Assembly (NCBI GenBank): GCA_965637545.1 | Contig: OZ281498.1 | Span: 17,608,001 to 17,672,000, forward strand | DNA length: 64,000 nucleotides | Direction: 5' to 3' | Source of the DNA: Phallusia mammillata | Lineage: Eukaryota | In this document: positions 1 through 64,000 of the stretch, one piece after another | Numbering within the stretch: the stretch's first letter is position 1 | How the letters are laid out: every line of letters begins with the position of its first letter | Notes under the pieces: generated by a model | Databases searched by the model: none | Told to the model about the DNA's origin: nothing | What the model saw: only the letters and a program-made list of their open reading frames with translations | Made by a program: the position numbers and the translations under genes

Positions 1-1228
1 ACATATTCTGTAAAAAGTATATTTTGGCGCAACTAAATGGCCAAAATACACTTTACTAAACATTAGAGTGGATTCAAAGAAAGGTAAATATTTCTGCCTG
101 CGACTGGCTCTTTTCAAAACTTTTAGAAGCTAAATCGGTCTTGTTAAAGAAACAAGACTTAAATTTTCTGCGTTATTTCCTAGCAATAATCGCATTTTTT
201 GTTTAAAAAACAATATTTTTCAAAGCAGTTCGCAGTGTTTATTGGGTGAAACTATGAAAGCATCGTCTACATTTCAAATCCATTTTAAACATGAAACAGT
301 GCAGATATTGGTGCTATCAGAATGAGACGAAAAACTAGTGCAATTTGTAAAGCATTCGAGGCTTTGTAAATGTTGGTTCGGTTCGTTATTCCTGAATTCA
401 TGGAGACACGAAGATAAGACACATAAGGAACAAAAGGTAACAATCTTGGTAAACAGAAATTGATCGAAATGTTATTAGCAGTGTGTTCTTGGGTCATCAC
501 AGTGCAATTGCTACTACGTACTTGTGCATTTATATAACAACTAAATATATGAAAGTGAAGCAATGCGAATATAATATAATAAGCATCTACAGCAGTGTTT
601 TCAAACTCTTTTTCTTACCTAAAAAATTTCCTCCAAACCCATAAAATGTTCAATACGTTACGGCCGAAAAGTCTTAATTTGACAATACCTCGGTTTAAAC
701 CAGATTCTAGAAAATGATATTCATAAAATAGATATACTTACAAAACAAAGTAATAAAAACAGTTCAAGTCACGAGCAATACCTCGATACCAACACCCCAT
801 ATAAAAATCAGCCAAGTTGTGAAACACTACTCTACAAAAATGGTGAACAACAGACATACAGCTAGCAATGATGCAACAACTAGCGAACTAACTCAAATTG
901 TCGTACCGTTTACTGACTACTTATTCTACGTTGAATTACTTTACATTAATAAAAGTAAAATGAATATATGAGTAAACACAATGTGTACATAAAAATCAGT
1001 GATACAAAATTACTGATCTGTAGGCCCATATTTGAACACAGCAATCGTTTAACTGAACATTTTTACCACAAATGTGCTAAATTACAAGTACCCGAGAGAG
1101 GACTGGTTAGAATAGGACGAAGTTATTAAAATAAGCCTGAGAAGAACGAAATGCACACATTTGAGACGGAATGATGGTTGGTAAAAGAAACATATGGTAA
1201 AGAAAAATGGGATGTAGGCAATGTGAGG

Positions 1229-4200
1229 TTAGTCGTCCAACTGACACAGACATGCGACTCCTCTGTTGACCCAATGTTGTTCTGGAAGTGACGAGGGAAA
1301 CCTGAGAAAATTTGGAACAACGGATTTAATGTAAAATAATAGACAAGGGGGTTTAAAAAGGCTTGATAACCTTCTGAATAAATTTTTTTAAATTTCTTTA
1401 ACAACCTAAATCCGCACACCCCCAAAACTTGAATTTATCCGGGTTACGAAAGTAAAATAACCTATAACGATTAACCAAACTGAATACGCTCCAAACCTTC
1501 ATAACATTAATATTGTTGCAGATTTTTATTGAGGCCGGGCTTATCGGTCCAACTTGGGCTTTTGTTTAAATAAATCGGGTTTGTTTCGGGCCTTACTTTC
1601 AATTCCACCCCATTAATTTCGTAATTTCATTAACTTTCGGGCCTAATTCGGGCATATTTTAAACATACTCGAGTTCTGGCCTTTACTTTCCCGTTCGGGC
1701 CGGGTTCAGGCCCCAATTCTAAATCCGATTACACCTCTGTATTGTTTTGTTGAGGAACTACAAAAGGCAGCTCGATGGGAACTTAATCTAATCAATACAA
1801 AAAACCAACAATATACGCTTACTTTATTGTTAGCACATAGTTGGTGGAATGACCAGTTGTAGATAGAACACCTCTTCTGGCGCTTGTTTTGTACACAGGA
1901 CAGCTGTATGTTATTTCGTCACTAGATGTATCACGCTTATCTCGAACTTGATGTGGTTCCAACCAAATCTGGTGGCGTGAATAGATAAAGCTAAGGAAAA
2001 TCTAATGACATGATTGTTACACTGTGTACACATTTTGAATCGTGCAAGGTTTTTGATGTTTTGCTATCACGTATAGTATGTGCATACTGACCAAAGCGTT
2101 CTACAAGGCCTACTTATGTAATGTATGCCCCAAAAAGCAAAATTGTTTGCTTTTATGTCACCGTTACGGAGAAGATTAACATGGGTAATATCGAAGTAGT
2201 GGCAAATTTAAAGCTAAAAACAAAAGCAATAAGTTGACTTAAAACACTTTTGGTTGTTGTAACTATTTTCTTATTGGTGCCCGATTGTCGATAGATTCCG
2301 GGTATCTACGAGTAAAGTAAAGGATACAGCAGGTATGACGTCATAGAGGGTTTTGGTTTGTGATTCAACAATCACTTTTTCCTGGCGACACCATCTTGCA
2401 CCTTCCATAAACAGGCCTTGGATGTAAACTCCGACAGTCTGAAAAATCAAAGATATTGTGCATTTTCTATTGCAACATAGCAGATATACCCTGGACGTAA
2501 ATAAAAGATGACAGCTTAGACAGAGTAAAAAGCAAATAACCACTAAACCAGTGGTTCTCAACTCGTTTCAGGCCATGTACCACTGGCCAGTAAAAATAAT
2601 ATCGTGGACAATTCCATTTTTGAGCAGAAAAAAACACTTATTTACAACCGATTTTCAAAAAGTGGAATAAAATTAAACTAACATTTTGACCCTCTTTCAA
2701 TATATAAAATGCAATCATCTCCAGTTTACCACAGTTTATATCAGTGGACAACCAGCCTGTTTGGAGTTTATACAGCTGTAAACCTTATGAAAAGTAGAAA
2801 CTGCGTAAAGAAGGAAAAATAATTGGTTCAGACAAACAAATCGAAGACAAGTTGTACAGATATTTTACCAAAGGTAGTTGGTCATCATTTTAAACTTTAA
2901 CTCACTGGTCGAGATCTTGGACGGTCTTCATCAGTCACGTGATATCGAAAGTCAAGTCGGTCAATGGGGATCTGGCGCCTCCTAGCGTAATTCTGCATAC
3001 TTCCAGTGAGAAAGGATTGAGTGAAGAAAAATCCAGAAATCCAAAAGACGATCGGTTTACCGTGTGTTACCCAAGTCTGCAAATTACCCATGTTTATTTT
3101 GTGGCATAGCACATGTGTTATGTGAACATGTGGAACAACATTATAAAGCATATTTAGGTGTGTTTATAAAAAGTAGCAAATAAATGCACAGATACAAATC
3201 GGTTTGCTTTTATCTCTATTACTGTTCGTGTTTTTTTTAATTTAGTTTAAATTGCATAAAGCTGCATTAAAGCATCGTTTCAGTTTTTGCAGTTTTCTGT
3301 ATAATAAATCTTGCACAATGGTCACGTGGTTATACTTTTCCCACACTGTTTAAAGTTTAAACGTTTGCTCAACCAAACGCTGAACAGCTCACATTTAATC
3401 GGTCGTATTTCAAATTTACTAAAATTCCATTCTACTACTCACCTTGAAAAACTGCAATCTGGCAATTAGGTCGCTTACGTAGCCACCTAGCGGTTTAAGT
3501 GACGGATAAGATTTGGAAGCCCACAACGAAGGGACTTTCCCTACAAGCATATTATCCAACACATCTTCCAGTTCACTCGAAAGCAAAACAAGACCTCGCA
3601 AGGCTCGTTTTAAATCCTACAAAATACCAATAAACTCGTTAGGTTAGGAAAATGTAAATAACTAATAAAAATAGTCTCAGTTCAACCTACTTACACAGAC
3701 AAACGACAAACTTTTGTTAATTAAACGTTTCGGTAGGTAAATTTTTCCATCGTCAGTTTTTCAGAATTGCGCAATTTGTTGGTGCAATACGGGACATCCA
3801 AATTATTAGGTAAATTGAACAGATGCGTATGCATTGTTCCTAAAAGTAATTAAAACTTAAAAACATAACAGATAATTTTTGATAACTATTGTAAAAGAAA
3901 AAAAGATTTATTCTGGAAGTAATAGGGCTCAACGCTTTATGGATAACTTTAACAGTCGAGAAATAATTCGTATGAGCATATTAAGGTCTGCGTAAACACT
4001 TTTCCGCGTGGGGCCAGTAGAGAGCAAACAAAATTAGCCACAAGGTATCAGTAAAGAACCAGTAAAAGGGTATCTGCAAGATGTCTGTAAAGAGCCAATA
4101 TGTGTATTGTCAGTCCATAACACAATGCATTTATTTTATAAACAGATCCACTAAATAGGATATACCTGCAAGCTGCTTCGAACGACCGCTGTGAGTCTAT

Positions 4201-4563
4201 TGAATCGAATTAGTTCCTGCACAAGCACCGTGTTCATGCTTTCGCTGTAGTCGGTCGGGTATTTGACTTGCACTTCCTCCAAATTAAACGGATCTGGAAG
4301 CTTCGACAGAATATCTGATGCCAGTTCTTGGACAATTACCTTAAATCGAGAAATAAACGATCTTGGTAAACTTAGAACGTTGTCAATGTAATACCTAGAC
4401 TAAGCAGGCAAAATTTTGATGCTAAAAAAGGTCATCCCACCTGCGGTGATTTTCCACCAGCTGATGTCGAAAGGCGGGGAAGCGTGACGAGAATTCCATC
4501 GAACATCTGTTGAGTTTCTTGCTGGTCTTTTGAAATGTCGGCGTTCAGATGAAATCCAAAAAC
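1229..4563 (-). CDS. DNAH3: Dynein heavy chain C-terminal domain exons (last seven exons, stop at 1229-1231)
   Basis: [90 protein letters not shown]. Confidence 0.93.
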
Positions 4564-7500
4564 CTAAAAATGCAACAGAAATATTGATTTAGTTTTTTTC
4601 ACAATAAAGGAGCAAAACCGCACCTTAACCTCTACAAAAGACTACGAAATATACATCGTTTTATGAGGCTAGGGATTATAGCCTAGGATTCAGCAAGACA
4701 AACAATAATCCAGCAAGAATACTGTGTATCCTCGTAATGAATACCTAATAATGCAAGAACACATACTGCAACTAAACTTATCGTATGTTACTTAGGCTTT
4801 TGACTTAAGCCAGGGGTGTCCAAACTGCGGCCCGCGGGCCAAATGCGGCCCCCGACGGCATTTTAAGTGGCCCGCGGCTGTTTTTTTTTAATTGTGTTGC
4901 GTATGGCCCGCCATAGTTTGGAACTTTGGATTAAGTTTTGAGGTTTTGGCGACGCTACATCACGCAAAAGCTTTTCATGGAACTTTATTTACCGGTAAAA
5001 AGGAAGGTGCTGACTCAACAAAATCACAAAATTTCCTTAAACCCGGTAAATTTGTGTCTTAATTCTGAATAAACGTTGGCCCGCGGGCGTCTTTACCTGG
5101 TAAAATTTGGCCCCCGTTAAAAAAAGTTTGGACACCCCTGACTTAAGCATTGGACCATTTCCACTCACCATATTTACTATTCAACCAACATACTATTAAG
5201 AAACGACACCCACAAAAGCTATTGCGCAATCCGACATCACGTGACATTGTTGATAAACATTAGACAACCGTAGCACAACGCGTAAAATGATCCACATTAA
5301 CGTGGGCGTTTTTTAAAATTCTCCACTAAAATTCCCCAATAGTCCTTCGGGTTCGGGTTGATGTTTAACTTGCGTATGTACTGGCATACTCGACACTTAA
5401 AAATGGCCATACAAATGATTTCTAAAATGTTTGGGATTATTTAAACTACTTATTAAAGCAAATGCTTTTCATAGGTTATGGTGTTACACTAATGAAAGAT
5501 ATTCTGTTTTGAAATCCAAATCTAATGGTTTGTAGGAAATCGTAAATGGGCATTTTTTAAAAGTTTGTCCAGGTAACAAAACACACTGGAGAGAATTATG
5601 TCCGTGGCATTGCTACGACACACCTGTTTCGCCATGTTGCAAAACAAACACCTTTGAAACTGTGTTAGTTTGTAATATACATCGCCAGCTAACCTTGACT
5701 TTAAATTCCATACAGTTAGCTGTATTTGAATACATGATCAAAATAATTCTGTCTTCATTAGTTCATCAGTTAAATTTTTCCACGCTTCTGCGATGAAAGC
5801 AAAGCTACGAAGTTTGATAACAAACAGAGCAAGAACAAAGGTTTTAAAAAAACTTTACGCAACCACACCCTCTTAATTGATTGCATCATTCTGTTATTTC
5901 ATCAGGTGCAAAAATTTAAATGATTCTGTTTCATGCTGGTAAGTGATTTGCGTTTGCGTTTTACCTATACCAAAGACGAGAGACTAAATTGGTTGACTAG
6001 TTCAAAAAGACATTTAAATAGTCTTCAACTTTCACGTGGAATTTGATGGCGCCGGTACTAAGGCTTTGCTTAGACATGGTGGACAACGACTAAATGAACA
6101 GATTTACAAATATTAAAGTTGCAGTTTTCCAGTTGATGACACAACCGAAACGAATACCCACAAAAATAAATAAAAAATACACCCAACCATCCACAAACAT
6201 TGACACTTATTTATTGCACATGACTGCACAAACGAACGACAATGCAATCATTGAGCACGAAAGCAAATAAAGTTACAGCAATTAATATTGGCTTTTATAA
6301 TTTTGTGGGCCAAATACATCAATACCTAAGTCACTAAGTGTATGGGGAGGCCAACACAAAAATATTTCACAAAAGTGTTGTTTACTACGATCCCTATAAA
6401 CAAACCCCAAGTTCCAACAATGCCATCGAAGCGAAAAATATGGTGGGTGTTTTCAACAACTACGCGTTCGACTTTGGACCTGATGCTGTAGCGGATGTAT
6501 CTTGTACAATGGGATGTTCGACGAAAAGGCGTTTTTTGTGTGTCGCAAGGTTTGTAATTTTCCATCCTATTAGTCGTGTGACGTTTGCCAAACGTTTCGC
6601 GCGATTTGATGTGGTAAAAACACTGAACCTCCTGAGTCTGTAGTCTCCACAAACACAGGACAAACTGTGTTATTGTGAAATACATAAACCAAAGCATTGC
6701 ATATATTCCTTTTTTAACAAATAGTTGTTTCCTCAGAAATGTATAAAATGTTACAAAAATGTGGCTTAAATTACGAGGTTATTGCGACATAGCTTTTAGC
6801 GCTTCTTAACCTCGCCTGTTGATGGTGAAACCACAGCTAATTAAATTAGACTTTTATACGTCTTATAGAATCGGGTAATTAGGATGAAATCGTGTAACGG
6901 CAATTTTAACGTAAACGTATTTTCATCTTTTAAGTTCAACAAAAGTTTGCGAAATGTGATCGCAATTCAAAGATACAAGACCAATAATATACGAGAGTGT
7001 GTAGGACAGATGTAAACGCAAACAAGAGTGGCACAGCAAGTTACATTTTGTTGTTACAAGAAAGACAGCCACCTATTTAGCAAGGCGATGCGAAGCAAAA
7101 ACGTCTTAGCTAGCCCTAATAATGTTCAGTGCACAAAAATGCTGACAAAAAATCTGTCGAAAATCGTTTTGCTGCTTTATACCAAATGGGAAAATCCCTC
7201 ACGGTTTTTGTTTGCCTAGCTCATGAAGGAAATATATAGGCTGAAACGCCACCAACAGAACACAAAGGAGAACGTTAACTGGCATGAAAGGGCGTTAGAA
7301 ACAAAGTCACGCAGGTTTGTTTTTACCGAAGACAAAAAAGATTGTATGCAGTGGCCCTACACTTTTCGAATCTAAAGGACTATTTGGAGGACAGGAAAGT
7401 ACAAAAAGTGCACAAAAATGCTGACAAAAAATCTGTCGAAAATCGTTTTGCTGCTTTATACCGAATGGGAAAATCCCTCACGGTTTTTGTTTGCCTAGCT

Positions 7501-10500
7501 CATGAAGGAAATATATAGGCTGAAACGCCACCAACAGAACACAAAGGAGAACGTTAACTGGCATGAAAGGGCGTTAGAAACAAAGTCACGCAGGTTTGTT
7601 TTTACCGAAGACAAAAAAGATTGTATGCAGTGGCCCTACACTTTTCGAATCTAAAGGACTATTTGGAGGACAGGAAAGTAAAAATCCATGTATTTTGTGA
7701 GCCTATAACTAAAAAGCAAAATTTAACTTCAACGGTTTCAAATTTCAAATTGCGCAAAGAAACAACTTTTAGTCATGTATAGTTTGACGGGGATATAGGT
7801 AACATGCGCATATAGGTTACATGCGACTACAGGCAAAGTTTGTGTAAGATACAAACCAGCGACTTTACCAGCATTAAACAGCCCCTTTGTTCTCCATCGA
7901 TCGATAACACGAGATGCTCAGTCGTTACGTTTTAAACCATATTTCGCAAGAGGAATTAGTATTGTTGGCTGACTTTAAGTTTGACACAAAAGCAAACTGA
8001 TTGAAAGTCTTGTTTTTATGCTGTGCAGGAAAACAAATGCTTGACTACTGCACAAGCACTGGAAAAAGTATTCTTACATCCATGTTGAATTCCTTCTTTG
8101 AAATATTTAACTTCAAACCATTTGTCGCTGGACTTTTTCATATCGACGATTCCGAGTACAAAAGCGTCTTAATAGTTGCAAGCAAATTCCGAATCTTTTA
8201 GCACTTTGTGCTTGACAGGTTAGCATTACAAACTTTCCAAAACGTTCATAGAAAACTTTCCAAAATTTTTCTAGATGTTTGTTTGTATGCTTTGAACATT
8301 CATACAACGTTTTTTTTTTTTTTTTAGAAATCAAGAATGCCAGAAAGCGGCATTTTTCTTTTCACTCACGAACAAGGGAAAGGTATCACAACAATGAAAT
8401 CAGCTGTACCATTTATGTGAGTAGCCAAATACATGTAACTTTTACTTAACGAAGGTACACAGGTTGCAGTTCTAAATGGTGGATGACTTGCGTACACAAA
8501 ATTTTCTATGTTTTAGCAAAAGGAACCAGTACAGAAATAAATAAATAAAAAATATTTGAAATCACCGATCACTGATGGTGCTGTAAGGAATAATCTAATA
8601 CAACTTAGCTGTTGTTGCAAATTTGTGTTTTGTTTTGCGCAATGACCTGTGACGTTAGGCCACAAAGTTATCGAAAAAAACTGGCTAATAACAAATGTTT
8701 CTTGATAGCTCATCGAGCGACGATGACCGTCATTTGGAAAGTCGCAACCGTGCTGCTCCAGAGCGCCCACAAGAGGATGAAGAAGACGACGTCGACCAAG
8801 AGGCAGAATACGAGATGGAGTCAGACGCAGAAGGATCTATTATGGAGGAAGACAGCGCTGATGCAGGAGAAAGTGAATCGGAGGAATTCCAAGATCAGTT
8901 TGACAAAAATGACGACAGTGAAGGAAATGGTATCATTCCAAACCCTAACGCAGCTTAGCGTTTGACTTGTGCAAACAAGATTTGCAACGATGTACATAGT
9001 AATAAAAAATGAGCTTCATGCTGTTTTGGACTTAATATTTCTTTTACAGTAACTAAACCCAACCAGCTTTTAAATGCCATTGTGATTAGTTGTTCTTTAT
9101 GCACTTTCATAACATTAAATTTGAGTTTAGGTTGATAATGGCCAGAGAAAAGTTTCTGTAAAATTATTTTATTTGTTGCCCACGCAGAGGGAAAATTTGT
9201 CATCATTAAAAGTTACATAGTGAATCTGGGTTGTTTCGTATGACTAAAATTAATCAAAAAACACAAACAATTAATTCAGGTTCAAATTAAACATGTTTGT
9301 ACACTTTGCTTAGTGCTGTATGGTTTTAACGTTGTAGGTTGTAGTATACATTTAGTAGAAGCTTGTAGAAACGCAGTTAAAAAAACGTGCTGCCTAAAAT
9401 GCTGTTTGGCTGCAAAATCACATACCATTCTATAATTTAAAACACCATAAAATTTGTGCATTAACAATAAAGTTGGAATAATATTGCTTATACACAGTGG
9501 TAATATTACAGCAATTAAACTAATACGTATGTTATTTGAATTCATTTAGTCGGGTATTGTTGCTTTGCTCAAAGGTGTAAAAAAAACGTTTGCCAAACAT
9601 GGTCGTAGTTACCCAAAACGTTTTAGTGTGATGTTAGCTTCAGTTTTATGTCGCAACTGATAGAGAAACTAGAGTTTCGGTAACGCCAAGTGACGTCATC
9701 CTGAAGGGCGGGGTTACTTCAGGTTTTACGTGGCACGTTACACGACGTCAATCCACGTCGCCACTCGCCAGCTTCTGCAGCGCTTAAGCAAACGCAGAAG
9801 AAAAATACTTTTAAACCGCTATGCCACATTTTCTAAACGGTGAAATTCATAAGAATGTACATCGGTGACGCAAAGTGACGTCATCCTGAAGAGGGTTACT
9901 TCAGGTTTTAGGTGACACGTGATGTATCGTCATTGCACGTCGCCAGCACTAAAGGCACAATGTCACCGTTCAGGCCAACGCTAAAGAAAACCGTTTTAGA
10001 CCGATATGTGAGGTTGTTTGAACGGTGTAATTCATAAGGATGTACGTCTTTCAAGGGTTCCTCAAAGACTATGAAATTTAATTCCTGCCAGAGCATAGTA
10101 AAACCAACTAACATATGAGTGACATGGCGCTTTTTGTTTTAAATCATATGTGGGGGTTTAAATATTGATTTGAAGACAAAACATAAAACTCTAATTCTTT
10201 AGGAGGCAAAACGACTTTAGTGTGCAAAATGATTCAAAAACCAATCGACTCTACTGCTTTAACAAAACGATTGAAGAAAAGTAAATGATTTAGTTGTCAT
10301 TCATACAGCGCAGTAATTCGGTTCCTGTTACATGTTTCATGTCAAAAAACGTACGTAACATTGTTCGTCAAGTCCGGAAGTAATCAGTGCGCAATACTTG
10401 AACGTGTTCCAAAGCGGATATTACTTCAATTTACGTTTTTTCAAGTAAGATTACATAGCCAAAGGAAAAAATCAATTGGGCCTAACAAAAAATATATTTC

Positions 10501-13500
10501 TACGTGGTATAATAGGGTGACGGATCTCTTTTGTTTGGATATCAGGGGTTAATAATTTACCATGGTGACTCGTGATTTGAGATCATAGACATTGTTCATA
10601 ACCTTTGACTGAAACTCAATTGCAACATAGTTTGTTTGTGGCATCAAGTAACGGAGGTAGAACTTGTTACGCGAAATGTATGTATCCGGCGGTTTAGAGT
10701 TTAGACTTCTTTAGGTTATGCGTATTTTTAAGTCAAAACCAACGTTTTAGATTTGCCTACAAATGGGTTGTGAAGAGTCAACTGTGACAATGCTTTAACG
10801 TCTTTAGGCCAAATTTGATATAAATCCAAATTCACTGTTTAGGGATCCGTGGCAAACAATATACAATGTCTTGTAAACTACAGCACACACACACATTAAA
10901 CCATACAAACTCAAACAAATTTAACACCGATTGATGATGCTAATAATCAAAACAAGGTGGATAAATTGATGGTTTTCTGAACCTCAGTGGTTTTTAGCTG
11001 AACGGAAACGTTTGCGAATAACGGAAAATATGTCAAAAATGTAGAGCCAATAGTCTTGAGTGACCTCTTGACTTGCTTGAGTACTCCTATGTCGTGGCAT
11101 TTAAGCAATTGTTAACACTAGAAATGGCCTTCAGTAACCTTGACCTGGAGTAACCCGCACCACGTTACAAACAAAAATACAAACCGTATTAGGTATAAAA
11201 AGCTGATGTCACGAATCTTGGGCGAACGCATCGATAAAAACCAACATTACGCCATGGAGGTTAAGCATCGTGGCAAATCAACAAGGTTCCACCAGACAAA
11301 AGAAAATGTTACGCAATTAGCTAATTCGTTTTGTTCGCACAGTTATTTGTCGGCATCTGAAATTGGGCATTTTAAGGCCAACAAAGTGTATTTACTTAAG
11401 GTTACAATGAGGTAACAAACTTTTATATTCCATCTCGAGGCTTTTGTTTGAACGGATGTATGGCGGATGTAGCAGTAAATTAAGAGCGCAATGACTCATG
11501 TCTACTATGGCGCCTAACAATGTTGAACTATGGACTAGAAACGCATTGCGACACCGTTTATTAGGGACTAAATAACGGAGGTGTCAGGTACAGAACCGAT
11601 CTCCATTTTTATTTTAAACCCAGCTTGTTGGCAATGCATATATGCAAGATCTAGGCATTCAACTGTGACGACTGTGTATTTTTCATGCAACGTCTTTGAG
11701 TGTATACATTTGGAAAATTCTTTAGTCCACGTAACAGAGTCCAGTTGAAGCGAAGTCCTAATTTTTTCGTCATGCTGATTGCAATCAATTTAAAAACATA
11801 TAAGCACGTTACAAAATAAAATACTCCTGAATGGGACATCGAAACGTCGACATATCATAATAAAGACTGCCAGAAGAGCTAAAAATTTGCTTGAGATACA
11901 AAACAAACCAAATTTTGAACAAAAAGTTATTGTTGTATTCAATGTTGGATTTTAAGCCATCTACTTCCAGGATCGTTTGCAGGAGTACAAAATGCAAAAA
12001 AGTATATCAAAATGGTGTTAGTAGTAAGCCTAACGGTATCATAAACCCACTGGCGCTTTTTTGCGCCGGGCTATGATGTGGTTTGTGGTAACTCTATAAT
12101 AATGACCCTGAGTGTCCTTGATATCCCACTTCACACAACGAAACGCAGTGGGGAGTTCTTGGTGATGTCACAATTTTGGAGCGTTCGCTTTAAAGGAGAA
12201 AAAATATCAAGAAAATTAACCTACCCTATCTATTTCAAAGGCCCCACAAAATATTAAGCAAATAAGTATATTTTACAATTTGTTAGAAGATTTTGCCATA
12301 AAATGACACATCATGCTTTATATACTTATGAAATAGCTATAAGCTGCTTGGTCGTGAAATTCTCACAACCAACTTGGCCTGGGGTAACCTACACCACTCG
12401 ACTATAGCCTTGTGCAACCCATCGCACCATGAACGCCCCATATACTCAAGACTACGAATAAACTCAACCAGTTGGGATGTGAAACGCAACTAATTAAACA
12501 AGGCTTTTGTTGTCCAATTTCATTGTGATAACTGATAGATACAAATATCAGTGAACCGATGTTGCTACAATCGTAGGGATATGCGAGAGCGTATCAGTCA
12601 ACGTGTTTTATGAGTAATTTTCCATTGGGCTCCTTTGTTTGCCGGGGCAGTGAACTGTTCCCAAACCCATCATGTCAAAGCCCCATCAATGTTTCGGTTT
12701 AGGAACTCATTACCCATGCTTGCAACACAAATAAGTGTTATTGAAACTCAAATATGGTTGAATCAGTATTGTGAGCCTAGCTTCTTGCATTATCATGCCG
12801 CAGTTTTTTTCTTTCGTTATGCATTTTCCTATATCAAGTAGTAAACTTTACACAATCTAACTGCAGTTAAGTGCTAATATATTGTAATTGGGGACTGCCA
12901 GCCGGACAGTACCAAACGGTTCGACAAGGTACAGATATTTGTTTTAGTTGCAACATTAATCGCGTGACACAAAATGGCGTATTTCGTACATATATATTAA
13001 GCGCCTGTGGGCAGTACACATTAGACTTAGAGGTAAGACAAAAAATAGATACTACACATGTTAGGGCTTCAAGAAATTAGGTATTTTACGACCAGGATAT
13101 TCAGGTATAGCAGAACACGGGGCTACAAATGGCAACTTGCTTAGGACTTTTAGCATAAAAAATGTTTGCACAGTCGGTTTAACGTACGAAGGCTCAGCGA
13201 TAAAATACATGTTTACCGACAATTGTCAGTTACGTATTAGTTTACAAATCCGGATAGCTCTAAGGTTTTACTAACTTTGAAAATTCCTAAACTGTATACC
13301 AGTACAACTAGTAAAAATTGTTTCGCAAAATACATTCTGGTGTTTTCAGGTTTTGTTAAACTACACTGCGTGTTATATTCTACCGTATCAAGTAGTAATT
13401 ATTTTTTTTCAATTAAATATTCATGAAAACTACATTGCCAAAGTTTCGCCCACACGTTGCTGGTTTGTTTCAAGTTGACGCCAGCGAATACAAAACGTTT

Positions 13501-16500
13501 CGAAACGAAAACTAAAGCAAAGTTTGTTGCACCTTTTAGTCGGTAAGTTCATGTTTATTTGTTTTAATTTCTACTGCTACAGGTTAAGCTATTGTCCACA
13601 TTTTTCAGGCTAGAGTCAAGAACCCAAATAACAGAAATAAGTCGCAATTTAGCATTAACCTTGACTGCAAAACCTCAAATACCTCTTATTCTGTGACTAT
13701 AGCTAAAATATGTATTGGAATATACATACTATAACCTATGCTAAAGATTCTGTAATACATAAAAGTTTCTTAGCATTTTAACCTTCAGTTCACTAAGTAG
13801 GCTACAACCTATTAGGACACAGATACTAAGTTGTTCTGTAAATATAACTGTCAAACATTAATACCTTTCTTTTCCAGGTTTTGAGGTAATCCACCTTGAA
13901 GCCAATACATATATCTCGAGAAAAATTGAAAACCATGGCTGTACCCATTTGGTAAGTGCCTCAAGCTAACACAGTTTTTTTAATAGTGACCTTTTTTGAT
14001 CTTGTAATGAACAACTTTGTCTCCTACTGGCTGTAGAATGAAGGACGACAACACATTTCAATTAACGTACAGATCTACAACTTCGATTCAACATAGTCTT
14101 CGGTTAGGATTTACGAAATAATTAAGTACTTAACCGTGAAAATGTTACTTATTAACTGCTTGTTTTCTTGGAAAGCCAGTGGTGGCCCGCATGGCCTAAC
14201 ACAAACTTCTAGTAAAAATGTCCTTCTGCGGACAAAAAATACAAAAATGCAATTTACACTGATCGCGATTTTCGGATATCTAGAAACAGTTCCAACACAC
14301 AACAGCTTATTGTATTCTAATGGCACGTTTGCTGCTAAACTGCGCACCCTTGTTCTACGTTATACCAGAAACAGGTATTACAAGACCATGGTTTTGTTTA
14401 AAACCATGCCCAAACGTCAGTGATCATAGCATCCCTAAACAAAACCAAGTCGGGTGACACAATATTCAAAAACAGGTTGCGTGACATGTCTGTACTGTAC
14501 TATCAAAATTTTACCACGTTTCAACGCTTTTCGCAGGGATGAATATGAGCGAAATGGGTGTCACGAAAATAGCGACCGTGGCGAACAGTACCAAGAGGAA
14601 CTTAACGAAAACGCTGAAGATTCGACAATTCAGCCTCCTGAGCTTCCGCCTGAGTCTGACGAAGATCCAGAGTCAGACTCGGGAGAATATAGTCGTGACG
14701 TCACGAGCTCGGAAGATGACGACAGTGAAGAAGATCGTGATGACGACATGTTACCAGATGAGGATGGTTTTGACCAGAGCGACAAAACCGCGGAAAACAA
14801 TGGAATATTTCCAAAGCGAAACGTCGCTAGACGTTGAGGTCAGCGACAAACAAATTGTACAGATACAATGTAGTGTAAAATGTTGTCAGTAAAAATGTAT
14901 TTATCGTGTACAGAATTGTGTAGTGTGTACTCGGATGCATAACGTTTTGAAACTGTTAAGTCTTTTCCAAACAATTCACGACTAGTTCAACGAAGAATCT
15001 ATGTCACTTTTTTGTTCATTGGCACGTGACAAAGGTTCAACCGAAAGCAGAAATAATTGACATGTTTTGAGGGTAGATACATGTAAAAAATATGCATGGA
15101 GATTGCATGAGTTTGAGACATCTGTAAATTTCGTCTTTTAAATCTGCCACGGAAGAGAAAAGCCTCTGACCTAAGGTATACTTGTCGCTCCTTGTTTTCT
15201 AATTGTTTTGCTCATTACCTGTTTCATTTAAATTAGCACATCTCTTCTGTTAATCGTATACACACGAAAATGACAATCGTTAAATCAAAAATGGTTTACA
15301 CTGAGATATTGGCATAGTATTTCAAGCTCTTGTTTTACGGTTTGTTGATTATAATCATTATTGGAGATACAGATGGCATGATTTTTGCCTTAATAGGATG
15401 TCATTAGGCTAGTTATTCTTTGAATGAAAGGCTGGTGTAATCTAAAGCGACTTGTGCAATGATTGATTTAATCACGTTTTATAATTCAAGATACCAAGAA
15501 ATAGGCTATGATTCAGAGATGGTTAATTTAATTATCCCTGGATAGCAGTTGCAACTTTTCTCTACATAATCACCCTGCAAAATACACAAACACGCGAAGT
15601 TAAAAAAAAGACATCGAAATTTACTTCTGAGTCAAACCAAGCATGTTTGTACATTTTTTCGGGTGAGGTATGGTTTAAACGTTTCAGATTGTAAATGAAG
15701 TTAGTAGAAATTGTCGCTGTTAACTCTTAGTTTTGTTGTACGTGCTGCAATTTATGCTGTTTGCTCGCAATATCATATCATACAATACAAATGTAAACAC
15801 CACAAGGTTTGTGCATTAACCGTCAAGTGACAACATTAATGCCTAAATACAGTGGTAACATTGCAGTATGGTTACAATCTGTGCCTCCGTTAATCAAATT
15901 AATTGTAGACATTTTATTGGTTTGTTAAAACTACAAAGGTGTAAATAAAAGGTGTACTAAGCATTGTCGTAGATACTTTTAGTTTGAGATTTATTTGTGG
16001 AAACTGGTCGAGACTAAAGTTTCGGCAAAGCTACGAAGTGTCATCGAGGGTTACTTCAATACACTTGCTTCACGTGACTGCATGTGTCGTCATCACACGT
16101 AATCAGCACTCAGAGTTTAATGTTACTGTTGGTAGGCACTCAGCCGCAAGTAAACGTTTAAAAAACGCATGCGCAAGGTTTAAAAAACAAATTTTGCACA
16201 GGCCTTTCTGAACGGCATAGAAATGGAATTGACGTCCAACAACGTAAGAAAGCAAATGAGCGTGTAAAGGACATTGCCAGTGGGAGTCCGAGTGTGTCAT
16301 AATAAGAAAGCAAACAAAACTACGAGTCGTACGATACTTTTTTAAGTCATGAGTATTTTGAGCCTTGCTAAATGACTTTAGACAATATACACAAATGTTA
16401 ATATGTATAGTACTAAATGCCGCATTGGTTTGCTTAACGCTTTAAATCCAAACGGCTGTACTGCTACAAATCAAGAAACGGTTTAAAAGGTCAATGAATT

Positions 16501-19500
16501 CTCAGCGCAGTAATTTGGTTCCTCTTTCCAAACTACACGTCACAAAAACTGATCATTGCTTATTAAACCGGAAGTTACCAGTGCGCAATACACGGACACT
16601 TTCCAAGGCGGAAGTCACTTGATTCATGTTCTAAAATAGTCTTACATATCCAAAAATGGTTTCATTCATAGAACAATATTCAAAAAGCATTTTTGGGCCT
16701 TCGAAAGAAATGGGGATTTAACTGAAGGGTAATTGTTGGTATAGCGGACTTTGATATTGCATCACGAGGTACTTGTTGTGGCGGAAGTGTACCGGAAGTG
16801 GATGCCTTCGTGCCAGCGAAAGTTTAGGAAGAAAATGATAAATGGGGATTGTTTACCATGGTGACTCATGTCTACCATGGCAACGTTCACTGCAGATAAT
16901 CTTTGCTTAGAAAATTATTGGCACATATTATCCAAGGCGCCACGCATGTAATGGACTTGTTATATTAGACGTCATATTAAGACGAAATGATTTGTACGCA
17001 ACTGATTTAATTACTTTTTGATAGGTCTTGTGTGCTATAGCTGTTTAAACTGCGACGTGTTTGATTCGACCCCTGCTAGTGAATTGCGACGATGTTTTTT
17101 TTACGCAACGTCTGTACTTTTTAATACTTTGTGAAATCTATATCCAATCCAATAACAAGGCACATAAATTAACAAGAAGGTACTGGTGCAATCAGCTCGT
17201 TCGAATATCAATGATTAATTTGGACACTTTTTATCACAGCCAAGTAAATTAAGCTGGTCAAATACATCAACACGTCAAATAGTAAACCGATAGTCTTAAG
17301 TAACATTAGGACTTGACCACGATAATGTTCAATTAGTAAACCCGTAAAGTGAAATTTAAACTACGATTGACCCTAAAAACAGTCGAAATATGGTCTCTGA
17401 CAGTGGCATGCATAGTTTTTCTTTGAATAAAATGCTGGTGCAATCTAAAGCGACTTGTGCAAATATTGCTATTGGCACGCGGTAGTTTGCGATACCACGA
17501 AATTTGATTCAGAGAAGGTTAATTATCTTTTGGATCGCGGTTGCAACTATTCTTTACGTATTCACCATGGGAAATATACAAACACTCTAATGTTAGCAGG
17601 AAGACGTTCATTGGTAACGAAGCAAATAGATGGATAAAAAAGCCATTTCGTACACCATTAAGTGGTCGTTATCCAAGGTAAACAACATTCCATGGTCAAC
17701 AAGAAGACTAAAAATCATGTGTCAGTACCAGAAGTAGTACAAACAATCACTGTCACAGGGCAATTACAGTTGAGACAGAAAAATTATCTACTTTCAAATG
17801 GTGTCCTTTTGCTGAATTTTAGCGATCTGCGCTTAATATTTGCAAGATGTCGTAAACAAATCCGCTTGGTTCTGTTTCTTTAGTGTGTGCGCGACCTTCA
17901 GTAACATTAGGACTTTTGACGTTTAAACATTTGTACTTAATAAACCTTAGTGACCCGATTTAGGCTAAAGTGGTTTGCCGAGTACCACAAACAAAAATGT
18001 GTAATCAAGATACTTTGCCCAGTTTTTCCATGAGGTAATCCAGGTACTTTGACCCGTTTACCGTGTGCACATTAAAGGTCGAACATTACCTCTTGTCAGT
18101 AGTTTGAACCAGATGTTTTTAATCAGCCTAAAATATCAATGTTATAGTTATTGGTCAATTCAGTACAAAAACTCAAAAATTTTCTGCAATGTTTTGTGTA
18201 CAAAATTAAAAAAACAGACCATTCATTCAATTTCAACCCTCATCTTGGCCTGAAATAACCTCCATCGAACCTTGAGTAACACATCACGCCACAAACGCAT
18301 GAACGTGGACTGTGACAACCAAGAGCGGCACATACACAACAAGGGTTTACGCACAATTCCATCTGTGTTTGCACATACAGTACCTTTTTCAAAACCCTAG
18401 GATCAATTTTGCTGCAATGCTTCATGAGTCAGCAGCTCAGATAAAGTAATTCACCAGTAATTTTCCATCGGGCTTCTTTGTTTATGAGGCAGTGGTCAGT
18501 TTGCACAACCAATATGTAAAAACGACAGCAGTCATTAGGTTTTGGAACTTATTAACCATATGTCGAACACAAAAGGTGATGACGAAACTTTATTGCGCCA
18601 TGCTAAACCTTCGGACAACCACCATTTTTTAGTTTAACAACCAAAACAAAGACATTTGATTAAACTAGTTTAACAGCGGACCTTGCAATTGCAGTTTCAA
18701 ATTCAAAAATAGTTCAACAGAAATTATTTGTAACAATAATTGTTTTATAATTGTTAAATAAACCTGCACTTTGTGTGCTTTGATTTGAAGCAAATAATTA
18801 ATTGCAAATATGCTGCCACTTTTTCTGAATTGCGGATACCGCAATAAATATGATGCAATCCAAAGAAATGCAATCAGTTAGCTGAAAAAGGGGAAGTTTA
18901 GGGTGAATACCCACGCGCCATTTTCTCTACAAAACGAAGGTATTGGCTGAAGTCGAGATCTATGCTCAGTCAATCAGGGAGAACAGAAGTGATTTATTAC
19001 GTGGTTATTCGGTTGTTACACAAGACACAAGTGAAACATACAGGTGTATTAATTTTTTACCATAACCGGTTGAAGCCTACAACCAGAAACAAAAACGGTT
19101 TTCACTGTAGGCAAAGTGACTGTTTGAGCAGGGCTGAAACAAAACAGAGATAATTTCTTTACATAAGTTGCGGCTTCAGGGGAATAGACTTTATTCGAAA
19201 AGGTTGTTAAAATCCATTAGAACAGCTATTACATTTTTAAGTTTGCTCAAGACCTTAGCAAAAACACTGTTTGCATTTCGCGTTAAAAACAATGCTTTGC
19301 ACATAAAAATAAGCTTTTATTAGTTTACAAAACTTTATAGCTGTATGGTTTCGCTAACAAAAATATTCTTACATCATGTTTCAGTATAACCACCAAATCA
19401 ACTGTTGAACGAAACTACGTCTTGTTGTATTGTTCAGAATTTGTTGCATTAGATTAGACTGTCCGTTAAATTGTACCCCATCAAGTAAAATTTGTCTCAG

Positions 19501-22500
19501 TTCAATATTCATGCAACGGATCGCCCAAAAGTTTCGACCATACGTTGCTGGTTTATTTCAAGTTGACGCCAGCGAATACAAAACTTTTCGAAACTAAACA
19601 AGCAAAGTTTGTTCCACCTGCCAGTTTTTGCTTGTTGGTAAGTTCAAGTATATTGGTTTTAGTTTCTATACTTTACAGAAGTTAATGTCCACATTATAAA
19701 TCTACAAACCAAATCACAGATTTAAGTCGAAAAGTTATAATGTTGATTGGTACCAGTACAATTTTTGACGTTTAATCCTATGTGCTGCATTTAAACAAAC
19801 TATTTAACGACCATTAATTTGACCACATATGACCTTAAGTAATCATTTCAAATTAGGACAAAGACACAACAGGAAAATGAAATAGGCCAATGCGTTTTTT
19901 ATTAACTTGTCAAACATAAATTGCATGAAAAAACAACTCATTCATAGCTTTCAAACTGTTTTTAGCACGTTTCCCAACAGTAGGAACTAATAACTACAAA
20001 TGTAAGACTTACCAGGCCATTGCTTTTCTTTCAGTTTTGAAATAAATCTTCTTGAAGCCAAGACATACTGTATATCTCGTGATCATTGAAAAACATGGCT
20101 GTGCCTATTTGGTAAGTGTCCAGCGCTAAAAAGATTCCTTCTAAAGTAAACTTTTTTCGACCTTATACAACTTTCAACCGAGGAGGCAGTACAATGAGGA
20201 AACACCTTTGACATTACTTGCAAATTTACAAATCCAATCCCAGTTCCTCTGTAATATATGTCCAGTGTCATCGAACAGATTTAAAGTTAAATGGCTTTTC
20301 AGCATGTTACTCTCAACAGTGCCTTAAGGTGGCTTCACTAGCCTATACGAAGGTCGTGCCACCAGCTTCACTGTTGAGACCGTACAGGTCGAAACAATGT
20401 GCACCGCCTGAGGCTCGATTCAACATAGGTTTTGGGTTAGGTTTTCGTGGTTGTAATGTAGGAAACAGAAATACTTTACCTTAAAAAGTTACTTATTAAC
20501 CAGCCTACATGTTTTTTAACACAACTGTTGTAGCCCGCATGGCCAAAAAGAAACTCTTTGTGAACAAAGTATACTGTAATAAAAAAAATACTACTATACA
20601 ATTCAAACCGGGATCTTTTAAAGACCTAGTAACAGTGTCAAGGGCCCCTATTGTTACATTTTGTCCAGAAAAGGATCAATTAATAACCATGAGTTTGATT
20701 CGTTTCATACCTAAACGTCAGTGATTAGACGCATCCTCGAAAGAAGCCTATCTTTATGACACAATATTCATGTTAGGTAACATATAACTGTAGAAAAATT
20801 ACCATCTAAATTATACCACGTATAAACGCTTTTCGTAGGGATGAATATGAGCCGAAAGGACGTCAGGAAAATAGCGATCGTGGCGAACAGCACCAAGAGG
20901 AACAAAACGAAAACGTTGAAGATTCAGCCACAAACCAGCCTCCTGAGCATCCGCCCGAGTCTGACGAAGATCTAGAGTCAGACTCGGGGGAGGATAGTGA
21001 CGTCATAAACTCGGAAGATGACGACAGTGAAGAAGGTAGTGATGACGACATGCTACCAGATGATGATGGTTTCGACCAGGCCGGCAAAACCGCAGAAAAC
21101 AATGGAATATTTCCGAAGCGAAACCTCACCCGACGTTGAGGTCAGCGAATTGTACATATACAATGTAGTGTTGAATGTTGTCAGTGAGAAATAATTTACT
21201 ATGTACAATTTTATTTTGTGTGTAGTTAAATATTTTGAGAATGTTAAGTCTGTTTCTTTAAATTTAAATTTACGACTAGTTTAACAACAACAATGAATCT
21301 ACGTCACTTTTCATTGGCACGAGACAGAGGTTCAACGGAACATTTTTTTAAAAGTTTACGTTGTAGATTTTGGATTAAGCAGTGGCGTTCATACGATATT
21401 AAATCTTTAGAAATAAATGTACATATTTTATCGATGTTTGTTTGTGAATATTAAAACATTGAAAAGAGACTATGTTTTACTGTAGTCAGTCTTAGGGCAT
21501 TCTTTTGGACAGCACAGTTAAAACGTTTGATTGATTCCAAGGCACACGCTTCAGGTTATTGCAACGTATTACACCAATCGTTAAGCACACACAACGTTTG
21601 GTCGTAAAACCGATCGTACAGCCCAGACAAACGCAGGGCAGAAAAAGGATTTGTAGAGTGGGTAAAGTCAAACAGTTTGTTGACTAAAGCTAAGTGAAGC
21701 AAAAAATAGCTTGTGTGGAAACGAGATAGTTGGATTAAGTTGAAATCGCATTACAAAGTGGTAGAGTGTGCCCATCAGAAACAAACGATTCAGTCAAACT
21801 GCCTGCTAACTGATTTCATTAAATATTCGTAAAAATAAGAAATGCATTTACACTGTCACATTGCTTTTAAGAAAACAATTTAAGACACCAACACGTTTCA
21901 CGTAAACTAACCTTACTTATATACAGAGAACACTGTATATAGGCTAAGTGTTTAAAACTACAAACTGAACTTCACAATAAACCAAGTTTACAAATAGACC
22001 TAAACTACCTCCTTTGTAGTAAATGGACATATTTGTCTGGAAAATGAGACTATAACTTAAAAGGACACAATTTCTCAATTCTTAAATATATACCTTGGAA
22101 CTTTATTTAACTTGATTGTGCATTGTAGTTTAAATATGTGTATAAACTTAATATTTTTTCAAACTTATACTAGTTAGATTTAAAGCAAAGTCAAATCTAA
22201 ACGTACCTCTGGGTGGGTGTTCAAGGGTAAATTCTTGATGTATTTGATGTATTCCTCGTAATCCCTTTCGTCAGGGGCGAAATAGACATCGTTTGATGAA
22301 AACTTATATCCAGCAGTTTCGAAGACTTCCGAACACATGAAATTGCTGAGCAAGCTTTTTAATAACCGCCTGTCGTAGTCGTCGGTCACTCTACCACCGT
22401 AGTTACATTCACCTAAAAGAAAATTGTTGCCGTTTGCTGACAGGGTATTCCGCCCAAGCAAAAACACATAAATTCTGAAAGTTACTTCGCGGGCCGCACA

Positions 22501-25500
22501 AAACCCCTTAGGGGGCCGCATGCGGCTTGTGGGCCGCGTGTTTGATACACCCCTGGTTTACAGTTTTGTTGCTGTTTTTGTATACAACTGTATATTATTA
22601 GAGTCCTCTTACCAATAAGGTAGTTTAGTGCAACCAGAGGTACTTCGTCATAATCTTTTAGAAACATTTGAGTTTGCCTGACGCTGATACGCAGGTCGGA
22701 CTCGTTAAATCCATACGATATATTCCAACCAAGAGGTCCGAAATTTCGTCGTTCTTGAACGAGAGCGTGAAAGAAACACAATGAGAAGAGAATTTTCTTC
22801 CATGTCTAAGTAACACGACAACAACATTAAAAACGTTAACAGTAGCTACTGCAGGTATTCAGGCTGTGAATAACTCTAACTTTTATACATTAACGCAATT
22901 TACAGTTAGAGAGGCAGCCCTTTTACGAAAAGGTGTATTTACTCATTGCTTCAAAATCTATATTACCTAAATTGTAATTATAGCCTGTCTGTCAAGGTTT
23001 TTTTAACCAAAAATGGCGTGACCGACACCCACAATATCTATTGTTCTTTAGCGCCCACTCTCGGATAACTTATTTGGAGTAATATTTGTTTAATTCATTT
23101 TTTGCTCGAGTTTTTCACCTAGTGTACAAATTATTTGGCGGATGTATTTTGCATCACAATTATACTCTTTTATAAGTTTTTCTTACTATGGACACCCACG
23201 GACAAATAACCAGGTTTAGAATTTGAAAGTATAGAAGCTTGAAATTTGAAATGTACGCAAGGACCCATTGAAACCTCAGGTTAAAAACCACTAGCCGAAA
23301 TTTAAAAAAGCTCTTCAAAAAAACAAAAATAATAAAACTCTCATACCGAATCTTTATCCTCTGAAATGCCGTGAAAAAATGTAAGATCTGATATAGGGTC
23401 GTTTTTGTATGAGCGAAGTAGATTAGCTCTCAATCCCTTGGGTGGTTCGTTTGTCATCTTGACACTGTTTTGCAATACGGGAACGGGAAATTCGGGTGAT
23501 GGATAACTTGTCAACCACAAACGAAACTCGTCACGTGTCGTAGTTTTATCAGTGATAACCTGTAGAAAATGTAACTGGTTTTGTATTTTTAGGTGGCAAA
23601 ATATCTATTAAAGATTTGCGCTATAGTTTAGATTATATCAGAGGCTCTGAACATACTGTCGTTTGAGCCTTGGTCGCTTTTAAACATCAGCATTTTGCAA
23701 ACAACAAAGTCCCAATTGTTGCAAAATCAACTACTGGATGAGTTTATTGTTTTCAAACTGTCGCCTTTTTATACTTGTAAAATGACTCAGTGCAATCATG
23801 CATAACAAATTAAGTTTAGATATTCGGCCTTCGACAACTTTGCAATAAACAAAAGTACATTAACAAATTTATTTAAAACAGCATTAACAATTGGACCTTC
23901 ACTTATTTCTCAAACAAAAAAATGTATTTGCATCCCAAACCACAAACAAAAATGGATAATTCCACAAGGCGTGCAATTAGATTTATTATCCGACTTTGTT
24001 TACCTCTTCACAAATTCTTCGTAATTCGGGCAACCACGAAACAGCCAAATGGCAATTCTGTAGAACAATCCAAGTCCCGTTATGTCTTGCATGCTCGATC
24101 ATTCGCTCCGCTATAGGGCCTTGACCTTGACCGAGAGAGATAGTTTGCATGCCAGATGACATACCTAAAAACATTGGATGTTAAAATTCAGTGCAGTGGA
24201 ATTTCCTTTGGATTAAAATTGAGCTAGAATTTATCGTATTGTTTGTAAAATAAGCACGTTAAACAGCATGATTTTGGCAATTCCGAGGAGTATCCTACCA
24301 TGCGTATTGCGTACACAGATTCAAAGCAGCAGAACAAAAATTCAAACAATTTTGTTCATATCCAATGCAAAGAAAAAAACATGTTAAAACTATTCGTTGT
24401 TCTCTGAAACATTCTGGATCAAGCAGCTATATGGTTCACTTTTATCATAAAAATACACAATTGGGACAATAAACTGGTGGATTATTACAATCGCTACTAA
24501 CAGGCATTTAAAAAGTACTATTTACTAATACATGCAAGACTACGTTGTGTTTTGAGATATGGTACGATTTTTCCCTCGGGTGTATGACATAATCAGGTTC
24601 ATGCAAATCGTTTTTGATTGTAGTTTTGTCTACGCCCAACGACATACTGTATACAATTCCCTCCTGATTGGAGCTCTGCGGTGCCAAATTATTCTCGGTT
24701 TCCTTGGGTGTTGTAATTTTGACGTTGAACGGAAATTCAGTAAGCTTCTCGGTTTCAGCACTTCGACCGGGGGCTAATGTTACTTCGGGTACACCACTTA
24801 ACATCGGCGGAGAAAGAAGCGACTTTTTCCCGTGTACGGACTCGCCAAAGCCTGACATTGATTCAGTCATGCCCAAAAGCCGCCCACTAATTTCATTTGC
24901 CGTTATAGTTGGGGCTTCAGTCGGCATTGGGGGCCGTGGGGGCGACCTAGGGCGCAATGACGCCCTTCTGGAGAGTGGGTTCCTGGGTGTTTTTGGGGTA
25001 GTTGCTTGTGTGGTGGTCGGTTCTATGATACCTAGGGTGATGGACATGCACGATGTAACGTTTACGTGACATGCAGAAATTAAGATGACGGTGCAGTTTT
25101 GTGACGGTTACAAAAAATGAAAAATAACGGATATAACACAAGAACTGCATACAATTGGTACATAAGTGTAAAGCAAAAACAAATGAAAATCTAAATTATG
25201 ACAACGTGCAAGAAAATATGAACAGTTTTTAAAGAAAACTATGGATAAAAAACTATTTTGGAAAACATGTTTTCATAAACGCTCCCTGAAAATTTATAAA
25301 TATTCAAGTTAGAACTTTTGGCAAAACCACGCAAGTATTAGCTTTTTACTGCTGTTTTTAAAGTGAAAATTTGTTGAAACATTTATATTAACCTTTTTCC
25401 TCTGCAAACTTTACCAAGCTCGCCATCGGATCAGCACCAGGTGATAAAATAAATATAAGCGGAGTTGAAGAATCAGAATCTTGATAACTTGAATGCAGGT

Positions 25501-28500
25501 CAAATGTGGGAGGTTCGATGTAGGATGGACCCAGCTTGTTTACTATGAAGCTCTGCAAAAAGTAGTATTGAATGGATTTTGCCACAAGTGGTTCTTGCCC
25601 TACAGTATTCTTAGTATTCCTTGCTATATTCTAAAAACGTTGCAAATAGAAGTTGTCACACAATTTGAAAAAGTGAAGTATTAGTATGGACATTGAGTGT
25701 GAATTTGGATACCTATTCGACGAAGTTTTATGACGTCACAGCTTGTCGCGCACATTTTCGGTTTTTACGCGACATATTTGCACAAAATCTGGTTGGACTG
25801 ATAAAGCCGCATTATATCACTGATGAAGGCACGAGTATTCGTGTAATGTTCAAGAATAAAGCATTCGGCTTGCTACGTCTAGAAGGGCTAGTGTTAACTT
25901 TTTTCTAAATTTGAACGCATATGAGAATAATTTTTCAATGTATTTGGTAACGCAAATACAAGTATATCATACAAGCACTTTTTGTAATAAGTATACTATT
26001 TTGGACAGGGTCCAATTTTTTTGGGTTATTTCGTACCTGCACTGCTGGCACCACTTTATCAGGTCTCACGCATCGAATCAAAATCAGCTTTTCGAGTTGA
26101 CCGAGTTTCTCATTCCAAGGAGCCGGAAATTCCGATGTGTGAGGGGAGGGAGAGTCGTACAGAAATTTCCAGCAACTTGGCTATAAAACGTGAAACATTT
26201 TGCGTAAATATCTTCACATGTGGTTTAATTCACACGTCCAGCAATTTAGTAGTTCTAGACGTTTTCGGTAGTTCTAGACTTTGGCAAAGTAGAAAATCTT
26301 ACAAGTGAAAATTAGGTTAACTAGTGTTATTTTTGATGTATGTAAGAAGGGTGTTAGCAACTTCTACACACGAAACCTCTAAATAGGAAAGTTTTAACGT
26401 TGCGCCTTTGGTGTAGAAAACTCTTTTTCCATTTGTTTGAAACGTTTAAAAAATCTGGGGTACCTGGGTAAATCTGGATAAATTTGATCTATTTGTAGAC
26501 AATTTGTAGACTGGCCGGCCAATATTGCATCAAAAAGCGGAATGCTGTTGTAATATTATAACCATCATACCAACTTAAACAAGCAGAAATCATAACTTTG
26601 ATCAAGTTATTTTAATTTTAATAAAAAACCGTAGCAAAAACACACACATTTGTTTTTAAAACTTACGTTGGATCGAAAATGTCTCATCATACCGGAAAAT
26701 GCGGGCAAATCGCTGCAGCGAACGATTTCGGCCCATGACTTGTCAGACAACCACTTGGGGGCGGGATTAGGAAAGGCATTGTCCAATGCGATGCCACCAG
26801 TAAGTAGAAACCTCCAATGGGCGTCAACGATCTCATTTCTAAAAAGTACGTTTCGTTTGAATATAACCGCTTCGAATTTTTCCCTCAAGCGTTTGACATT
26901 TAAATTTCAGCATAAAATTGCAACCACACCATGCTTATACGGATGTCAGTCAATCAATCTAATGGGCTCTACTATCCTTTTATGTTGATACTTCCTGCAA
27001 TCGGACTGTTTTCACGCAAAACATTTTTCAAAAAAACTCAAATTCCAGTTTTTAGCACCTTTTAGGTTAGTATACAAGTGAAATGCAATACAGTAGGCTA
27101 TACTGCAACATTGTATCGTTTTTTAACAGTTTTAGATGTATTCAAATATCCGATATGAGCATAAAAGCATAACTTAATTGTCTCGAAATTGAAGAGCATA
27201 CACTTAAAATCACAAGCCGCAACAACAATAATCAACATATTACCAACCTTCCTTTCAATATTCCAATGCAGAGGAGAAACGAAAATAGCAACTTGTCCTT
27301 TTCGAACAGTGAACGGCAAACGTTTCTGAATATAACTTGAGTAAAGTGGTCTACCAAGTTACTAATGCGTTCTTCCAGCACTGGCGACGTTTGGCTTTGC
27401 TCAGTCGACTGAAAAACAATACCTGATTCAACGCACGGCTTGAACGCAGTCACGTATAACCGTTTCGGTTAAGTGAGATTGCAAACGTTGGCATAATACT
27501 GCAGCCGAGTAAGAGCCTGCTATGAATGCATTTTTTCGCCGTGAACGTTACGCGTTTTAACATGCTAACATAGGAAGGGCATACAATACCAATTAACCAG
27601 GTTACAAAGTGGTTTTAAACATTAGGTTACACACTCTTTATGCGAAATTGAAAACAGTTAACGGTTACGCGAATTGTGATTAACGCAACATTTATTTGTT
27701 ACTACCACGTTTCACAGCAATGCCCCAGCTAGCAAATTAGGGTTACATACAGTCAAAGTAACAAATCAAACATATACAATGCATACAATATTAAAGCTTT
27801 GGTTGTAACTTAAATCATGGCCGTTCAACGCTTGTCATTTTAACAGTTCAGTACAGAGAACAAACTAAAAAGGATCCAATACTGTTTTTATCAAATGAAA
27901 TATTCACAATATACTATACTATCCCTTGTTTTAACACAATATACTACACTATCAAAATAAATTGACGTCAATAAATTTGCAATAAGAAGACCTAACTCTT
28001 TATTTCCCTGTAATAAATTTTAACCCTTAGTAAGCCTTTATTGACCACTGACCTGCACGTATAGGTTAATAAACCACCATAGAGAGTACTGGTACATCGG
28101 GTCAATGTGGGCCAAGTCGGAGATCACAAAGAAGAGAATGGATGAGTGGACAGCAACTGGTCTGTAACCATTCCTTGTTGTGTCGATTTCTTGCTCAGTA
28201 CGACTTGTTATCTCCTGTTTTTCAGATATTTCGGCAGAAAGTTTTCGACTGGATGAAAGGATGCTTATTGCTGTTTCATCTTCGAGGATGTTTCCTGTGA
28301 GTAATATGTGAGACAATTTTACAAACTGGCAATAAGACACGAATCAGGTATTGTTTATGGCAAAATCGATGACAACATTTTTTGCATTATGCATTAAAGA
28401 TATACACCGACTGTTTCAAGTGTGCTGACAGATTTAGCTGTGATGCAGCAATATATGTAACTGAACTCGTCGTTGAGCACGATTTTTGTCTTAGAACATC

Positions 28501-31500
28501 TTTTGCAACAATACACTGTTTCTCAACCCCGAGTTGGTAAAGAGTTTATGAAAGTGTTTACATTTTTGGTGGTATTTTACATCGACATTTTAAGTTTATT
28601 TTGCAAGACATTTTCCTCACATCAAAACTAAACGCTGACAGGGTGAAAGTATTGTTATAAGTGTCAGAAAGAGTCGAAAAATACAGATAATAGCGCACAA
28701 ACAAAATCTAAACACAGACACACATTTTAATAAACAACACCCTTTCAAACCATAGTACGCCAGGCCTATAAAAAGGCGTTCAAGCGAATCGAATTGTTTT
28801 TTTATTACTTCCGTGCGGCAAGCCATGTATCGCATTCCCCCACAGGATAGATTTTTCATAGTGCTAACAGGCCTGGCGTATTGTAAATTATATATCGGTG
28901 TATGGTTGTCGTTGGTAAACGTTTCCGGGTTGAAGCCAGTATACCGCAACATTTAACATACATAGTCTATTTATAGTTTTTAAGCCTAAAGATTAACCTT
29001 CACGAGACAGCACTTCCAAAATCTTATCTTCAATATCCTTCAGTTGCCTCTTGTTTCTTGCTCCTTCCAAGATCAACTTATTCTTCTTCTGTTCCAACTC
29101 CGGACGCTCTTTGGCGGCGACAAGAGTTAGAAGTTGATCTTCCAAACCAATCGGCGTAATCATAAAGTTGATCAGGGTAACCTACATTCAGTAAGTGCAA
29201 TAGACAAACAATTCAAACACTGAGGTATCGAACATTTCAGGTGACTAATAAGTAACCTACACTCAGCAAGTGCAATAGACAAAGATTTCAAATAGTGAGA
29301 TATTGAACATTTCAGGTGACTAATAAGTAACCTACACTCAGCAAGTGCAATAGACAAGGATTTCAAACACTGAGGTATCGAACATTTCAGGTGACTAATA
29401 AGTAACCTACACTCAGCAAGTGCAATAGACAAAAATTTCAAATACTGAGATATTGAACATTTCAGGTGACTAACAAGTAACCTACACTCAGCAAGTGCAA
29501 TAGACAAAGATTTCAAATACTGAGATATTGAACATTTCAGGTGACTAATAAGTAACCTACACTCAGCAAGTGCAATAGACAAAGATTTCAAACACTGAGG
29601 TATCGAACATTTCAGGTGACTAACATACCAACTAAAGGTTCTAAAGTAAAAAAATCGTTTATACAATTCAAATTGACAGGTAAAGGTGAAGTTCAATGGA
29701 TGTTTATGAACCTAATATCACCAATTCTTTGGAATAAGCTGAATATTTGCAACAATAAAAATAAGTTTGGAGTTTAATTCTACAAACAGTTGGCAGCAGA
29801 ATACAGCTTGTGTAGTGGTAAATACGAACAAGTCTAAGTCTCCCTTATGAAAACAGTTGCAGATAAAGTAGATGCAAGTCATTTCAATATAGATAAAACG
29901 ATTCTAACCCATCAAATACAAACAGTAATTCCAAACACAATTTTTGTCATAACATTAAAACGCACCTTGACTGAAACTTCAGGCAAATAATGAGGATTTC
30001 TCATTCTTGTGCTGATGTACAAGACAAAATCGTGGCTGTATTGTATGGTGCTCTCCCCAAGCTTAATGTATTCCATTCCACTTTGCTTAAACGTTTGTCG
30101 AAGCAAAAGTGGATCAAGAACTGTGTCCAAGTGTTCCGGAACATTCTCAATCAGCAGAGGATTGCCAAACTAAAAACGCAACATTAAATGTATATACAGA
30201 GGCCATATATCAGAGGAGAATTGTAAACCGTAAAAAAGTGAAGGGCGTTGGGTCAGATCACACTCAGATTTTAACATCGTTTACAGTTGGAATATGGCGG
30301 ACAAAGGACCTGAGGTTCAAGCAAAGCTTTACTTAAAATAACACTAATAAAACATTTGCAATAAAAGACGCAATTTTGTTATATGGACTGTAATAAGTTT
30401 CAGATTGTGCAACGTGATCAAGTTTAATTGAAAAATTTACACAAAATTACGTAAAGAAAACACTTCTTCGGTAGCCTTCATGGAACGAATAATAGAATTC
30501 TACTAGCGAAGTTAATAACTATCTAATAAACTGTTTCGAAAAAATATTTAGCTGTAAGTTTGTATGTAACACGCTTTTTATACTTGGTAATTTAATAACC
30601 TGTATGCAGTTTTCAAGTGTTCGAAAATAATCCGCATCAGTGAGTTTACAAACGTGGAGGTTGTTTTTCTTCTCCATGTTCTTCACCCAAGCGCATGCCT
30701 GTCCCTGTGGGTCGATCATGAGAGGCCAGCGACTTGCATTGTTCACTATTATAGCGTTGTCGACCGACGTGCTTAAAAAAAGTTACACAAATAATTTAAT
30801 CAATATTCATGATTTTGCATTCAAGTTTCTATTTTAAAACGGCGTTGAATCAGGAATAGCTTAAACATAGGCTACACTAGCCAAATCTCTCATCACCAGC
30901 TACACTGACGACATCTTATAAGTCGAAACAATGTGCACTGTTTGCAGCCTAAACATATATTTATAAATTTTCGGCTCAAAGTGGAATGTCATATAACGTG
31001 GTTTGACAATCGACCCAAATAAAGTAATTACTGCTCAGTATGGAACATTACAATAAAAACGGAAAGAGCAGAATACTTATGTACACATTTATTACAGTTT
31101 GGTTATCACATGACGTCACTACGTTTTTTTGTTAAATGAGTTTCAAACTTCTGGATAGTTTTAGCTGAAACAACATAACTGTTGAGTCATTTGCAATAAA
31201 ATGGTTTTCTGTACGGAGCTGTCTATTTGGAACGTTCTGCTTTAAATTATGGCTGCATTTAAAGTACACTCAAATTGCTGTGAAAGTTATTTTACACGCA
31301 CAGTTTAAAACTCACTTGTCTTTCGGCAGCCCGTCCAGCTTCCAGTCCATGATTTGCACAGGATCTCCAAGTGTACGTGCAAGCGAGAAGTCGTCACTAA
31401 CGGGAATTTCTCGGCTTTTGCATTCCTCCCACCACTTTTTAAGCGATTCCTGAGTTAAAAATTTTAAGTACAACACATTGTTACACTTATAGCCGAAATA

Positions 31501-34500
31501 ACATACACATCGTATTATCAAACAAACGAAAGATCACACTGTCAGTGGTTCTGCGTTTTTTTTTTCACGGGGTTCGAACCGACGACGCTACCGGGGACGA
31601 ATCCCGATCAAGGTTTTTATATCTGCATTTTTTGACTGAACTAAATTAAACAACCACTCATTACTCACCTGGCGATATAAGGGAGTGAATGGAGCCAGGT
31701 AGGCCACCACGCTTGATGACAGTAAAACATCGCCCACGATATTGTGGTAGGTGTTATGTAGTGATTGCGTTGTCTCAGTCCACCTGTCTTTCTCGCCACC
31801 CAATCCACTGATCAGTTTCTCCGCACGGATTAACTTCACTTTGGTGAGTTCGATGTCATCTTCAAGTTTCTACAATAAATGAAATGTCAGTAGCGTGAAC
31901 GTGCATTTTTCACTGATTGAAACATTTGAAAGTAAAATTACCCATATGTATTAGTGCGCTTTGGAAATAAACTTAAAACAAAATACAAAAAATCAAAACG
32001 TGCTCAAAAGTAAAGTTAAAACGACATATAATTTCTGACATGCCAAAACGAGACAAAGAGTTTATGATCCGGTGGCCGTCAATATTCTTAAGGCCAGGTT
32101 TACTCAAAGTCTTTAAGGAGAGAAACATGCTACAGCAGAGTAACTAGCAAAGAATGTATTTCACCTTTTTCTCAGTAAGTTTTTCCTTGAGATTATCATT
32201 AAGAACTTGGAGCTTCTGCGTCACTTCCTCCAGTTCGTCACGCTTCACTTGCAGCACTTCCATCTCGTGTGCCAGATCAGCTTCGGCAGCCAACAAGCTC
32301 TTGCGCTTTGGCGCCACCACCTTTGCCACTCTGTGACGTAATTTCAGTAATTGTCAAAATTGGTAGTCAGGTAATTGTGCACGCAAGATAAGCGTTTTAT
32401 TTTACAACGTTTAGGTTTTTAACTAACTTTGTTCGCGAAGACTTCTTACCAGTAGCATATGCAAGAAAGATTAAGCCGTCTTAGTGAATGTTAGTGTTTG
32501 TTTTGTGTTGGATTTAAAATGAAATAAAGCACATTATTAACAAAAGGATTATAAATTTGATGAAATTGGGACGCGTTTTGAACTTTTATAATAACCTTGT
32601 CCAACTATATTTTATATAATATTCGTAACGAAACAAGGTTTTAATTAAAAATGCGCAGTTAAAGAATGTGCTAAATTTCCATGTGTGTTTTTTGTTACCA
32701 ACCTGTCGTATACTTCAATAGCCAGCACCCAACTACACAAGCCCTCGCAAGCTGACGACACATTTCGTATAAGATCAGGTCGGAAGTTTTGTTCACCGAT
32801 AAATCGATCTCGGATCTTCCGCATCACACTCACTGGAATATTGTCCTTGTCGAATTCCTGCAGAAAAATAAGCGACGTAAAGAAGGAATAGTCGAGTTGT
32901 AGTCTATCATAGTATCAGTGTGTATGGAATAAAACAAAAATTGACCTGCAACAAACCAAACAAGCCGTTTTAAAGGAATTAGTTTGCTGCACGGCCATGT
33001 CCATTTGTTCCCAAAATGCTAGTTACGATTTTTTAAACATCAACGACGTATTACAGAATCACCAAGACGCCAACATTGTAATACACAAGACTTTTTGCAG
33101 CTTTCCGGTATCAAGTTATTTATTTAAGATACAAATGGTGAAGCGCATGTTTCGTTTATAATGTAAATATTTGTCAACTCCCGTTGTAATTTAGGTTAAC
33201 GTTACTGGGTACTGTCTCCCACATAAAAAGGTTTGGCAAAGTATTTATGCTGGGCTACAACCACCATATAACCTAAACAGATATGATATCAAACAGTTTT
33301 TTTCACTTACTCGCAAAGAGTCGAGAAATTTCATATCACCCAACATCTTTTTGGCAGCAGGCCAAAAATCGTCAAAAGCCCGCCCACTGCCGTCTGTTTT
33401 GCGGTCAGGCTTAATTCCCTAAAATATGCAAAACAAATGTAGTAAATATTTGCATAAAGATGATCACGCTCGACATGGTTAATAAGCAGTAATGCAGAGA
33501 GCAATATCCCCAAAATCGATCCTCCACTGTGGTTGCATAATCTTGCACTAATTTGAACTTTCACTTCAAAACATGACTCTTTTTACGATTTTATACAATT
33601 GTTGCTGTTTGATCGTACCTTTAATATACAGATTGCTTCCATGGTCATTTTCACACCAGCAGGGGGATTCTGCATAGTTTTTACCAGCGCTATGTCTTGT
33701 TGTCTCAGTGTGTCAAGGGCAGCAATTGCGGCGTTCATGGCTGGCATGGCAACAGCAAGCTTCTCTTCGCATTCCTGTTTGATTTTTTCCGCCTCTTGCG
33801 CAGCTAAATGAAGCAAAAACACACAGAGTCAGTTGTATAGATAAAAATCTTACAACCTAACGAACGCTTTTCGGCTATCAAGCCAGGGTCGCAAAAATGT
33901 CATGAGTTTAATACCCATAACATCGTCTAAATGTGTAATACTCGATTTGCCAGTTTTAGTTTCAGTTCCACACCTATTTTTTAAACTAGGATGAGTTGAT
34001 AACTTTATCTGACTAATTTGGTTCTATGTATAAGCAAATTTCTCCAAATTTTATTTTTGCCACAAAATGCAGTACAAAAACACGATCATACCTGCAGCAG
34101 CAACAGCCTCGTCTGCCTCAACCAGCTTTTTAGCAATCTCAACCTCAGCACTCTCGGCGCTAATGTCAGCAACCAGTTTTTCCACTTCCTGAAATGCAAA
34201 GCCTAGTGATGCTTGGTGCTTAATGTGGATAAGTGTACCACTGTATAATATAGCATCAACGCACAACGACATTCATTTCAAACAAGCCACACATGATTTT
34301 TTGGTGTTCGAACACCTACCAGGGATTTCTCTTCGAGTTGTGGTTGTTGTGCAGTGAGATATTCTTGCATGTTGTGAATTTCTTGTTCAGCAAATTCAAG
34401 TTTCTCCAAACCAACCACGTAACGATTTTTGAAGGTCAAAAGATCAAGCCTCTTTTGTTGCAGAAGACGCTTGAAGGTTTTTATGAGCTCCAGATAGGAT

Positions 34501-37500
34501 GTAGGAGTAATATAAGTCCTTCGTCCAAGAGACTCAAAGTACCTAATGATAAAAAGGGTAAACAAAGTGTAAAAATAGTCATATGAAATGCAATAAGAAT
34601 AAAGTCCACATGCATCTTTACTACTCTTATCAAAGGCTTAATTCAAAAAACAAAATGTTTTTATTTCCAACATATTTATTACCAAACAAAAATCAATCGG
34701 ATCAAACTGTGGTACATTGTGGTACAACAGGCTCTAACACCAAACCCACTTTTCAGACAGAGATCGTACGTCCTGGTGAAAATGTTTGCACATTTGAACT
34801 GTTTCTTGTCGCATGTCTTGACTCATCTCAACATCGTCGAGAAAATGGTAGGCAACCATCTCCAATGCATCATCAGGCCATGCCTTCAAAATTCATAAAA
34901 TTTCAATAGTACCAAAAATCATAACATATTTAAGGCATAAACAATCTTGATAAAACATTGTATTTAAAACAATATGTCGATTTTTTGTCATGGCGGTTAT
35001 AACTACCTGGCATTAGACGACTCACCTGAAACCAATCAATAGTACAACAGTTGATTAGTGAAGGAAAGTTACGCAATCTGGTACGGAAAGCTTCACCAAC
35101 TGGACTGAAAGCCAAAATCATGTGAAGAGACCTGAAATAAGTTTTGTTTGTATTAGATATAGGACATTCATATTCGCACATGGAAGCAAACACTGAAAAT
35201 GTACATATTGTTCAAAACACAAATCACAGTATACCAGGTCTTCAAGAAGCTCAATATTAATTTAAGCTAGTCAATCAAGCATTTCCACTAAACAATACAA
35301 AGACAAAAAAATGTCTACTTTATGGTGGGATTCGAACCCACGACAGAAGCCTGGGCATCCTGTTTATGAAATTGCAGCGTACATTTTACAAGACCTGAAT
35401 CGCACACCACACCTGTTCACACGTTCAATAAATTTGTTGTACAGATTCAATGGGGTAATTTCCATTTTGTCATCATTTTCAGCCTGTATTGCGATTTGCA
35501 TCTTATCAATTATTTCAAGTCTTTCCTCGTTTTCGAAGATATTCGGGATGTCTCCGGTGTTAAGAAGAAGGTTGATGTCTTCCAGGAAACATTCATCCTA
35601 GACAAGTGTAAAATAAACATTAAGCGTATGCAAGGAAAAATTAGGCAAATATCCAGTTTTGATTAGGCATATGGGGCATTGCCGTGCTGAAAGTGGGGAA
35701 AATCAAAGATCGAAATTTTTTTAGGTGGATATTTCCAGATGAATATCTTTATCAATTCGATATCCGCTACATGTATTATTTGGTATCGCCAACTATGTCA
35801 AGGTAAATCGGAAGGACTTTATTAGAACATAAACGAAGAAAGACAACTTAATCTCATTAGTTTTGCTAACTTTTAACCACAAGCACAATATTTCTTTTAA
35901 GTCCATATTAAAAACGGCAAGCTTAGTGTATTTGTGGATTCTCTGCTAAATGTTGATTGAAAAATGCTCATCAAAGCAATATGACAAGAAAAAGTTATTA
36001 AGTGAGTTTTGTATGAAATATATAATTTTACCTTGATTTGATGGTCGCCGAATAAGAATACTGTAGACGTCAGATCGACTCCTGCTTTCCAGAGAACCTT
36101 CTTCAAATCGTTTCGCCAATCGCTCACCGAATATGACTTGGTGACGTTTACTTGGAAAACATCATAATCAGCCATAAAGGCAGCCACTTTTGCTGAAGAC
36201 TGTCGTCCACTGCCACCAATACCTGATCAATAAACGCAAGTCTTTGTGCACAATCATATTGTCAAGGAAATCAGACTCTTTAATAAGTCAGTAATAAATC
36301 GGCAAACTATCGGCATGTGGAAAAAAGGGGCCAAGCTCAAAGTTTATTTCAGTGAGTTTAATTCACAGACTTTTAAACACGTTCAATTGAATGTTGTCTT
36401 ACCAACTAGCAGGGCATGTCCGTTTGGTTGTTTCAGAATCCTACTAATTCGACTGACGTGTTCGATTGCAAACTGGAACATAACCAAATCCATAGGTGCT
36501 TTGGACATTGTGTTGTAATCATCCAGATATCGTTCAATGACCGCACGCAATTCTAATAAAAGAGCCCAGTATTAACTTTTAAGACTGAACATTTAACTTT
36601 GTATCAGTAACAATTTGTTGCAGAGTGTTTTTTGTACCACTTTACATGACTGTAAATTAAGTACAGAAAACGCTACACATTACCTTGCATATCTTGTATT
36701 TCATCATAGAGTCTCTCGCTTGCACTTTCCTCCACTTTTGGAGACATGTAATCACCAAAGAACACTGATCGAATGTGTGAGTCACTCACGTCCTTTCGAC
36801 CAGTCTTGTGCGCCACCAAGTGTTGGAATATGTTGTTCATTTTCTCCTTAAAATGCATCGTGGTGATGGTCTGAAACGTAAAATAATATTTTTAGTTCAG
36901 GAAAAACTGATTTGCGGCAATGCTAAAATCTTAATTGGTACCAAAATGCCTTCAATTGATAACATACCTAACACATCAGTGATCAGCGAATTTAAGGCGT
37001 TTTAGTTACAAAATCTTATCAAAGTGTTTTGCTACCAAGATGAAAAAAACATTGTCTATTCATTGTCTAAGTATTAGCAAGTCCTCAAGAGTGATCTCAT
37101 CCATTGTCGAGGTTTAATTACAACATTTACCAATTACACTGGTTTATTTTGTGCTCGCGATTGGCTCTAGCACAGTAAATATGGCTGGCGGAATTAAATT
37201 CTACTCCTGCACTACAGAAAACATCTTTCAGAAATTTAAATTTGGGAAACCCCTTAATACAAAACTTGTATTGGATATAAGTAAAACTAACCTTGACCAA
37301 GCTGAAAAAGGTTTCCCTATCTTCATTATCTACGAGGCGATCGTAGAAAACACGATAAACCTCATGCACCCATAGACGAGTGATTTTAAGCGCACCCGGA
37401 ACACCTTCTGGACATTTGTCGCTCCGAAACAGAAGAATGCCCTGAACAAAAAAAGGAGTGACATATTAAAGCAACCATTACTTTGGTTAGATATTCGGTG

Positions 37501-40500
37501 CTTTGTACTCACCTGTATCACTCTTGAGTAATCGCGCAAGTTGAACAGATAATGCGACTTGGCTGGTGTTGGTAGAAATCTTGACATTGCTTGTGTGTAA
37601 ATGTCAGTTGTTGCCCAGATAATAATGCGGCCGAAACGACGTAAAGCATTGTCAAATCCCCTAAGAAAAAAATCAGTAACTTTTATTCGACCGGTCGATT
37701 TTAATGATTCGAGGTCGCACGTCCAATGCGAATTTCGAGCAGTTACATTCCGTTTAGTAACATATATATAGAATATAAACGCTAGTAAATGCGACAAAAC
37801 ATGTTTACATTGGCAACTCTAGTTCAACGGTGGCCTGAATTGTATTAACGAAAACATTTTACTATTTTGTGACAACTTAGGGTATCACTGGAACTATGGT
37901 GTTAAGTAAACAAATGTCACAACCACATAACTATATCTGCCCGTAGTTAAAATTTGAACTAGCGTCCTTGGGGTTTATTAAACATAAGTTTTTAGGTGGT
38001 ATTACAACCAGTGTAAAGTTGTATCTACCTGCTGAAATGCCAATCCAACATCGGTTGGAATATTGTTTTCATGGTTTCCTCGTCAAAAGCGTGGATGCTA
38101 ATGACGTTGAAGTGACGTAGAAAACGTTCGGTGATCTCGTTTCTGCCACCGCCGGGTGGCGCCATCGCCGCAACCATAGAAATATCAACAAGCCTCAACA
38201 CCGACGTGTCCTATAAGTTCGTAATAGCTTATGAACCCACTACAGGTAAACACAGGTTTCCTACACTTTCAAGTATTATATCGTAAAAATAAAACTTTAA
38301 AACGAAAAATATCGCCAAAGCATAATATATTTAAGCAAAATTAATTATCCGTTTTTAAAGTATTTAAAACAATATCTTCCATACAGCAACTGACAACTTT
38401 GATTTAGAGTAATTACCTTCTTGTCAAACCAATGGCCATGATCGACCCACTGACGTAATAGCTCAATCGGAGGTTGTGCTCCATAGCGCTCCTTGGCGGG
38501 CATATTCAAGTCGTCAACAAAGACAATCATTTTTTTACCAGGCGAGGGCCCGTACATACCACGGCGTCTCCTAACATACAGTTTGATACAGTAAATAATA
38601 CGTTTAGATTTATTTTTTAAGCGTTTTTGCAGTAAAGAATGGAATGTTAATCACTTCGATCCAGAAATCACTTAAATATCGCTAACCAGCGAATATATTT
38701 GTTTTACCAAAACTCTACAGGAGGAAATTGAGATTCCTTTTGTATACAATTAGCAGTTGGGTAGTCTGAATAAAAACATGACTGTCAGAGAGTATGTTTA
38801 TGGTAAATAGGAGCAAAAAGATGATACCAACAACGATTCTTAAAACTTCTATTTGTTTTATTAAAGCTAAACTAAAATTCGGTAAAAAACACACAAAAAA
38901 AAACACAAACCTATCCAGCTTGGAGAAAATCATATCCTGGGTTTGACTAGCACTGGTTTGTGCTGAAAAATTTACATTGCAGATAGAGAATTGCTTCTTG
39001 GGCAGCTCGCGCAAGTATCCGTTGGTGATGGCGGATTTGCCTGTGCCGGTTGGGCCCACCAATAGCAAAGGACAGTCATGCCCGACAAGCTTACGAAGGA
39101 AGTATTGTTGTCTATATGTGTCCACTGTTTCTATGATGATGCTGTTTAACTGTTCCGAAATATTAGGTGTAAGATGCAGTGTAGGTTTGGTTTGTAATAC
39201 GTAAGGTAGAAAAGCAGGATAGGCAGAATCTAAAGCGTTTGTTTGAAGGCTTTAACTAAGTGAAAGCGGATTAGTGGAAATAATACCAAGTTAGGCGATG
39301 TATATTGAGTCTTAAAGCTAAGACTAGGCGCTAAAACAGAATGTTTAGAGTATAGTTTGTAGCAAAAGTCATCAAAATATGTTTTGTGATGTAACAAACG
39401 TCATTGAATTCAAGATTTTTACGCCCCAAATAACATCAAAAAAAATTAATGAAAGTATGTGAAAAATGTTAAATAAAACCTTTTTAAATTGCTTTCTTAA
39501 AAATTTCTATTAAATAACCTACAATACAAAGTAAGAACCAAACTTTTCGAAATCAACAGATGTACTTTTAATTTAAGTTGTCCAAGAAAAGTAGGGATGC
39601 AAGCAAAGCGCTTGTTTAAAATTTACCCCATAGTTGTGCAGTATGCCTATAAAAGAAGGTACCTTCAAAATGTCTATCAAACACACACCAACCACACAAA
39701 AATGCAAAAACTCTATAAAGCAGTTCCCTCACCGTCAAGCGAATCAGCCGATGATCTTTCTGCATGAAGCACAGATGCGTTGCCATGCGAAAGAAAGCAA
39801 AAGCAGAGATCAATTATGGCAATGTTTACGTTATACATGATTGTTACACACATGAAAAACTATGGCACATAGCGATTTTATGACTAGAACCAACAAGCTG
39901 TTTTTGTAGTGTTGTTTACAAAATTAAAAATGAGTTTTGTAAATTTTGTTTGGTTTCTACTTTTTGTAAAACTCCTTAAAGCTTGAAAAGTCGGTCGATA
40001 CACAAAACGTAAAACATTTTACTTTGTAGATTTTTTGTATTCTTTAGTCTTTTGTCATAAAACCGCTGTTGCAAACTGGCTAAATGTAGCTATAATACAA
40101 CTACTCAACATGCACTACTGTATAGATTCCCACTAAACAACGAAGTATCTACCAACTAACACTTTTTAATCTCACAATAAAGATTTAATGAATTGCAGCT
40201 ATAGAAAATGGTCACGCAAGCTGACAAAGCAATAAAACGCATATAAACCACAAATACTACACATTTTTAACTTTCAAACTAATACTGTAAAAGAAATTGC
40301 TTGGCAAAACCAGAAATATCTTCCAACAAAAATGTACTGTCCAAACGTGAAACCTCAGTGATTTTTTTAGTAAGTTTAGACTTCACCAAAACACATAACA
40401 AAAAACGGTATACCACAGTGTACATGCATTGGATTTTTAGTCTATATAAGTGTTTTTTCGTACTGTTTAAAGAGTAGGCAAGCAATTGTCACAGCAAATG

Positions 40501-43500
40501 TACTGATGCATGCCATCGTTTTTTTACACATTTGTTAAAAAGTACCTAAAATTAAATTGGCAATCTTTTACTAGTTAATTTAAAGTGCAATTTTGTATGT
40601 TTTTGTAAACGTGCGTTTACCTGCGTATCCAATCGTTCCTAGATGGCAGGAAAAATGTTTAGTAATTCAGGTATTACGTTGTAAGCTGGATTTAAGTGGA
40701 CTGACAACATATTATCACGTCAACAGCATTTAGTAGATAAATCGCGTTAATAAAACTTTTTATTTTCTCTCCATACGAGACAGAACTACCAAAAAGTATC
40801 CATGAACAAATTAACCACATTAATATTAAACAAAACATCAAGATGAACTTGGTTGGACAACAACACAAAATTTATTGTGAATAAAATTAATTTTACCGTA
40901 CCAGTTATCAGAACTTTAGGAATAGTAAATAAAAGTTATCGATATATTTTTACACTCCGAGATAACAAAAACGCCACACAGGAGATCAGTACATTACAAA
41001 AGTAAAACCCTTATTGCCGACAAGGATAGTTTTGAAAACTGTTGTTTCTATCAGTTACGTTTTTCTATATACTACATATTGTAACTGTAGAATGTATATG
41101 CACTTATTGTATTCTACAAATTGTATTTCTACACATTGATAAAAGAAACTATTTAGGTAAGCATCTCGTACAAAGAACTCACCCGAATTGTTTCAGACAG
41201 TTCAGGTTCTTTAGTAAGGCTTGCCCAACGGTGCCACGATGCGTAGTTTTTCTTCAGGTACACATAGTCGTACACACTTCCTCGTTTCGGTATTAGCAAA
41301 CTGCGTGCTATGCGAAGCTCCCTTGGACGAGGAAACCCTGATTTCGATCCATCGGTGTCAAGCAGCTCGCGAAAGTATTCGCTAAATCTTGAGTCGGATT
41401 GTAAATACAAATTCTCGTGAACACATAAAGCAGGGCTATTCAAATGGCGAACCGCGTTTCTTTCCATTAGCTATAACTAAAATTGGCTAAGACAAGTTGC
41501 TTTTGCATTACTGACAGAAGTGTATGAACCTTTGGTAATTTTAAACTTTTCTAACCGGACCGTTGACAAAACTAATTGAGTAGCTCTAATATAAAGCATT
41601 CTCTTGGGTGACACAAAGAGCATCTTATCGTAGTTCTAGAAGCGTTTATTTCATAAACAAGTAAGAATCTAAGTTTATGGCTTTGGTAAACAAAGTTATA
41701 CAATCTTACCTTTCCCTATAGTTTTCCTCCACACATGCGCCAATTGACCACACGATGGCAAACAGGAAGTGGGCAATCACCATGTTTCCACGCTCCTCAA
41801 TTACCTTGTCAAAATAAAAACAATACATACATGGAAAAAACACATTCATTAAGCGAAGTCAAACGTCACAATATTTACAAGACCAACAACGTTACTTACA
41901 AAAGGAAGTACAAATACACACGCATGACGGCAGTATATCTATTGACAAATAAGTTAAACAGTAAAAAGAAATTTATGTAAGAGCATCGAGCAAATAAATA
42001 TTAAGTTGCATACAGTGCACACGGTTTCAACCTATAAAGTCTCATCAGTGCAGCTGGAGACAAGAGACCGGCCGTAATGGCTAGTGTAGCTATCCAACGG
42101 CACTCCAGTTTGTTGGAAGCAACAACAAAAAATTGATTAAATGGTTTTACCAAGATATGTATGCCATTTTTGACAATACCTACAAATTGTTTTCCAAATG
42201 GAAACAACTTTTAGGCTTAAATGTAGACAATTAAAACTTTTGTAAACCAATATACAAAGTACGATATCACAGCAGAGTTTGAGCACATTTTACTGTCTTA
42301 GCGACCAATCATTACCTTCATGTCGGACACAGAAAGCTTTCCCTCTTGTATGTCATCGGTCATAGTTGAAATACTGTCGTTGTCGTCATCGTCGTAGGAA
42401 CTATCAATCGTGCTAAACCGTAAAAATGGATTTTAGATGGTATTTAACACAGGGACTAAACAGACCTCTTTGCTACAATTACAACGTATTTTACCAAATC
42501 AGAAGTGTTTATACTTTAAACACAAAACATACAAAGAAAAACGTCAAAGAAAGTACTTAAATTGAACGAAAAATGAAAATAACAAATTCAATAAGAACAG
42601 TGAACGAAAAGCTTTTTCACCCAAATGCCATCGTCAGTTTCATTTTTTGATTTATTAAAAAAAAACGATCGTCAAAAATCATATAGCAGGTTGAAAGGAC
42701 AGATACTGCTAATTTAACACTACCATGAAGCAAAGCAATACTTACTTTGGATCGTTTGAAGAATGCCGCGCATGCGCACAAGCGTTGTGATGAAGCAATA
42801 AAAAGCAAAAGCAATAACATTAGATTGGTGCACAAAACCTAATATTGCAGTAAAGATAAACTAAAAGATAACAAAGCTTTCTTTAAATATAACAAAGCAC
42901 ATAAAAAGCGAATATACCAAGATTAGCAAGTGTAAAGCCTGCCATCAACTTTAAATAAAAGCAATGAAAAGCGAAAGAACTGTAAAAGCAAATGTGTCTT
43001 TGTACACTACATGTACTTTTTGCTTACCCCAATTCCCGAAGAAGACAAGAATAAAGTTTGAGTAGGTTGACTGTCATGTGCATCGGAGAAAGTTTCAGAA
43101 TGTGGTGACATTGCTTGGTGACAAATTGAAGGCAGGGTGGTAGCTATTTGAAAAAAAACAAAACTTACACCAAAATTGAAAGTATTTTAAAACTTTTAAA
43201 AAATGCCAAAATGGAAGTGTAACACACATGCACAAAACATAAGTACGATTCGACAACAGTGTAGCAACCCTTTAAGTGCGTCTCAACAAATTAAGAGACG
43301 AATTTCAGGAAATAATATGAGTAGAAAACGCTTTATAATGTCAGGTTATTTTAAAGACATGTTCTGTTTCATGACATTAAATTGCATTGTTAAATCTGCT
43401 ACGAACTATAGCCTTGAGACCAAATTGGTGTTAATTATAAATAAAAAAACTTGCGCATTTTTGGCATTAGTATTTTTAAATAAATAGCATGGCCAGGGCA

Positions 43501-46500
43501 TTTTAAGAAGGAACTGCAATTAGAAAAGCTTACAAGCCAGTTAAACAGCATCCGTATGTTATCTCTCTGCTGCTTGGTGAGGACTTCAGGTAGCGAGGTT
43601 TGCATCCACGAGAGTACAAGAGCAGTTGTGCCAAGTTCCTCAGGATCCATGTAGATCATTCCGCACCTTGTCAATTAGCACAGGGTTAGAAAAGGCTAAT
43701 TAAAACTGATCAGTTTCTAGATCAAAGTTAAACAATTGCTAATAAGGCAGTTTACGTTCTAATGGGCTGCAGTATAATATTTAAATTTCAAGCATTTATT
43801 ACAAAACAGGGCCTCATTTATTTCATTTATGTTTTTCGTTAAACGCCTGTAACATTGCAGTTCTCCTTTAATTATTGAAAAGACGTAACGTTAAAGTATT
43901 TTGGACTTCCCTCTGTTTCTGAGAACGTGATTCTCTCTTTCATTATGCAACGTGTAATTTCCTGTATTACCTGCTAACAGTGGCTGGCGAGGCTTGTTCC
44001 AGATTTTCGACTTCAAACATCATGTTTTGCTTTGAGTTCATCGCTATTATTTCGCCGCTCATTAAGCATAGCTAAACATTTTTGCACAGTAACAATTAAC
44101 ATCAAGCATTTTACATTGTAACTTTTAACACTTTTAGGAAGCAACAAACTAATTTTAGAAAAAGAGTACATTTGGTTGAACCTAGATGAGCACGAAAGTA
44201 TATGAGATTTCTGTGATGAGATCTTTGCCATGTATTCGTGCTAGGCCAATCTTTTATATGACTTCAATTAACAGGTTTAATCGGAAAGTTGGGTACAAGA
44301 TACATGTTTCAAACATACGAAAATGCAAGGCAATACTTGTGTATATTTGTGTAAAACATCAAAACGTTTCGACATTCAACGGTGTCATCGTCAGGTGATA
44401 CAAAACCAACAGAAGAAATGTTACTTGCTACCGTTATTTAGAAAAGTTGTACCACATGTAACACAAACCTTCTTGTTGTCGTCCAATACTGTGTTCATGT
44501 TTTCAACCCAAACGGCATCCACAGGACCATCGAAGATCAACCACCTTCTGTCACCATCTACACTGTTCGCATGTTCCCGAAACGTGTTTGCCAAAATGCC
44601 TTTGTAAAACAGGTTGAGTAGCACAAACGATCTAACAAATTATTTGTAATGATGCACTAAATACCAACACAAATACACAAACTGTGATTTAAATAGCCAA
44701 GAACTAAATTATAATAGAAAAGAGTTGCAAATTTAATAACCCTGGACATGGGACTCTAAACTATTGCATGTGGGAAGATTAAGCTCACCATCGGTCCACT
44801 CATGGGATACAGAATCGAAGCTTCCATATAGCTGAGCCATTGTGACAGCTTTAGGGTTTATCACCCGATAGCGAACCTATAAAAAAATCATTAAACAGCA
44901 CCAAAACACAAACAGAACTTCTTAAAAAAAACAATTAGAGAACTTACTGAGTATTCTTCGACTTCTTCGGATACGGAAATCGCACCCAGTGCAGACGTAA
45001 GCACCCTGTAAGCGCTCGTTTTACCACCCAGTGCTCTTCCCACCACCATAAACCCGTGGCGCACTTTCATCATCTCATACAGTTGTACGATCTTCTCAAT
45101 GAACCACGGGATAGGCTAAGAAAAAATGTTAAAAGCTTTTCAACGTTCTATTGTAATCCGTTTTGCATTGGTTTGAGACAAAATGATGTGGAAAAAGGAA
45201 AAACAATTTAAGCAATATATAGACAGAATTTCTGCATCTACAGTTTGGTTTAGATTTGCCGTGTCACAAACCTAGGGTATTGTGCGCTTTTCAAGTTTAC
45301 AGCCTACATGTGTTTGTGTACATTTTCATATTATATGCAAACCGAAGTAGGAAGGTAGGTAGATTTCACTAGGCCGCTAAAGTGATTAACACTTTCTGCA
45401 GTCAATACTTCCTTGTAGGTTAAAGATGAATTAGAAGCGTTCGTCAAAGAGTGTGTGGGTGCACCTATTAGGACATGATTCAAAAGGCAAACGTTTAACC
45501 TATGGTGTTGTTATTTGCTATGCATCACTATACTTGACCTTTGTATGGGGCTACCAAGTATTAAAACGATGCTTCTAATTAAGCCTATAGTTCCCAACCA
45601 TTAACAGATGAAGTTAATAATGGTTATCACAACAAACAACAACAAAATGAATAATCCAAAATACAACAACCTTTCGTACAAATTTTAAAACTGGTAGGAG
45701 ACAAACCTGAAGATGACTTGATTCGATGTTGGATCGAATTGCTTTCTCCAGAATGCCATGATCGGGTTTCGGGAGTTTTACCCCCGGGAAAAGGTCAGAG
45801 ATAATGCCGTCAAAAAGTGGAATGTCGTGTGAGAGAAATTTGGGAAGATTGACATCTGTGATGGCTCGCAACATCAGCTCATCCTCCTGAAGCTCCAAGT
45901 ACTTCAACTTCAAGTTGCCTGCATTAAACGATGTTGTATACGGTAATATGTATGACGTGTTGTAGGAAGGAAACCTAACCTTAGCCAATATTTAAAACAT
46001 ATGCAAGAGCTACACATACGACCAAATTATTTAACGACATATTTAAAAGTAGAGGAATTTCTTTTCTACTGAGAACTCAACAGTATCTACCCCTTCAACA
46101 GGCAACATGGTAATCGACGATCACCGTTTATTTAATTGTATAACCAAGAATGAAAAGCATTTTCCAAGTTACGTATAAAAACCACGAGATAATACATCAA
46201 TAAAAGGAAAAAAAAGGTAAAACACAACAAAACAAAGTGAGACGAAAACACTAAACTGAAATTAGAACACTACAGACATTGCGGCATCGGCTCGTTGCAA
46301 TTGTATTGCACGCGTGTTAAAAAATTTCCTTTTGCGGTATCTATCTTTGTCACTAAGGTTTTTCACTTTCTGTTGGCAAGCAATGTCTTTCATCGGCTCG
46401 AGTTTCGTTCGCATCTTCGATTGTTTATGCATAAGCCAGTTAATCTTTTTTGAGTATTTGCGCAGGAGCGTATTACTAAAATGCTGCATTGCAAAGGCAA

Positions 46501-49500
46501 CAGAGGGTGGCAGGCTGTGCCACATTTTATTAGCAGCTGAACTGAACAGTATCTAACCCTTCAACAGGCAACATGGTCATCGACGATCACCGTTTATTTA
46601 ATTGTATAACCAAGAATGGAAAACATTTTCCAAGTTACGAAATCCGTCAATGAACAAAATGGAATATATATATATATATATTTCGTCTAATGGCATCTTC
46701 AGTTTCTATTTAAACCCCGAGATAATGCATCAATAAAAGGGAAAAAAGTAAAAACACAACAAAACAAAGTGAGACGAAAACACTAAACTGAAAACAGAAC
46801 ACTACAGACATTGCTGACACTGCCGCTTTCAAATTGGTTTGCCAAGCAACGTTAGACTGCTGACCCAACAGCGAGCCACGTCTTATCTTTGTCAGGGGCG
46901 CACGGCAAAGCTTTGGGCACAAAGGCGCAGACAAAAAGAAATACCCGGCAATGTAAAACAGGCAAAGCAGGAGAATAGAAATCGAGCATTTGTTGGTGCA
47001 GCATATGCAACAGGGCGCAGTGCGCCCGGCGCACACTAGCGGATTTACGGGGCAATCACATTTTTTGGATGTTTATGGAAGCACCAGTTAACTTAAGCCA
47101 TTTTGCTTCGGCCTGATCTAAGAGATCCACGTCAGGACTTTCAACAAAGGTCACCTCGAAGCATTTTGCAAGGTCGTTTTTTCATAAATGGCGGAATGAA
47201 TCATAGCAAAATGTTGACACGACGATGCGTTGTCGCTGTGTTGGCTAAAGTTGTTCGTTTGAAAAGTGTTCCAGATGGTACGGTGACCCGACCAACCCGT
47301 GCAAAATTTGTTTTTTGTTTGCCTAACGTACTGGCACTTACATAGCAAACAAGTGGCGACGTATATACCATGGCATTTGCAGTCTAATGATTGCTTTAGT
47401 GGTATAATTTTTCCTGCTCGGTCTTGATCTGTTCTGTTGAAGGAAGCATGGATTTGTGTTCTCCGTAGTGTCCACATAGAGCACACTTTCCGCAGGGGCC
47501 TGATAAGCCGCTGTGCGTTCCATCGTCAAATGCGATCCGTTTGTAGTTCGTAAGAATATTGCCAAGCGTTTTTGGTTTCTTAAAGACAATTTTGGCTTGC
47601 GGTTTTAAGTCTTTTTCTTTTGTGGAGAGTTTAAGAAAATCCGGGAAAGCAGTTGCCCACGGGATAATGTCAACATTATTTACAGCAGTGGCAGCAGGTT
47701 TAAATCTATTTTTCCATCCCTTTGCGGTACTGATACATGTTGCTGTGATCTCTTTGGGAAACGATGATGTTAAACACTTCCTTTGAAGGCGCGACAGACT
47801 TTTCAGGTATTCTTCATGGTTTTCGTTAAGACGGCGAAGGCGCGATGCCTCTCCCAACACAATAGCACGAATGATGCGCGGTGGATGGTGTGAGGCGCCA
47901 TGCCGAAAGCATCTATTTACCGCGATTTCCTTGGTGTGGTCTTTCGTAAAAAATCCCATAAGATGCCACATCGGAATGGACATGCAGAACGTCTAAGGAC
48001 TCAACCTGCCCTGCACGGTCATTCGGGCTGAGCACACGGAAAGTTAGCTGTCGCCCACCCTTTTGGAAAGCGTCTGTTCTTCCGGTCCCTATCGAAAACC
48101 AGATAATATCGTCTATGTATCGCTTGAACAACTTCGCTTTGTGCAGTGTGTCAGAGATAGACTCAACGATAAAATGCAAAGCGATGTTAGCAACGTAAAC
48201 TGAGTGATTGTCTCCTGTTGCAATCCCGGAGTTCTGCCCGTACAGTTTGTTGTCGTGTTGCACCACAACAGCACCAATAGTAAAAACAGTAAAATCCAGT
48301 AAGCATTTCCACTCCTCGGGTTGCCAACCCGAGTGACGCCTCAGAGCGTGTGTCAATGGCCTCCTTATCAGGTCGGGGCTATGGTTCGGATAAAAACCAA
48401 CTACGTCCGCTGCGACAACATATACCTTATTGCAGTTAACATCACCTCTTTCGATAGCACAAGTTTTCCAGTTATCAAGATCTATTAAATATTGTCGGCT
48501 ATCCTCACAGTACTCATTTACGGTGTCACGACAATACTTGCTAATTCGTCTCAAAATGTGTTCGAGTAGTGCTGTAAAACGGGTGCAAAACGCATTACGC
48601 GCTGCCTGGACCAAGCGAACTGGGATATCCTCGATTCTACACACATTAAGATGTTCTGGGGTTAGCTTATGAGTTTTGAAGAGAGGGTAAACGTAAGCTG
48701 TTTTTTTGTTGCCGAAGTTCTTGGCAGTAGGTCCCGGTACCTTGTTGATGTGGTCGGTACGTTGTTTTGCGCCAATCGTATGGAATAAGAGTTTTTCGGA
48801 AATAACTCCATACTTGAACAAAGAAATCACAAACTGGTCGTATTTGTTACTAGTAGTTCTAATAATGTGTTCGAGGCCTGTACATTTTTTCCCCAGTGTT
48901 CGGAACTTTTCCAGTTCCCTAGCAATAATTCTTTGATAATCCGAGAAATTGACAATTACAATTTTTCCGTCCTTGTCTGACTTGCATATTACGATGTCCC
49001 GGCTAAGAACTGCTGATTGAAGTTCTCGTAAGCTCTTACGGAGTTGCGGCGGCAAGTTATTTCTACGCCTGTAAGCCCCGTCGACGAAAGATTTCAGATT
49101 CCGAACTTTAGCTTGTGCAAGTTCCGTGAATGTGGTGGTTTCCTCACACAGGTCGTCGGGTTTAGGTCTGGAGTGTTTTGGAATCTTCAATTTATTGGTA
49201 GCGAAGGTTTAGGCGCGCTTTCATTGTTCTTAAAAGCGTCGGCCCGTTCAATGCGCCTGATGTGTGAAACAAGACTATAAGCGATTTGGCTTCCTCCGTA
49301 AAGTTGTTCCAGCGCGGCGTGGGTGCAAAGTTTAACCCTCGAAGAAGGAGCTTGGCGTTGACGTCCATGTTAAACTTGGACTTATCAACAATTGCTGCAT
49401 CGGCTCGTTGCAATTGTATTGCACGCGTGTTAAGAAATTTCCTTTTGCGGTATCTATTTTTGTCATTAAGATTTTTCACTTTCTGTTTGCAAGCATTGTC

Positions 49501-51092
49501 TTTCATCGGCTCGAGTTTCGTTCGCATCTTCGATTGTTTGTGCATATGCCAGTTGATCTTTTTTGAGTATTTGCGCAGGAGCGTATTACTACAATGCTGC
49601 ATTGCAAAGGCAAAAGAGGGTGACCGGCTGTGCCACATTTTATTAGCAGCTAGTGAGGTAGTGTGGGATGTTTTAAGTTGATTGGTAATCCTCCGTGTTT
49701 GTTGGATAAGAAGGAGATCAAAATCAATCCCCTTCTTAAAGTTGGACGGCAGGAGAACTTTCTTTGTTATGCACTTTCGTAGGAATGGTATCTTTAGCTT
49801 CGCTTTTATTGTTTTTTTTCTGCAGTTTTTCAAGTGCTGAACTGAGAGTATTTGAACTGATCGGTATCTAACCCTTCAACGGGCAACATGGTCATCGACG
49901 ATCACCGTTTATTTAATTGTATAACTAAAAATGTATAAAAGCATTTTCCAAGTTACGAAATCCGTCAATGAATAAAATGGAATATATATATTTCGCCTAA
50001 TGGCATCTTCAGTTCCTTCACTAAACTGAAAACAGAACACTACAGACATTGCTGACACTGCCGCTTTCGAATAGGTTTGTCAAGCAACGTGTAACTTGGA
50101 AAATGCTTTCCATTTTTAGTTAATTTCTTTTGTATGTGTAAAGTTGCTCTTTCATAGAGCACCGAGGACTCATTAATGACAACGCTTGACACACTTCATG
50201 ATGCACATTTTAAAAACATTTAACAAACACAACAAAAACAACAAAATGCTTTTTTACCATTAAGCGTACAGGGCGTATTTAAAATGTAAGCTACAAACAG
50301 AAACAAGAACAAATATGGATTCTTTACAATTTTGATTGCGAAAAGAGAGCCGAAAGTGATAACATGCACAATTTGGTTGTTGTTTAATACAACGTACATT
50401 CAGTGGTGAGTTTGAGCCGGTTGGAACTGGTTTGTGGGCGACTAATGAGTCACAGACCTACCTGCTGTTGTAAGGACAGACTTTACAGCACGCATTCCAT
50501 AATCGTAATGATGCTGGGAGGAAAGTTGCTCAGAGCATAATCTGTATGTTGCCACGATTTTTGCGGCCAAGTTTCTGGCGTCAACAAAGCCCATCGAATA
50601 TAGCGATATCTCAGCGATGAGAGCGTAGTCCGGTATCATCATGGCAACAGTGCGGAACAAAACTTTGAGGTTATCAGGAAGCTCCGCACGCCCTTGTAAA
50701 GAGAAAAGGCAATAATTTTTTTATAGACGACAAACAAAAATAATGTAAGAACACTTTCGTTTTCAGATAGTAAAATATGTGGAAAGCGTCCTTTAGATCT
50801 GTACGCGCAGTAAAATATTGGCAAGGCAGATTGTTATGGTGACTTGGATAGCAAAATCTGACATATATGAGTGATATGGTGCTACAGCGTTAAAAACGAA
50901 GCGTTTAACTCAAACCCACAACAAGTTAAAGAAACATAAAATGCTGATACCTGCGTATCCAGGGTTCATGGTGATAAAAATAGTACAGGAAGGATCCAAT
51001 GATATTTCAGTGCCTTCAAAGACGAAAATATTGACCTGGTCAGCCACTGCACGTTGTATGGTTTGAATCTGTTGTGCCACAACCGACAGCAC
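1229..51092 (-). CDS. DNAH3: Axonemal dynein heavy chain, inner-arm single-headed type (DNAH3-like); 5'-partial, 50 exons from AAA1 to the C-terminus
   Basis: Exons in transcript order, all GT-AG with consistent phases: 50951-51092, 50462-50692, 45707-45918, 44948-45115, 44789-44876, 44469-44599, 43971-44071, 43534-43666, 43028-43143, 42316-42412, 41710-41804, 41183-41387, 38911-39149, 38417-38570, 38029-38210, 37513-37660, 37292-37441, 36684-36870, 36403-36552, 36032-36222, 35413-35597, 35026-35131, 34750-34883, 34320-34542, 34092-34188, 33619-33803, 33311-33418, 32703-32857, 32165-32330, 31669-31869, 31316-31449, 30600-30771, 29966-30169, 28998-29181, 28053-28294, 27248-27408, 26667-26838, 26037-26180, 25393-25552, 24004-24164, 23347-23559, 22613-22805, 22207-22412, 4441-4563, 4166-4339, 3443-3616, 2906-3076, 2328-2438, 1823-1968, 1229-1301. 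Motifs: [19 protein letters not shown] and [19 protein letters not shown] (AAA1), [49 protein letters not shown]-terminal [21 protein letters not shown]...[19 protein letters not shown]3 rather than DNAH7 or DNAH12 is my recollection of paralog-specific motifs and needs a phylogeny. Confidence 0.95.
4811..5140. mobile_element. Non-autonomous hAT-type MITE (330 bp)
   Basis: Perfect 16-bp TIRs CAGGGGTGTCCAAACT...AGTTTGGACACCCCTG; 8-bp TSD ACTTAAGC at 4803-4810 and 5141-5148; subterminal GGCCCGCGG motifs; no ORF. Confidence 0.9.
5920..8958 (+). CDS. Nested small acidic protein, paralog A (~107 aa, unknown function)
   Basis: Model: 5920-5938 (ATG...GCT G|gtaagt), 8328-8382, 8709-8958, giving [32 protein letters not shown]...[25 protein letters not shown]; AATAAA at 9001. 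The last exon is well supported; the first two are tentative. Confidence 0.6.
6326..6697 (-). CDS. Possible single-exon 123-aa secreted or peptide-precursor-like ORF
   Basis: ATG start, hydrophobic N-terminus, [13 protein letters not shown] motif, hydrophobic C-terminus, minus-strand AATAAA at 6210-6215. No recognised family. Confidence 0.25.
   Translation of the reverse strand: MLWFMYFTITQFVLCLWRLQTQEVQCFYHIKSRETFGKRHTTNRMENYKPCDTQKTPFRRTSHCTRYIRYSIRSKVERVVVENTHHIFRFDGIVGTWGLFIGIVVNNTFVKYFCVGLPIHLVT
7128..7680. repeat. Near-perfect direct tandem duplication (period 279 bp, two copies)
   Basis: AGTGCACAAAAATGCTGAC...GGACAGGAAAGTA at 7128-7401 and 7407-7680; one substitution seen (accAaatggg versus accGaatggg). 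Confidence 0.9.
9688..9910. promoter_or_regulatory. Duplicated ~40-bp motif containing CRE palindromes, with nearby E-box-like sites
   Basis: AAGTGACGTCATCCTGAAG...GGGTTACTTCAGGTTTTA at ~9688 and ~9873; further GACGTCA and CACGTG/TACGTG sites nearby. Confidence 0.4.
13935..14837 (+). CDS. Nested small acidic protein, paralog B (105 aa, unknown function)
   Basis: Upstream non-coding exon ends ~13542 (|gtaagt); exon 13878-13951 with aaccATG GCT GTA CCC ATT TG|gtaagt; exon 14537-14837. Product MAVPIWDEYERNG...[43 protein letters not shown]. Confidence 0.8.
16788..16884. promoter_or_regulatory. Promoter/enhancer-like cluster of ETS and RFX X-box-like sites
   Basis: GCGGAAGT and CCGGAAGT in tandem; TTTACCATGGTGAC (16852-16865) and TCTACCATGGCAAC (16871-16884). 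The first X-box-like site is retained in the duplicate at 10556-10569. Confidence 0.35.
20095..21139 (+). CDS. Nested small acidic protein, paralog C (105 aa, unknown function)
   Basis: aaacATG GCT GTG CCT ATT TG|gtaagt (20095-20111) plus 20839-21139. Product [27 protein letters not shown]...[26 protein letters not shown]; missed by the ORF track on the + strand. Confidence 0.8.
22207..27408 (-). CDS. DNAH3: Dynein heavy chain AAA6 region exons
   Basis: [104 protein letters not shown]. Confidence 0.93.
22487..22555. mobile_element. Terminal fragment of a hAT-type MITE related to 4811-5140
   Basis: Reverse complement reads CAGGGGTGTATCAAACACGCGGCCCACAAGCCGCATGCGGCC, similar to the left end of the 4811 element; no clear partner TIR or TSD. 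Confidence 0.6.
24648..25031 (-). CDS. Candidate 384-nt in-frame cassette exon of the dynein (128-aa Pro/Thr/Ser-rich insert in AAA6)
   Basis: Acceptor ccctag|GT and donor A|gtatgt; phase 1 to 1 matches the flanking exons; stop-free and visibly more GC-rich than the surrounding intron. Confidence 0.6.
28053..34188 (-). CDS. DNAH3: Dynein heavy chain stalk/microtubule-binding domain and AAA5 exons
   Basis: Coiled coil plus [80 protein letters not shown]. Confidence 0.93.
29177..29623. repeat. 75-bp minisatellite, six units, overlapping a dynein splice acceptor
   Basis: Units start at 29177, 29252, 29327, 29402, 29477 and 29552 (GTAACCTACACTCAGCAAGTGCAATAGAC...TTCAGGTGACTAATAA); two unit variants in the order A-B-A-B-B-A. 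Confidence 0.95.
34320..39149 (-). CDS. DNAH3: Dynein heavy chain AAA3-AAA4 exons
   Basis: [87 protein letters not shown]. Confidence 0.93.
39733..39759 (-). CDS. Candidate 27-nt dynein microexon (KDHRLIRLT)
   Basis: tctgtgcttcatgcag|AAA GAT CAT CGG CTG ATT CGC TTG ACG|gtgagg; phase 0-0 inside the same phase-0 intron. Confidence 0.4.
40621..40638 (-). CDS. Candidate 18-nt dynein microexon (ERLDTQ)
   Basis: tttttcctgccatctag|GAA CGA TTG GAT ACG CAG|gtaaac; phase 0-0 inside a phase-0 intron. Confidence 0.4.
41183..45918 (-). CDS. DNAH3: Dynein heavy chain AAA2 region exons
   Basis: [32 protein letters not shown]...[50 protein letters not shown]. Confidence 0.93.
46661..46706 (-). ncRNA. Second, degenerate hammerhead ribozyme copy
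   Basis: GAAA-CUGAAGA-U-GCC-AUUA-GAC-GAAA-(UA)9-UUCC: core intact, one mismatch each in stems I and II, stem III expanded as a TA microsatellite. Confidence 0.6.
47151..49833 (-). pseudogene. Disrupted Penelope-like polyprotein (N-terminal region, RT, linker, GIY-YIG)
   Basis: Split across four ORFs in different frames (49192-49833, 47913-49190, 47396-47983, 47151-47486); the YIG half-motif reads YVRQ. Confidence 0.85.
49979..50016 (-). ncRNA. Minimal type I hammerhead ribozyme in the Penelope terminal repeat
   Basis: Minus strand GGAA-CUGAAGA-U-GCC-AUUA-GGC-GAAA-UAUAUA-UA-UUCC: stem I GGAA/UUCC, intact CUGANGA and GAAA core, stem II GCC/GGC, short palindromic stem III, AUA cleavage triplet. 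Confidence 0.8.
50462..51092 (-). CDS. DNAH3: Dynein heavy chain AAA1 exons (the two 5'-most exons in the window)
   Basis: [15 protein letters not shown]...[10 protein letters not shown] (50951-51092) and [22 protein letters not shown]...[12 protein letters not shown] (50462-50692). Confidence 0.95.
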
Positions 51093-51966
51093 CTAAACAG
51101 AGCACAAGAGACGCGTCAGTTGAAACAATAAACATTGCGATTCAGACATTAGTTCGGTGTTATTTATGTATCATAGATGCTTCAATATAGAGTGTAGTTA
51201 ATAGATTAGGTTGTTGGTGATGGTGGCGTTTGGCAATAACAATGTCTGCTGCTTCGCATTTTTTGTAACAACGTTGAATTAAAGTAGGCTACAGACTTCA
51301 GTGCGACCTAATACTGAAAGTGATAGAAGTGCGACAGTGTAATTTTGTGGCCGACAAAACCGTTGGACTACAATTCACTAATGAACTTTATAAAGATTTT
51401 AACTCGAATTTGTGCTTTGCAAGGTTTGTTTTGGTTAAAAGTTAAAACGTATTTTCAATTAGAAATCAAAGCACTATTTACAGCGATTTAATGGTAAAAG
51501 CTCAGTGGGTAAATGTGTGAGAAACCAGGTAGGCGGTAGTGCATTGGGAAGTCGGAAACGCGTATTTTACCATAGACAAACCACAAAGAATTTGTCTCAT
51601 TTTCATAAGAACCAAACGCCTCTTTGTGGCTGGTGTGATAATGCGAAACAAGACCGGCGTAATAAAACTTTGCTTGTAATAAGTTTATTGCTAAACTTTG
51701 CCAGAATAATAAATGTAAAAAAGCAGTAAACGTGTTTTATGATGTTCGGCTAAAAAAATGCTTGCAATGGAAAGAAATGTATTCTTGTGCGTGTGAAATG
51801 TATAATGCGATATTAGAAGTGTCTAGCAAGCATCAGATTTCGTTGTCAGAATGAATAATTGTTTAATTTTTGATGTTTTTCAAATTGCAAATTGTGTGGA
51901 TTTTGCAATTGAAATATGTACAACATATGATATAACCCTGTATTTTTAGCACACCTTTTTGCAGTA

Positions 51967-54900
51967 ATGTTTCGTCGGCTGTGCATTCCACTTGTTGTTA
52001 CGATATGTGCCCAGTTTTTTATCGCCGTAGACGGCACATCGTGGACAACATTTGAAAATTGCACAACCAGTGATTGCTACATAACTCAGTCAAACACTTG
52101 TCTAAATGATAACTCCTGTGGTCTCGATGAGGCTTTACAGCTTGTATACCCCAGCGACTGTAATGCTTCGTGTGCCAACGGTTTAACAACAGTGTTATTA
52201 CTCTTCAATCAAGTAAGAAAATTTGAAGGCATAACGTTACACTGAATCTTAGGCATTTTAAAAACATCGGTAAAATTACTACGGTGAATCTAACAACAAA
52301 ATTTAAAACTGAAGGCGCAGCATTTTTTAGTATCAATGAAGTAATACGTTTCAACTCGACATTGCGTTTCAATGAGATGTTTCAAAATAGACTGGATGCA
52401 ATGGAAACTGCTATGACGGACGAAGGGAGATAGTTTATGAATGCTCAACAAACAACTGCACTTTAAAGGAAATAAAGCGGTGTTACAACCATCTAACATG
52501 TACAGGAAAAATTTTGACCGTCAATGGTCCATGCAGTGTTTCTTGTGGCTCTGGAAAGCGTAACGTTACCGATCACTGCAAAGATGGTAAGTTTAACTTG
52601 CAATGCAACGCGTTCCTTTTTTAATTGTGTGGCGATTGCTGGTCAGCGTAAACACTTTAGGGCTCCTACAAGTAATGAATACATGTTCATTATAGCTAAT
52701 ATTTTTACAAAGGTGAACAATGCTATTTTTGTTCTTCTAAACAAGATGCAAAAATGATATTCAAATCATTGTTTTATATAGTTAAGTGGCAATGTAGGTG
52801 GCACCGAACTTCTTTTTCACGGGATTTAAATATATTTTATAATCTGGATGTGGTACATGCGGCCTGGATTTGGCAAACTACCACCAAGCTTGCGTTTCGT
52901 CACACAAGTACAGTGCTATAACCAGTGACAGTGTTTGTTATCTATGTTACTCAACACAATCTAAAAGCTGTTCCTTACGCGTCAGCAAAAATTTAGTCAT
53001 CAAGTAAAACCTCATCCAGCAAGTTTCTTGCATCCATACGGATGACTAATAATTATTCATATTATTTAGTCATAGACAACAGTAATAGCTACAACTGTGC
53101 TGGTTTCGATGGGAAACCGACCAAGGTGCGTTTAGAAGACTGCAACACACAACCTTGTCCGACTTGGTCAACATGGGGGTCAGCAAGTAAATGTTCCAAA
53201 AGTTGCGGTAGTGGAACTCAACGTTATCTACGTGAATGCATGTATGAGGGATCCAATAGTCCAGGATTGTGCAAAACAGGTAAAGCAATACATTGCCTTT
53301 AGATTCAGTTGGTTTGTTTTAAGATACTGCTCGCACTACGGTAAACATTCCCCGCCAAGCTAGGTGGTCTTGCTGAAAGAAAATGCGTTTTCAAAAAAAA
53401 TGGACAAGCAAACATGATTGTGCTGACCAAGATTTTTCGATTCTAAGTCTTTTGTCACATCAAAATGTAATGTTGTATTGCCTGTTCGTTGTTGGAATTT
53501 TCGACAGCAATATTAGGGTAGCTAACTGCTTTTTATCCTGCACGGGGCTGCTGTTGCTAATCGGCTCTTGTATACATCACAATACCGTCAGATCATTATT
53601 AATGGAATCCTATTTCAGGTTCTGCAAACCGCAGTGAGTCATGTAACACACATGATTGTCCGAGTTGGTCTACCTGGGCATCTTATGGCTCTTGCTCACG
53701 TACATGTGGAACAGGAAGTCAATCTTACATAAGAGAGTGTAGATATCAGGGATCAAGTTCAAACTCAAGTCTATGTCCAGGTTGGATTACCACGTTTCAT
53801 CAATAACCGAATATTTAAGCTGTTGTTTGTTTGAAATAGCCATGAAACGCAAACGAACAACTCCAAAACTGACTGATAAATTTGCAGCTGTAAGAAATTT
53901 GTTGTATGGGCTAGACTTAGAGCTAGACCAATGTTTAAATTACGGCAATACAGTTTTGTGGGTAACAAACTAAACACCATGCTCGTTTCTTGAATCCCAC
54001 AACAGAGCAAAAATAACCTACTGCTTAAAATATTAGATTTTGAAAGAGACGAAATTTCATTGTTTTGTTATGTGCTAGAACAAACCAAAACCATGCAAAT
54101 ACTTTAAACAGTATGTCATATAAATTCAATCATACAAGAATATCATTAATTTTTTCGATTTACCATTTAGCATTTAAGCTTACATATAATTTAATGCGAC
54201 AAAAATATACATGAACAAAAGCGGTCGATCTACATGTTACAGGCAGTTGATCCGCAGCAATTAAGAGTTTGACACTTAAATTCATTTACCTACTTTATAG
54301 GCCAAGATAACAACACTACCAAGTGCAATACACCAAACTGCCCGACCTGGTCATCGTGGAAAACCTTAGGTTCTTGTTCCCGGTCTTGTGGAACAGGACA
54401 ACAACGTTACACACGAGTGTGTAATTACTTGGGTCTCACTCAAGATCTATGCACAGGTAAATTAAAATAAAACAAGTTCGAAAGGACATACATGCCCTGA
54501 GGTACTTGTAGTGACTGCTGTCCACATACATGACACACTAAGCCGGCAACGTATGTGAAAAATGCATCAAATAATTATTCAAAGAATATTTTCTGAGGTA
54601 TAAAATTGACAAGAACCAAAAAAGGATATCCTCTTCAGTTCATTTTTTGCTTACGGGTACCACTATAATGCAAACTAAACTTTTACTTTGTACAACCAAA
54701 CACAATGTGCCTTTTAGGTTCGTCATCAAAGACCGAAAACTGTAACACCACACCCTGCCCTTCGTTGTGGTCATCCTGGTCAGCTTGGTCAACTTGCGAC
54801 GCAACAAACGCATTGAGAAATGGAAAGATCACCAGAAACAGGTACATTTGCTATACATAAGCTGTGACATCTTTCAGCAGGATTTCGATCGTTCAAGTAA

Positions 54901-57900
54901 CTATAACAGTCTTGAGCAGAAAGGTGTGTAAAGGTTTCAGGTGGGTGTAACTACAACCAATTTTAGGAGAGGAAAGCAACTATTCTTAATTTGTAAGAAC
55001 ATATTTGCGCATCGAAAGACATTTGCTACTAACTAATGGGAATTAAACCACACACTCCTTTGTACTCTTGGCATTAACTAAATGTATTCTTAATTTTAAA
55101 CAGCTTTAAACTGGTATTTAGCTTACCATTGTACTATCGGATATTTTGTTTTATTTTGTGCAGAACATGCTACTCGGGTCTAGTGTACGGGCGTTGTGAT
55201 GGCAATACGGAACCAAACCTTGTTAAGGAATTGGAACACCAAGATTGTACATGGTGGTAAGTAGTTCATTGTAGAAAGCGTTAAGGCTTTGTTTTTATTA
55301 TGTGTTTGCTTGTGAAGTCAAACACAGATTGAAAAATGCTCTGGGGTATCACCTTGTGATCATTGGAGCTCGTGGACAACCGACCATTGTGGTACAAATA
55401 AAGGTATTTTGTAAGATAATAACGATGCTGTAGTGTTATGTATCGTACTAAAACTGATGCAAAGGTAACTATTGCATCTGAAAGGAGTTCAATTTTACTG
55501 TGGTTTTCTTTAACTACTATACCGCGTTTTCTTAAACATCTTTATAAACTAAAGCGGGAAAAAAACAAAAGAAGTAAAACGGTGTGTATTTTAGCGCGAA
55601 ATAAAATTTGGCTTTCTATCTTTAGTCATTGTACCACATCTGTGACCAGGGTGCTAGTGTAAACAACGACGCTTATGATAACAAAATATTATACTAACAC
55701 GCAGTGGTCTTAGTTTCGAAAATCACGAAAATTTTACTGTTTACGCAGAAACAAGGAGGAGATTTTGTATCGGTGTTTGGAAACCCGATCTGCTGAATAT
55801 TCACTGTGACATGAGTGATTACATAAAGGCTGCACCACCAGAACTGAGCACGGGTAGAAATGCATTTTATCGTTAACATATTCGTTACATTTAATATCGT
55901 CTGTGTTTAGATTCTGGAGGTCTAGTCGCTGGAGTTATACTTGCTTCAATTGCTGTGATTGTGATTTTATTGCTTTTGGCAAGATGTAAAGGCTACCTTA
56001 TTATCGAAATGAAACTCAACAATAATAAAAATAAGACTGAAAATTCTAGAGTGAATGAACACCGAAAACCGCCAAAACCCAATCCCTACGCAACGCAAGA
56101 CGGCAATGCAAGGTTGGTTACTAGATTTTCTTGCAAAATGTTTTTGCCTCGGATACGAGAGATATTTACATTCGTCTCACTTACAAGTCTTCTAAAAACT
56201 AGGACGCGACAAAGTAGAAATGATAACAGAAAACCCTTTGGATGCTTTCTTTAGCTACAAATCAAAACTTTTACATTTGTTGCAAGCGTTTTCAGAATTT
56301 ATTCTTATCATTATCTGATAGATGCCTAAACAAACTTAATCTGTTACATAAAATGTCTATGAATAAAAAGTTAACGTTTTTCATCATGTGTCATTAGCTT
56401 AAACTATTCTCTTTAGCAAACACATACACGTTGAAGATGAGTTTAGTTCGGATGGAAGCTCAACCCAACCAGCAAATGGGACTAAAAATACAGGTAGTCA
56501 TGAACACAGGTCTCAAGCCCATCGTTTTCCGTTTCTGAAATAAGCTACGCACACCAGACAACGACGTGTTGAACGAGCGCTTCTTTTTATTCGATCCTTA
56601 TTAGAATTAGGAATAACCACCCCATTGAATTACCGGTCGAAACAGAATAAGAATAGTATGTGCTGTGTTGTTTAGGTTACGAGAACATAAGTTTGTCGAG
56701 GAAACTTCCTTCCAGTTCCTCCGAACCTGTTCCTCGACCCGGCAGTATGGATGCTGACGGTTACGTAAAACCCAACCTATTACTGTAAGTCACAGCTGTT
56801 TACATATCAATTCAACCTGTTTTAGTGAGCTAAAACTTCGGTTTTGTCAACAGCTCAAACAACCTTTACGAAGACGCGACAGCCAAGCCCGTTTTTATCC
56901 AGCCCATTACTTCCCCAGGTATATTTTTTACTTTCGCTTTGTTATTACATAAACTTTCAGGCTTTTACTAGGTTCAAGAAATGATATAAATTTGTTTTCA
57001 ATAGGATTACAAAACGAGGTTTTGTACGACACAATCATTATGCAAACCGTTGTTTCTGAAGGTGCGTTTGCCTCGAGTTTTATGTTCTTTTTCATCGAAA
57101 CATAAATCGAAAAATATAACAACTTATTTTATACGTTCATACCAGGCAACAAGAAAACTACCGGAAAACCAACACCGCCAACCAAACCTAACAATGCATC
57201 TCCGAAGAAACACTACGTTAATATTCAGTATGTTTTAATCCGATCAAGATAAAAAAAATAATTAAAATGATACAAAGCAACTTGTAAGCTAATAAACTGA
57301 TGCTTATAAAGGACAAAGGCAGAATCGCCAAAACGGGACAACAATAATCAGAAGAAACCTCCCATCATGCCACAAGTGAAACCACAACCGAAACCTCTTT
57401 CACCGAAACCTAAAAATCTTCCGACTGGAGGCAAGTGGGCAAATGGGGAGAAAAACTATCGTATAAATAAAAAAAGCATTGTACAGGCGCAAGCGATCTT
57501 GAATTGGTGGTTTGTTTTCTATGCCTTGCCATGACAAATGAAAATAAAAAAGAAACAGATTTACAAAAAAATAAAAGATGCTTGCCTTAATGCTAAAGTA
57601 ATAGTTTACCAAAGATATAACATGACAAACATTAACATTAAAAAGGTGGAAACATCAAAACTCTTGCGAAGAAATTGGAAGAGTTAAAGACTGCAAATTA
57701 TTCTGAGGATGAGCCTAATCTTGACGCATCCGTTACCAATACACAGTAAGGAATTCAATTTCGTGTCCTCCTTTCAAGCTAACTTTACAAAAAATCACAA
57801 GAAATGTGGTTGTGCAAATACATATGGTCAAGCCCCAAAAAATAATAAGTACAGTTTGTCATTCAAGTGGACAAACCGGTATTTTAAGATTTAACTTTGC

Positions 57901-58320
57901 CAGATCCTCGTCAACGACCACATCAGCAATCTCAAGTGTAGCTGACACAAAAGCCAAACTGGCGCAAATGTTTAATAAAGGTAAGGGCATAAATTAGAAA
58001 ACATAAGCTAAAGTATAGAATTTAAACAAGCAGTTGTGAACAAAATCTCGTCAAATGAATTTTAAACCTTCGTTACGTTATATTTTGCTTCGGTGTGTCA
58101 TCTATAATTCTTGTGTCAGCTATAATTCAGTCTTGTTACAAACAAAAACGGTAAACAAATGGGCGAAAATTTTGTTACAATTTTGTTTTAATTTTTTTAC
58201 GTTTTAGGTATCGACGACCAGTCGGTAAACAACCAAAACAGCAAACCAGCAACTAGTCCAACTAGACAGGCTGGAAAATACAAGCAGCCTGCGATAATGC
58301 CCCCAGTAAAACGCATGTAA
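51967..58320 (+). CDS. TSP1-repeat type I transmembrane receptor-like protein 1 (~758 aa; signal peptide, ~6-7 TSP1-like repeats, TM, long Tyr/Pro-motif tail)
   Basis: Phase-consistent exons: 51967-52212, 52391-52586, 53076-53279, 53619-53780, 54301-54456, 54718-54841, 55164-55256, 55318-55403, 55749-55853, 55911-56112, 56417-56493, 56676-56784, 56854-56918, 57005-57061, 57146-57227, 57312-57434, 57904-57980, 58208-58320 (sum 2277 nt). WSxW...CSxSCGxG...R-x-C motifs; TM GLVAGVILASIAVIVILLLLA. Confidence 0.85.
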
Positions 58321-59134
58321 CGAAACCACGCCACGAAGCGGATAATGAAGATAAAATGATTTTAGTCTTCTGCAAAAAAAAACATGTGTTTTTATCAAAA
58401 CTGCTGAAAAAAATGATGACAGACCAACACCACCAAAGGAGTCAAAAATACGAAAAACTATTTTTGCATTAATCATCAAAGCAAACTTTACATCTTGATA
58501 AAAAAATACCAGTGGTTCACGACATTCTTTAATTATTTGAAACGCATAGGCCATAACCTGTGTGGTGCAATCTTTTCAAAAATAATCTTTTTGAAAAGGG
58601 TTTGCAAAAGATATGTACAAGATCAATCATAAGTAAATTATAATTTGTGAAAAGGCCCTGTAATGCGACATGACCACCTATATGTGGGCCCAATGGACGC
58701 TCACTAATCACATTCGTGTGCAATGATTTTATTAAATGTTATCGGTTGGAAGATTTAATATAGACTCTTTTTATTGTCACTTGACGTTTGATTGAAAACA
58801 TAATGTCCAGAAAACCTGTGTGTGTCAAGCACACAAACATTTCATTAAGTCCCATAATTGGTCGAGTCATGAGATTAGCGTTTAGTGTGATAATTCAAAA
58901 CCTCGTGTTGTAATTATATCTTTACATCCTACGCGCATTTCAAATCGCATTGTTGTTGTTTTGTTCGCATGTATAGTTTAATATAATAAACATAACAAAA
59001 CGATGTTCCGTCAACTTATCTCACTATGCAAACTAAAGAACAATGCAAATCTTAGTTCCTCCCATATTCATTCGCAGCAGAACTGTAAAAGTCGAAGTGT
59101 CAACTAGGTAACCAAGACTCACAAACGTATAGCC

Positions 59135-62037
59135 ATGGGCCTGCATAAAATTTCGTCGTGCGTACTTTTGGTCTTGGTATCATTGGGATTGAAAATAAGT
59201 GGAGCTGTTTGGTCACCATGGACTACTTGTTCGAGTAATAGCTCATGCAATAAGCAAAGGATACAAAAATGTGTCGTTGATGGCTATTCAGTTGAGGGGT
59301 GGAGATGTGTTAAACCTAATATGTATTATAAAGAACTTTGGACGGGTGACTGCGCTGGTGGATGTCCTGGAAAGCGGACGGCTCCCAAAGTAAGAGGCAC
59401 AGAGAAAATTATAAATACTACCTTATGAGCCATAAATGAAAAAGTGCAAAGTTTGATGTGATTGTTACATATACAATTAAATGTATCACAATGCAATAAT
59501 TTATTCGATCCAAATTATAGAAATTCAACAACGTTGTTCATAGTTGCAAAAACCTCAAAACAGTAACATTTAAACCAACAAGTGTATTCATTAGATTAGT
59601 GCAAGTTAATTACAAATTTCAGCAAACCAAGTTCTGCAATGGGACTTGTTATGACGCTACAGCAACGGTCGAATCTACGTGCAAGAAACGGCCAACATGT
59701 AAAAAGATTCAAAAACTTCGATGTTACAACGAACACAGCTGCTTTGGTATTTGGGTCCAATCAGATTTCACATGTTCAATACCTTGCGGCAAAGGAACAA
59801 AATTGCAGACTTTGCGTTGTAAAGAGCTCAACAAAGGTTCATCTTGTGATTGTTGTGTTTAGGATATGAGTGTGTGTACGTATATACTGTTACGTAAACC
59901 TACTTTACAACTAGCAACGGTAGTTTGCGATTGGAGCAAATAGCTTCGTGATATTTTAAGTTCACTCATTTTAAGAAATTTTTTAAAAACAGTTGTGACA
60001 TAATTTGGTGTGAAAGCTGACGGCAAACTTTAGAAAATGTTTTATAAAAGTTAAAAATTTAGTCCTGTTGGAATGTTTTGTGGGAAATATTTTGCAAATA
60101 TTTTTTCAAAGAGTTAAATTATTCTTTTTCCCCCATTCAAACACAGCAAAAAAACAAAGAGCAAGTCCCGTAAACCGTGTTTTTAGGCAGCTCGCAACTC
60201 GTACCTTCATACAATTGCAACGGAACAAACGGCAGCAGTGCGAGTGTTATAACAAGAAACACTCATGTGCCATGCAACATACAACCATGTCCCACTTGGA
60301 GCAGTTGGACACAATCTTATCCTTGCTCACAATCTTGTGACGGAGGAGTAAAGTTTTTAATGAGCAATTGTTTATACACCGGGCGTCCAAGCACATTATG
60401 TGGAAGTATGCTTATTTTACATATCTAACAATTAAAAAAGTGATTATTACCCACGTTAGAGGTGATATTTAACTTATACAAGTCTATGTAGTCATTAAGT
60501 TTTTTCCCCAATGTATGTATATTATGTATGTAGTAACAAGGTGACCAATGTAGTCCGTGTGGGGTGGAAATTCCAGCAATTCTAAGAGTATATAAGACAA
60601 AATTGCGCTAAACAGTCGCTACAGACTATATAACAAACTAACAACCATTTTTGCTGTTGGAAAAGCGCAACGAAACCGCCACAAAAAAGTAACATCTAAA
60701 AACGACCTTTGCAGTGTAAAAATCAAATACATAGCCTTTTGACAACACAACATCCTTTTGGCGACCCAGACATTAGAGTGTACAACTGAGACAACAAAGT
60801 TCAATTTACATGATGTCTAATATGCTAATGCTTCACAGGTACGTCATCAGTGCGCGTCAGACAGGAAACGTGCAACACAACACCGTGCCATGGCTCATGG
60901 AGCGCGTGGAGCTGTACGTTCAATACATCCGGGATTGTAGCGTTGCGCAAAAGAATAAGGTGGGTTAGCGTCTTCGAATATCTTTGAGATACTTACGGTC
61001 CTTTTCTGTTAAGAAAATGCCCCAAAAAAGAAAAGAAAAACCAATCGTGCGGAACCATAATAGAAAGCTGTCCATGTGTGGCGTCATTGGAGAGCGATAC
61101 AGTTCCGGTGTATATTAGTTGAGTACAACAATGGTGTTAGTTTAAAACAAAATTATACTAACCAATGTAGACTATATATCACTTAACGCAGAGCAAAGTT
61201 TACAAAATCTGTTTATGTGGAATAAAAACTTCATTAACAAACAATTATACTCGTTTTAGACGATCTCCAGAAACAAACTGTGCTTAACTTTCATTTAAAT
61301 AGTCAACAATATACTAATAAAAGCATCTTAAATAAACTTATAACACGCCCCTAAAATCATGCTTTCAGAATATCATATCATCACAATCGGAGTTGGATTG
61401 GTGTCAGTTATCATTATTGTTTTGCTAATAGCATGGAGTTGCAAGTTGTTGAAACGAATCGCGGCTTTGGAAAAGTAAGAAAAACATTTTTGCCATTATT
61501 GTTTGCGAAAACGAATTTCTTTGTTTGTTATTGAGTTTAAAAGTGAATAATCGTAACAAATTTGATTTTAGCATCAAGACAACTCTGCCAGAACACAGCA
61601 TGCTTCAAATCATAGGTGAGCAAAAAACAGTACAAATGTTCAGTAACACTTTCGCAATAAAACGGAACGTTAATATATTTCTCTTAAACTTACAGAGACG
61701 AATGAGGATTCCTACCAGTTTTACGAAGAAGCAGATAAAGTTGATAACTTGCGACCATACGCAACAAGGTACAAATTTATGAACTTAGTAGTAGATCTTC
61801 TGTCAAAAAGTTGTGTTTTTCAGTGAACAAATTGGACTGGTTGAATCTAGCCCTGGCATCGTATCAAGTGAGATTAATTTAACTTTACAATTGCTTGCAT
61901 TATGGAATCATTTTTTCTTTGCAGATAAAAGCATTGTGAGCAGTAGCAGCTATGTTAATGTTGGACACCGAAAAAATGTCTACGTAGACGTTGTGCAGCC
62001 TTTATCGGATTCTGAAGGGCAATATGTCAAAATATAA
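59135..62037 (+). CDS. TSP1-repeat type I transmembrane receptor-like protein 2 (shorter ectodomain, short Tyr-motif tail)
   Basis: Exons 59135-59389, 59623-59836, 60187-60405, 60839-60959, 61014-~61110 (donor uncertain), 61369-61474 (TM IITIGVGLVSVIIIVLLIAW), 61572-61615, 61696-61768, 61824-61867, 61925-62037. Signal peptide MGLHKISSCVLLVLVSLGLKISG; WSPW, CSIPCGKG, WSSW..CSQSCDGG and WSAW motifs. Confidence 0.8.
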
Positions 62038-62372
62038 TCGATATTGCACAAAATGAGTTTTCTACAGTTAACCGAATAAAAAAAACGAACAATAAATTGT
62101 TGTGATAAGTGCAACTGTGCCAGTAACCGTAACTATCTTTTTTCGTTCGATGTACATTTTACAATCGTTGACAAAATATTGCGATAATAAAGGAAGTAAA
62201 TGCATTATGTTCAATTTAACAGTTTTGATGTGATCACTTTTACCAAGCCAGATACAACTCAAAAAACGCAGTAAACATGCGAAACAATTAAAGTCATAAC
62301 TCTAAATCTTGACCAAATATTATCCTGAGACAAAAACTGTTTTGTGTACGGTGTTGCGGTATCTTATGTCAG

Positions 62373-62527
62373 GAAGCAATTCAATCACAATGACTTCCGT
62401 TTATAAAAACCATGACAGCGATAGTGATCAACGGCCAACACAAATTAGTAGACTCAAGCAAAAATTCCAAGTAAAAGAAAATACTGCATATGACAGTATA
62501 GTGAGTTCATTGGAACGACCGCCTTAA
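62373..62527 (+). CDS. Candidate alternative terminal exon of TSP1 receptor 2
   Basis: tgtcag|GA acceptor in phase 1 matches the donor at 61867; encodes ...TSVYKNHD...ISRLKQKFQVKENTAYDSIVSSLERPP*. Confidence 0.45.
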
Positions 62528-62748
62528 CATCCGGTAAGCAAGGACACTGACGTTTTAGACGTCTGCAACAAATCGTGCTGACCAAAAGAAAAACAACAGC
62601 ACAAAAATCAGTTTCTAGACACCTTCTTGACAGAAAAAAAACGTGCAATGATTAAATGTAGTCGTTCGATTATAAGCGTTCGCTACACGACAACCATACA
62701 GTAAGTTATAAAATTAGTACGTGAACAACAGACCCTTGACTGTACAAA

Positions 62749-63907
62749 ATGGGAAATATCAGATTCGAGCTTATTGGGCTAGTTATAGTGTGTATGTTTT
62801 GCATGGGCTATGGACAAAATTGGTCGGTTTGGACAAGAGCCAGGCACGATCCCAACGAAATGTCACGGCATGTTACATGTACAAGACACGGCGAAGTTTA
62901 CACAGGATCGCAATGTGTAAATGTGGGAGAAGTTTACACGGAAATTACTAACGGACATTGTAAACGAAACCCACTTCAATCCTTGTCAAGGGTAAGAGCA
63001 AAAAAAACTAGCTGATTAACCAATTATTTATGTTGAATGTATTAAAACAGGTTTTTGACACTGTGAACAGGATCTTGACATCTTAGCAGAAAATGCTGTT
63101 TCTAAAAATGATAAGCGAACTAATAAAAATTAGTGCCTGAATTCAACAATTTATGACAAAGTATACAAAACTGATATGAATGTTGCAGAAAAACTCATCA
63201 TCACAAGGCGGAAGATGCTACGACGCGTATACGGAATTCAAAGTCACATTTTTGTTTAATCCAAAGTGCAATAAGCGCCAGAGAACAAAGATGTACAATA
63301 ACAGCACATGTGATGGGATCTGGAATAGTACTATGACAAAAGCGTGCAGCAAATCCTGTGGCAGTGATAACTACACATATACAATGCGCTGCTATAACAA
63401 AGGTTGGTTGCTAATATAAGTTTTTTAACACAACGAGAAAGAAAAAGTGTCAAATGCCAATAATTCCGAAAGAGATCATCAATACGATAAAGCTCATGTT
63501 TCATTCAATACGGCAAGGTTCAAGACATACCCAATTAAAAAAAAACGTGCAAATGTTTTTCTTATAAAACCTAATGAAGCTTTTTACAGTTAAGGGACGG
63601 ATTAGGATTTTTTCTCTGCTTCATGTTGCAGCCAAAACATAGGTCTACGCCATTTTTCGCCTGTCGAACTTAGAAGTTTAATTTTATTTTAAAACTTGGC
63701 TACCTTTTTTAGACAACACATCCAGTTATAACTGCAAGGACAGCGATGGTAAATGGGCAATAAATGTAACACGGCCCTGCAACATACCGTCCTGTGCTTC
63801 ATGGGGACGTTGGAAAAAGACTCTTTGCTCTAATTCCTGCGGCCGAGGACATCGCACAGAAACCAGTAAATGTGTTTATGCAGGAGAATTAAGAATGGAT
63901 TGCGAAA
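62749..63907 (+). CDS. TSP1-repeat protein 3 (3'-partial, runs out of the window)
   Basis: Exons 62749-62991, 63189-63402, 63713-63907; signal peptide MGNIRFELIGLVIVCMFCMGYG; WSVW, CSKSCG and WGRW..CSNSCGRG motifs; same intron phases (0,1,1) as paralogs 1 and 2, and exon 2 is 214 nt as in paralog 2. Confidence 0.8.
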
Positions 63908-64000
63908 GTAAGCTAAATATAACTCAGAAGGTTAAATATACAAATATGTTGGCATTGTATATCATAATTGTGGTAAGAATCGTTTCAATTTGCACCTTTT

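What the first reader, a model, noticed from the sequence alone, without database searches (positions are those of the whole stretch)
5920..21139. Unrecognised family of three ~105-aa hyper-acidic proteins nested antisense in the dynein intron
Seen: all three have tiny first coding exon(s), a phase-2 intron and one Asp/Glu-rich exon ending in a shared motif FD-x(5-6)-E-x-NGI[F/I]P. B and C differ by many substitutions, but their two indels are whole codons that offset each other (both 105 aa), while flanking DNA has many arbitrary indels; this suggests selection on the protein. There is no signal peptide. B and C end in a basic patch ([16 protein letters not shown]); A instead has one near the N-terminus (KNARKRH). 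Inference: disordered acidic proteins with an NLS-like patch, architecturally like prothymosin-type histone or protamine chaperones, or acidic tubulin-tail mimics. I recognise no homolog.
Basis: partly seen in the sequence, partly recalled or inferred. Interest (0 to 1): 0.75.

Follow-up and report, generated by a model that had tools for sequence, protein, structure and literature searches.

The report
Sea-squirt orphan acidic proteins, IAP-binding-like start
Three neighbouring two-exon genes inside a sea-squirt dynein intron encode small, very acidic, disordered proteins with no known relatives, and two of them begin with the four residues that cell-death inhibitors (IAPs) are known to grip, which suggests a testable role in cell-death control.

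Summary
They are tandem paralogues. Exons are 80-88% identical and the introns about 52%. dN/dS is 0.30 in the acidic frame against about 0.7 in the other two frames. Both coding indels are whole codons.

A is a true but distant third member. A better first exon is ATG 8394..8416|GTGAGT, phase 2, which encodes A-V-P-F where B and C encode A-V-P-I.

The family has three members in the 240-Mb genome, so it is not a transposon. Pfam, NCBIfam, PDB, two very large protein searches and one metagenome scan gave no homologue.

Expression is untested. The only runs that hold the locus are DNA.

New lead: B and C start M-A-V-P-I, and after Met removal this is the canonical IAP-binding motif. The genome has 71 BIR-matching stretches, and tunicates lack Apaf-1 and caspase-9.

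I rate "real selected orphan genes" at about 0.8 and "IAP binding through the N-terminus" at about 0.3. The prothymosin-type chaperone reading rests on composition only.

The parts
8328..8416 (+). Gene A, exon 1 (corrected model). Acceptor-like T16-AG at 8326-8327. In-frame ATGs at 8337 and 8394. Codons for A-V-P-F at 8403-8414, then 2 nt. GTGAGT donor at 8417.
   Evidence: The exon-1 signature pattern hits only A, B and C in the window, and 4 places in the whole genome.
8417..8708 (+). Gene A intron (292 nt, phase 2, GT..AG)
   Evidence: inferred from homology with B and C, with no RNA evidence
8709..8958 (+). Gene A, acidic exon 2. It has 82 full codons, ends in the motif F-D-x5-E-x-N-G-I-I-P, and stops at TAG 8956-8958. 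AATAAA lies at 9001.
13878..13951 (+). Gene B, exon 1. Polypyrimidine-AG at 13876-13877, where B/C conservation begins. In-frame TAA at 13887. ATG at 13935. Encodes M-A-V-P-I plus 2 nt. GTAAGT donor.
13952..14536 (+). Gene B intron (585 nt, phase 2), 51-54% identical to C's intron
14537..14837 (+). Gene B, acidic exon 2 (99 full codons plus TGA)
14838..15045 (+). B 3' block conserved with C (81% identity), presumed 3'UTR. No AATAAA or ATTAAA within 465 nt of the stop codon.
20035..20111 (+). Gene C, exon 1. Polypyrimidine-AG at 20033-20034. In-frame TGA at 20080. ATG at 20095. Encodes M-A-V-P-I plus 2 nt. GTAAGT donor.
20112..20838 (+). Gene C intron (727 nt, phase 2)
20839..21139 (+). Gene C, acidic exon 2 (99 full codons plus TGA). 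The first start codon in this frame lies only 29 codons before the stop, so the frame needs the spliced-in ATG.
21140..21340 (+). C 3' block conserved with B. ATTAAA at 21398 and AATAAA at 21412 lie just beyond it.
9247..21340 (+). Two colinear copies of a roughly 6.1-kb tandem unit (9247-15045 and 15597-21340, blocks 67-78% identical). This duplication made B and C.
22180..22781 (-). Host gene exons: dynein heavy chain AAA lid domain
3419..4339 (-). Host gene exons: dynein heavy chain C-terminal domain (profile positions 31-147)

Best explanation
A, B and C are a sea-squirt-restricted tandem family of two-exon genes on the strand opposite to a dynein heavy-chain gene, inside one of its long introns. 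Each encodes a protein of about 90-109 aa. Three features define the proteins: a tiny exon-1 peptide with the conserved A-V-P-[IF]; a disordered spacer that is very acidic, Ser-rich and Lys-poor, with 4-6 CK2-type S/T-x-x-D/E sites; and a conserved C-terminal motif F-D-x(5-6)-E-x-N-G-I-[FI]-P.

Shown here: the anatomy, the paralogy, purifying selection between B and C, and the absence of detectable homologues.

Inferred mechanism. In B and C the initiator Met is removed before the small residue Ala, which exposes A-V-P-I. This is the canonical IAP-binding motif. It docks in the peptide groove of BIR domains of this genome's enlarged IAP set. B and C would then act either as cytosolic IAP antagonists, working like the insect Reaper/Hid/Grim/Sickle proteins, or as IAP-controlled short-lived substrates. 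The acidic tail and the C-terminal motif would give a second, unknown contact or regulation by phosphorylation. A carries the same tetrapeptide masked behind M-K-S (or a 22-residue extension), so it would be inactive in this respect unless processed.

My odds: real, selected protein-coding genes about 0.8; IAP binding through the N-terminus about 0.3 (the confidence given below).
For: Gene reality:
- The exon/intron conservation contrast is clear.
- dN/dS is 0.30 with dS 0.33, close to the 26-33% mismatch of neighbouring duplicated non-coding blocks.
- Frame controls and neutral simulations support the acidic frame.
- Both coding indels are whole codons.
- Both ATGs have an in-frame stop upstream, and an unspliced reading stops at the donor.
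- C's acidic frame has no start codon of its own for 70 codons.
- There are only three members in 240 Mb.

IBM reading:
- Exon 1 of B and C encodes M-A-V-P-I with two synonymous differences and no replacement.
- The published IBM consensus is A-[KTVI]-[PAE]-[FEISY] at the N-terminus (PMC8620624).
- Smac's IBM is AVPI, and AVPF is a BIR-binding tetrapeptide (PMC3760131).
- A-V-P-[IF] is one of the few elements shared with the distant paralogue A.
- The genome has 71 BIR-matching stretches.
- Two translated BIRs keep W, D(+4) and E(+9), the spacing of the residues that hold the N-terminal Ala in XIAP BIR2. They match IBM-binding BIRs in the PDB, including DIAP1 BIR2, at E about 1e-19.
- No Smac_DIABLO match was found at E <= 1 (a weak negative).
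- Tunicates lack caspase-9 and Apaf-1, and Ciona has 18 IAPs (PMC10959488; PMC13159474).
- Like RHG genes, these are short, fast-evolving, tandemly duplicated, and conserved mainly at their ends.
- They are Lys-poor: 1-3 Lys per exon-2 product.
Against: - There is no expression evidence. The two runs that hold the locus behave as genomic DNA. All 12 guessed-RNA runs held next to none of B's sampled words. The two of them that I laid gave nothing on 8690-14689 apart from a 33-nt repeat piece.
- In A the tetrapeptide is not at the N-terminus. This suggests the constraint on A-V-P-[IF] may not need a free amino group.
- IBM-like N-termini occur in about 5% of human proteins and are normally masked by NatA acetylation (PMC7810383). 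An Ala start is a typical NatA substrate.
- RHG proteins are not acidic.
- No G-W duplet or other RHG-like feature exists in exon 2, and no sequence homology to any RHG protein or Smac was found.
- Selection evidence is moderate: p is about 0.001-0.05 depending on the model.
- B lacks a canonical poly(A) signal within 465 nt.
- No orthologue from another ascidian could be examined.
Confidence: 0.3

Rival explanations
1. The proteins are acidic disordered proteins whose terminal motifs bind a partner other than IAPs. A-V-P-[IF] plus the following aromatic or hydrophobic residue is an ordinary hydrophobic docking motif that works whether or not it is at the very N-terminus. Its identity with the IBM in B and C is coincidence.
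For: A keeps A-V-P-F behind M-K-S. IBM-like starts are common, about 5% of human proteins. The C-terminal motif is equally conserved and has no link to IAPs.
Against: The exact Smac-type tetrapeptide sits exactly at position 2-5 in the two paralogues under measurable selection. From general residue frequencies I estimate this at about 6e-5 per protein; that figure is my own estimate, not a tool result. No alternative partner is suggested by any search.
Confidence: 0.3
2. The proteins are polyanionic nuclear chaperones or sinks for basic proteins (histones, sperm nuclear basic proteins) or tubulin-tail mimics. They would be prothymosin-like in architecture, with a C-terminal basic patch as the NLS in B and C.
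For: D+E is 35-38% and net charge -26 to -27. They are predicted to be disordered. There are 4-6 CK2-type sites. B and C have a basic C-terminus. The host is an axonemal-type dynein gene, which hints only faintly at testis or cilia.
Against: No homology to prothymosin or any chaperone family was found. The basic patch is absent from A, and by recall it does not fit the classical K-[KR]-x-[KR] NLS. Composition-driven function would not explain the strict conservation of the two short terminal motifs.
Confidence: 0.2
3. These are not functional protein genes. They are a duplicated, GA-rich intronic segment, or a non-coding transcript, whose open frames survive by composition and by the youth of the B/C duplication. 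A would be an unrelated acidic ORF.
For: No RNA evidence. No homologues. In neutral simulations, 21-33% of runs keep the frame free of stops. GA-rich sequence stays open in two frames.
Against: The conservation pattern follows exon borders, splice sites and the start codon. dN/dS is lowest in the acidic frame. A shares exon-1 codons, donor position, intron phase and the C-terminal motif despite saturation elsewhere. No Rfam family matched.
Confidence: 0.12

Closest known systems
Insect RHG proteins (Reaper, Hid, Grim, Sickle, Michelob_x, IBM1)
   Same: They are short proteins that start with an IAP-binding motif directly behind the initiator Met. They have very low sequence conservation outside the ends, form tandem paralogue clusters, and have small terminal coding exons (PMC8620624 passages). 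B and C fit the published consensus A-[KTVI]-[PAE]-[FEISY].
   Different: RHG proteins are known only from insects. There is no detectable homology. B and C have no G-W duplet or Trp-block/GH3 element and are extremely acidic. In paralogue A the motif is not N-terminal. No binding or killing activity has been shown.
Smac/DIABLO
   Same: The tetrapeptide is identical: A-V-P-I (PMC3760131).
   Different: By recall and, Smac is a helical mitochondrial protein of about 240 aa whose motif is exposed by presequence removal. Here there is no presequence, no Smac_DIABLO domain and no predicted fold.
Cryptic IBM-like N-termini of cytosolic NatA substrates
   Same: The IBM-like N-terminus is generated co-translationally on a cytosolic protein. 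It could bind IAPs only when unacetylated (PMC7810383).
   Different: Those are ordinary proteins with unrelated functions, where the motif is incidental. Here the motif is among the best conserved parts of a tiny protein.
Prothymosin-alpha / parathymosin type acidic nuclear proteins
   Same: They are of similar size (about 100 aa), extremely acidic and disordered, with a basic stretch near the C-terminus in B and C.
   Different: There is no sequence homology (no family at E <= 10 for B or C). The exon structure differs. The basic patch is missing in A. B, C and A have conserved hydrophobic terminal motifs that, by recall, prothymosin lacks.

Membership tests
RHG-type IAP antagonists | IBM A-[KTVI]-[PAE]-[FEISY] directly behind the initiator Met | tested here: met
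   B and C encode M-A-V-P-I; the consensus comes from PMC8620624. A does not meet it: its A-V-P-F follows M-K-S or a 22-residue extension.
RHG-type IAP antagonists | Free, unacetylated N-terminal Ala in vivo | not testable with these tools
   This needs N-terminal proteomics. PMC7810383 shows that Ala starts are often acetylated and thereby masked.
RHG-type IAP antagonists | Second shared element: Trp-block/GH3, or the Hid-like C-terminal consensus with a G-W duplet | tested here: not met
   The exon-2 products of A, B and C contain no Trp at all. The C-terminal motif is F-D..E-x-N-G-I-[FI]-P instead.
RHG-type IAP antagonists | Detectable sequence relationship to known RHG proteins | tested here: not met
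   The profile search of 1.84 billion representatives gave 0 hits at E <= 0.001. Pfam gave none. Only exon 2 was searched; exon 1 is too short.
RHG-type IAP antagonists | Binds BIR domains and induces caspase-dependent death | not testable with these tools
   Only target availability was checked: 71 BIR-matching stretches, with groove residues kept in two of two BIRs examined.
Smac/DIABLO (PF09057) | Smac_DIABLO helical domain and mitochondrial presequence | tested here: not met
   No Pfam hit. No secondary structure predicted. The motif sits at position 2, without a presequence, in B and C.
Prothymosin/parathymosin | Match to the family profile | tested here: not met
   Pfam scan at E <= 10 gave 0 families for B and C. 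For A it gave only BKRF4 (E 0.6) and PTPRCAP (E 2.7), both far below their cut-offs.
Prothymosin/parathymosin | Highly acidic, disordered protein of about 100 aa with a C-terminal NLS | tested here: inconclusive
   Acidity and disorder are met. The basic patch occurs only in B and C, and its NLS activity is untested.
Transposon or repeat fragment | Many dispersed copies in the genome | tested here: not met
   Protein and DNA searches of the 240-Mb genome find only B and C, and for A only A itself.
Taxonomically restricted (orphan) protein-coding gene | Coding signature without homologues outside the lineage | tested here: met
   Selection. No homologues. Caveat: how well the protein libraries cover other ascidians is unknown, and the gene itself is not in them.
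Taxonomically restricted (orphan) protein-coding gene | Transcribed and spliced as modelled | tested here: inconclusive
   The holders X1 and X2 are DNA. Two of 12 guessed-RNA runs were laid, on 8690-14689 only, and show nothing there.

The most novel reading that the evidence does not exclude
B and C are chordate counterparts, by convergence, of the insect Reaper/Hid/Grim death activators. They would be small cytosolic proteins made with a ready IAP-binding N-terminus, induced by transcription to neutralise the expanded ascidian IAP set. This would supply the main switch for caspase activation in a lineage that has lost Apaf-1 and caspase-9, for example in tail regression at metamorphosis. 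A would be a masked or decoy paralogue. The acidic CK2-type tail would tune stability or IAP choice.
Probability: 0.17. Interest if true: 0.85.

Novelty: new variant of a known kind. Interest (0 to 1): 0.55.

Why it matters
Ascidians run caspase-dependent apoptosis without Apaf-1 and caspase-9 and with an enlarged, rearranged IAP repertoire (PMC10959488; PMC13159474). How their caspases are released from IAP control is not described in the papers I could search.

Cytosolic proteins born with an IAP-binding N-terminus are so far known as dedicated death activators only in insects (PMC8620624). A selected, lineage-restricted family that starts with the exact Smac tetrapeptide would give a concrete candidate that is cheap to test: peptide-BIR binding, and mRNA injection into embryos.

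Even if the IAP idea fails, the locus is a clean example of an orphan gene family. It was born or diverged beyond recognition inside an intron, expanded by tandem duplication, and is constrained only at two short terminal motifs.

Tried and rejected
**Transposon or repeat fragment.** Rejected. Only B and C (and A alone) turn up in 240 Mb by protein and DNA search.

**Cassette exon of the dynein gene on the minus strand.** Rejected. The minus-strand frame is open for 88 aa in C but only 56 aa in B. The splice signals and the ATG fit the plus strand.

**Known RNA family.** None at gathering score in 4500-22300.

**Known protein family.**
- Pfam: none for B or C at E <= 10. A had two sub-threshold acidic-bias hits.
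- NCBIfam: one meaningless hit at E 0.76.
- PDB profile: 0 hits at E <= 10.
- ESM Atlas: no usable hit.
- Word-index search of 5.8 billion proteins: 1 candidate, none scored.
- HMMER profile against 1.84 billion representatives: 0 hits.
- Metagenome scan: 594 pattern matches, 0 confirmed.

**RNA evidence.** None obtained.

Replaced; see the report text.

**Fourth family member.** The genome-wide exon-1 pattern gave one extra hit, on C4. It is an internal exon ending ...A-V-P-I-L, with no ATG and no acidic exon downstream, so it is a chance hit.

**Mitochondrial presequence in A's possible 22-residue extension.** By eye it has two Glu and few basic residues, so it is not presequence-like. I ran no predictor.

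**Literature.**
- 'IAP-binding motif' with 'ascidian': 0 papers.
- 'IAP-binding motif' with 'tunicate': 1 irrelevant paper, on ULK1/2.
- 'IAP, Ciona, Smac, Reaper': 1 paper, which describes no ascidian antagonist in the passages I saw.
- 'Apaf-1, caspase-9, tunicat, Smac': 8 papers, none relevant by title or abstract except the same one.

I did not open any supplementary files. Those of PMC13159474 and PMC8620624 may list ascidian IAPs or IBM candidates that I could not see.

Full report
**What is there**

The window is part of a 240-Mb animal genome, contig C5:17,608,001-17,672,000. Earlier notes of this scan call it a sea squirt, and one names Phallusia mammillata; I did not verify the species.

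On the minus strand lie dynein heavy-chain exons: the AAA lid domain at 22180-22781 and the C-terminal domain at 3419-4339. No dynein domain match lies between 4339 and 22180. I did not check the exact intron borders.

**Genes B and C**

Each has a short first exon that begins at a polypyrimidine-AG site (13876-77 in B, 20033-34 in C). Each carries an in-frame stop (TAA 13887, TGA 20080) upstream of the ATG (13935, 20095). Exon 1 encodes M-A-V-P-I plus two bases and ends at a GTAAGT donor. If the intron were retained, the frame would stop within the donor (TGG TAA).

After a phase-2 intron of 585 or 727 nt comes one exon with 99 full codons and a TGA at the same position in both genes. In C, the first ATG/GTG/TTG in the acidic frame lies only 29 codons before the stop. 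The 99-codon open frame therefore makes sense only with the spliced-in start.

B against C, by segment:

| Segment | Identity |
|---|---|
| Upstream of the acceptor-like site | 45% |
| 5' part of exon 1 | 80% |
| Exon-1 coding part | 88% |
| Intron | 51-54% |
| Exon-2 coding part | 87% |
| 211 nt behind the stop | 81% |
| Further downstream | 43% |

Conservation follows the proposed exon borders. Ascidians trans-splice, and earlier notes report the leader in this genome. The acceptor-like site where conservation begins may therefore be a spliced-leader acceptor. That is inference only.

**Selection**

The exon-2 proteins are 78% identical.

- Nei-Gojobori counts give 15.0 synonymous differences over 56.3 sites and 22.0 non-synonymous differences over 237.7 sites. 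That is dS 0.33, dN 0.10 and dN/dS 0.30, with Fisher p = 0.0012.
- The other two frames give 0.72 and 0.69.
- dS is close to the divergence of the duplicated non-coding blocks around the genes, which are 67-74% identical. The exon is therefore not merely young.
- I placed the 37 observed substitutions at random. Twenty or fewer amino-acid changes arose in 49 of 10,000 runs (non-coding transition share), 270 of 10,000 (coding share) or 464 of 10,000 (extreme share). In 21-33% of runs there was no stop.
- The two coding indels are whole codons, whereas 3 of 9 gaps in the conserved non-coding blocks are multiples of three.

Together this is moderate but consistent evidence for purifying selection on the acidic frame.

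**Origin**

A self-comparison shows seven colinear blocks that define a roughly 6.1-kb unit: 9247-15045 duplicated as 15597-21340. This duplication made B and C.

Protein and DNA searches of the whole genome find no further copy. The family is not a mobile element.

**Gene A and the corrected model**

A's acidic exon (8709-8958) is only 37% identical to B. BLASTP gave E = 0.013, with 8 of 2000 shuffles reaching the score against B and 48 of 2000 against C. It shares the C-terminal motif F-D-x(5-6)-E-x-N-G-I-[FI]-P (for the C-terminal part alone, 2 of 5000 shuffles against B and 81 of 5000 against C).

Reading the DNA, I found a much closer counterpart of the B/C first exon 292 nt upstream of the acidic exon. 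It runs from ATG 8394, has codons for K-S-A-V-P-F, then two bases, then GTGAGT at 8417. The phase is again 2, and the frame runs into the acidic frame.

A 20-letter signature (A-V-P codons, [IF] codon, two bases, GTRAGT) hits exactly three places in the window, with 0 expected. It hits four places in the 240-Mb genome, and the reversed control hits 0. The fourth is an unrelated internal exon. I chose the pattern after seeing A, so the window test is partly circular. Even so, three of four genome-wide hits lie upstream of the three acidic exons.

An earlier in-frame ATG at 8337, just behind a T16-AG site, could add 19 residues. A is then 90 or 109 aa.

With this model, A has no basic patch. The KNARKRH stretch is the same DNA read in another frame.

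**No relatives found**

- Pfam, NCBIfam and a PDB profile search gave nothing meaningful.
- The word-index search of 5.8 billion proteins scored nothing.
- The HMMER profile of A+B+C against 1.84 billion representatives gave 0 hits at E <= 0.001.
- The ESM Atlas gave no usable hit.
- The metagenome scan confirmed 0 of 594 pattern matches.

All of these used exon-2 translations only.

The libraries do not hold the gene itself, and I do not know how well they cover other ascidians. "No homologue" therefore means none detectable in the libraries I could search.

AlphaFold2 on the three-row alignment gave no secondary structure, pTM 0.12 and mean pLDDT 63. This is consistent with disorder, although the alignment is shallow.

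**Expression**

This is the main gap. The only two runs holding B's exon 2 (X1, X2) cover all 30 bins of 8690-14689, introns and intergenic DNA included, so they are genomic DNA.

Twelve runs guessed to be RNA held next to none of the 37 sampled words. I laid two of them (X3, X8). X3 gave one 33-nt piece on a repeat, and X8 gave nothing. C and A's first exon were outside the laid stretch.

This neither supports nor refutes transcription.

**How it may work**

The family-wide features are two short conserved end motifs around a disordered spacer. The spacer is very acidic (D+E 35-38%, net charge -26 to -27), has 4-6 S/T-x-x-D/E sites and 1-3 Lys.

The N-terminal motif is the specific clue. B and C start M-A-V-P-I, with two synonymous differences and no replacement between them. 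By established knowledge, Met is removed before Ala. What remains is A-V-P-I, the IAP-binding motif of Smac. It binds a BIR groove through its free amino group and its P1 Ala (PMC3760131, passages). It also fits the RHG consensus A-[KTVI]-[PAE]-[FEISY] (PMC8620624, passages).

Targets are plentiful. The genome has 71 BIR-matching stretches. Two of two translated BIRs keep W, D(+4) and E(+9), as in XIAP BIR2. One of them matches IBM-binding BIRs in the PDB at E about 1e-19 to 1e-20. No Smac domain was found (this is weak, because the search works exon by exon and no control genome carries the family).

Tunicates lack caspase-9 and Apaf-1, and Ciona has 18 IAPs (PMC10959488, passages; PMC13159474, passages).

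I therefore commit to IAP binding through the N-terminus as the most likely specific mechanism, at about 0.3.

**Against this reading**

- A's tetrapeptide is masked behind M-K-S.
- IBM-like starts occur in about 5% of human proteins and are normally acetylated and silent (PMC7810383, abstract and passages).
- RHG proteins are not acidic, and their second motifs are absent here.
- There is no binding, expression or orthologue evidence.
- A paper on DPP8/9 unmasking an IBM (PMC12152192, seen only in the search listing) shows that masked IBMs can be exposed. By recall of that enzyme's specificity, A's M-K-S does not fit it.

**Comparison and verdict**

B and C work like RHG proteins or Smac only in the sense of carrying the motif. 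They are not members of either family, because the membership tests on the second motif and on homology failed.

The finding is a real and somewhat unusual orphan family with one sharp, cheaply testable lead. I score interest at 0.55. The strong form of the lead, ascidian Reaper-like death activators, gets probability about 0.17 and interest 0.85 if true.

Noticed in passing
   Followed up: no
window 11829-11889: A very high-copy element of about 60 bp. Word depth is about 3560 in DNA run X1 and 13,400 in X2, against about 60-140 and 160-640 beside it, and contigs break there. No Rfam family reached gathering score in 4500-22300.
   Followed up: partly
own genome, e.g. C5:9.755-9.797 Mb, C7:20.665-20.697 Mb, C6:3.41-3.49 Mb, C3:20.48-20.61 Mb: 71 stretches match the BIR domain, in several tight clusters, so the IAP repertoire is large. 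Several hits carry stop codons and may be pseudogenes or intron read-through.
   Followed up: partly
window 15015-15045 (B) and about 21305-21340 (C): A block of about 31 nt, 180-210 nt behind the stop codon, is almost identical in B and C while its surroundings have diverged. It may be a 3'UTR regulatory element.
   Followed up: no
window 14308-14310 and other intron sites: DNA run X2 carries a 21-nt and a 4-nt insertion in B's intron and many SNPs in the intergenic DNA. Among the rows shown, no X2 variant fell in A's exon 2, B's exon 1 or the laid part of B's exon 2; 32 rows were not shown. The X1 'variants' at 14534-14651 are the C paralogue cross-mapping.
   Followed up: no
L013 (G000:C4:6701638): The only other genomic match to the exon-1 signature is an unrelated exon end ...A-V-P-I-L|GTAAGT. 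It has no ATG and no acidic exon downstream.
   Followed up: yes
window 14835-15300: B has no AATAAA or ATTAAA within 465 nt of its stop codon. A has AATAAA 43 nt after its stop. C has ATTAAA and AATAAA about 260-275 nt after its stop.
   Followed up: no

What the first reader, a model, noticed from the sequence alone, without database searches (positions are those of the whole stretch)
24648..25031. Hidden 128-aa low-complexity cassette exon inside the dynein AAA6 domain
Seen: a 384-nt stop-free, GC-richer segment with acceptor ctag|GT and donor A|gtatgt, in exactly the phase needed between ...FAEEKG and [15 protein letters not shown]. It encodes [35 protein letters not shown]...QEGIVY, with a PKA consensus (RRAS) and several SP/TP sites. 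Known: dyneins normally have only a short loop here, and cAMP/PKA regulates axonemal beating. Inference: an isoform-specific phosphoregulatory loop in the motor ring.
Basis: partly seen in the sequence, partly recalled or inferred. Interest (0 to 1): 0.7.

Follow-up and report, generated by a model that had tools for sequence, protein, structure and literature searches.

The report
Conserved skipped exon in ciliary dynein
An intron of a cilium motor gene (an inner-arm dynein) holds a 384-base in-frame stretch that all four RNA assemblies examined skip, yet its kinase-site motif recurs in other genomes, apparently alongside the same gene, so it is likely an optional exon that would add a predicted floppy, phosphorylation-controlled loop to the motor ring.

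Summary
Window 25031-24648 (minus strand) is a 384-nt, stop-free, AG/GT-flanked segment in phase 1/1 inside a 1,228-nt intron of an intact DHC7-class inner-arm dynein, within AAA6. All 4 RNA assemblies laid (one study, tissue unknown) skip it, so inclusion was never seen. It is conserved, however. Sixteen unnamed ORFs in five other sequence groups match it, four groups with the 24-residue motif at 15-22 of 24 identity, against about 12-23% elsewhere. In 13 of 16 the read-through fits the same splice donor. The motif joins a PKA-type site (RRxSL) to a CDKL5-type site (RPRSP). The segment is predicted disordered and sits in a helix-strand loop that is short in 25 of 25 solved dyneins. Verdict: likely a conserved, usually skipped cassette exon adding a phospho-regulatory loop. 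Inclusion, tissue and function are unshown. It was not found in print in nine searches.

The parts
25393..25552 (-). Constitutive dynein exon upstream of the segment (start of the AAA6 large domain; by the recalled AAA+ layout, first strand, P-loop-like turn and helix); ends in phase 1
   Evidence: RNA contigs X1-X4; canonical GT-AG cuts; PF03028 positions 2-26
25032..25392 (-). Intron part upstream of the segment, 361 nt, GC 0.30; ends in a T-poor acceptor; holds one in-frame ATG at 25047-25045, six codons before the first whole codon of the segment
24648..25031 (-). Candidate cassette exon, 384 nt, phase 1/1, 128 codons, rich in P/T/S/E, predicted disordered
   Evidence: homologs; skipped in 4 of 4 RNA assemblies
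24928..24999 (-). Conserved 24-residue motif (residues 11-34 of P0002): TP sites, RRASL (24969-24955, PKA-type) directly followed by RPRSP (24954-24940, CDKL5-type)
   Evidence: 22, 21, 18 and 15 of 24 identical in four other sequence groups; CDKL5 consensus from PMC12711092; PKA consensus recalled
24165..24647 (-). Intron part downstream of the segment, 483 nt, GC 0.34; donor GTATGT; the ORF reads on 45 codons to 24511; no AATAAA/ATTAAA
24004..24164 (-). Constitutive dynein exon downstream (AAA6 strand 2 onward); starts in phase 1
   Evidence: RNA contigs; PF03028 positions 32-83; best PDB matches DNAH3, DNAH7, DNAH12
1822..64000 (-). Host gene: DHC7-class (IAD-3) single-headed inner-arm dynein heavy chain. 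It continues beyond the window; the AAA1 Walker A/B exon lies at G000:C5:17718541-17718783. The lower coordinate is approximate (last C-terminal ORF seen).
   Evidence: spliced transcripts over 22611-28296

Best explanation
The segment is likely a conserved cassette exon of an inner-arm dynein heavy chain: it is skipped in the four RNA assemblies examined and, where included, would insert a predicted disordered loop of about 110-128 residues into AAA6, whose conserved PKA-type and CDKL5-type sites would likely act as a phosphorylation switch on that motor. Shown: the open frame and splice phases; the skip isoform; an intact host motor (AAA1 Walker A and B); conservation of the motif; a short loop at this site in solved dyneins. 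Inferred: that the homologs lie in the same intron of the orthologous gene (contig-length matches and donor read-through; their DNA was not seen), and that inclusion occurs in a restricted cell type such as sperm or one class of cilia. Proposed mechanism, untested: the basic, proline-rich motif (six Arg/Lys in 24 residues) docks, when unphosphorylated, on an acidic surface of the ring or a neighbouring axonemal part and restrains the AAA6 movements of the power-stroke cycle. Phosphorylation of the two serines, five residues apart, would neutralise it and release it, so cAMP and ciliary-kinase signals would tune one dynein only in cells that splice the exon in. Given a real exon, I put the phospho-switch role at about 0.6.
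For: Frame, phases and nulls. The intron is about twice its neighbours' size and splits into two normal-sized introns. A blind search of 5.8 billion proteins returned 2 hits among 20 candidates at E <= 10, both with the motif (best E 1.5e-3). A profile search of 1.84 billion representatives returned 5 hits at E <= 0.001, 3 of them new. Motif identity is 22, 21, 18 and 15 of 24, against 8/68 to 18/79 over residues 35-127. RRxSL is present in 5 of 5 groups that have the N-terminal part, counting the window, and so is RPRSP. Homolog similarity stops where the window's donor lies, and the next three residues fit A|GT-ANG-T in 13 of 16 ORFs and in 5 of 5 groups. The insertion site is a helix-to-strand loop in a model of a homolog, -2 to +2 residues long relative to the skip form in 25 of 25 PDB chains. 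The segment has no secondary structure in AlphaFold2 (mean pLDDT 58, pTM 0.16). Precedent: a phosphorylated disordered AAA5 loop in outer-arm alpha and IAD-5 chains (10.1101/2025.03.10.642390).
Against: No inclusion was observed: 4 of 4 RNA assemblies join 25393 to 24164 and give no cover from 24209 to 25213 (one study, contig depth about 5-11, and contigs drop rare forms). No protein of 288-2000 residues carrying the segment scored E <= 10 among 7,994 candidates (weak, and full-length dyneins of about 4,000 residues were out of range). Co-location is at contig level only, 10 of 16 homologs had no length match, and three homologs on matched contigs (P0016-P0018) have lost the donor pattern and look like decaying duplicates. 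The donor pattern was chosen after looking at the sequences, and the five groups are related. The acceptor is weak and the codon-usage test inconclusive. The homolog ORFs of four groups start at the codon where the window's exon starts, which also fits a first exon. A second PKA-like site (RRSSS/RRSSL) present in all five other groups is missing in the window. No phosphorylation data exist for this segment, and the heavy-chain survey placed PKA sites only in N-terminal regions or AAA5.
Confidence: 0.65

Rival explanations
1. Alternative first exon: an internal promoter in the intron starts a short transcript at this exon, which splices to 24164 and encodes the disordered leader plus the rest of AAA6 and the C-terminal domain.
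For: The homolog ORFs of four groups begin at the same position with a called start. The window has an in-frame ATG at 25047. Only the donor side could be inferred in homologs. The acceptor tract is T-poor.
Against: The window has Ile where homologs have the called start, so a hydrophobic residue rather than a start is kept. Skip-type orthologs also have Gly-Met or Gly-Phe at the junction, so Met there is expected in an internal exon. Gene callers report any start as Met (recalled). An AG in the exact phase is present. The product would lack the first strand and helix of AAA6 (inference and the recalled AAA+ layout).
Confidence: 0.12
2. The exon is used, perhaps constitutively, in related species but is a silent or nearly silent relic in this one.
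For: 0 of 4 RNA assemblies include it. The window copy is the most divergent outside the motif and lacks the second PKA-like site. Its acceptor is weak.
Against: The frame is fully open over 128 codons while the other two minus frames hold 6 and 8 stops. The motif is 22 of 24 identical to another group although the rest of the segment is about 23% identical, which needs recent selection.
Confidence: 0.13
3. Alternative last exon: the acceptor is used but the donor is not, and translation stops after 24511, truncating the dynein inside AAA6.
For: The ORF runs 45 codons past the donor.
Against: No AATAAA/ATTAAA in the downstream intron part. The tail GC drops to 0.36. Homolog tails after the donor position differ in length and sequence.
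Confidence: 0.04
4. Chance ORF, repeat remnant or exon of an unrelated nested gene.
For: Low-complexity segments match by chance more easily (general knowledge); the best single-sequence E-value is only 1.5e-3. The host gene does carry nested opposite-strand genes and a mobile element in other introns. A 133-codon ORF overlaps on the + strand.
Against: Single copy in the genome. Nulls of 0-27 per 3000.
Confidence: 0.06

Closest known systems
Phosphorylated AAA5 loop of outer-arm alpha and IAD-5 dynein heavy chains (bioRxiv 10.1101/2025.03.10.642390; read: parts 1, 2 and 4 of 6 plus passages; supplements not seen)
   Same: An extended, disordered, serine-rich loop projecting from the AAA ring of one heavy-chain class and proposed to tune that motor; PKA sites are reported in AAA5.
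   Different: That loop comes from AAA5 and arches over the buttress, and its phosphorylation is measured. Here the loop would be in AAA6 of an IAD-3 chain, is optional by splicing, and is unmeasured. The words AAA6, insert and splic- occur 0 times in that text.
DNAHX, the non-motile dynein with motor-domain insertions (PMC11785096; read: abstract and passages)
   Same: Lineage-restricted insertions in the motor domain of an axonemal dynein of aquatic animals that change the motor's cycle.
   Different: DNAHX derives from the outer-arm alpha chain, has degenerate AAA1 motifs, and has insertions in the stalk, MTBD and AAA4S. The host here is DHC7-class with canonical AAA1 motifs, and the insert is skippable.
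DHC7 / IAD-3 single-headed dyneins DNAH3, DNAH7, DNAH12 and sea urchin DNAH4 (Kollmar 2016, PMC5100056; read: passages including Table 1)
   Same: The host's exons match these best. The genome has three other DHC7-like genes, so the host fills a fourth slot, as the paper describes for animals.
   Different: No solved DHC7 chain has a long loop here, and no long Ser/Pro-rich ORF was seen within 1.5 kb upstream of this exon in the paralog loci. The paper says only that some genes have alternative splice forms in the motor domain and cites a mutually exclusive exon in DHC1. The name DNAH4 is an inference; no tree was built.
CDKL5/LF5 substrate motif R-P-x-[S/T]-P (PMC12711092; read: passages, and 11 of 15 supplement files searched) and PKA motif R-R-x-S-hydrophobic (recalled)
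   Same: RPRSP and RRASL match exactly and lie back to back.
   Different: These are motif matches only; related kinases such as ICK/MAK and DYRK share the RPxSP preference (recalled), so the kinase is not identified.

Membership tests
Cassette (skipped internal) exon | AG acceptor and GT donor in phase with both neighbours, length a multiple of 3, no stop | tested here: met
Cassette (skipped internal) exon | Skip isoform exists | tested here: met
   4 of 4 RNA assemblies join 25393 to 24164
Cassette (skipped internal) exon | Inclusion isoform exists (both junctions in RNA) | tested here: inconclusive
Cassette (skipped internal) exon | Coding conservation in relatives at the same gene position | tested here: inconclusive
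   Sequence and donor read-through conserved; same contig as the orthologous exon by length match for 6 of 16; exact intron position not seen (context scans empty)
DHC7 / IAD-3 inner-arm dynein heavy chain (host) | Best matches among solved dyneins are DNAH3, DNAH7 and DNAH12 | tested here: met
   (two exons tested)
DHC7 / IAD-3 inner-arm dynein heavy chain (host) | Canonical AAA1 Walker A and Walker B | tested here: met
   L026 ORF at 3789-3421; located by PF12774; linked to the window exons by strand, order and complementary profile positions, not by RNA
DNAH3 ortholog (host) | Closest DNAH3 match within its genome | tested here: not met
   Paralog L013 scores 63.2 bits on human DNAH3 over a 45-residue stretch; the window's same stretch does not reach E 1e-10 on it and scores 44-49 bits on its best chains
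DNAH4 (fourth animal DHC7 paralog; host) | Groups with sea urchin DNAH4 in a tree | not tested
   No reference sequence on hand; inferred from four DHC7-like loci and Table 1 of PMC5100056
DNAHX-like non-motile dynein (host) | Outer-arm alpha origin and degenerate AAA1 | tested here: not met
Phospho-regulatory heavy-chain loop (AAA5-loop type) | Disordered surface loop of the AAA ring | tested here: met
   Predicted only:
Phospho-regulatory heavy-chain loop (AAA5-loop type) | Derived from AAA5, over the buttress | tested here: not met
   The site is in AAA6
Phospho-regulatory heavy-chain loop (AAA5-loop type) | Phosphorylated in vivo | not testable with these tools
   Consensus matches only
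Transposon or repeat remnant | Multiple copies in the genome or a transposon domain | tested here: not met
   One DNA match; one other protein match, at E 7.75; no Pfam family; no tandem repeat here

The most novel reading that the evidence does not exclude
An animal lineage has built a splice-controlled, kinase-gated brake into the ring of an inner-arm dynein. One cell type (for example sperm) includes a 110-128-residue AAA6 loop whose paired PKA and CDKL5-type sites switch the motor, so one gene yields a plain motor for ordinary cilia and a signal-responsive motor for another axoneme. It would be a case of alternative splicing handing cAMP and ciliary-kinase control directly to the motor ring of an axonemal heavy chain.
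Probability: 0.3. Interest if true: 0.75.

Novelty: new variant of a known kind. Interest (0 to 1): 0.55.

Why it matters
How the same axonemal dyneins give different beats in sperm and in epithelial cilia, and how phosphorylation of heavy chains acts on the motor, are open questions; the 2025 survey calls heavy-chain phosphorylation little studied. A natural with/without pair, made by splicing, in an otherwise invariant AAA6 loop and carrying two conserved kinase sites, makes this directly testable by RT-PCR by tissue, exon deletion, serine mutants and gliding assays. Proteomic searches against skip-form gene models would miss these peptides, so such sites could be hidden in existing axoneme phosphoproteomes (inference).

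Tried and rejected
No listed holder was on record as RNA in the run search; four guessed-RNA runs proved spliced when laid. The 'longer' homolog search (288-2000 aa) found nothing among 7,994 candidates; proteins of 224-287 aa and above 2,000 aa were not covered by the word-index searches, so annotated full-length dyneins with the insert were not tested. Context scans for the homologs were empty: metagenome contigs with P0008 (138 pattern matches, 0 confirmed) and with the motif (599 matches, 0 confirmed), and prokaryote genomes (600 matches, 0 confirmed). Pfam gave nothing for the segment, PDB gave one irrelevant hit at E 3.4, and the ESM Atlas gave only scores of 0.80 or below. The synonymous-codon test was uninformative. 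An SH3-ligand reading (RxxPxxP, recalled consensus) was set aside as the conserved core because two of five groups lose the last proline. DNAHX membership was rejected. P0114, a 419-residue member of P0023's cluster, reads as an unrelated bacterial sensor kinase and was dropped before the contig count. Earlier-findings look-ups were all empty. Literature searches found no description of this exon; the exact motif was in 0 papers. The library lacks most subscription journals. No complex prediction was run.

Full report
Observation. On the minus strand, 25031-24648 is 384 nt, preceded by ...ccctag and followed by gtatgt. Whole codons start at 25029 and give 127 residues without a stop; the coordinates read from base 1 are out of frame. 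The flanking exons end and start in phase 1 at 25393 and 24164, so inclusion adds 128 codons in frame. GC is 0.51 against 0.30 and 0.34 on either side. The intron is 1,228 nt while 6 neighbours are 409-644 nt, and the segment splits it into 361 and 483 nt. The stop-to-stop ORF is 199 codons, against 38-61 in the 6 neighbouring introns. In intron-like random sequence an ORF of 128 codons or more arose 27 times in 3000 and one of 199 or more 0 times; shuffling the segment left its frame open 13 times in 3000. Two tests went against or were neutral: the acceptor tract is T-poor (0.24 against 0.29-0.53 for 7 confirmed acceptors), and synonymous codon use (-0.116 bit/codon) fell between exons and introns. 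The DNA has one match in the 240-Mb own genome, and the protein has one other match, at E 7.75.

Host gene. The flanking exons match Pfam PF03028, the dynein D6 P-loop domain, at profile positions 2-26 and 32-83, so the site is inside AAA6. Best PDB matches are DNAH3, DNAH7 and DNAH12. The genome gave 16 dynein matches to the downstream exon. By their translations, L005, L006 and L013 look like DNAH12, DNAH7 and DNAH3 (labels partly recalled). L013 scores 63 bits on human DNAH3 where the window's same stretch scores 44-49 bits on its best chains. The host is therefore a fourth DHC7 paralog, the slot that Table 1 of Kollmar 2016 (PMC5100056, passages) gives to sea urchin DNAH4; no tree was built. 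Its AAA1 exon lies about 59 kb upstream of the next one and has canonical Walker A and B motifs. The intron that holds the segment sits at a different position from those in L005, L006 and L013, and no long Ser/Pro-rich ORF was seen within 1.5 kb upstream of the matching exon in the paralog loci whose frames were printed.

RNA. The run search listed 15 runs, none on record as RNA. The four best guessed-RNA runs, from one study, were laid. All four are spliced, all four join 25393 to 24164, and none covers 24209-25213. These are assembled contigs at depth about 5-11, which drop rare forms, and the tissue is unknown. The skip form is shown; inclusion is neither shown nor excluded.

Conservation. 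The segment found 2 proteins among 20 candidates in 5.8 billion, and a profile found 5 in 1.84 billion representatives at E <= 0.001. With cluster members there are 16 unnamed ORFs in five groups, from ENA and JGI assemblies; their taxa are unknown. Residues 11-34 are 22, 21, 18 and 15 of 24 identical in the four groups that have this part, while residues 35-127 are 8/68 to 18/79 identical. One group (P0008) starts later and lacks the motif, and one copy (P0011) has lost it. Similarity ends where the window's donor lies. The next three residues fit a read-through of A|GT-ANG-T in 13 of 16 ORFs and in all five groups; P0016-P0018 do not fit. The nominal chance is 0.066 per group, but the pattern was chosen after inspection and the groups are related. 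Residues before that point number 109-118 in the four full-length groups and 127 in the window.

Co-location. Scans for DNA context were empty, so an indirect test was used. A search with the downstream exon returned 85 proteins among 90 candidates, 5 of them at 89-93% identity. Ten clusters were expanded, and the 15 records of the five closest clusters were compared, after dropping one unrelated member, P0114. Ten had no match. Equal length most likely means the same contig (inference); it bounds the distance to 38 kb in one case and does not give the intron. Three of the six are the copies that have lost the donor pattern, which suggests that the segment was duplicated together with the dynein exon and is decaying in the extra copy.

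Structure. AlphaFold2 on the segment with 7 homologs gave no helix of 4 or more residues and no strand (pLDDT 58, pTM 0.16). A model of a contiguous homolog (P0030, 53 sequences, pLDDT 68) puts the insertion point in the loop between helix 4-16 and strand 24-28. In 25 of 25 PDB chains matched by both flanking exons, this loop is within -2 to +2 residues of the skip form. The site corresponds to about residue 3543-3544 of human DNAH3. The inclusion form itself was not folded.

Mechanism. The conserved core is RRxSL directly followed by RPRSP, both kept in 5 of 5 groups with the N-terminal part, counting the window. The first is the PKA consensus (recalled). The second equals the flagellar CDKL5 consensus R-P-x-[S/T]-P (PMC12711092, passages), a preference that related kinases share (recalled). 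I propose that the basic motif tethers the loop to the ring or to a neighbouring axonemal part and that phosphorylation releases it, tuning this motor only in cells that include the exon. This step is inference. The closest precedent is the phosphorylated AAA5 loop of outer-arm alpha and IAD-5 chains (10.1101/2025.03.10.642390; parts 1, 2 and 4 of 6 and passages read; supplements not seen). That text places PKA sites only in N-terminal regions or AAA5 and does not mention AAA6, insertions or splicing. DNAHX (PMC11785096, abstract and passages) shows that motor-domain insertions can lock a dynein, but it is a different, non-motile lineage.

Rivals. A first exon for a short C-terminal product (0.12) fits the aligned starts of the homologs and an in-frame ATG at 25047. 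Against it, the window has Ile at the aligned position, and skip-type orthologs also have Gly-Met or Gly-Phe there. A relic exon (0.13) fits the RNA but not the intact frame and motif. A last exon (0.04) lacks a poly(A) signal. Chance, repeat or unrelated gene (0.06) does not explain the shared donor position or the co-location.

Novelty and verdict. Nine literature searches (listings and abstract starts only, apart from the four papers named) found no description of this exon, and the motif occurred in 0 papers; most subscription journals are not in the library. Five look-ups of earlier findings were empty. Optional exons that add disordered phospho-loops are a known kind, but one inside AAA6 of an inner-arm dynein, conserved across several genomes, was not found in print. 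Verdict: a real, conserved, likely cassette exon (0.65); new variant of a known kind; interest 0.55, held down because no inclusion read and no phosphopeptide has been seen.

Noticed in passing
G000:C5:17659098-17718541 (window 51100-64000 and beyond; L020-L023): An intron of about 59 kb splits AAA1 of the dynein and holds a cluster of opposite-strand, cysteine-rich ORFs that look like thrombospondin type 1 repeats (weak Pfam TSP1 hits for 52997-53299; repeated similar ORFs in L021-L023).
   Followed up: partly
window about 8690-8955, 14400-14835 and 20810-21136 (+): Three related, very acidic ORFs nested antisense in dynein introns, ending in a shared NGIF/IP-type tail; no Pfam family for the two scanned. 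Possibly a small family of acidic proteins.
   Followed up: partly
window 46265-49875 (-): A broken retroelement in a dynein intron: ORFs of 227, 431 and 198 codons with a YIDD motif and a GIY-like motif, Penelope-like by recalled motifs, with a partial duplicate near 46265-46560; no Pfam hit at E 0.01 for the two ORFs scanned.
   Followed up: partly
window 24647-24622 and 24164-24141 (-): The first 25 or so bases after the segment's donor resemble the start of the downstream exon (both begin GTATGTC and share a CAAA..CTA stretch). This may be chance or the trace of an old tandem duplication.
   Followed up: no
window 29177-29623 and 7128-7684: Tandem repeats in dynein introns: 6 copies of 75 nt (open in one minus frame for 179 codons) and 2 copies of 279 nt at 99% identity.
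   Followed up: no
P0014/P0016 and P0108/P0110 (contig length 2,116,431); P0011, P0017, P0018: One related lineage carries duplicated copies of both the segment and the downstream dynein exon; some copies have lost the donor pattern or the motif.
   Followed up: partly
P0114 (cluster of P0023): A 419-residue protein that reads as a bacterial sensor histidine kinase is listed in the 90% cluster of a 56-residue dynein fragment, a likely clustering error in the collection.
   Followed up: no
window 59521-59859 (+): A cysteine-rich ORF gave a below-cut-off Pfam HopJ match (23.1 bits against a cut-off of 27); likely spurious.
   Followed up: no
window 42301-42432 (-): A short acidic dynein exon candidate (a run of Asp) between AAA2 and AAA3 motifs, no Pfam hit; not checked against RNA.
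   Followed up: no

What the first reader, a model, noticed from the sequence alone, without database searches (positions are those of the whole stretch)
51967..63907. Tandem array of highly diverged TSP1-repeat receptors with tyrosine signalling tails: candidate undescribed recognition-receptor family
Seen: three head-to-tail + strand genes share exon phases (0,1,1), a gtaaga first donor, the Cys/Trp scaffold and motifs (GxCYD, YNxxxCxG, SYNC, CNxxxCxxWxxW), but differ at most other ectodomain positions. Genes 1 and 2 have a signal peptide, TSP1 repeats, one TM helix and Tyr-motif tails. Known: clustered paralogs with variable ectodomains and ITIM/ITSM tails are the layout of immune and allorecognition receptor families, which usually use Ig or lectin domains; TSP1 repeats mediate adhesion and glycan binding. 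Inference: a TSP1-based analogue for immune, self/non-self or gamete recognition. I do not recognise an ortholog; no sema, ADAMTS protease, Ig or 7TM parts are visible.
Basis: partly seen in the sequence, partly recalled or inferred. Interest (0 to 1): 0.85.

Follow-up and report, generated by a model that had tools for sequence, protein, structure and literature searches.

The report
Sea-squirt thrombospondin-repeat receptor gene cluster
Three neighbouring sea-squirt genes, hidden inside an intron of a cilia-motor gene, encode an undescribed family of fast-changing cell-surface receptors built like immune-recognition receptors, but what they recognise, and in which cells, is not shown.

Summary
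Three + strand paralogs have clean gene models: g1 has 19 exons (792 aa), g2 has 10 exons (430 aa), and g3 runs off the window. g1 and g2 have a signal peptide, thrombospondin repeats, one TM helix and a Tyr-rich tail.

The first ~100 residues are not a TSR. They form a family-specific Cys-rich head with no Pfam or fold match. The cluster lies antisense in an intron of a DNAH3/7-type dynein gene. The same intron holds one unstudied ortholog in Ciona and at least four copies in Clavelina.

Variation is patchy. Clavelina CL3 alleles differ at 17/63 residues of exon 1 but only 4/158 in TM plus tail. A second, probably allelic, g3 haplotype differs at 12/71 residues in exon 2. g2 and Clavelina CL1 are nearly invariant, and dN/dS never significantly exceeds 1. 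ITIM/ITSM-like sites are only modestly enriched (p=0.04). No RNA run held the genes.

Verdict: a real, tunicate-restricted receptor family with an immunoreceptor-like layout. Immune-type recognition is the best reading (0.45), inferred only; adhesion and gamete roles remain open. Scan look-ups found no other report of this family, apart from a first-reader note on the g1 tail.

The parts
51967..58320 (+). Gene g1, 19 exons, 792 aa: signal peptide, head, 4 strong + 2 degenerate TSRs, TM, ~310-aa Tyr/Pro-rich tail
51967..52212 (+). g1 exon 1: signal peptide and first part of the head (phase 0); does not align with exon 1 of g2 or g3
52391..52586 (+). g1 exon 2: family signature (CxGxCYD..RCYN..C) and start of TSR1
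53070..54456 (+). g1 exons 3-5 (53070-53279, 53619-53780, 54301-54456): phase 1-1 TSR exons; exons 4-5 are extra relative to Clavelina CL1
54718..55853 (+). g1 exons 6-9: two degenerate TSRs and stalk (phases 2,2,1,1, as in CL1)
55911..56112 (+). g1 TM exon (helix at about 55922-55978)
56417..58320 (+). g1 tail exons 11-19: TGYENI (ITSM-like, Tyr at 56678), YVKP, YEDA, VLYDTI (ITIM-like, 57019-57036), YVNI (57214-57225), Pro-rich stretches
59135..62037 (+). Gene g2, 10 exons, 430 aa: signal peptide, head, 2 + 1 degenerate TSRs, TM, ~100-aa tail
61369..61474 (+). g2 TM exon (helix at about 61377-61433)
61925..62037 (+). g2 last exon with SSYVNV (ITIM-like), YVDV, YVKI
62373..62527 (+). Candidate alternative last exon of g2 (phase-1 acceptor; contains TAYDSI, compare SAYDSL in the Ciona tail); unproven
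62749..63907 (+). Gene g3, first 3 exons (62749-62991, 63189-63402, 63713-63907); continues beyond the window, so TM and tail were not seen
63147..63751 (.). Bubble in DNA run X2: second haplotype with 33 substitutions and 12 gap letters in 385 bp plus a 131-bp intron replacement; 12 of 71 exon-2 residues changed
50949..51092 (-). Last host-gene exon before the cluster: DNAH3/7-type dynein heavy chain, residues ~1390-1540 of ~4000-4100; the rest of the host's 5' part must lie beyond the window

Best explanation
A tunicate-restricted family of type I membrane receptors that works like germline-encoded immune or self/non-self receptors. SHOWN in sequence: signal peptide, a ~100-aa disulfide-rich head unique to the family, a variable number of TSRs, one TM helix and a low-complexity tail built from small exons carrying YxxPhi motifs. 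Also shown: a fixed position in a dynein intron, one copy in Ciona, tandem arrays in Clavelina and this genome, mosaic paralogs, a truncated copy, and divergent alleles in some members. INFERRED: the TSRs form a rod that presents the head as the main binding surface. Ligand-driven clustering lets Src-family kinases phosphorylate the tail tyrosines. ITIM/ITSM-like sites then recruit SH2 phosphatases (SHP/SHIP type), YxN sites recruit Grb2-type adaptors, and Pro-rich stretches bind SH3 proteins. Duplication and gene conversion supply new specificities on a conserved tail. The ligand is guessed to be variable (microbial surface or non-self cell); it is not identified.
For: Architecture and splice phases. 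Same layout in Clavelina P0020 and Ciona P0076. Copy number varies at one locus: Ciona 1, Clavelina at least 4, window at least 3; four copies lie on one contig of another sample. Clavelina CL3 positional alleles differ at 17/63 residues of mature exon 1, 0/71 of exon 2 and 4/158 of TM plus tail (Fisher p=2e-7), while host dynein exons show 1 non-synonymous and 14 synonymous changes in 329 codons. CL2-CL4 are 76-90% identical in exon 1 but 92-99% in exons 2-3, a mosaic pattern. CL2 is frameshifted before and in the TM exon in both assemblies. g3 has a second haplotype about 9% divergent. ITIM/ITSM-consensus sites: 5 observed vs 1.9 expected in four tails, p=0.04; YxxPhi 11 vs 5.7, p=0.015. Botryllus FcoR receptors show that ascidians use such clusters and motifs (PMC12582321).
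Against: No expression data: 12 probable RNA runs held none of the words of g1 or of g2 up to its TM exon, and 3 gave no contigs on g2/g3. dN/dS in the variable parts is about 0.7-1.1, with one noisy paralog value of 2.0, which relaxed selection or conversion also explains. In g3, introns are as divergent as the exon and the changes are not concentrated in the head. CL1 is conserved in its ectodomain (0.16) and its tail is the faster part (0.81). g2 is nearly monomorphic in the second DNA run. ITIM enrichment is not significant gene by gene (g1 p=0.06, g2 p=0.53). Only 2 haplotypes per species were compared.
Confidence: 0.45

Rival explanations
1. Adhesion, matrix or guidance receptors of the THSD1/UNC5/semaphorin-5 kind. 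TSRs bind glycosaminoglycans or matrix, and the Tyr/Pro tail docks cytoskeletal SH2/SH3 adaptors. The variation is a by-product of tandem duplication, gene conversion and weak constraint.
For: TSRs are mainly adhesion and matrix modules (established knowledge); nearest solved structures are thrombospondin-1, properdin, BAI1, UNC5 and SEMA5A. Single copy at an ancient locus in Ciona. Purifying selection on the CL1 ectodomain. dN/dS near but not above 1. g3 introns diverge as much as the exon.
Against: Orthologs share only 34-50% identity while flanking dynein exons share 71-99%. The CL3 allele difference is concentrated in exon 1 with the tail almost invariant. Repeated expansions in several species.
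Confidence: 0.3
2. Gamete-surface recognition proteins (sperm-egg coat binding or self-sterility), possibly co-expressed with the axonemal dynein host gene in testis.
For: Fast interspecies divergence and divergent alleles are typical of gamete recognition proteins (established knowledge). TSR proteins act in fertilisation: the Tast proteases of Ciona sperm and sea-urchin EBR1 (PMC9265791). The host is an axonemal dynein. Absence from RNA assemblies fits restricted expression.
Against: No expression data point to gonad. Ciona self-sterility is already assigned to s/v-Themis (PMC9265791). Antisense nesting does not imply co-expression. Long ITIM-like tails are not a feature of the known ascidian gamete proteins (my recollection).
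Confidence: 0.2
3. The window's copies are silent or decaying duplicates, and the second g3 sequence is a paralog rather than an allele.
For: No RNA support. Clavelina CL2 carries fixed frameshifts. Clavelina has near-identical tandem paralogs that could mimic alleles.
Against: All 32 exons are open with intact splice sites and cysteine scaffold despite ~60% divergence. The two g3 contigs share both end points and each has half depth (144+159 vs 295), as expected for alleles. The seen indel in exon 3 is in frame.
Confidence: 0.05

Closest known systems
Ciona LOC108950348 (XP_018671431) and Clavelina lepadiformis LOC143448562 (XP_076804484), CAK8698253/4
   Same: Same head signature, TSR, TM and Tyr tail; same first intron phases; same intron of the same dynein gene, antisense.
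   Different: Only 34-50% identical to g1-g3. TSR number, tail length and copy number differ. One-to-one orthology is unresolved (tree uninformative). All are annotated as uncharacterised or unnamed.
Botryllus fester co-receptors (FcoR) and Fester family (PMC12582321)
   Same: Ascidian type I membrane proteins in tandem clusters, ITIM and other YxxI/L/V motifs, intergenic recombination, a mix of monomorphic and polymorphic members.
   Different: FcoR/FF ectodomains are Ig-like plus Sushi; this family has TSRs and a novel head. No receptor/co-receptor pairing, fuhc linkage or functional data here. No hemITAM consensus was seen.
Hydractinia Alr family (PMC9546547)
   Same: Clustered, divergent type I receptors with ITAM/ITIM-like tails.
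   Different: Ig-superfamily ectodomains with genetically shown allorecognition; no sequence relation found.
TSR-containing receptors: THSD1/THSD7, UNC5, SEMA5, BAI/ADGRB; also properdin
   Same: TSR arrays of the same fold (Z 4-5 for one repeat).
   Different: No Ig, ZU5/death, sema, GAIN/7TM or protease parts. These proteins are conserved genes (established knowledge), and fetched generic TSR proteins score 6 bits or less on the head profile against 28-63 for family members.
Ciona Tast proteases and vCRL1 (PMC9265791)
   Same: Ascidian surface proteins with TSRs (Tast) or with high individual variability (vCRL1).
   Different: Tast is a type II astacin protease and vCRL1 uses Sushi domains; neither domain was found here.

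Membership tests
TSP1/TSR-repeat proteins | WxxW-CxxxCG-RxRxC repeats with six cysteines and the TSR fold | tested here: met
   Weak exon-level Pfam hits; local TSR profile 20-41 bits on four g1 repeats; homolog P0020 passes the Pfam cut-off; modelled repeat aligns to properdin/BAI1 TSR.
Ciona LOC108950348 / Clavelina LOC143448562 family | Head signature, intron phases 0,1 and position in the same dynein intron | tested here: met
Botryllus FcoR / Hydractinia Alr | Ig-like (plus Sushi) ectodomain | tested here: not met
   No Ig or Sushi hit in exons or homologs; the head model shows no convincing Ig-like match, though model confidence is low.
Germline immunoreceptor-type cluster (functional class) | Type I TM topology with ITIM/ITSM-consensus tyrosines | tested here: met
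   VLYDTI and TGYENI (g1), SSYVNV (g2), LNYLRI (CL1), SAYDSL (Ciona); pooled p=0.04.
Germline immunoreceptor-type cluster (functional class) | Tandem multigene cluster with copy-number change and recombination | tested here: met
Germline immunoreceptor-type cluster (functional class) | High allelic polymorphism under positive or balancing selection in the ectodomain | tested here: inconclusive
   Met for CL3 and g3 as divergence, not met for CL1 and g2; dN/dS about 0.7-1.1; two haplotypes each.
Germline immunoreceptor-type cluster (functional class) | Expression on immune or contact cells | tested here: inconclusive
   No RNA run held the genes; tissues unknown and absence not provable from contigs.
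Germline immunoreceptor-type cluster (functional class) | Phosphotyrosine-dependent recruitment of SHP/SHIP/Syk and a recognised ligand | not testable with these tools
   Needs experiments.
ADAMTS / semaphorin-5 / UNC5 / BAI | Protease, sema, Ig+ZU5 or GAIN-7TM domain | tested here: not met
   complete g1 and g2 models leave no room for them.

The most novel reading that the evidence does not exclude
A second, non-Ig polymorphic recognition system of ascidians. An ancient receptor with a new disulfide-rich head on a TSR rod and an ITIM/ITSM tail has been expanded in several lineages, its heads diversified by gene conversion and kept as old balanced alleles for self/non-self or pathogen discrimination. 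This would extend the ITIM-receptor design to a thrombospondin scaffold.
Probability: 0.2. Interest if true: 0.85.

Novelty: new variant of a known kind. Interest (0 to 1): 0.55.

Why it matters
Known allorecognition receptors of ascidians come from Botryllus (Stolidobranchia) and are Ig/Sushi proteins; recognition receptors in other ascidian groups are poorly known. This family combines a domain with no Pfam or fold match, a TSR stalk and inhibitory-type tails, and some members carry very divergent alleles. Ciona has a single copy at the same locus, so one CRISPR knockout plus existing single-cell atlases can test its role directly. If the family proves to be an adhesion or sperm protein, it remains a new tunicate gene family with a new domain.

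Tried and rejected
Joined (spliced) window proteins were never sent to a database search or fold tool. Searches used single exons by reference or tool-returned homologs. Joined models were only compared inside scripts with sequences already fetched.

Single-sequence AlphaFold of P0020 failed (pLDDT 36). The alignment-based model is of Clavelina P0015, not a window protein (mean pLDDT 65, poor over residues 27-43).

Rejected: the idea that the head is a degenerate TSR (profile score 0.6 bits or less; no structural match to TSRs). The best fold matches for the head (UTRA/chorismate-lyase-like, Z 5.4 or less, identity 12% or less) are within noise.

Word-indexed homolog searches added only Ciona isoform P0076 and generic TSR proteins. 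The ESM Atlas gave only generic TSR clusters. The tree could not resolve orthology. No further paralogs lie elsewhere in the window. No DNA-level repeats join the genes beyond one TSR motif.

Dynein exons were not within 10 kb of the ENA/JGI hits, so synteny is untested there and their species are unknown. Paper searches found nothing on the family, and Khalturin 2005 was not held. The Y[EDV][NDT] enrichment used a pattern chosen after the fact and is not counted.
Full report
1. Observation. I read 51000-64000, translated three frames (the window has no N) and built gene models by hand. g1 spans 51967-58320 with 19 exons and 792 aa. g2 spans 59135-62037 with 10 exons and 430 aa. g3 starts at 62749 and leaves the window after three exons. 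All introns are GT-AG except one GC-AG, and frames stay open. Exons 2 and 3 are homologous far beyond shuffles (z 9-19), exon 1 only between g2 and g3, and the two tails not at all. Identity over exons 2-3 is 37-42%. g1 and g2 each have a signal-peptide-like N-terminus and one TM helix. The models rest on sequence and homology; none is confirmed by a transcript.

2. Domain anatomy. Exon-level Pfam scans give weak TSP_1-clan hits only, because introns cut the repeats. A TSR profile built locally from fetched proteins finds four strong and two degenerate repeats in g1, two plus one in g2, and at least two in g3. It finds nothing in the first ~120 residues. That region (exon 1 plus the CxGxCYD..RCYN..C half of exon 2) is a separate head. 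A head profile scores family members 28-63 bits (partly circular) and all fetched generic TSR proteins 6 bits or less. An AlphaFold model of the Clavelina homolog P0015 (mean pLDDT 65) folds residues 1-103 as one beta-rich unit with no convincing match among solved structures (best Z 5.4). The following repeats align with properdin, BAI1 and SEMA5A TSRs. The model is weak in exon 1, so a new fold is not claimed.

3. Tails. g1 has nine tyrosines after the TM, including TGYENI (ITSM-like), VLYDTI (ITIM-like) and YVNI, plus Pro-rich stretches. g2 has six, including SSYVNV. Pooled over g1, g2, Clavelina CL1 and Ciona, ITIM/ITSM-consensus sites number 5 against 1.9 expected (p=0.04) and YxxPhi sites 11 against 5.7 (p=0.015); no single gene is significant for ITIM. 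An open segment at 62373-62527 has a phase-1 acceptor and could be a second last exon of g2. Its TAYDSI resembles SAYDSL in the Ciona tail. This is unproven.

4. Context and relatives. The - strand exon at 51092-50949 matches residues about 1390-1540 of DNAH3/DNAH7-type dynein heavy chains. About 1,400 residues of the host must therefore lie beyond the cluster, so the array is nested antisense in an intron. A profile of the three exon-2 sequences against 1.84 billion proteins found about 15 hits across the whole module. The named ones are uncharacterised or unnamed Clavelina lepadiformis and Ciona proteins; the rest come from unlabelled assemblies of similar GC content. In Clavelina (two assemblies) at least four copies follow the same dynein exon. 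In Ciona a single gene lies between that exon and the Walker-A exon. Intron phases match: CL1 has 0,1,1,2,2,1,1,2, and g1 is this plus two symmetric TSR exons; Ciona starts 0,1. The locus therefore predates the Phlebobranchia-Aplousobranchia split (taxonomy from my own knowledge). Orthologous ectodomains share 34-50% identity while neighbouring dynein exons share 71-99%. Another sample has four copies on one contig. No vertebrate or stolidobranch member was identified, within the limits of these searches. The window's species was not identified; it is a tunicate distinct from C. lepadiformis (dynein DNA mostly 70-85% identical).

5. Variation. Clavelina CL1 alleles are conserved (ectodomain dN/dS 0.16, tail 0.81). 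CL3 positional alleles differ at 17/63 residues of mature exon 1 (20 non-synonymous, 5 synonymous changes, ratio 1.1), at none in exon 2 and at 4/158 in TM plus tail (p=2e-7). Dynein exons show 1 non-synonymous and 14 synonymous changes in 329 codons. CL2-CL4 are mosaics, 76-90% identical in exon 1 and 92-99% in exons 2-3, which points to gene conversion. CL2 has frameshifts before and within its TM exon in both assemblies, leaving a secreted form or a pseudogene. In the window's species, DNA run X2 differs from g2 and its flanks at only 11 sites in about 4.3 kb. Over g3 it splits into two half-depth contigs with common ends, one identical to the window and one with 33 substitutions in 385 bp. 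In exon 2 this changes 12 of 71 residues with 4 silent codons, a ratio of about 0.7-0.8. The intron is equally divergent and exon 1 is not affected. An old allele is the best reading, but a very close paralog is not excluded. Overall, variability is real but patchy, and positive selection is not demonstrated.

6. Expression. Twelve probable RNA runs labelled as this species held none of the sampled words of g1 or of g2 up to its TM exon. The assemblies are small, the tissues are unknown and no positive control was laid, so this shows neither silence nor expression. The Clavelina and Ciona homologs have RefSeq isoform models, which suggests transcript support there (inference).

7. Mechanism. 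The best reading (0.45) is a recognition receptor. A TSR rod presents a variable head; clustering leads to tail phosphorylation and recruitment of SH2 phosphatases and adaptors; duplication and conversion generate specificities. The architecture and evolutionary pattern are shown; ligand, cell type and signalling are inferred. Rivals are an adhesion or guidance receptor (0.3), a gamete-surface protein (0.2) and silent duplicates (0.05).

8. Comparison. The family works like Botryllus FcoR and Hydractinia Alr in layout (PMC12582321; PMC9546547). It is not a member, because it lacks the Ig/Sushi ectodomain. It is not an ADAMTS, semaphorin, UNC5, BAI or Tast protein. No paper cites the four queried accessions.

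9. Limits. The joined proteins were left out of all database searches and folding, and were used only inside scripts against sequences already fetched. Allele comparisons rest on two haplotypes per species, and the two Clavelina assemblies differ by about 5%, so they may come from distinct populations.

Verdict: a real and undescribed tunicate receptor family, a new variant of the clustered Tyr-motif receptor design, function untested. Interest 0.55.

Noticed in passing
window 47396-49833 (-): Three long ORFs in a dynein intron that look like a broken Penelope-type retroelement (reverse transcriptase followed by an endonuclease part); judged by eye.
   Followed up: no
window 29177-29623 and 7128-7684: Tandem repeats: 6 x 75 bp (93% matches) and 2 x 279 bp (99%).
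   Followed up: no
window 62373-62527 (+): Open segment with a good phase-1 acceptor behind the g2 stop; possible alternative last exon that would swap the tail's tyrosine motifs.
   Followed up: partly
window 59160: Run X2 carries a Cys-to-Tyr change in the g2 signal peptide, the only listed amino-acid difference in g2.
   Followed up: partly
L001 17900-18330, L002 12050-12480: Clavelina CL2 has the same frameshifts before and in the TM exon in both assemblies; it may make a secreted ectodomain (annotated 288 aa) or be a pseudogene.
   Followed up: partly
L007 10001-13346: Clavelina P0044 (696 aa) has the head signature, more TSRs and a TM, but lies at another locus with a different exon structure and few tail tyrosines; one database labels it ADAMTS9-like although it has no protease domain.
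   Followed up: partly
L009 11937-12338: A family member in an unidentified assembly continues into a long Thr/Ala/Asp-rich heptad repeat, a possible mucin-like stalk.
   Followed up: no
L003 10001-10816: In this assembly the equivalents of exons 1 and 2 lie in one open frame, so the first intron seems lost or read through; two copies lie 8 kb apart.
   Followed up: no
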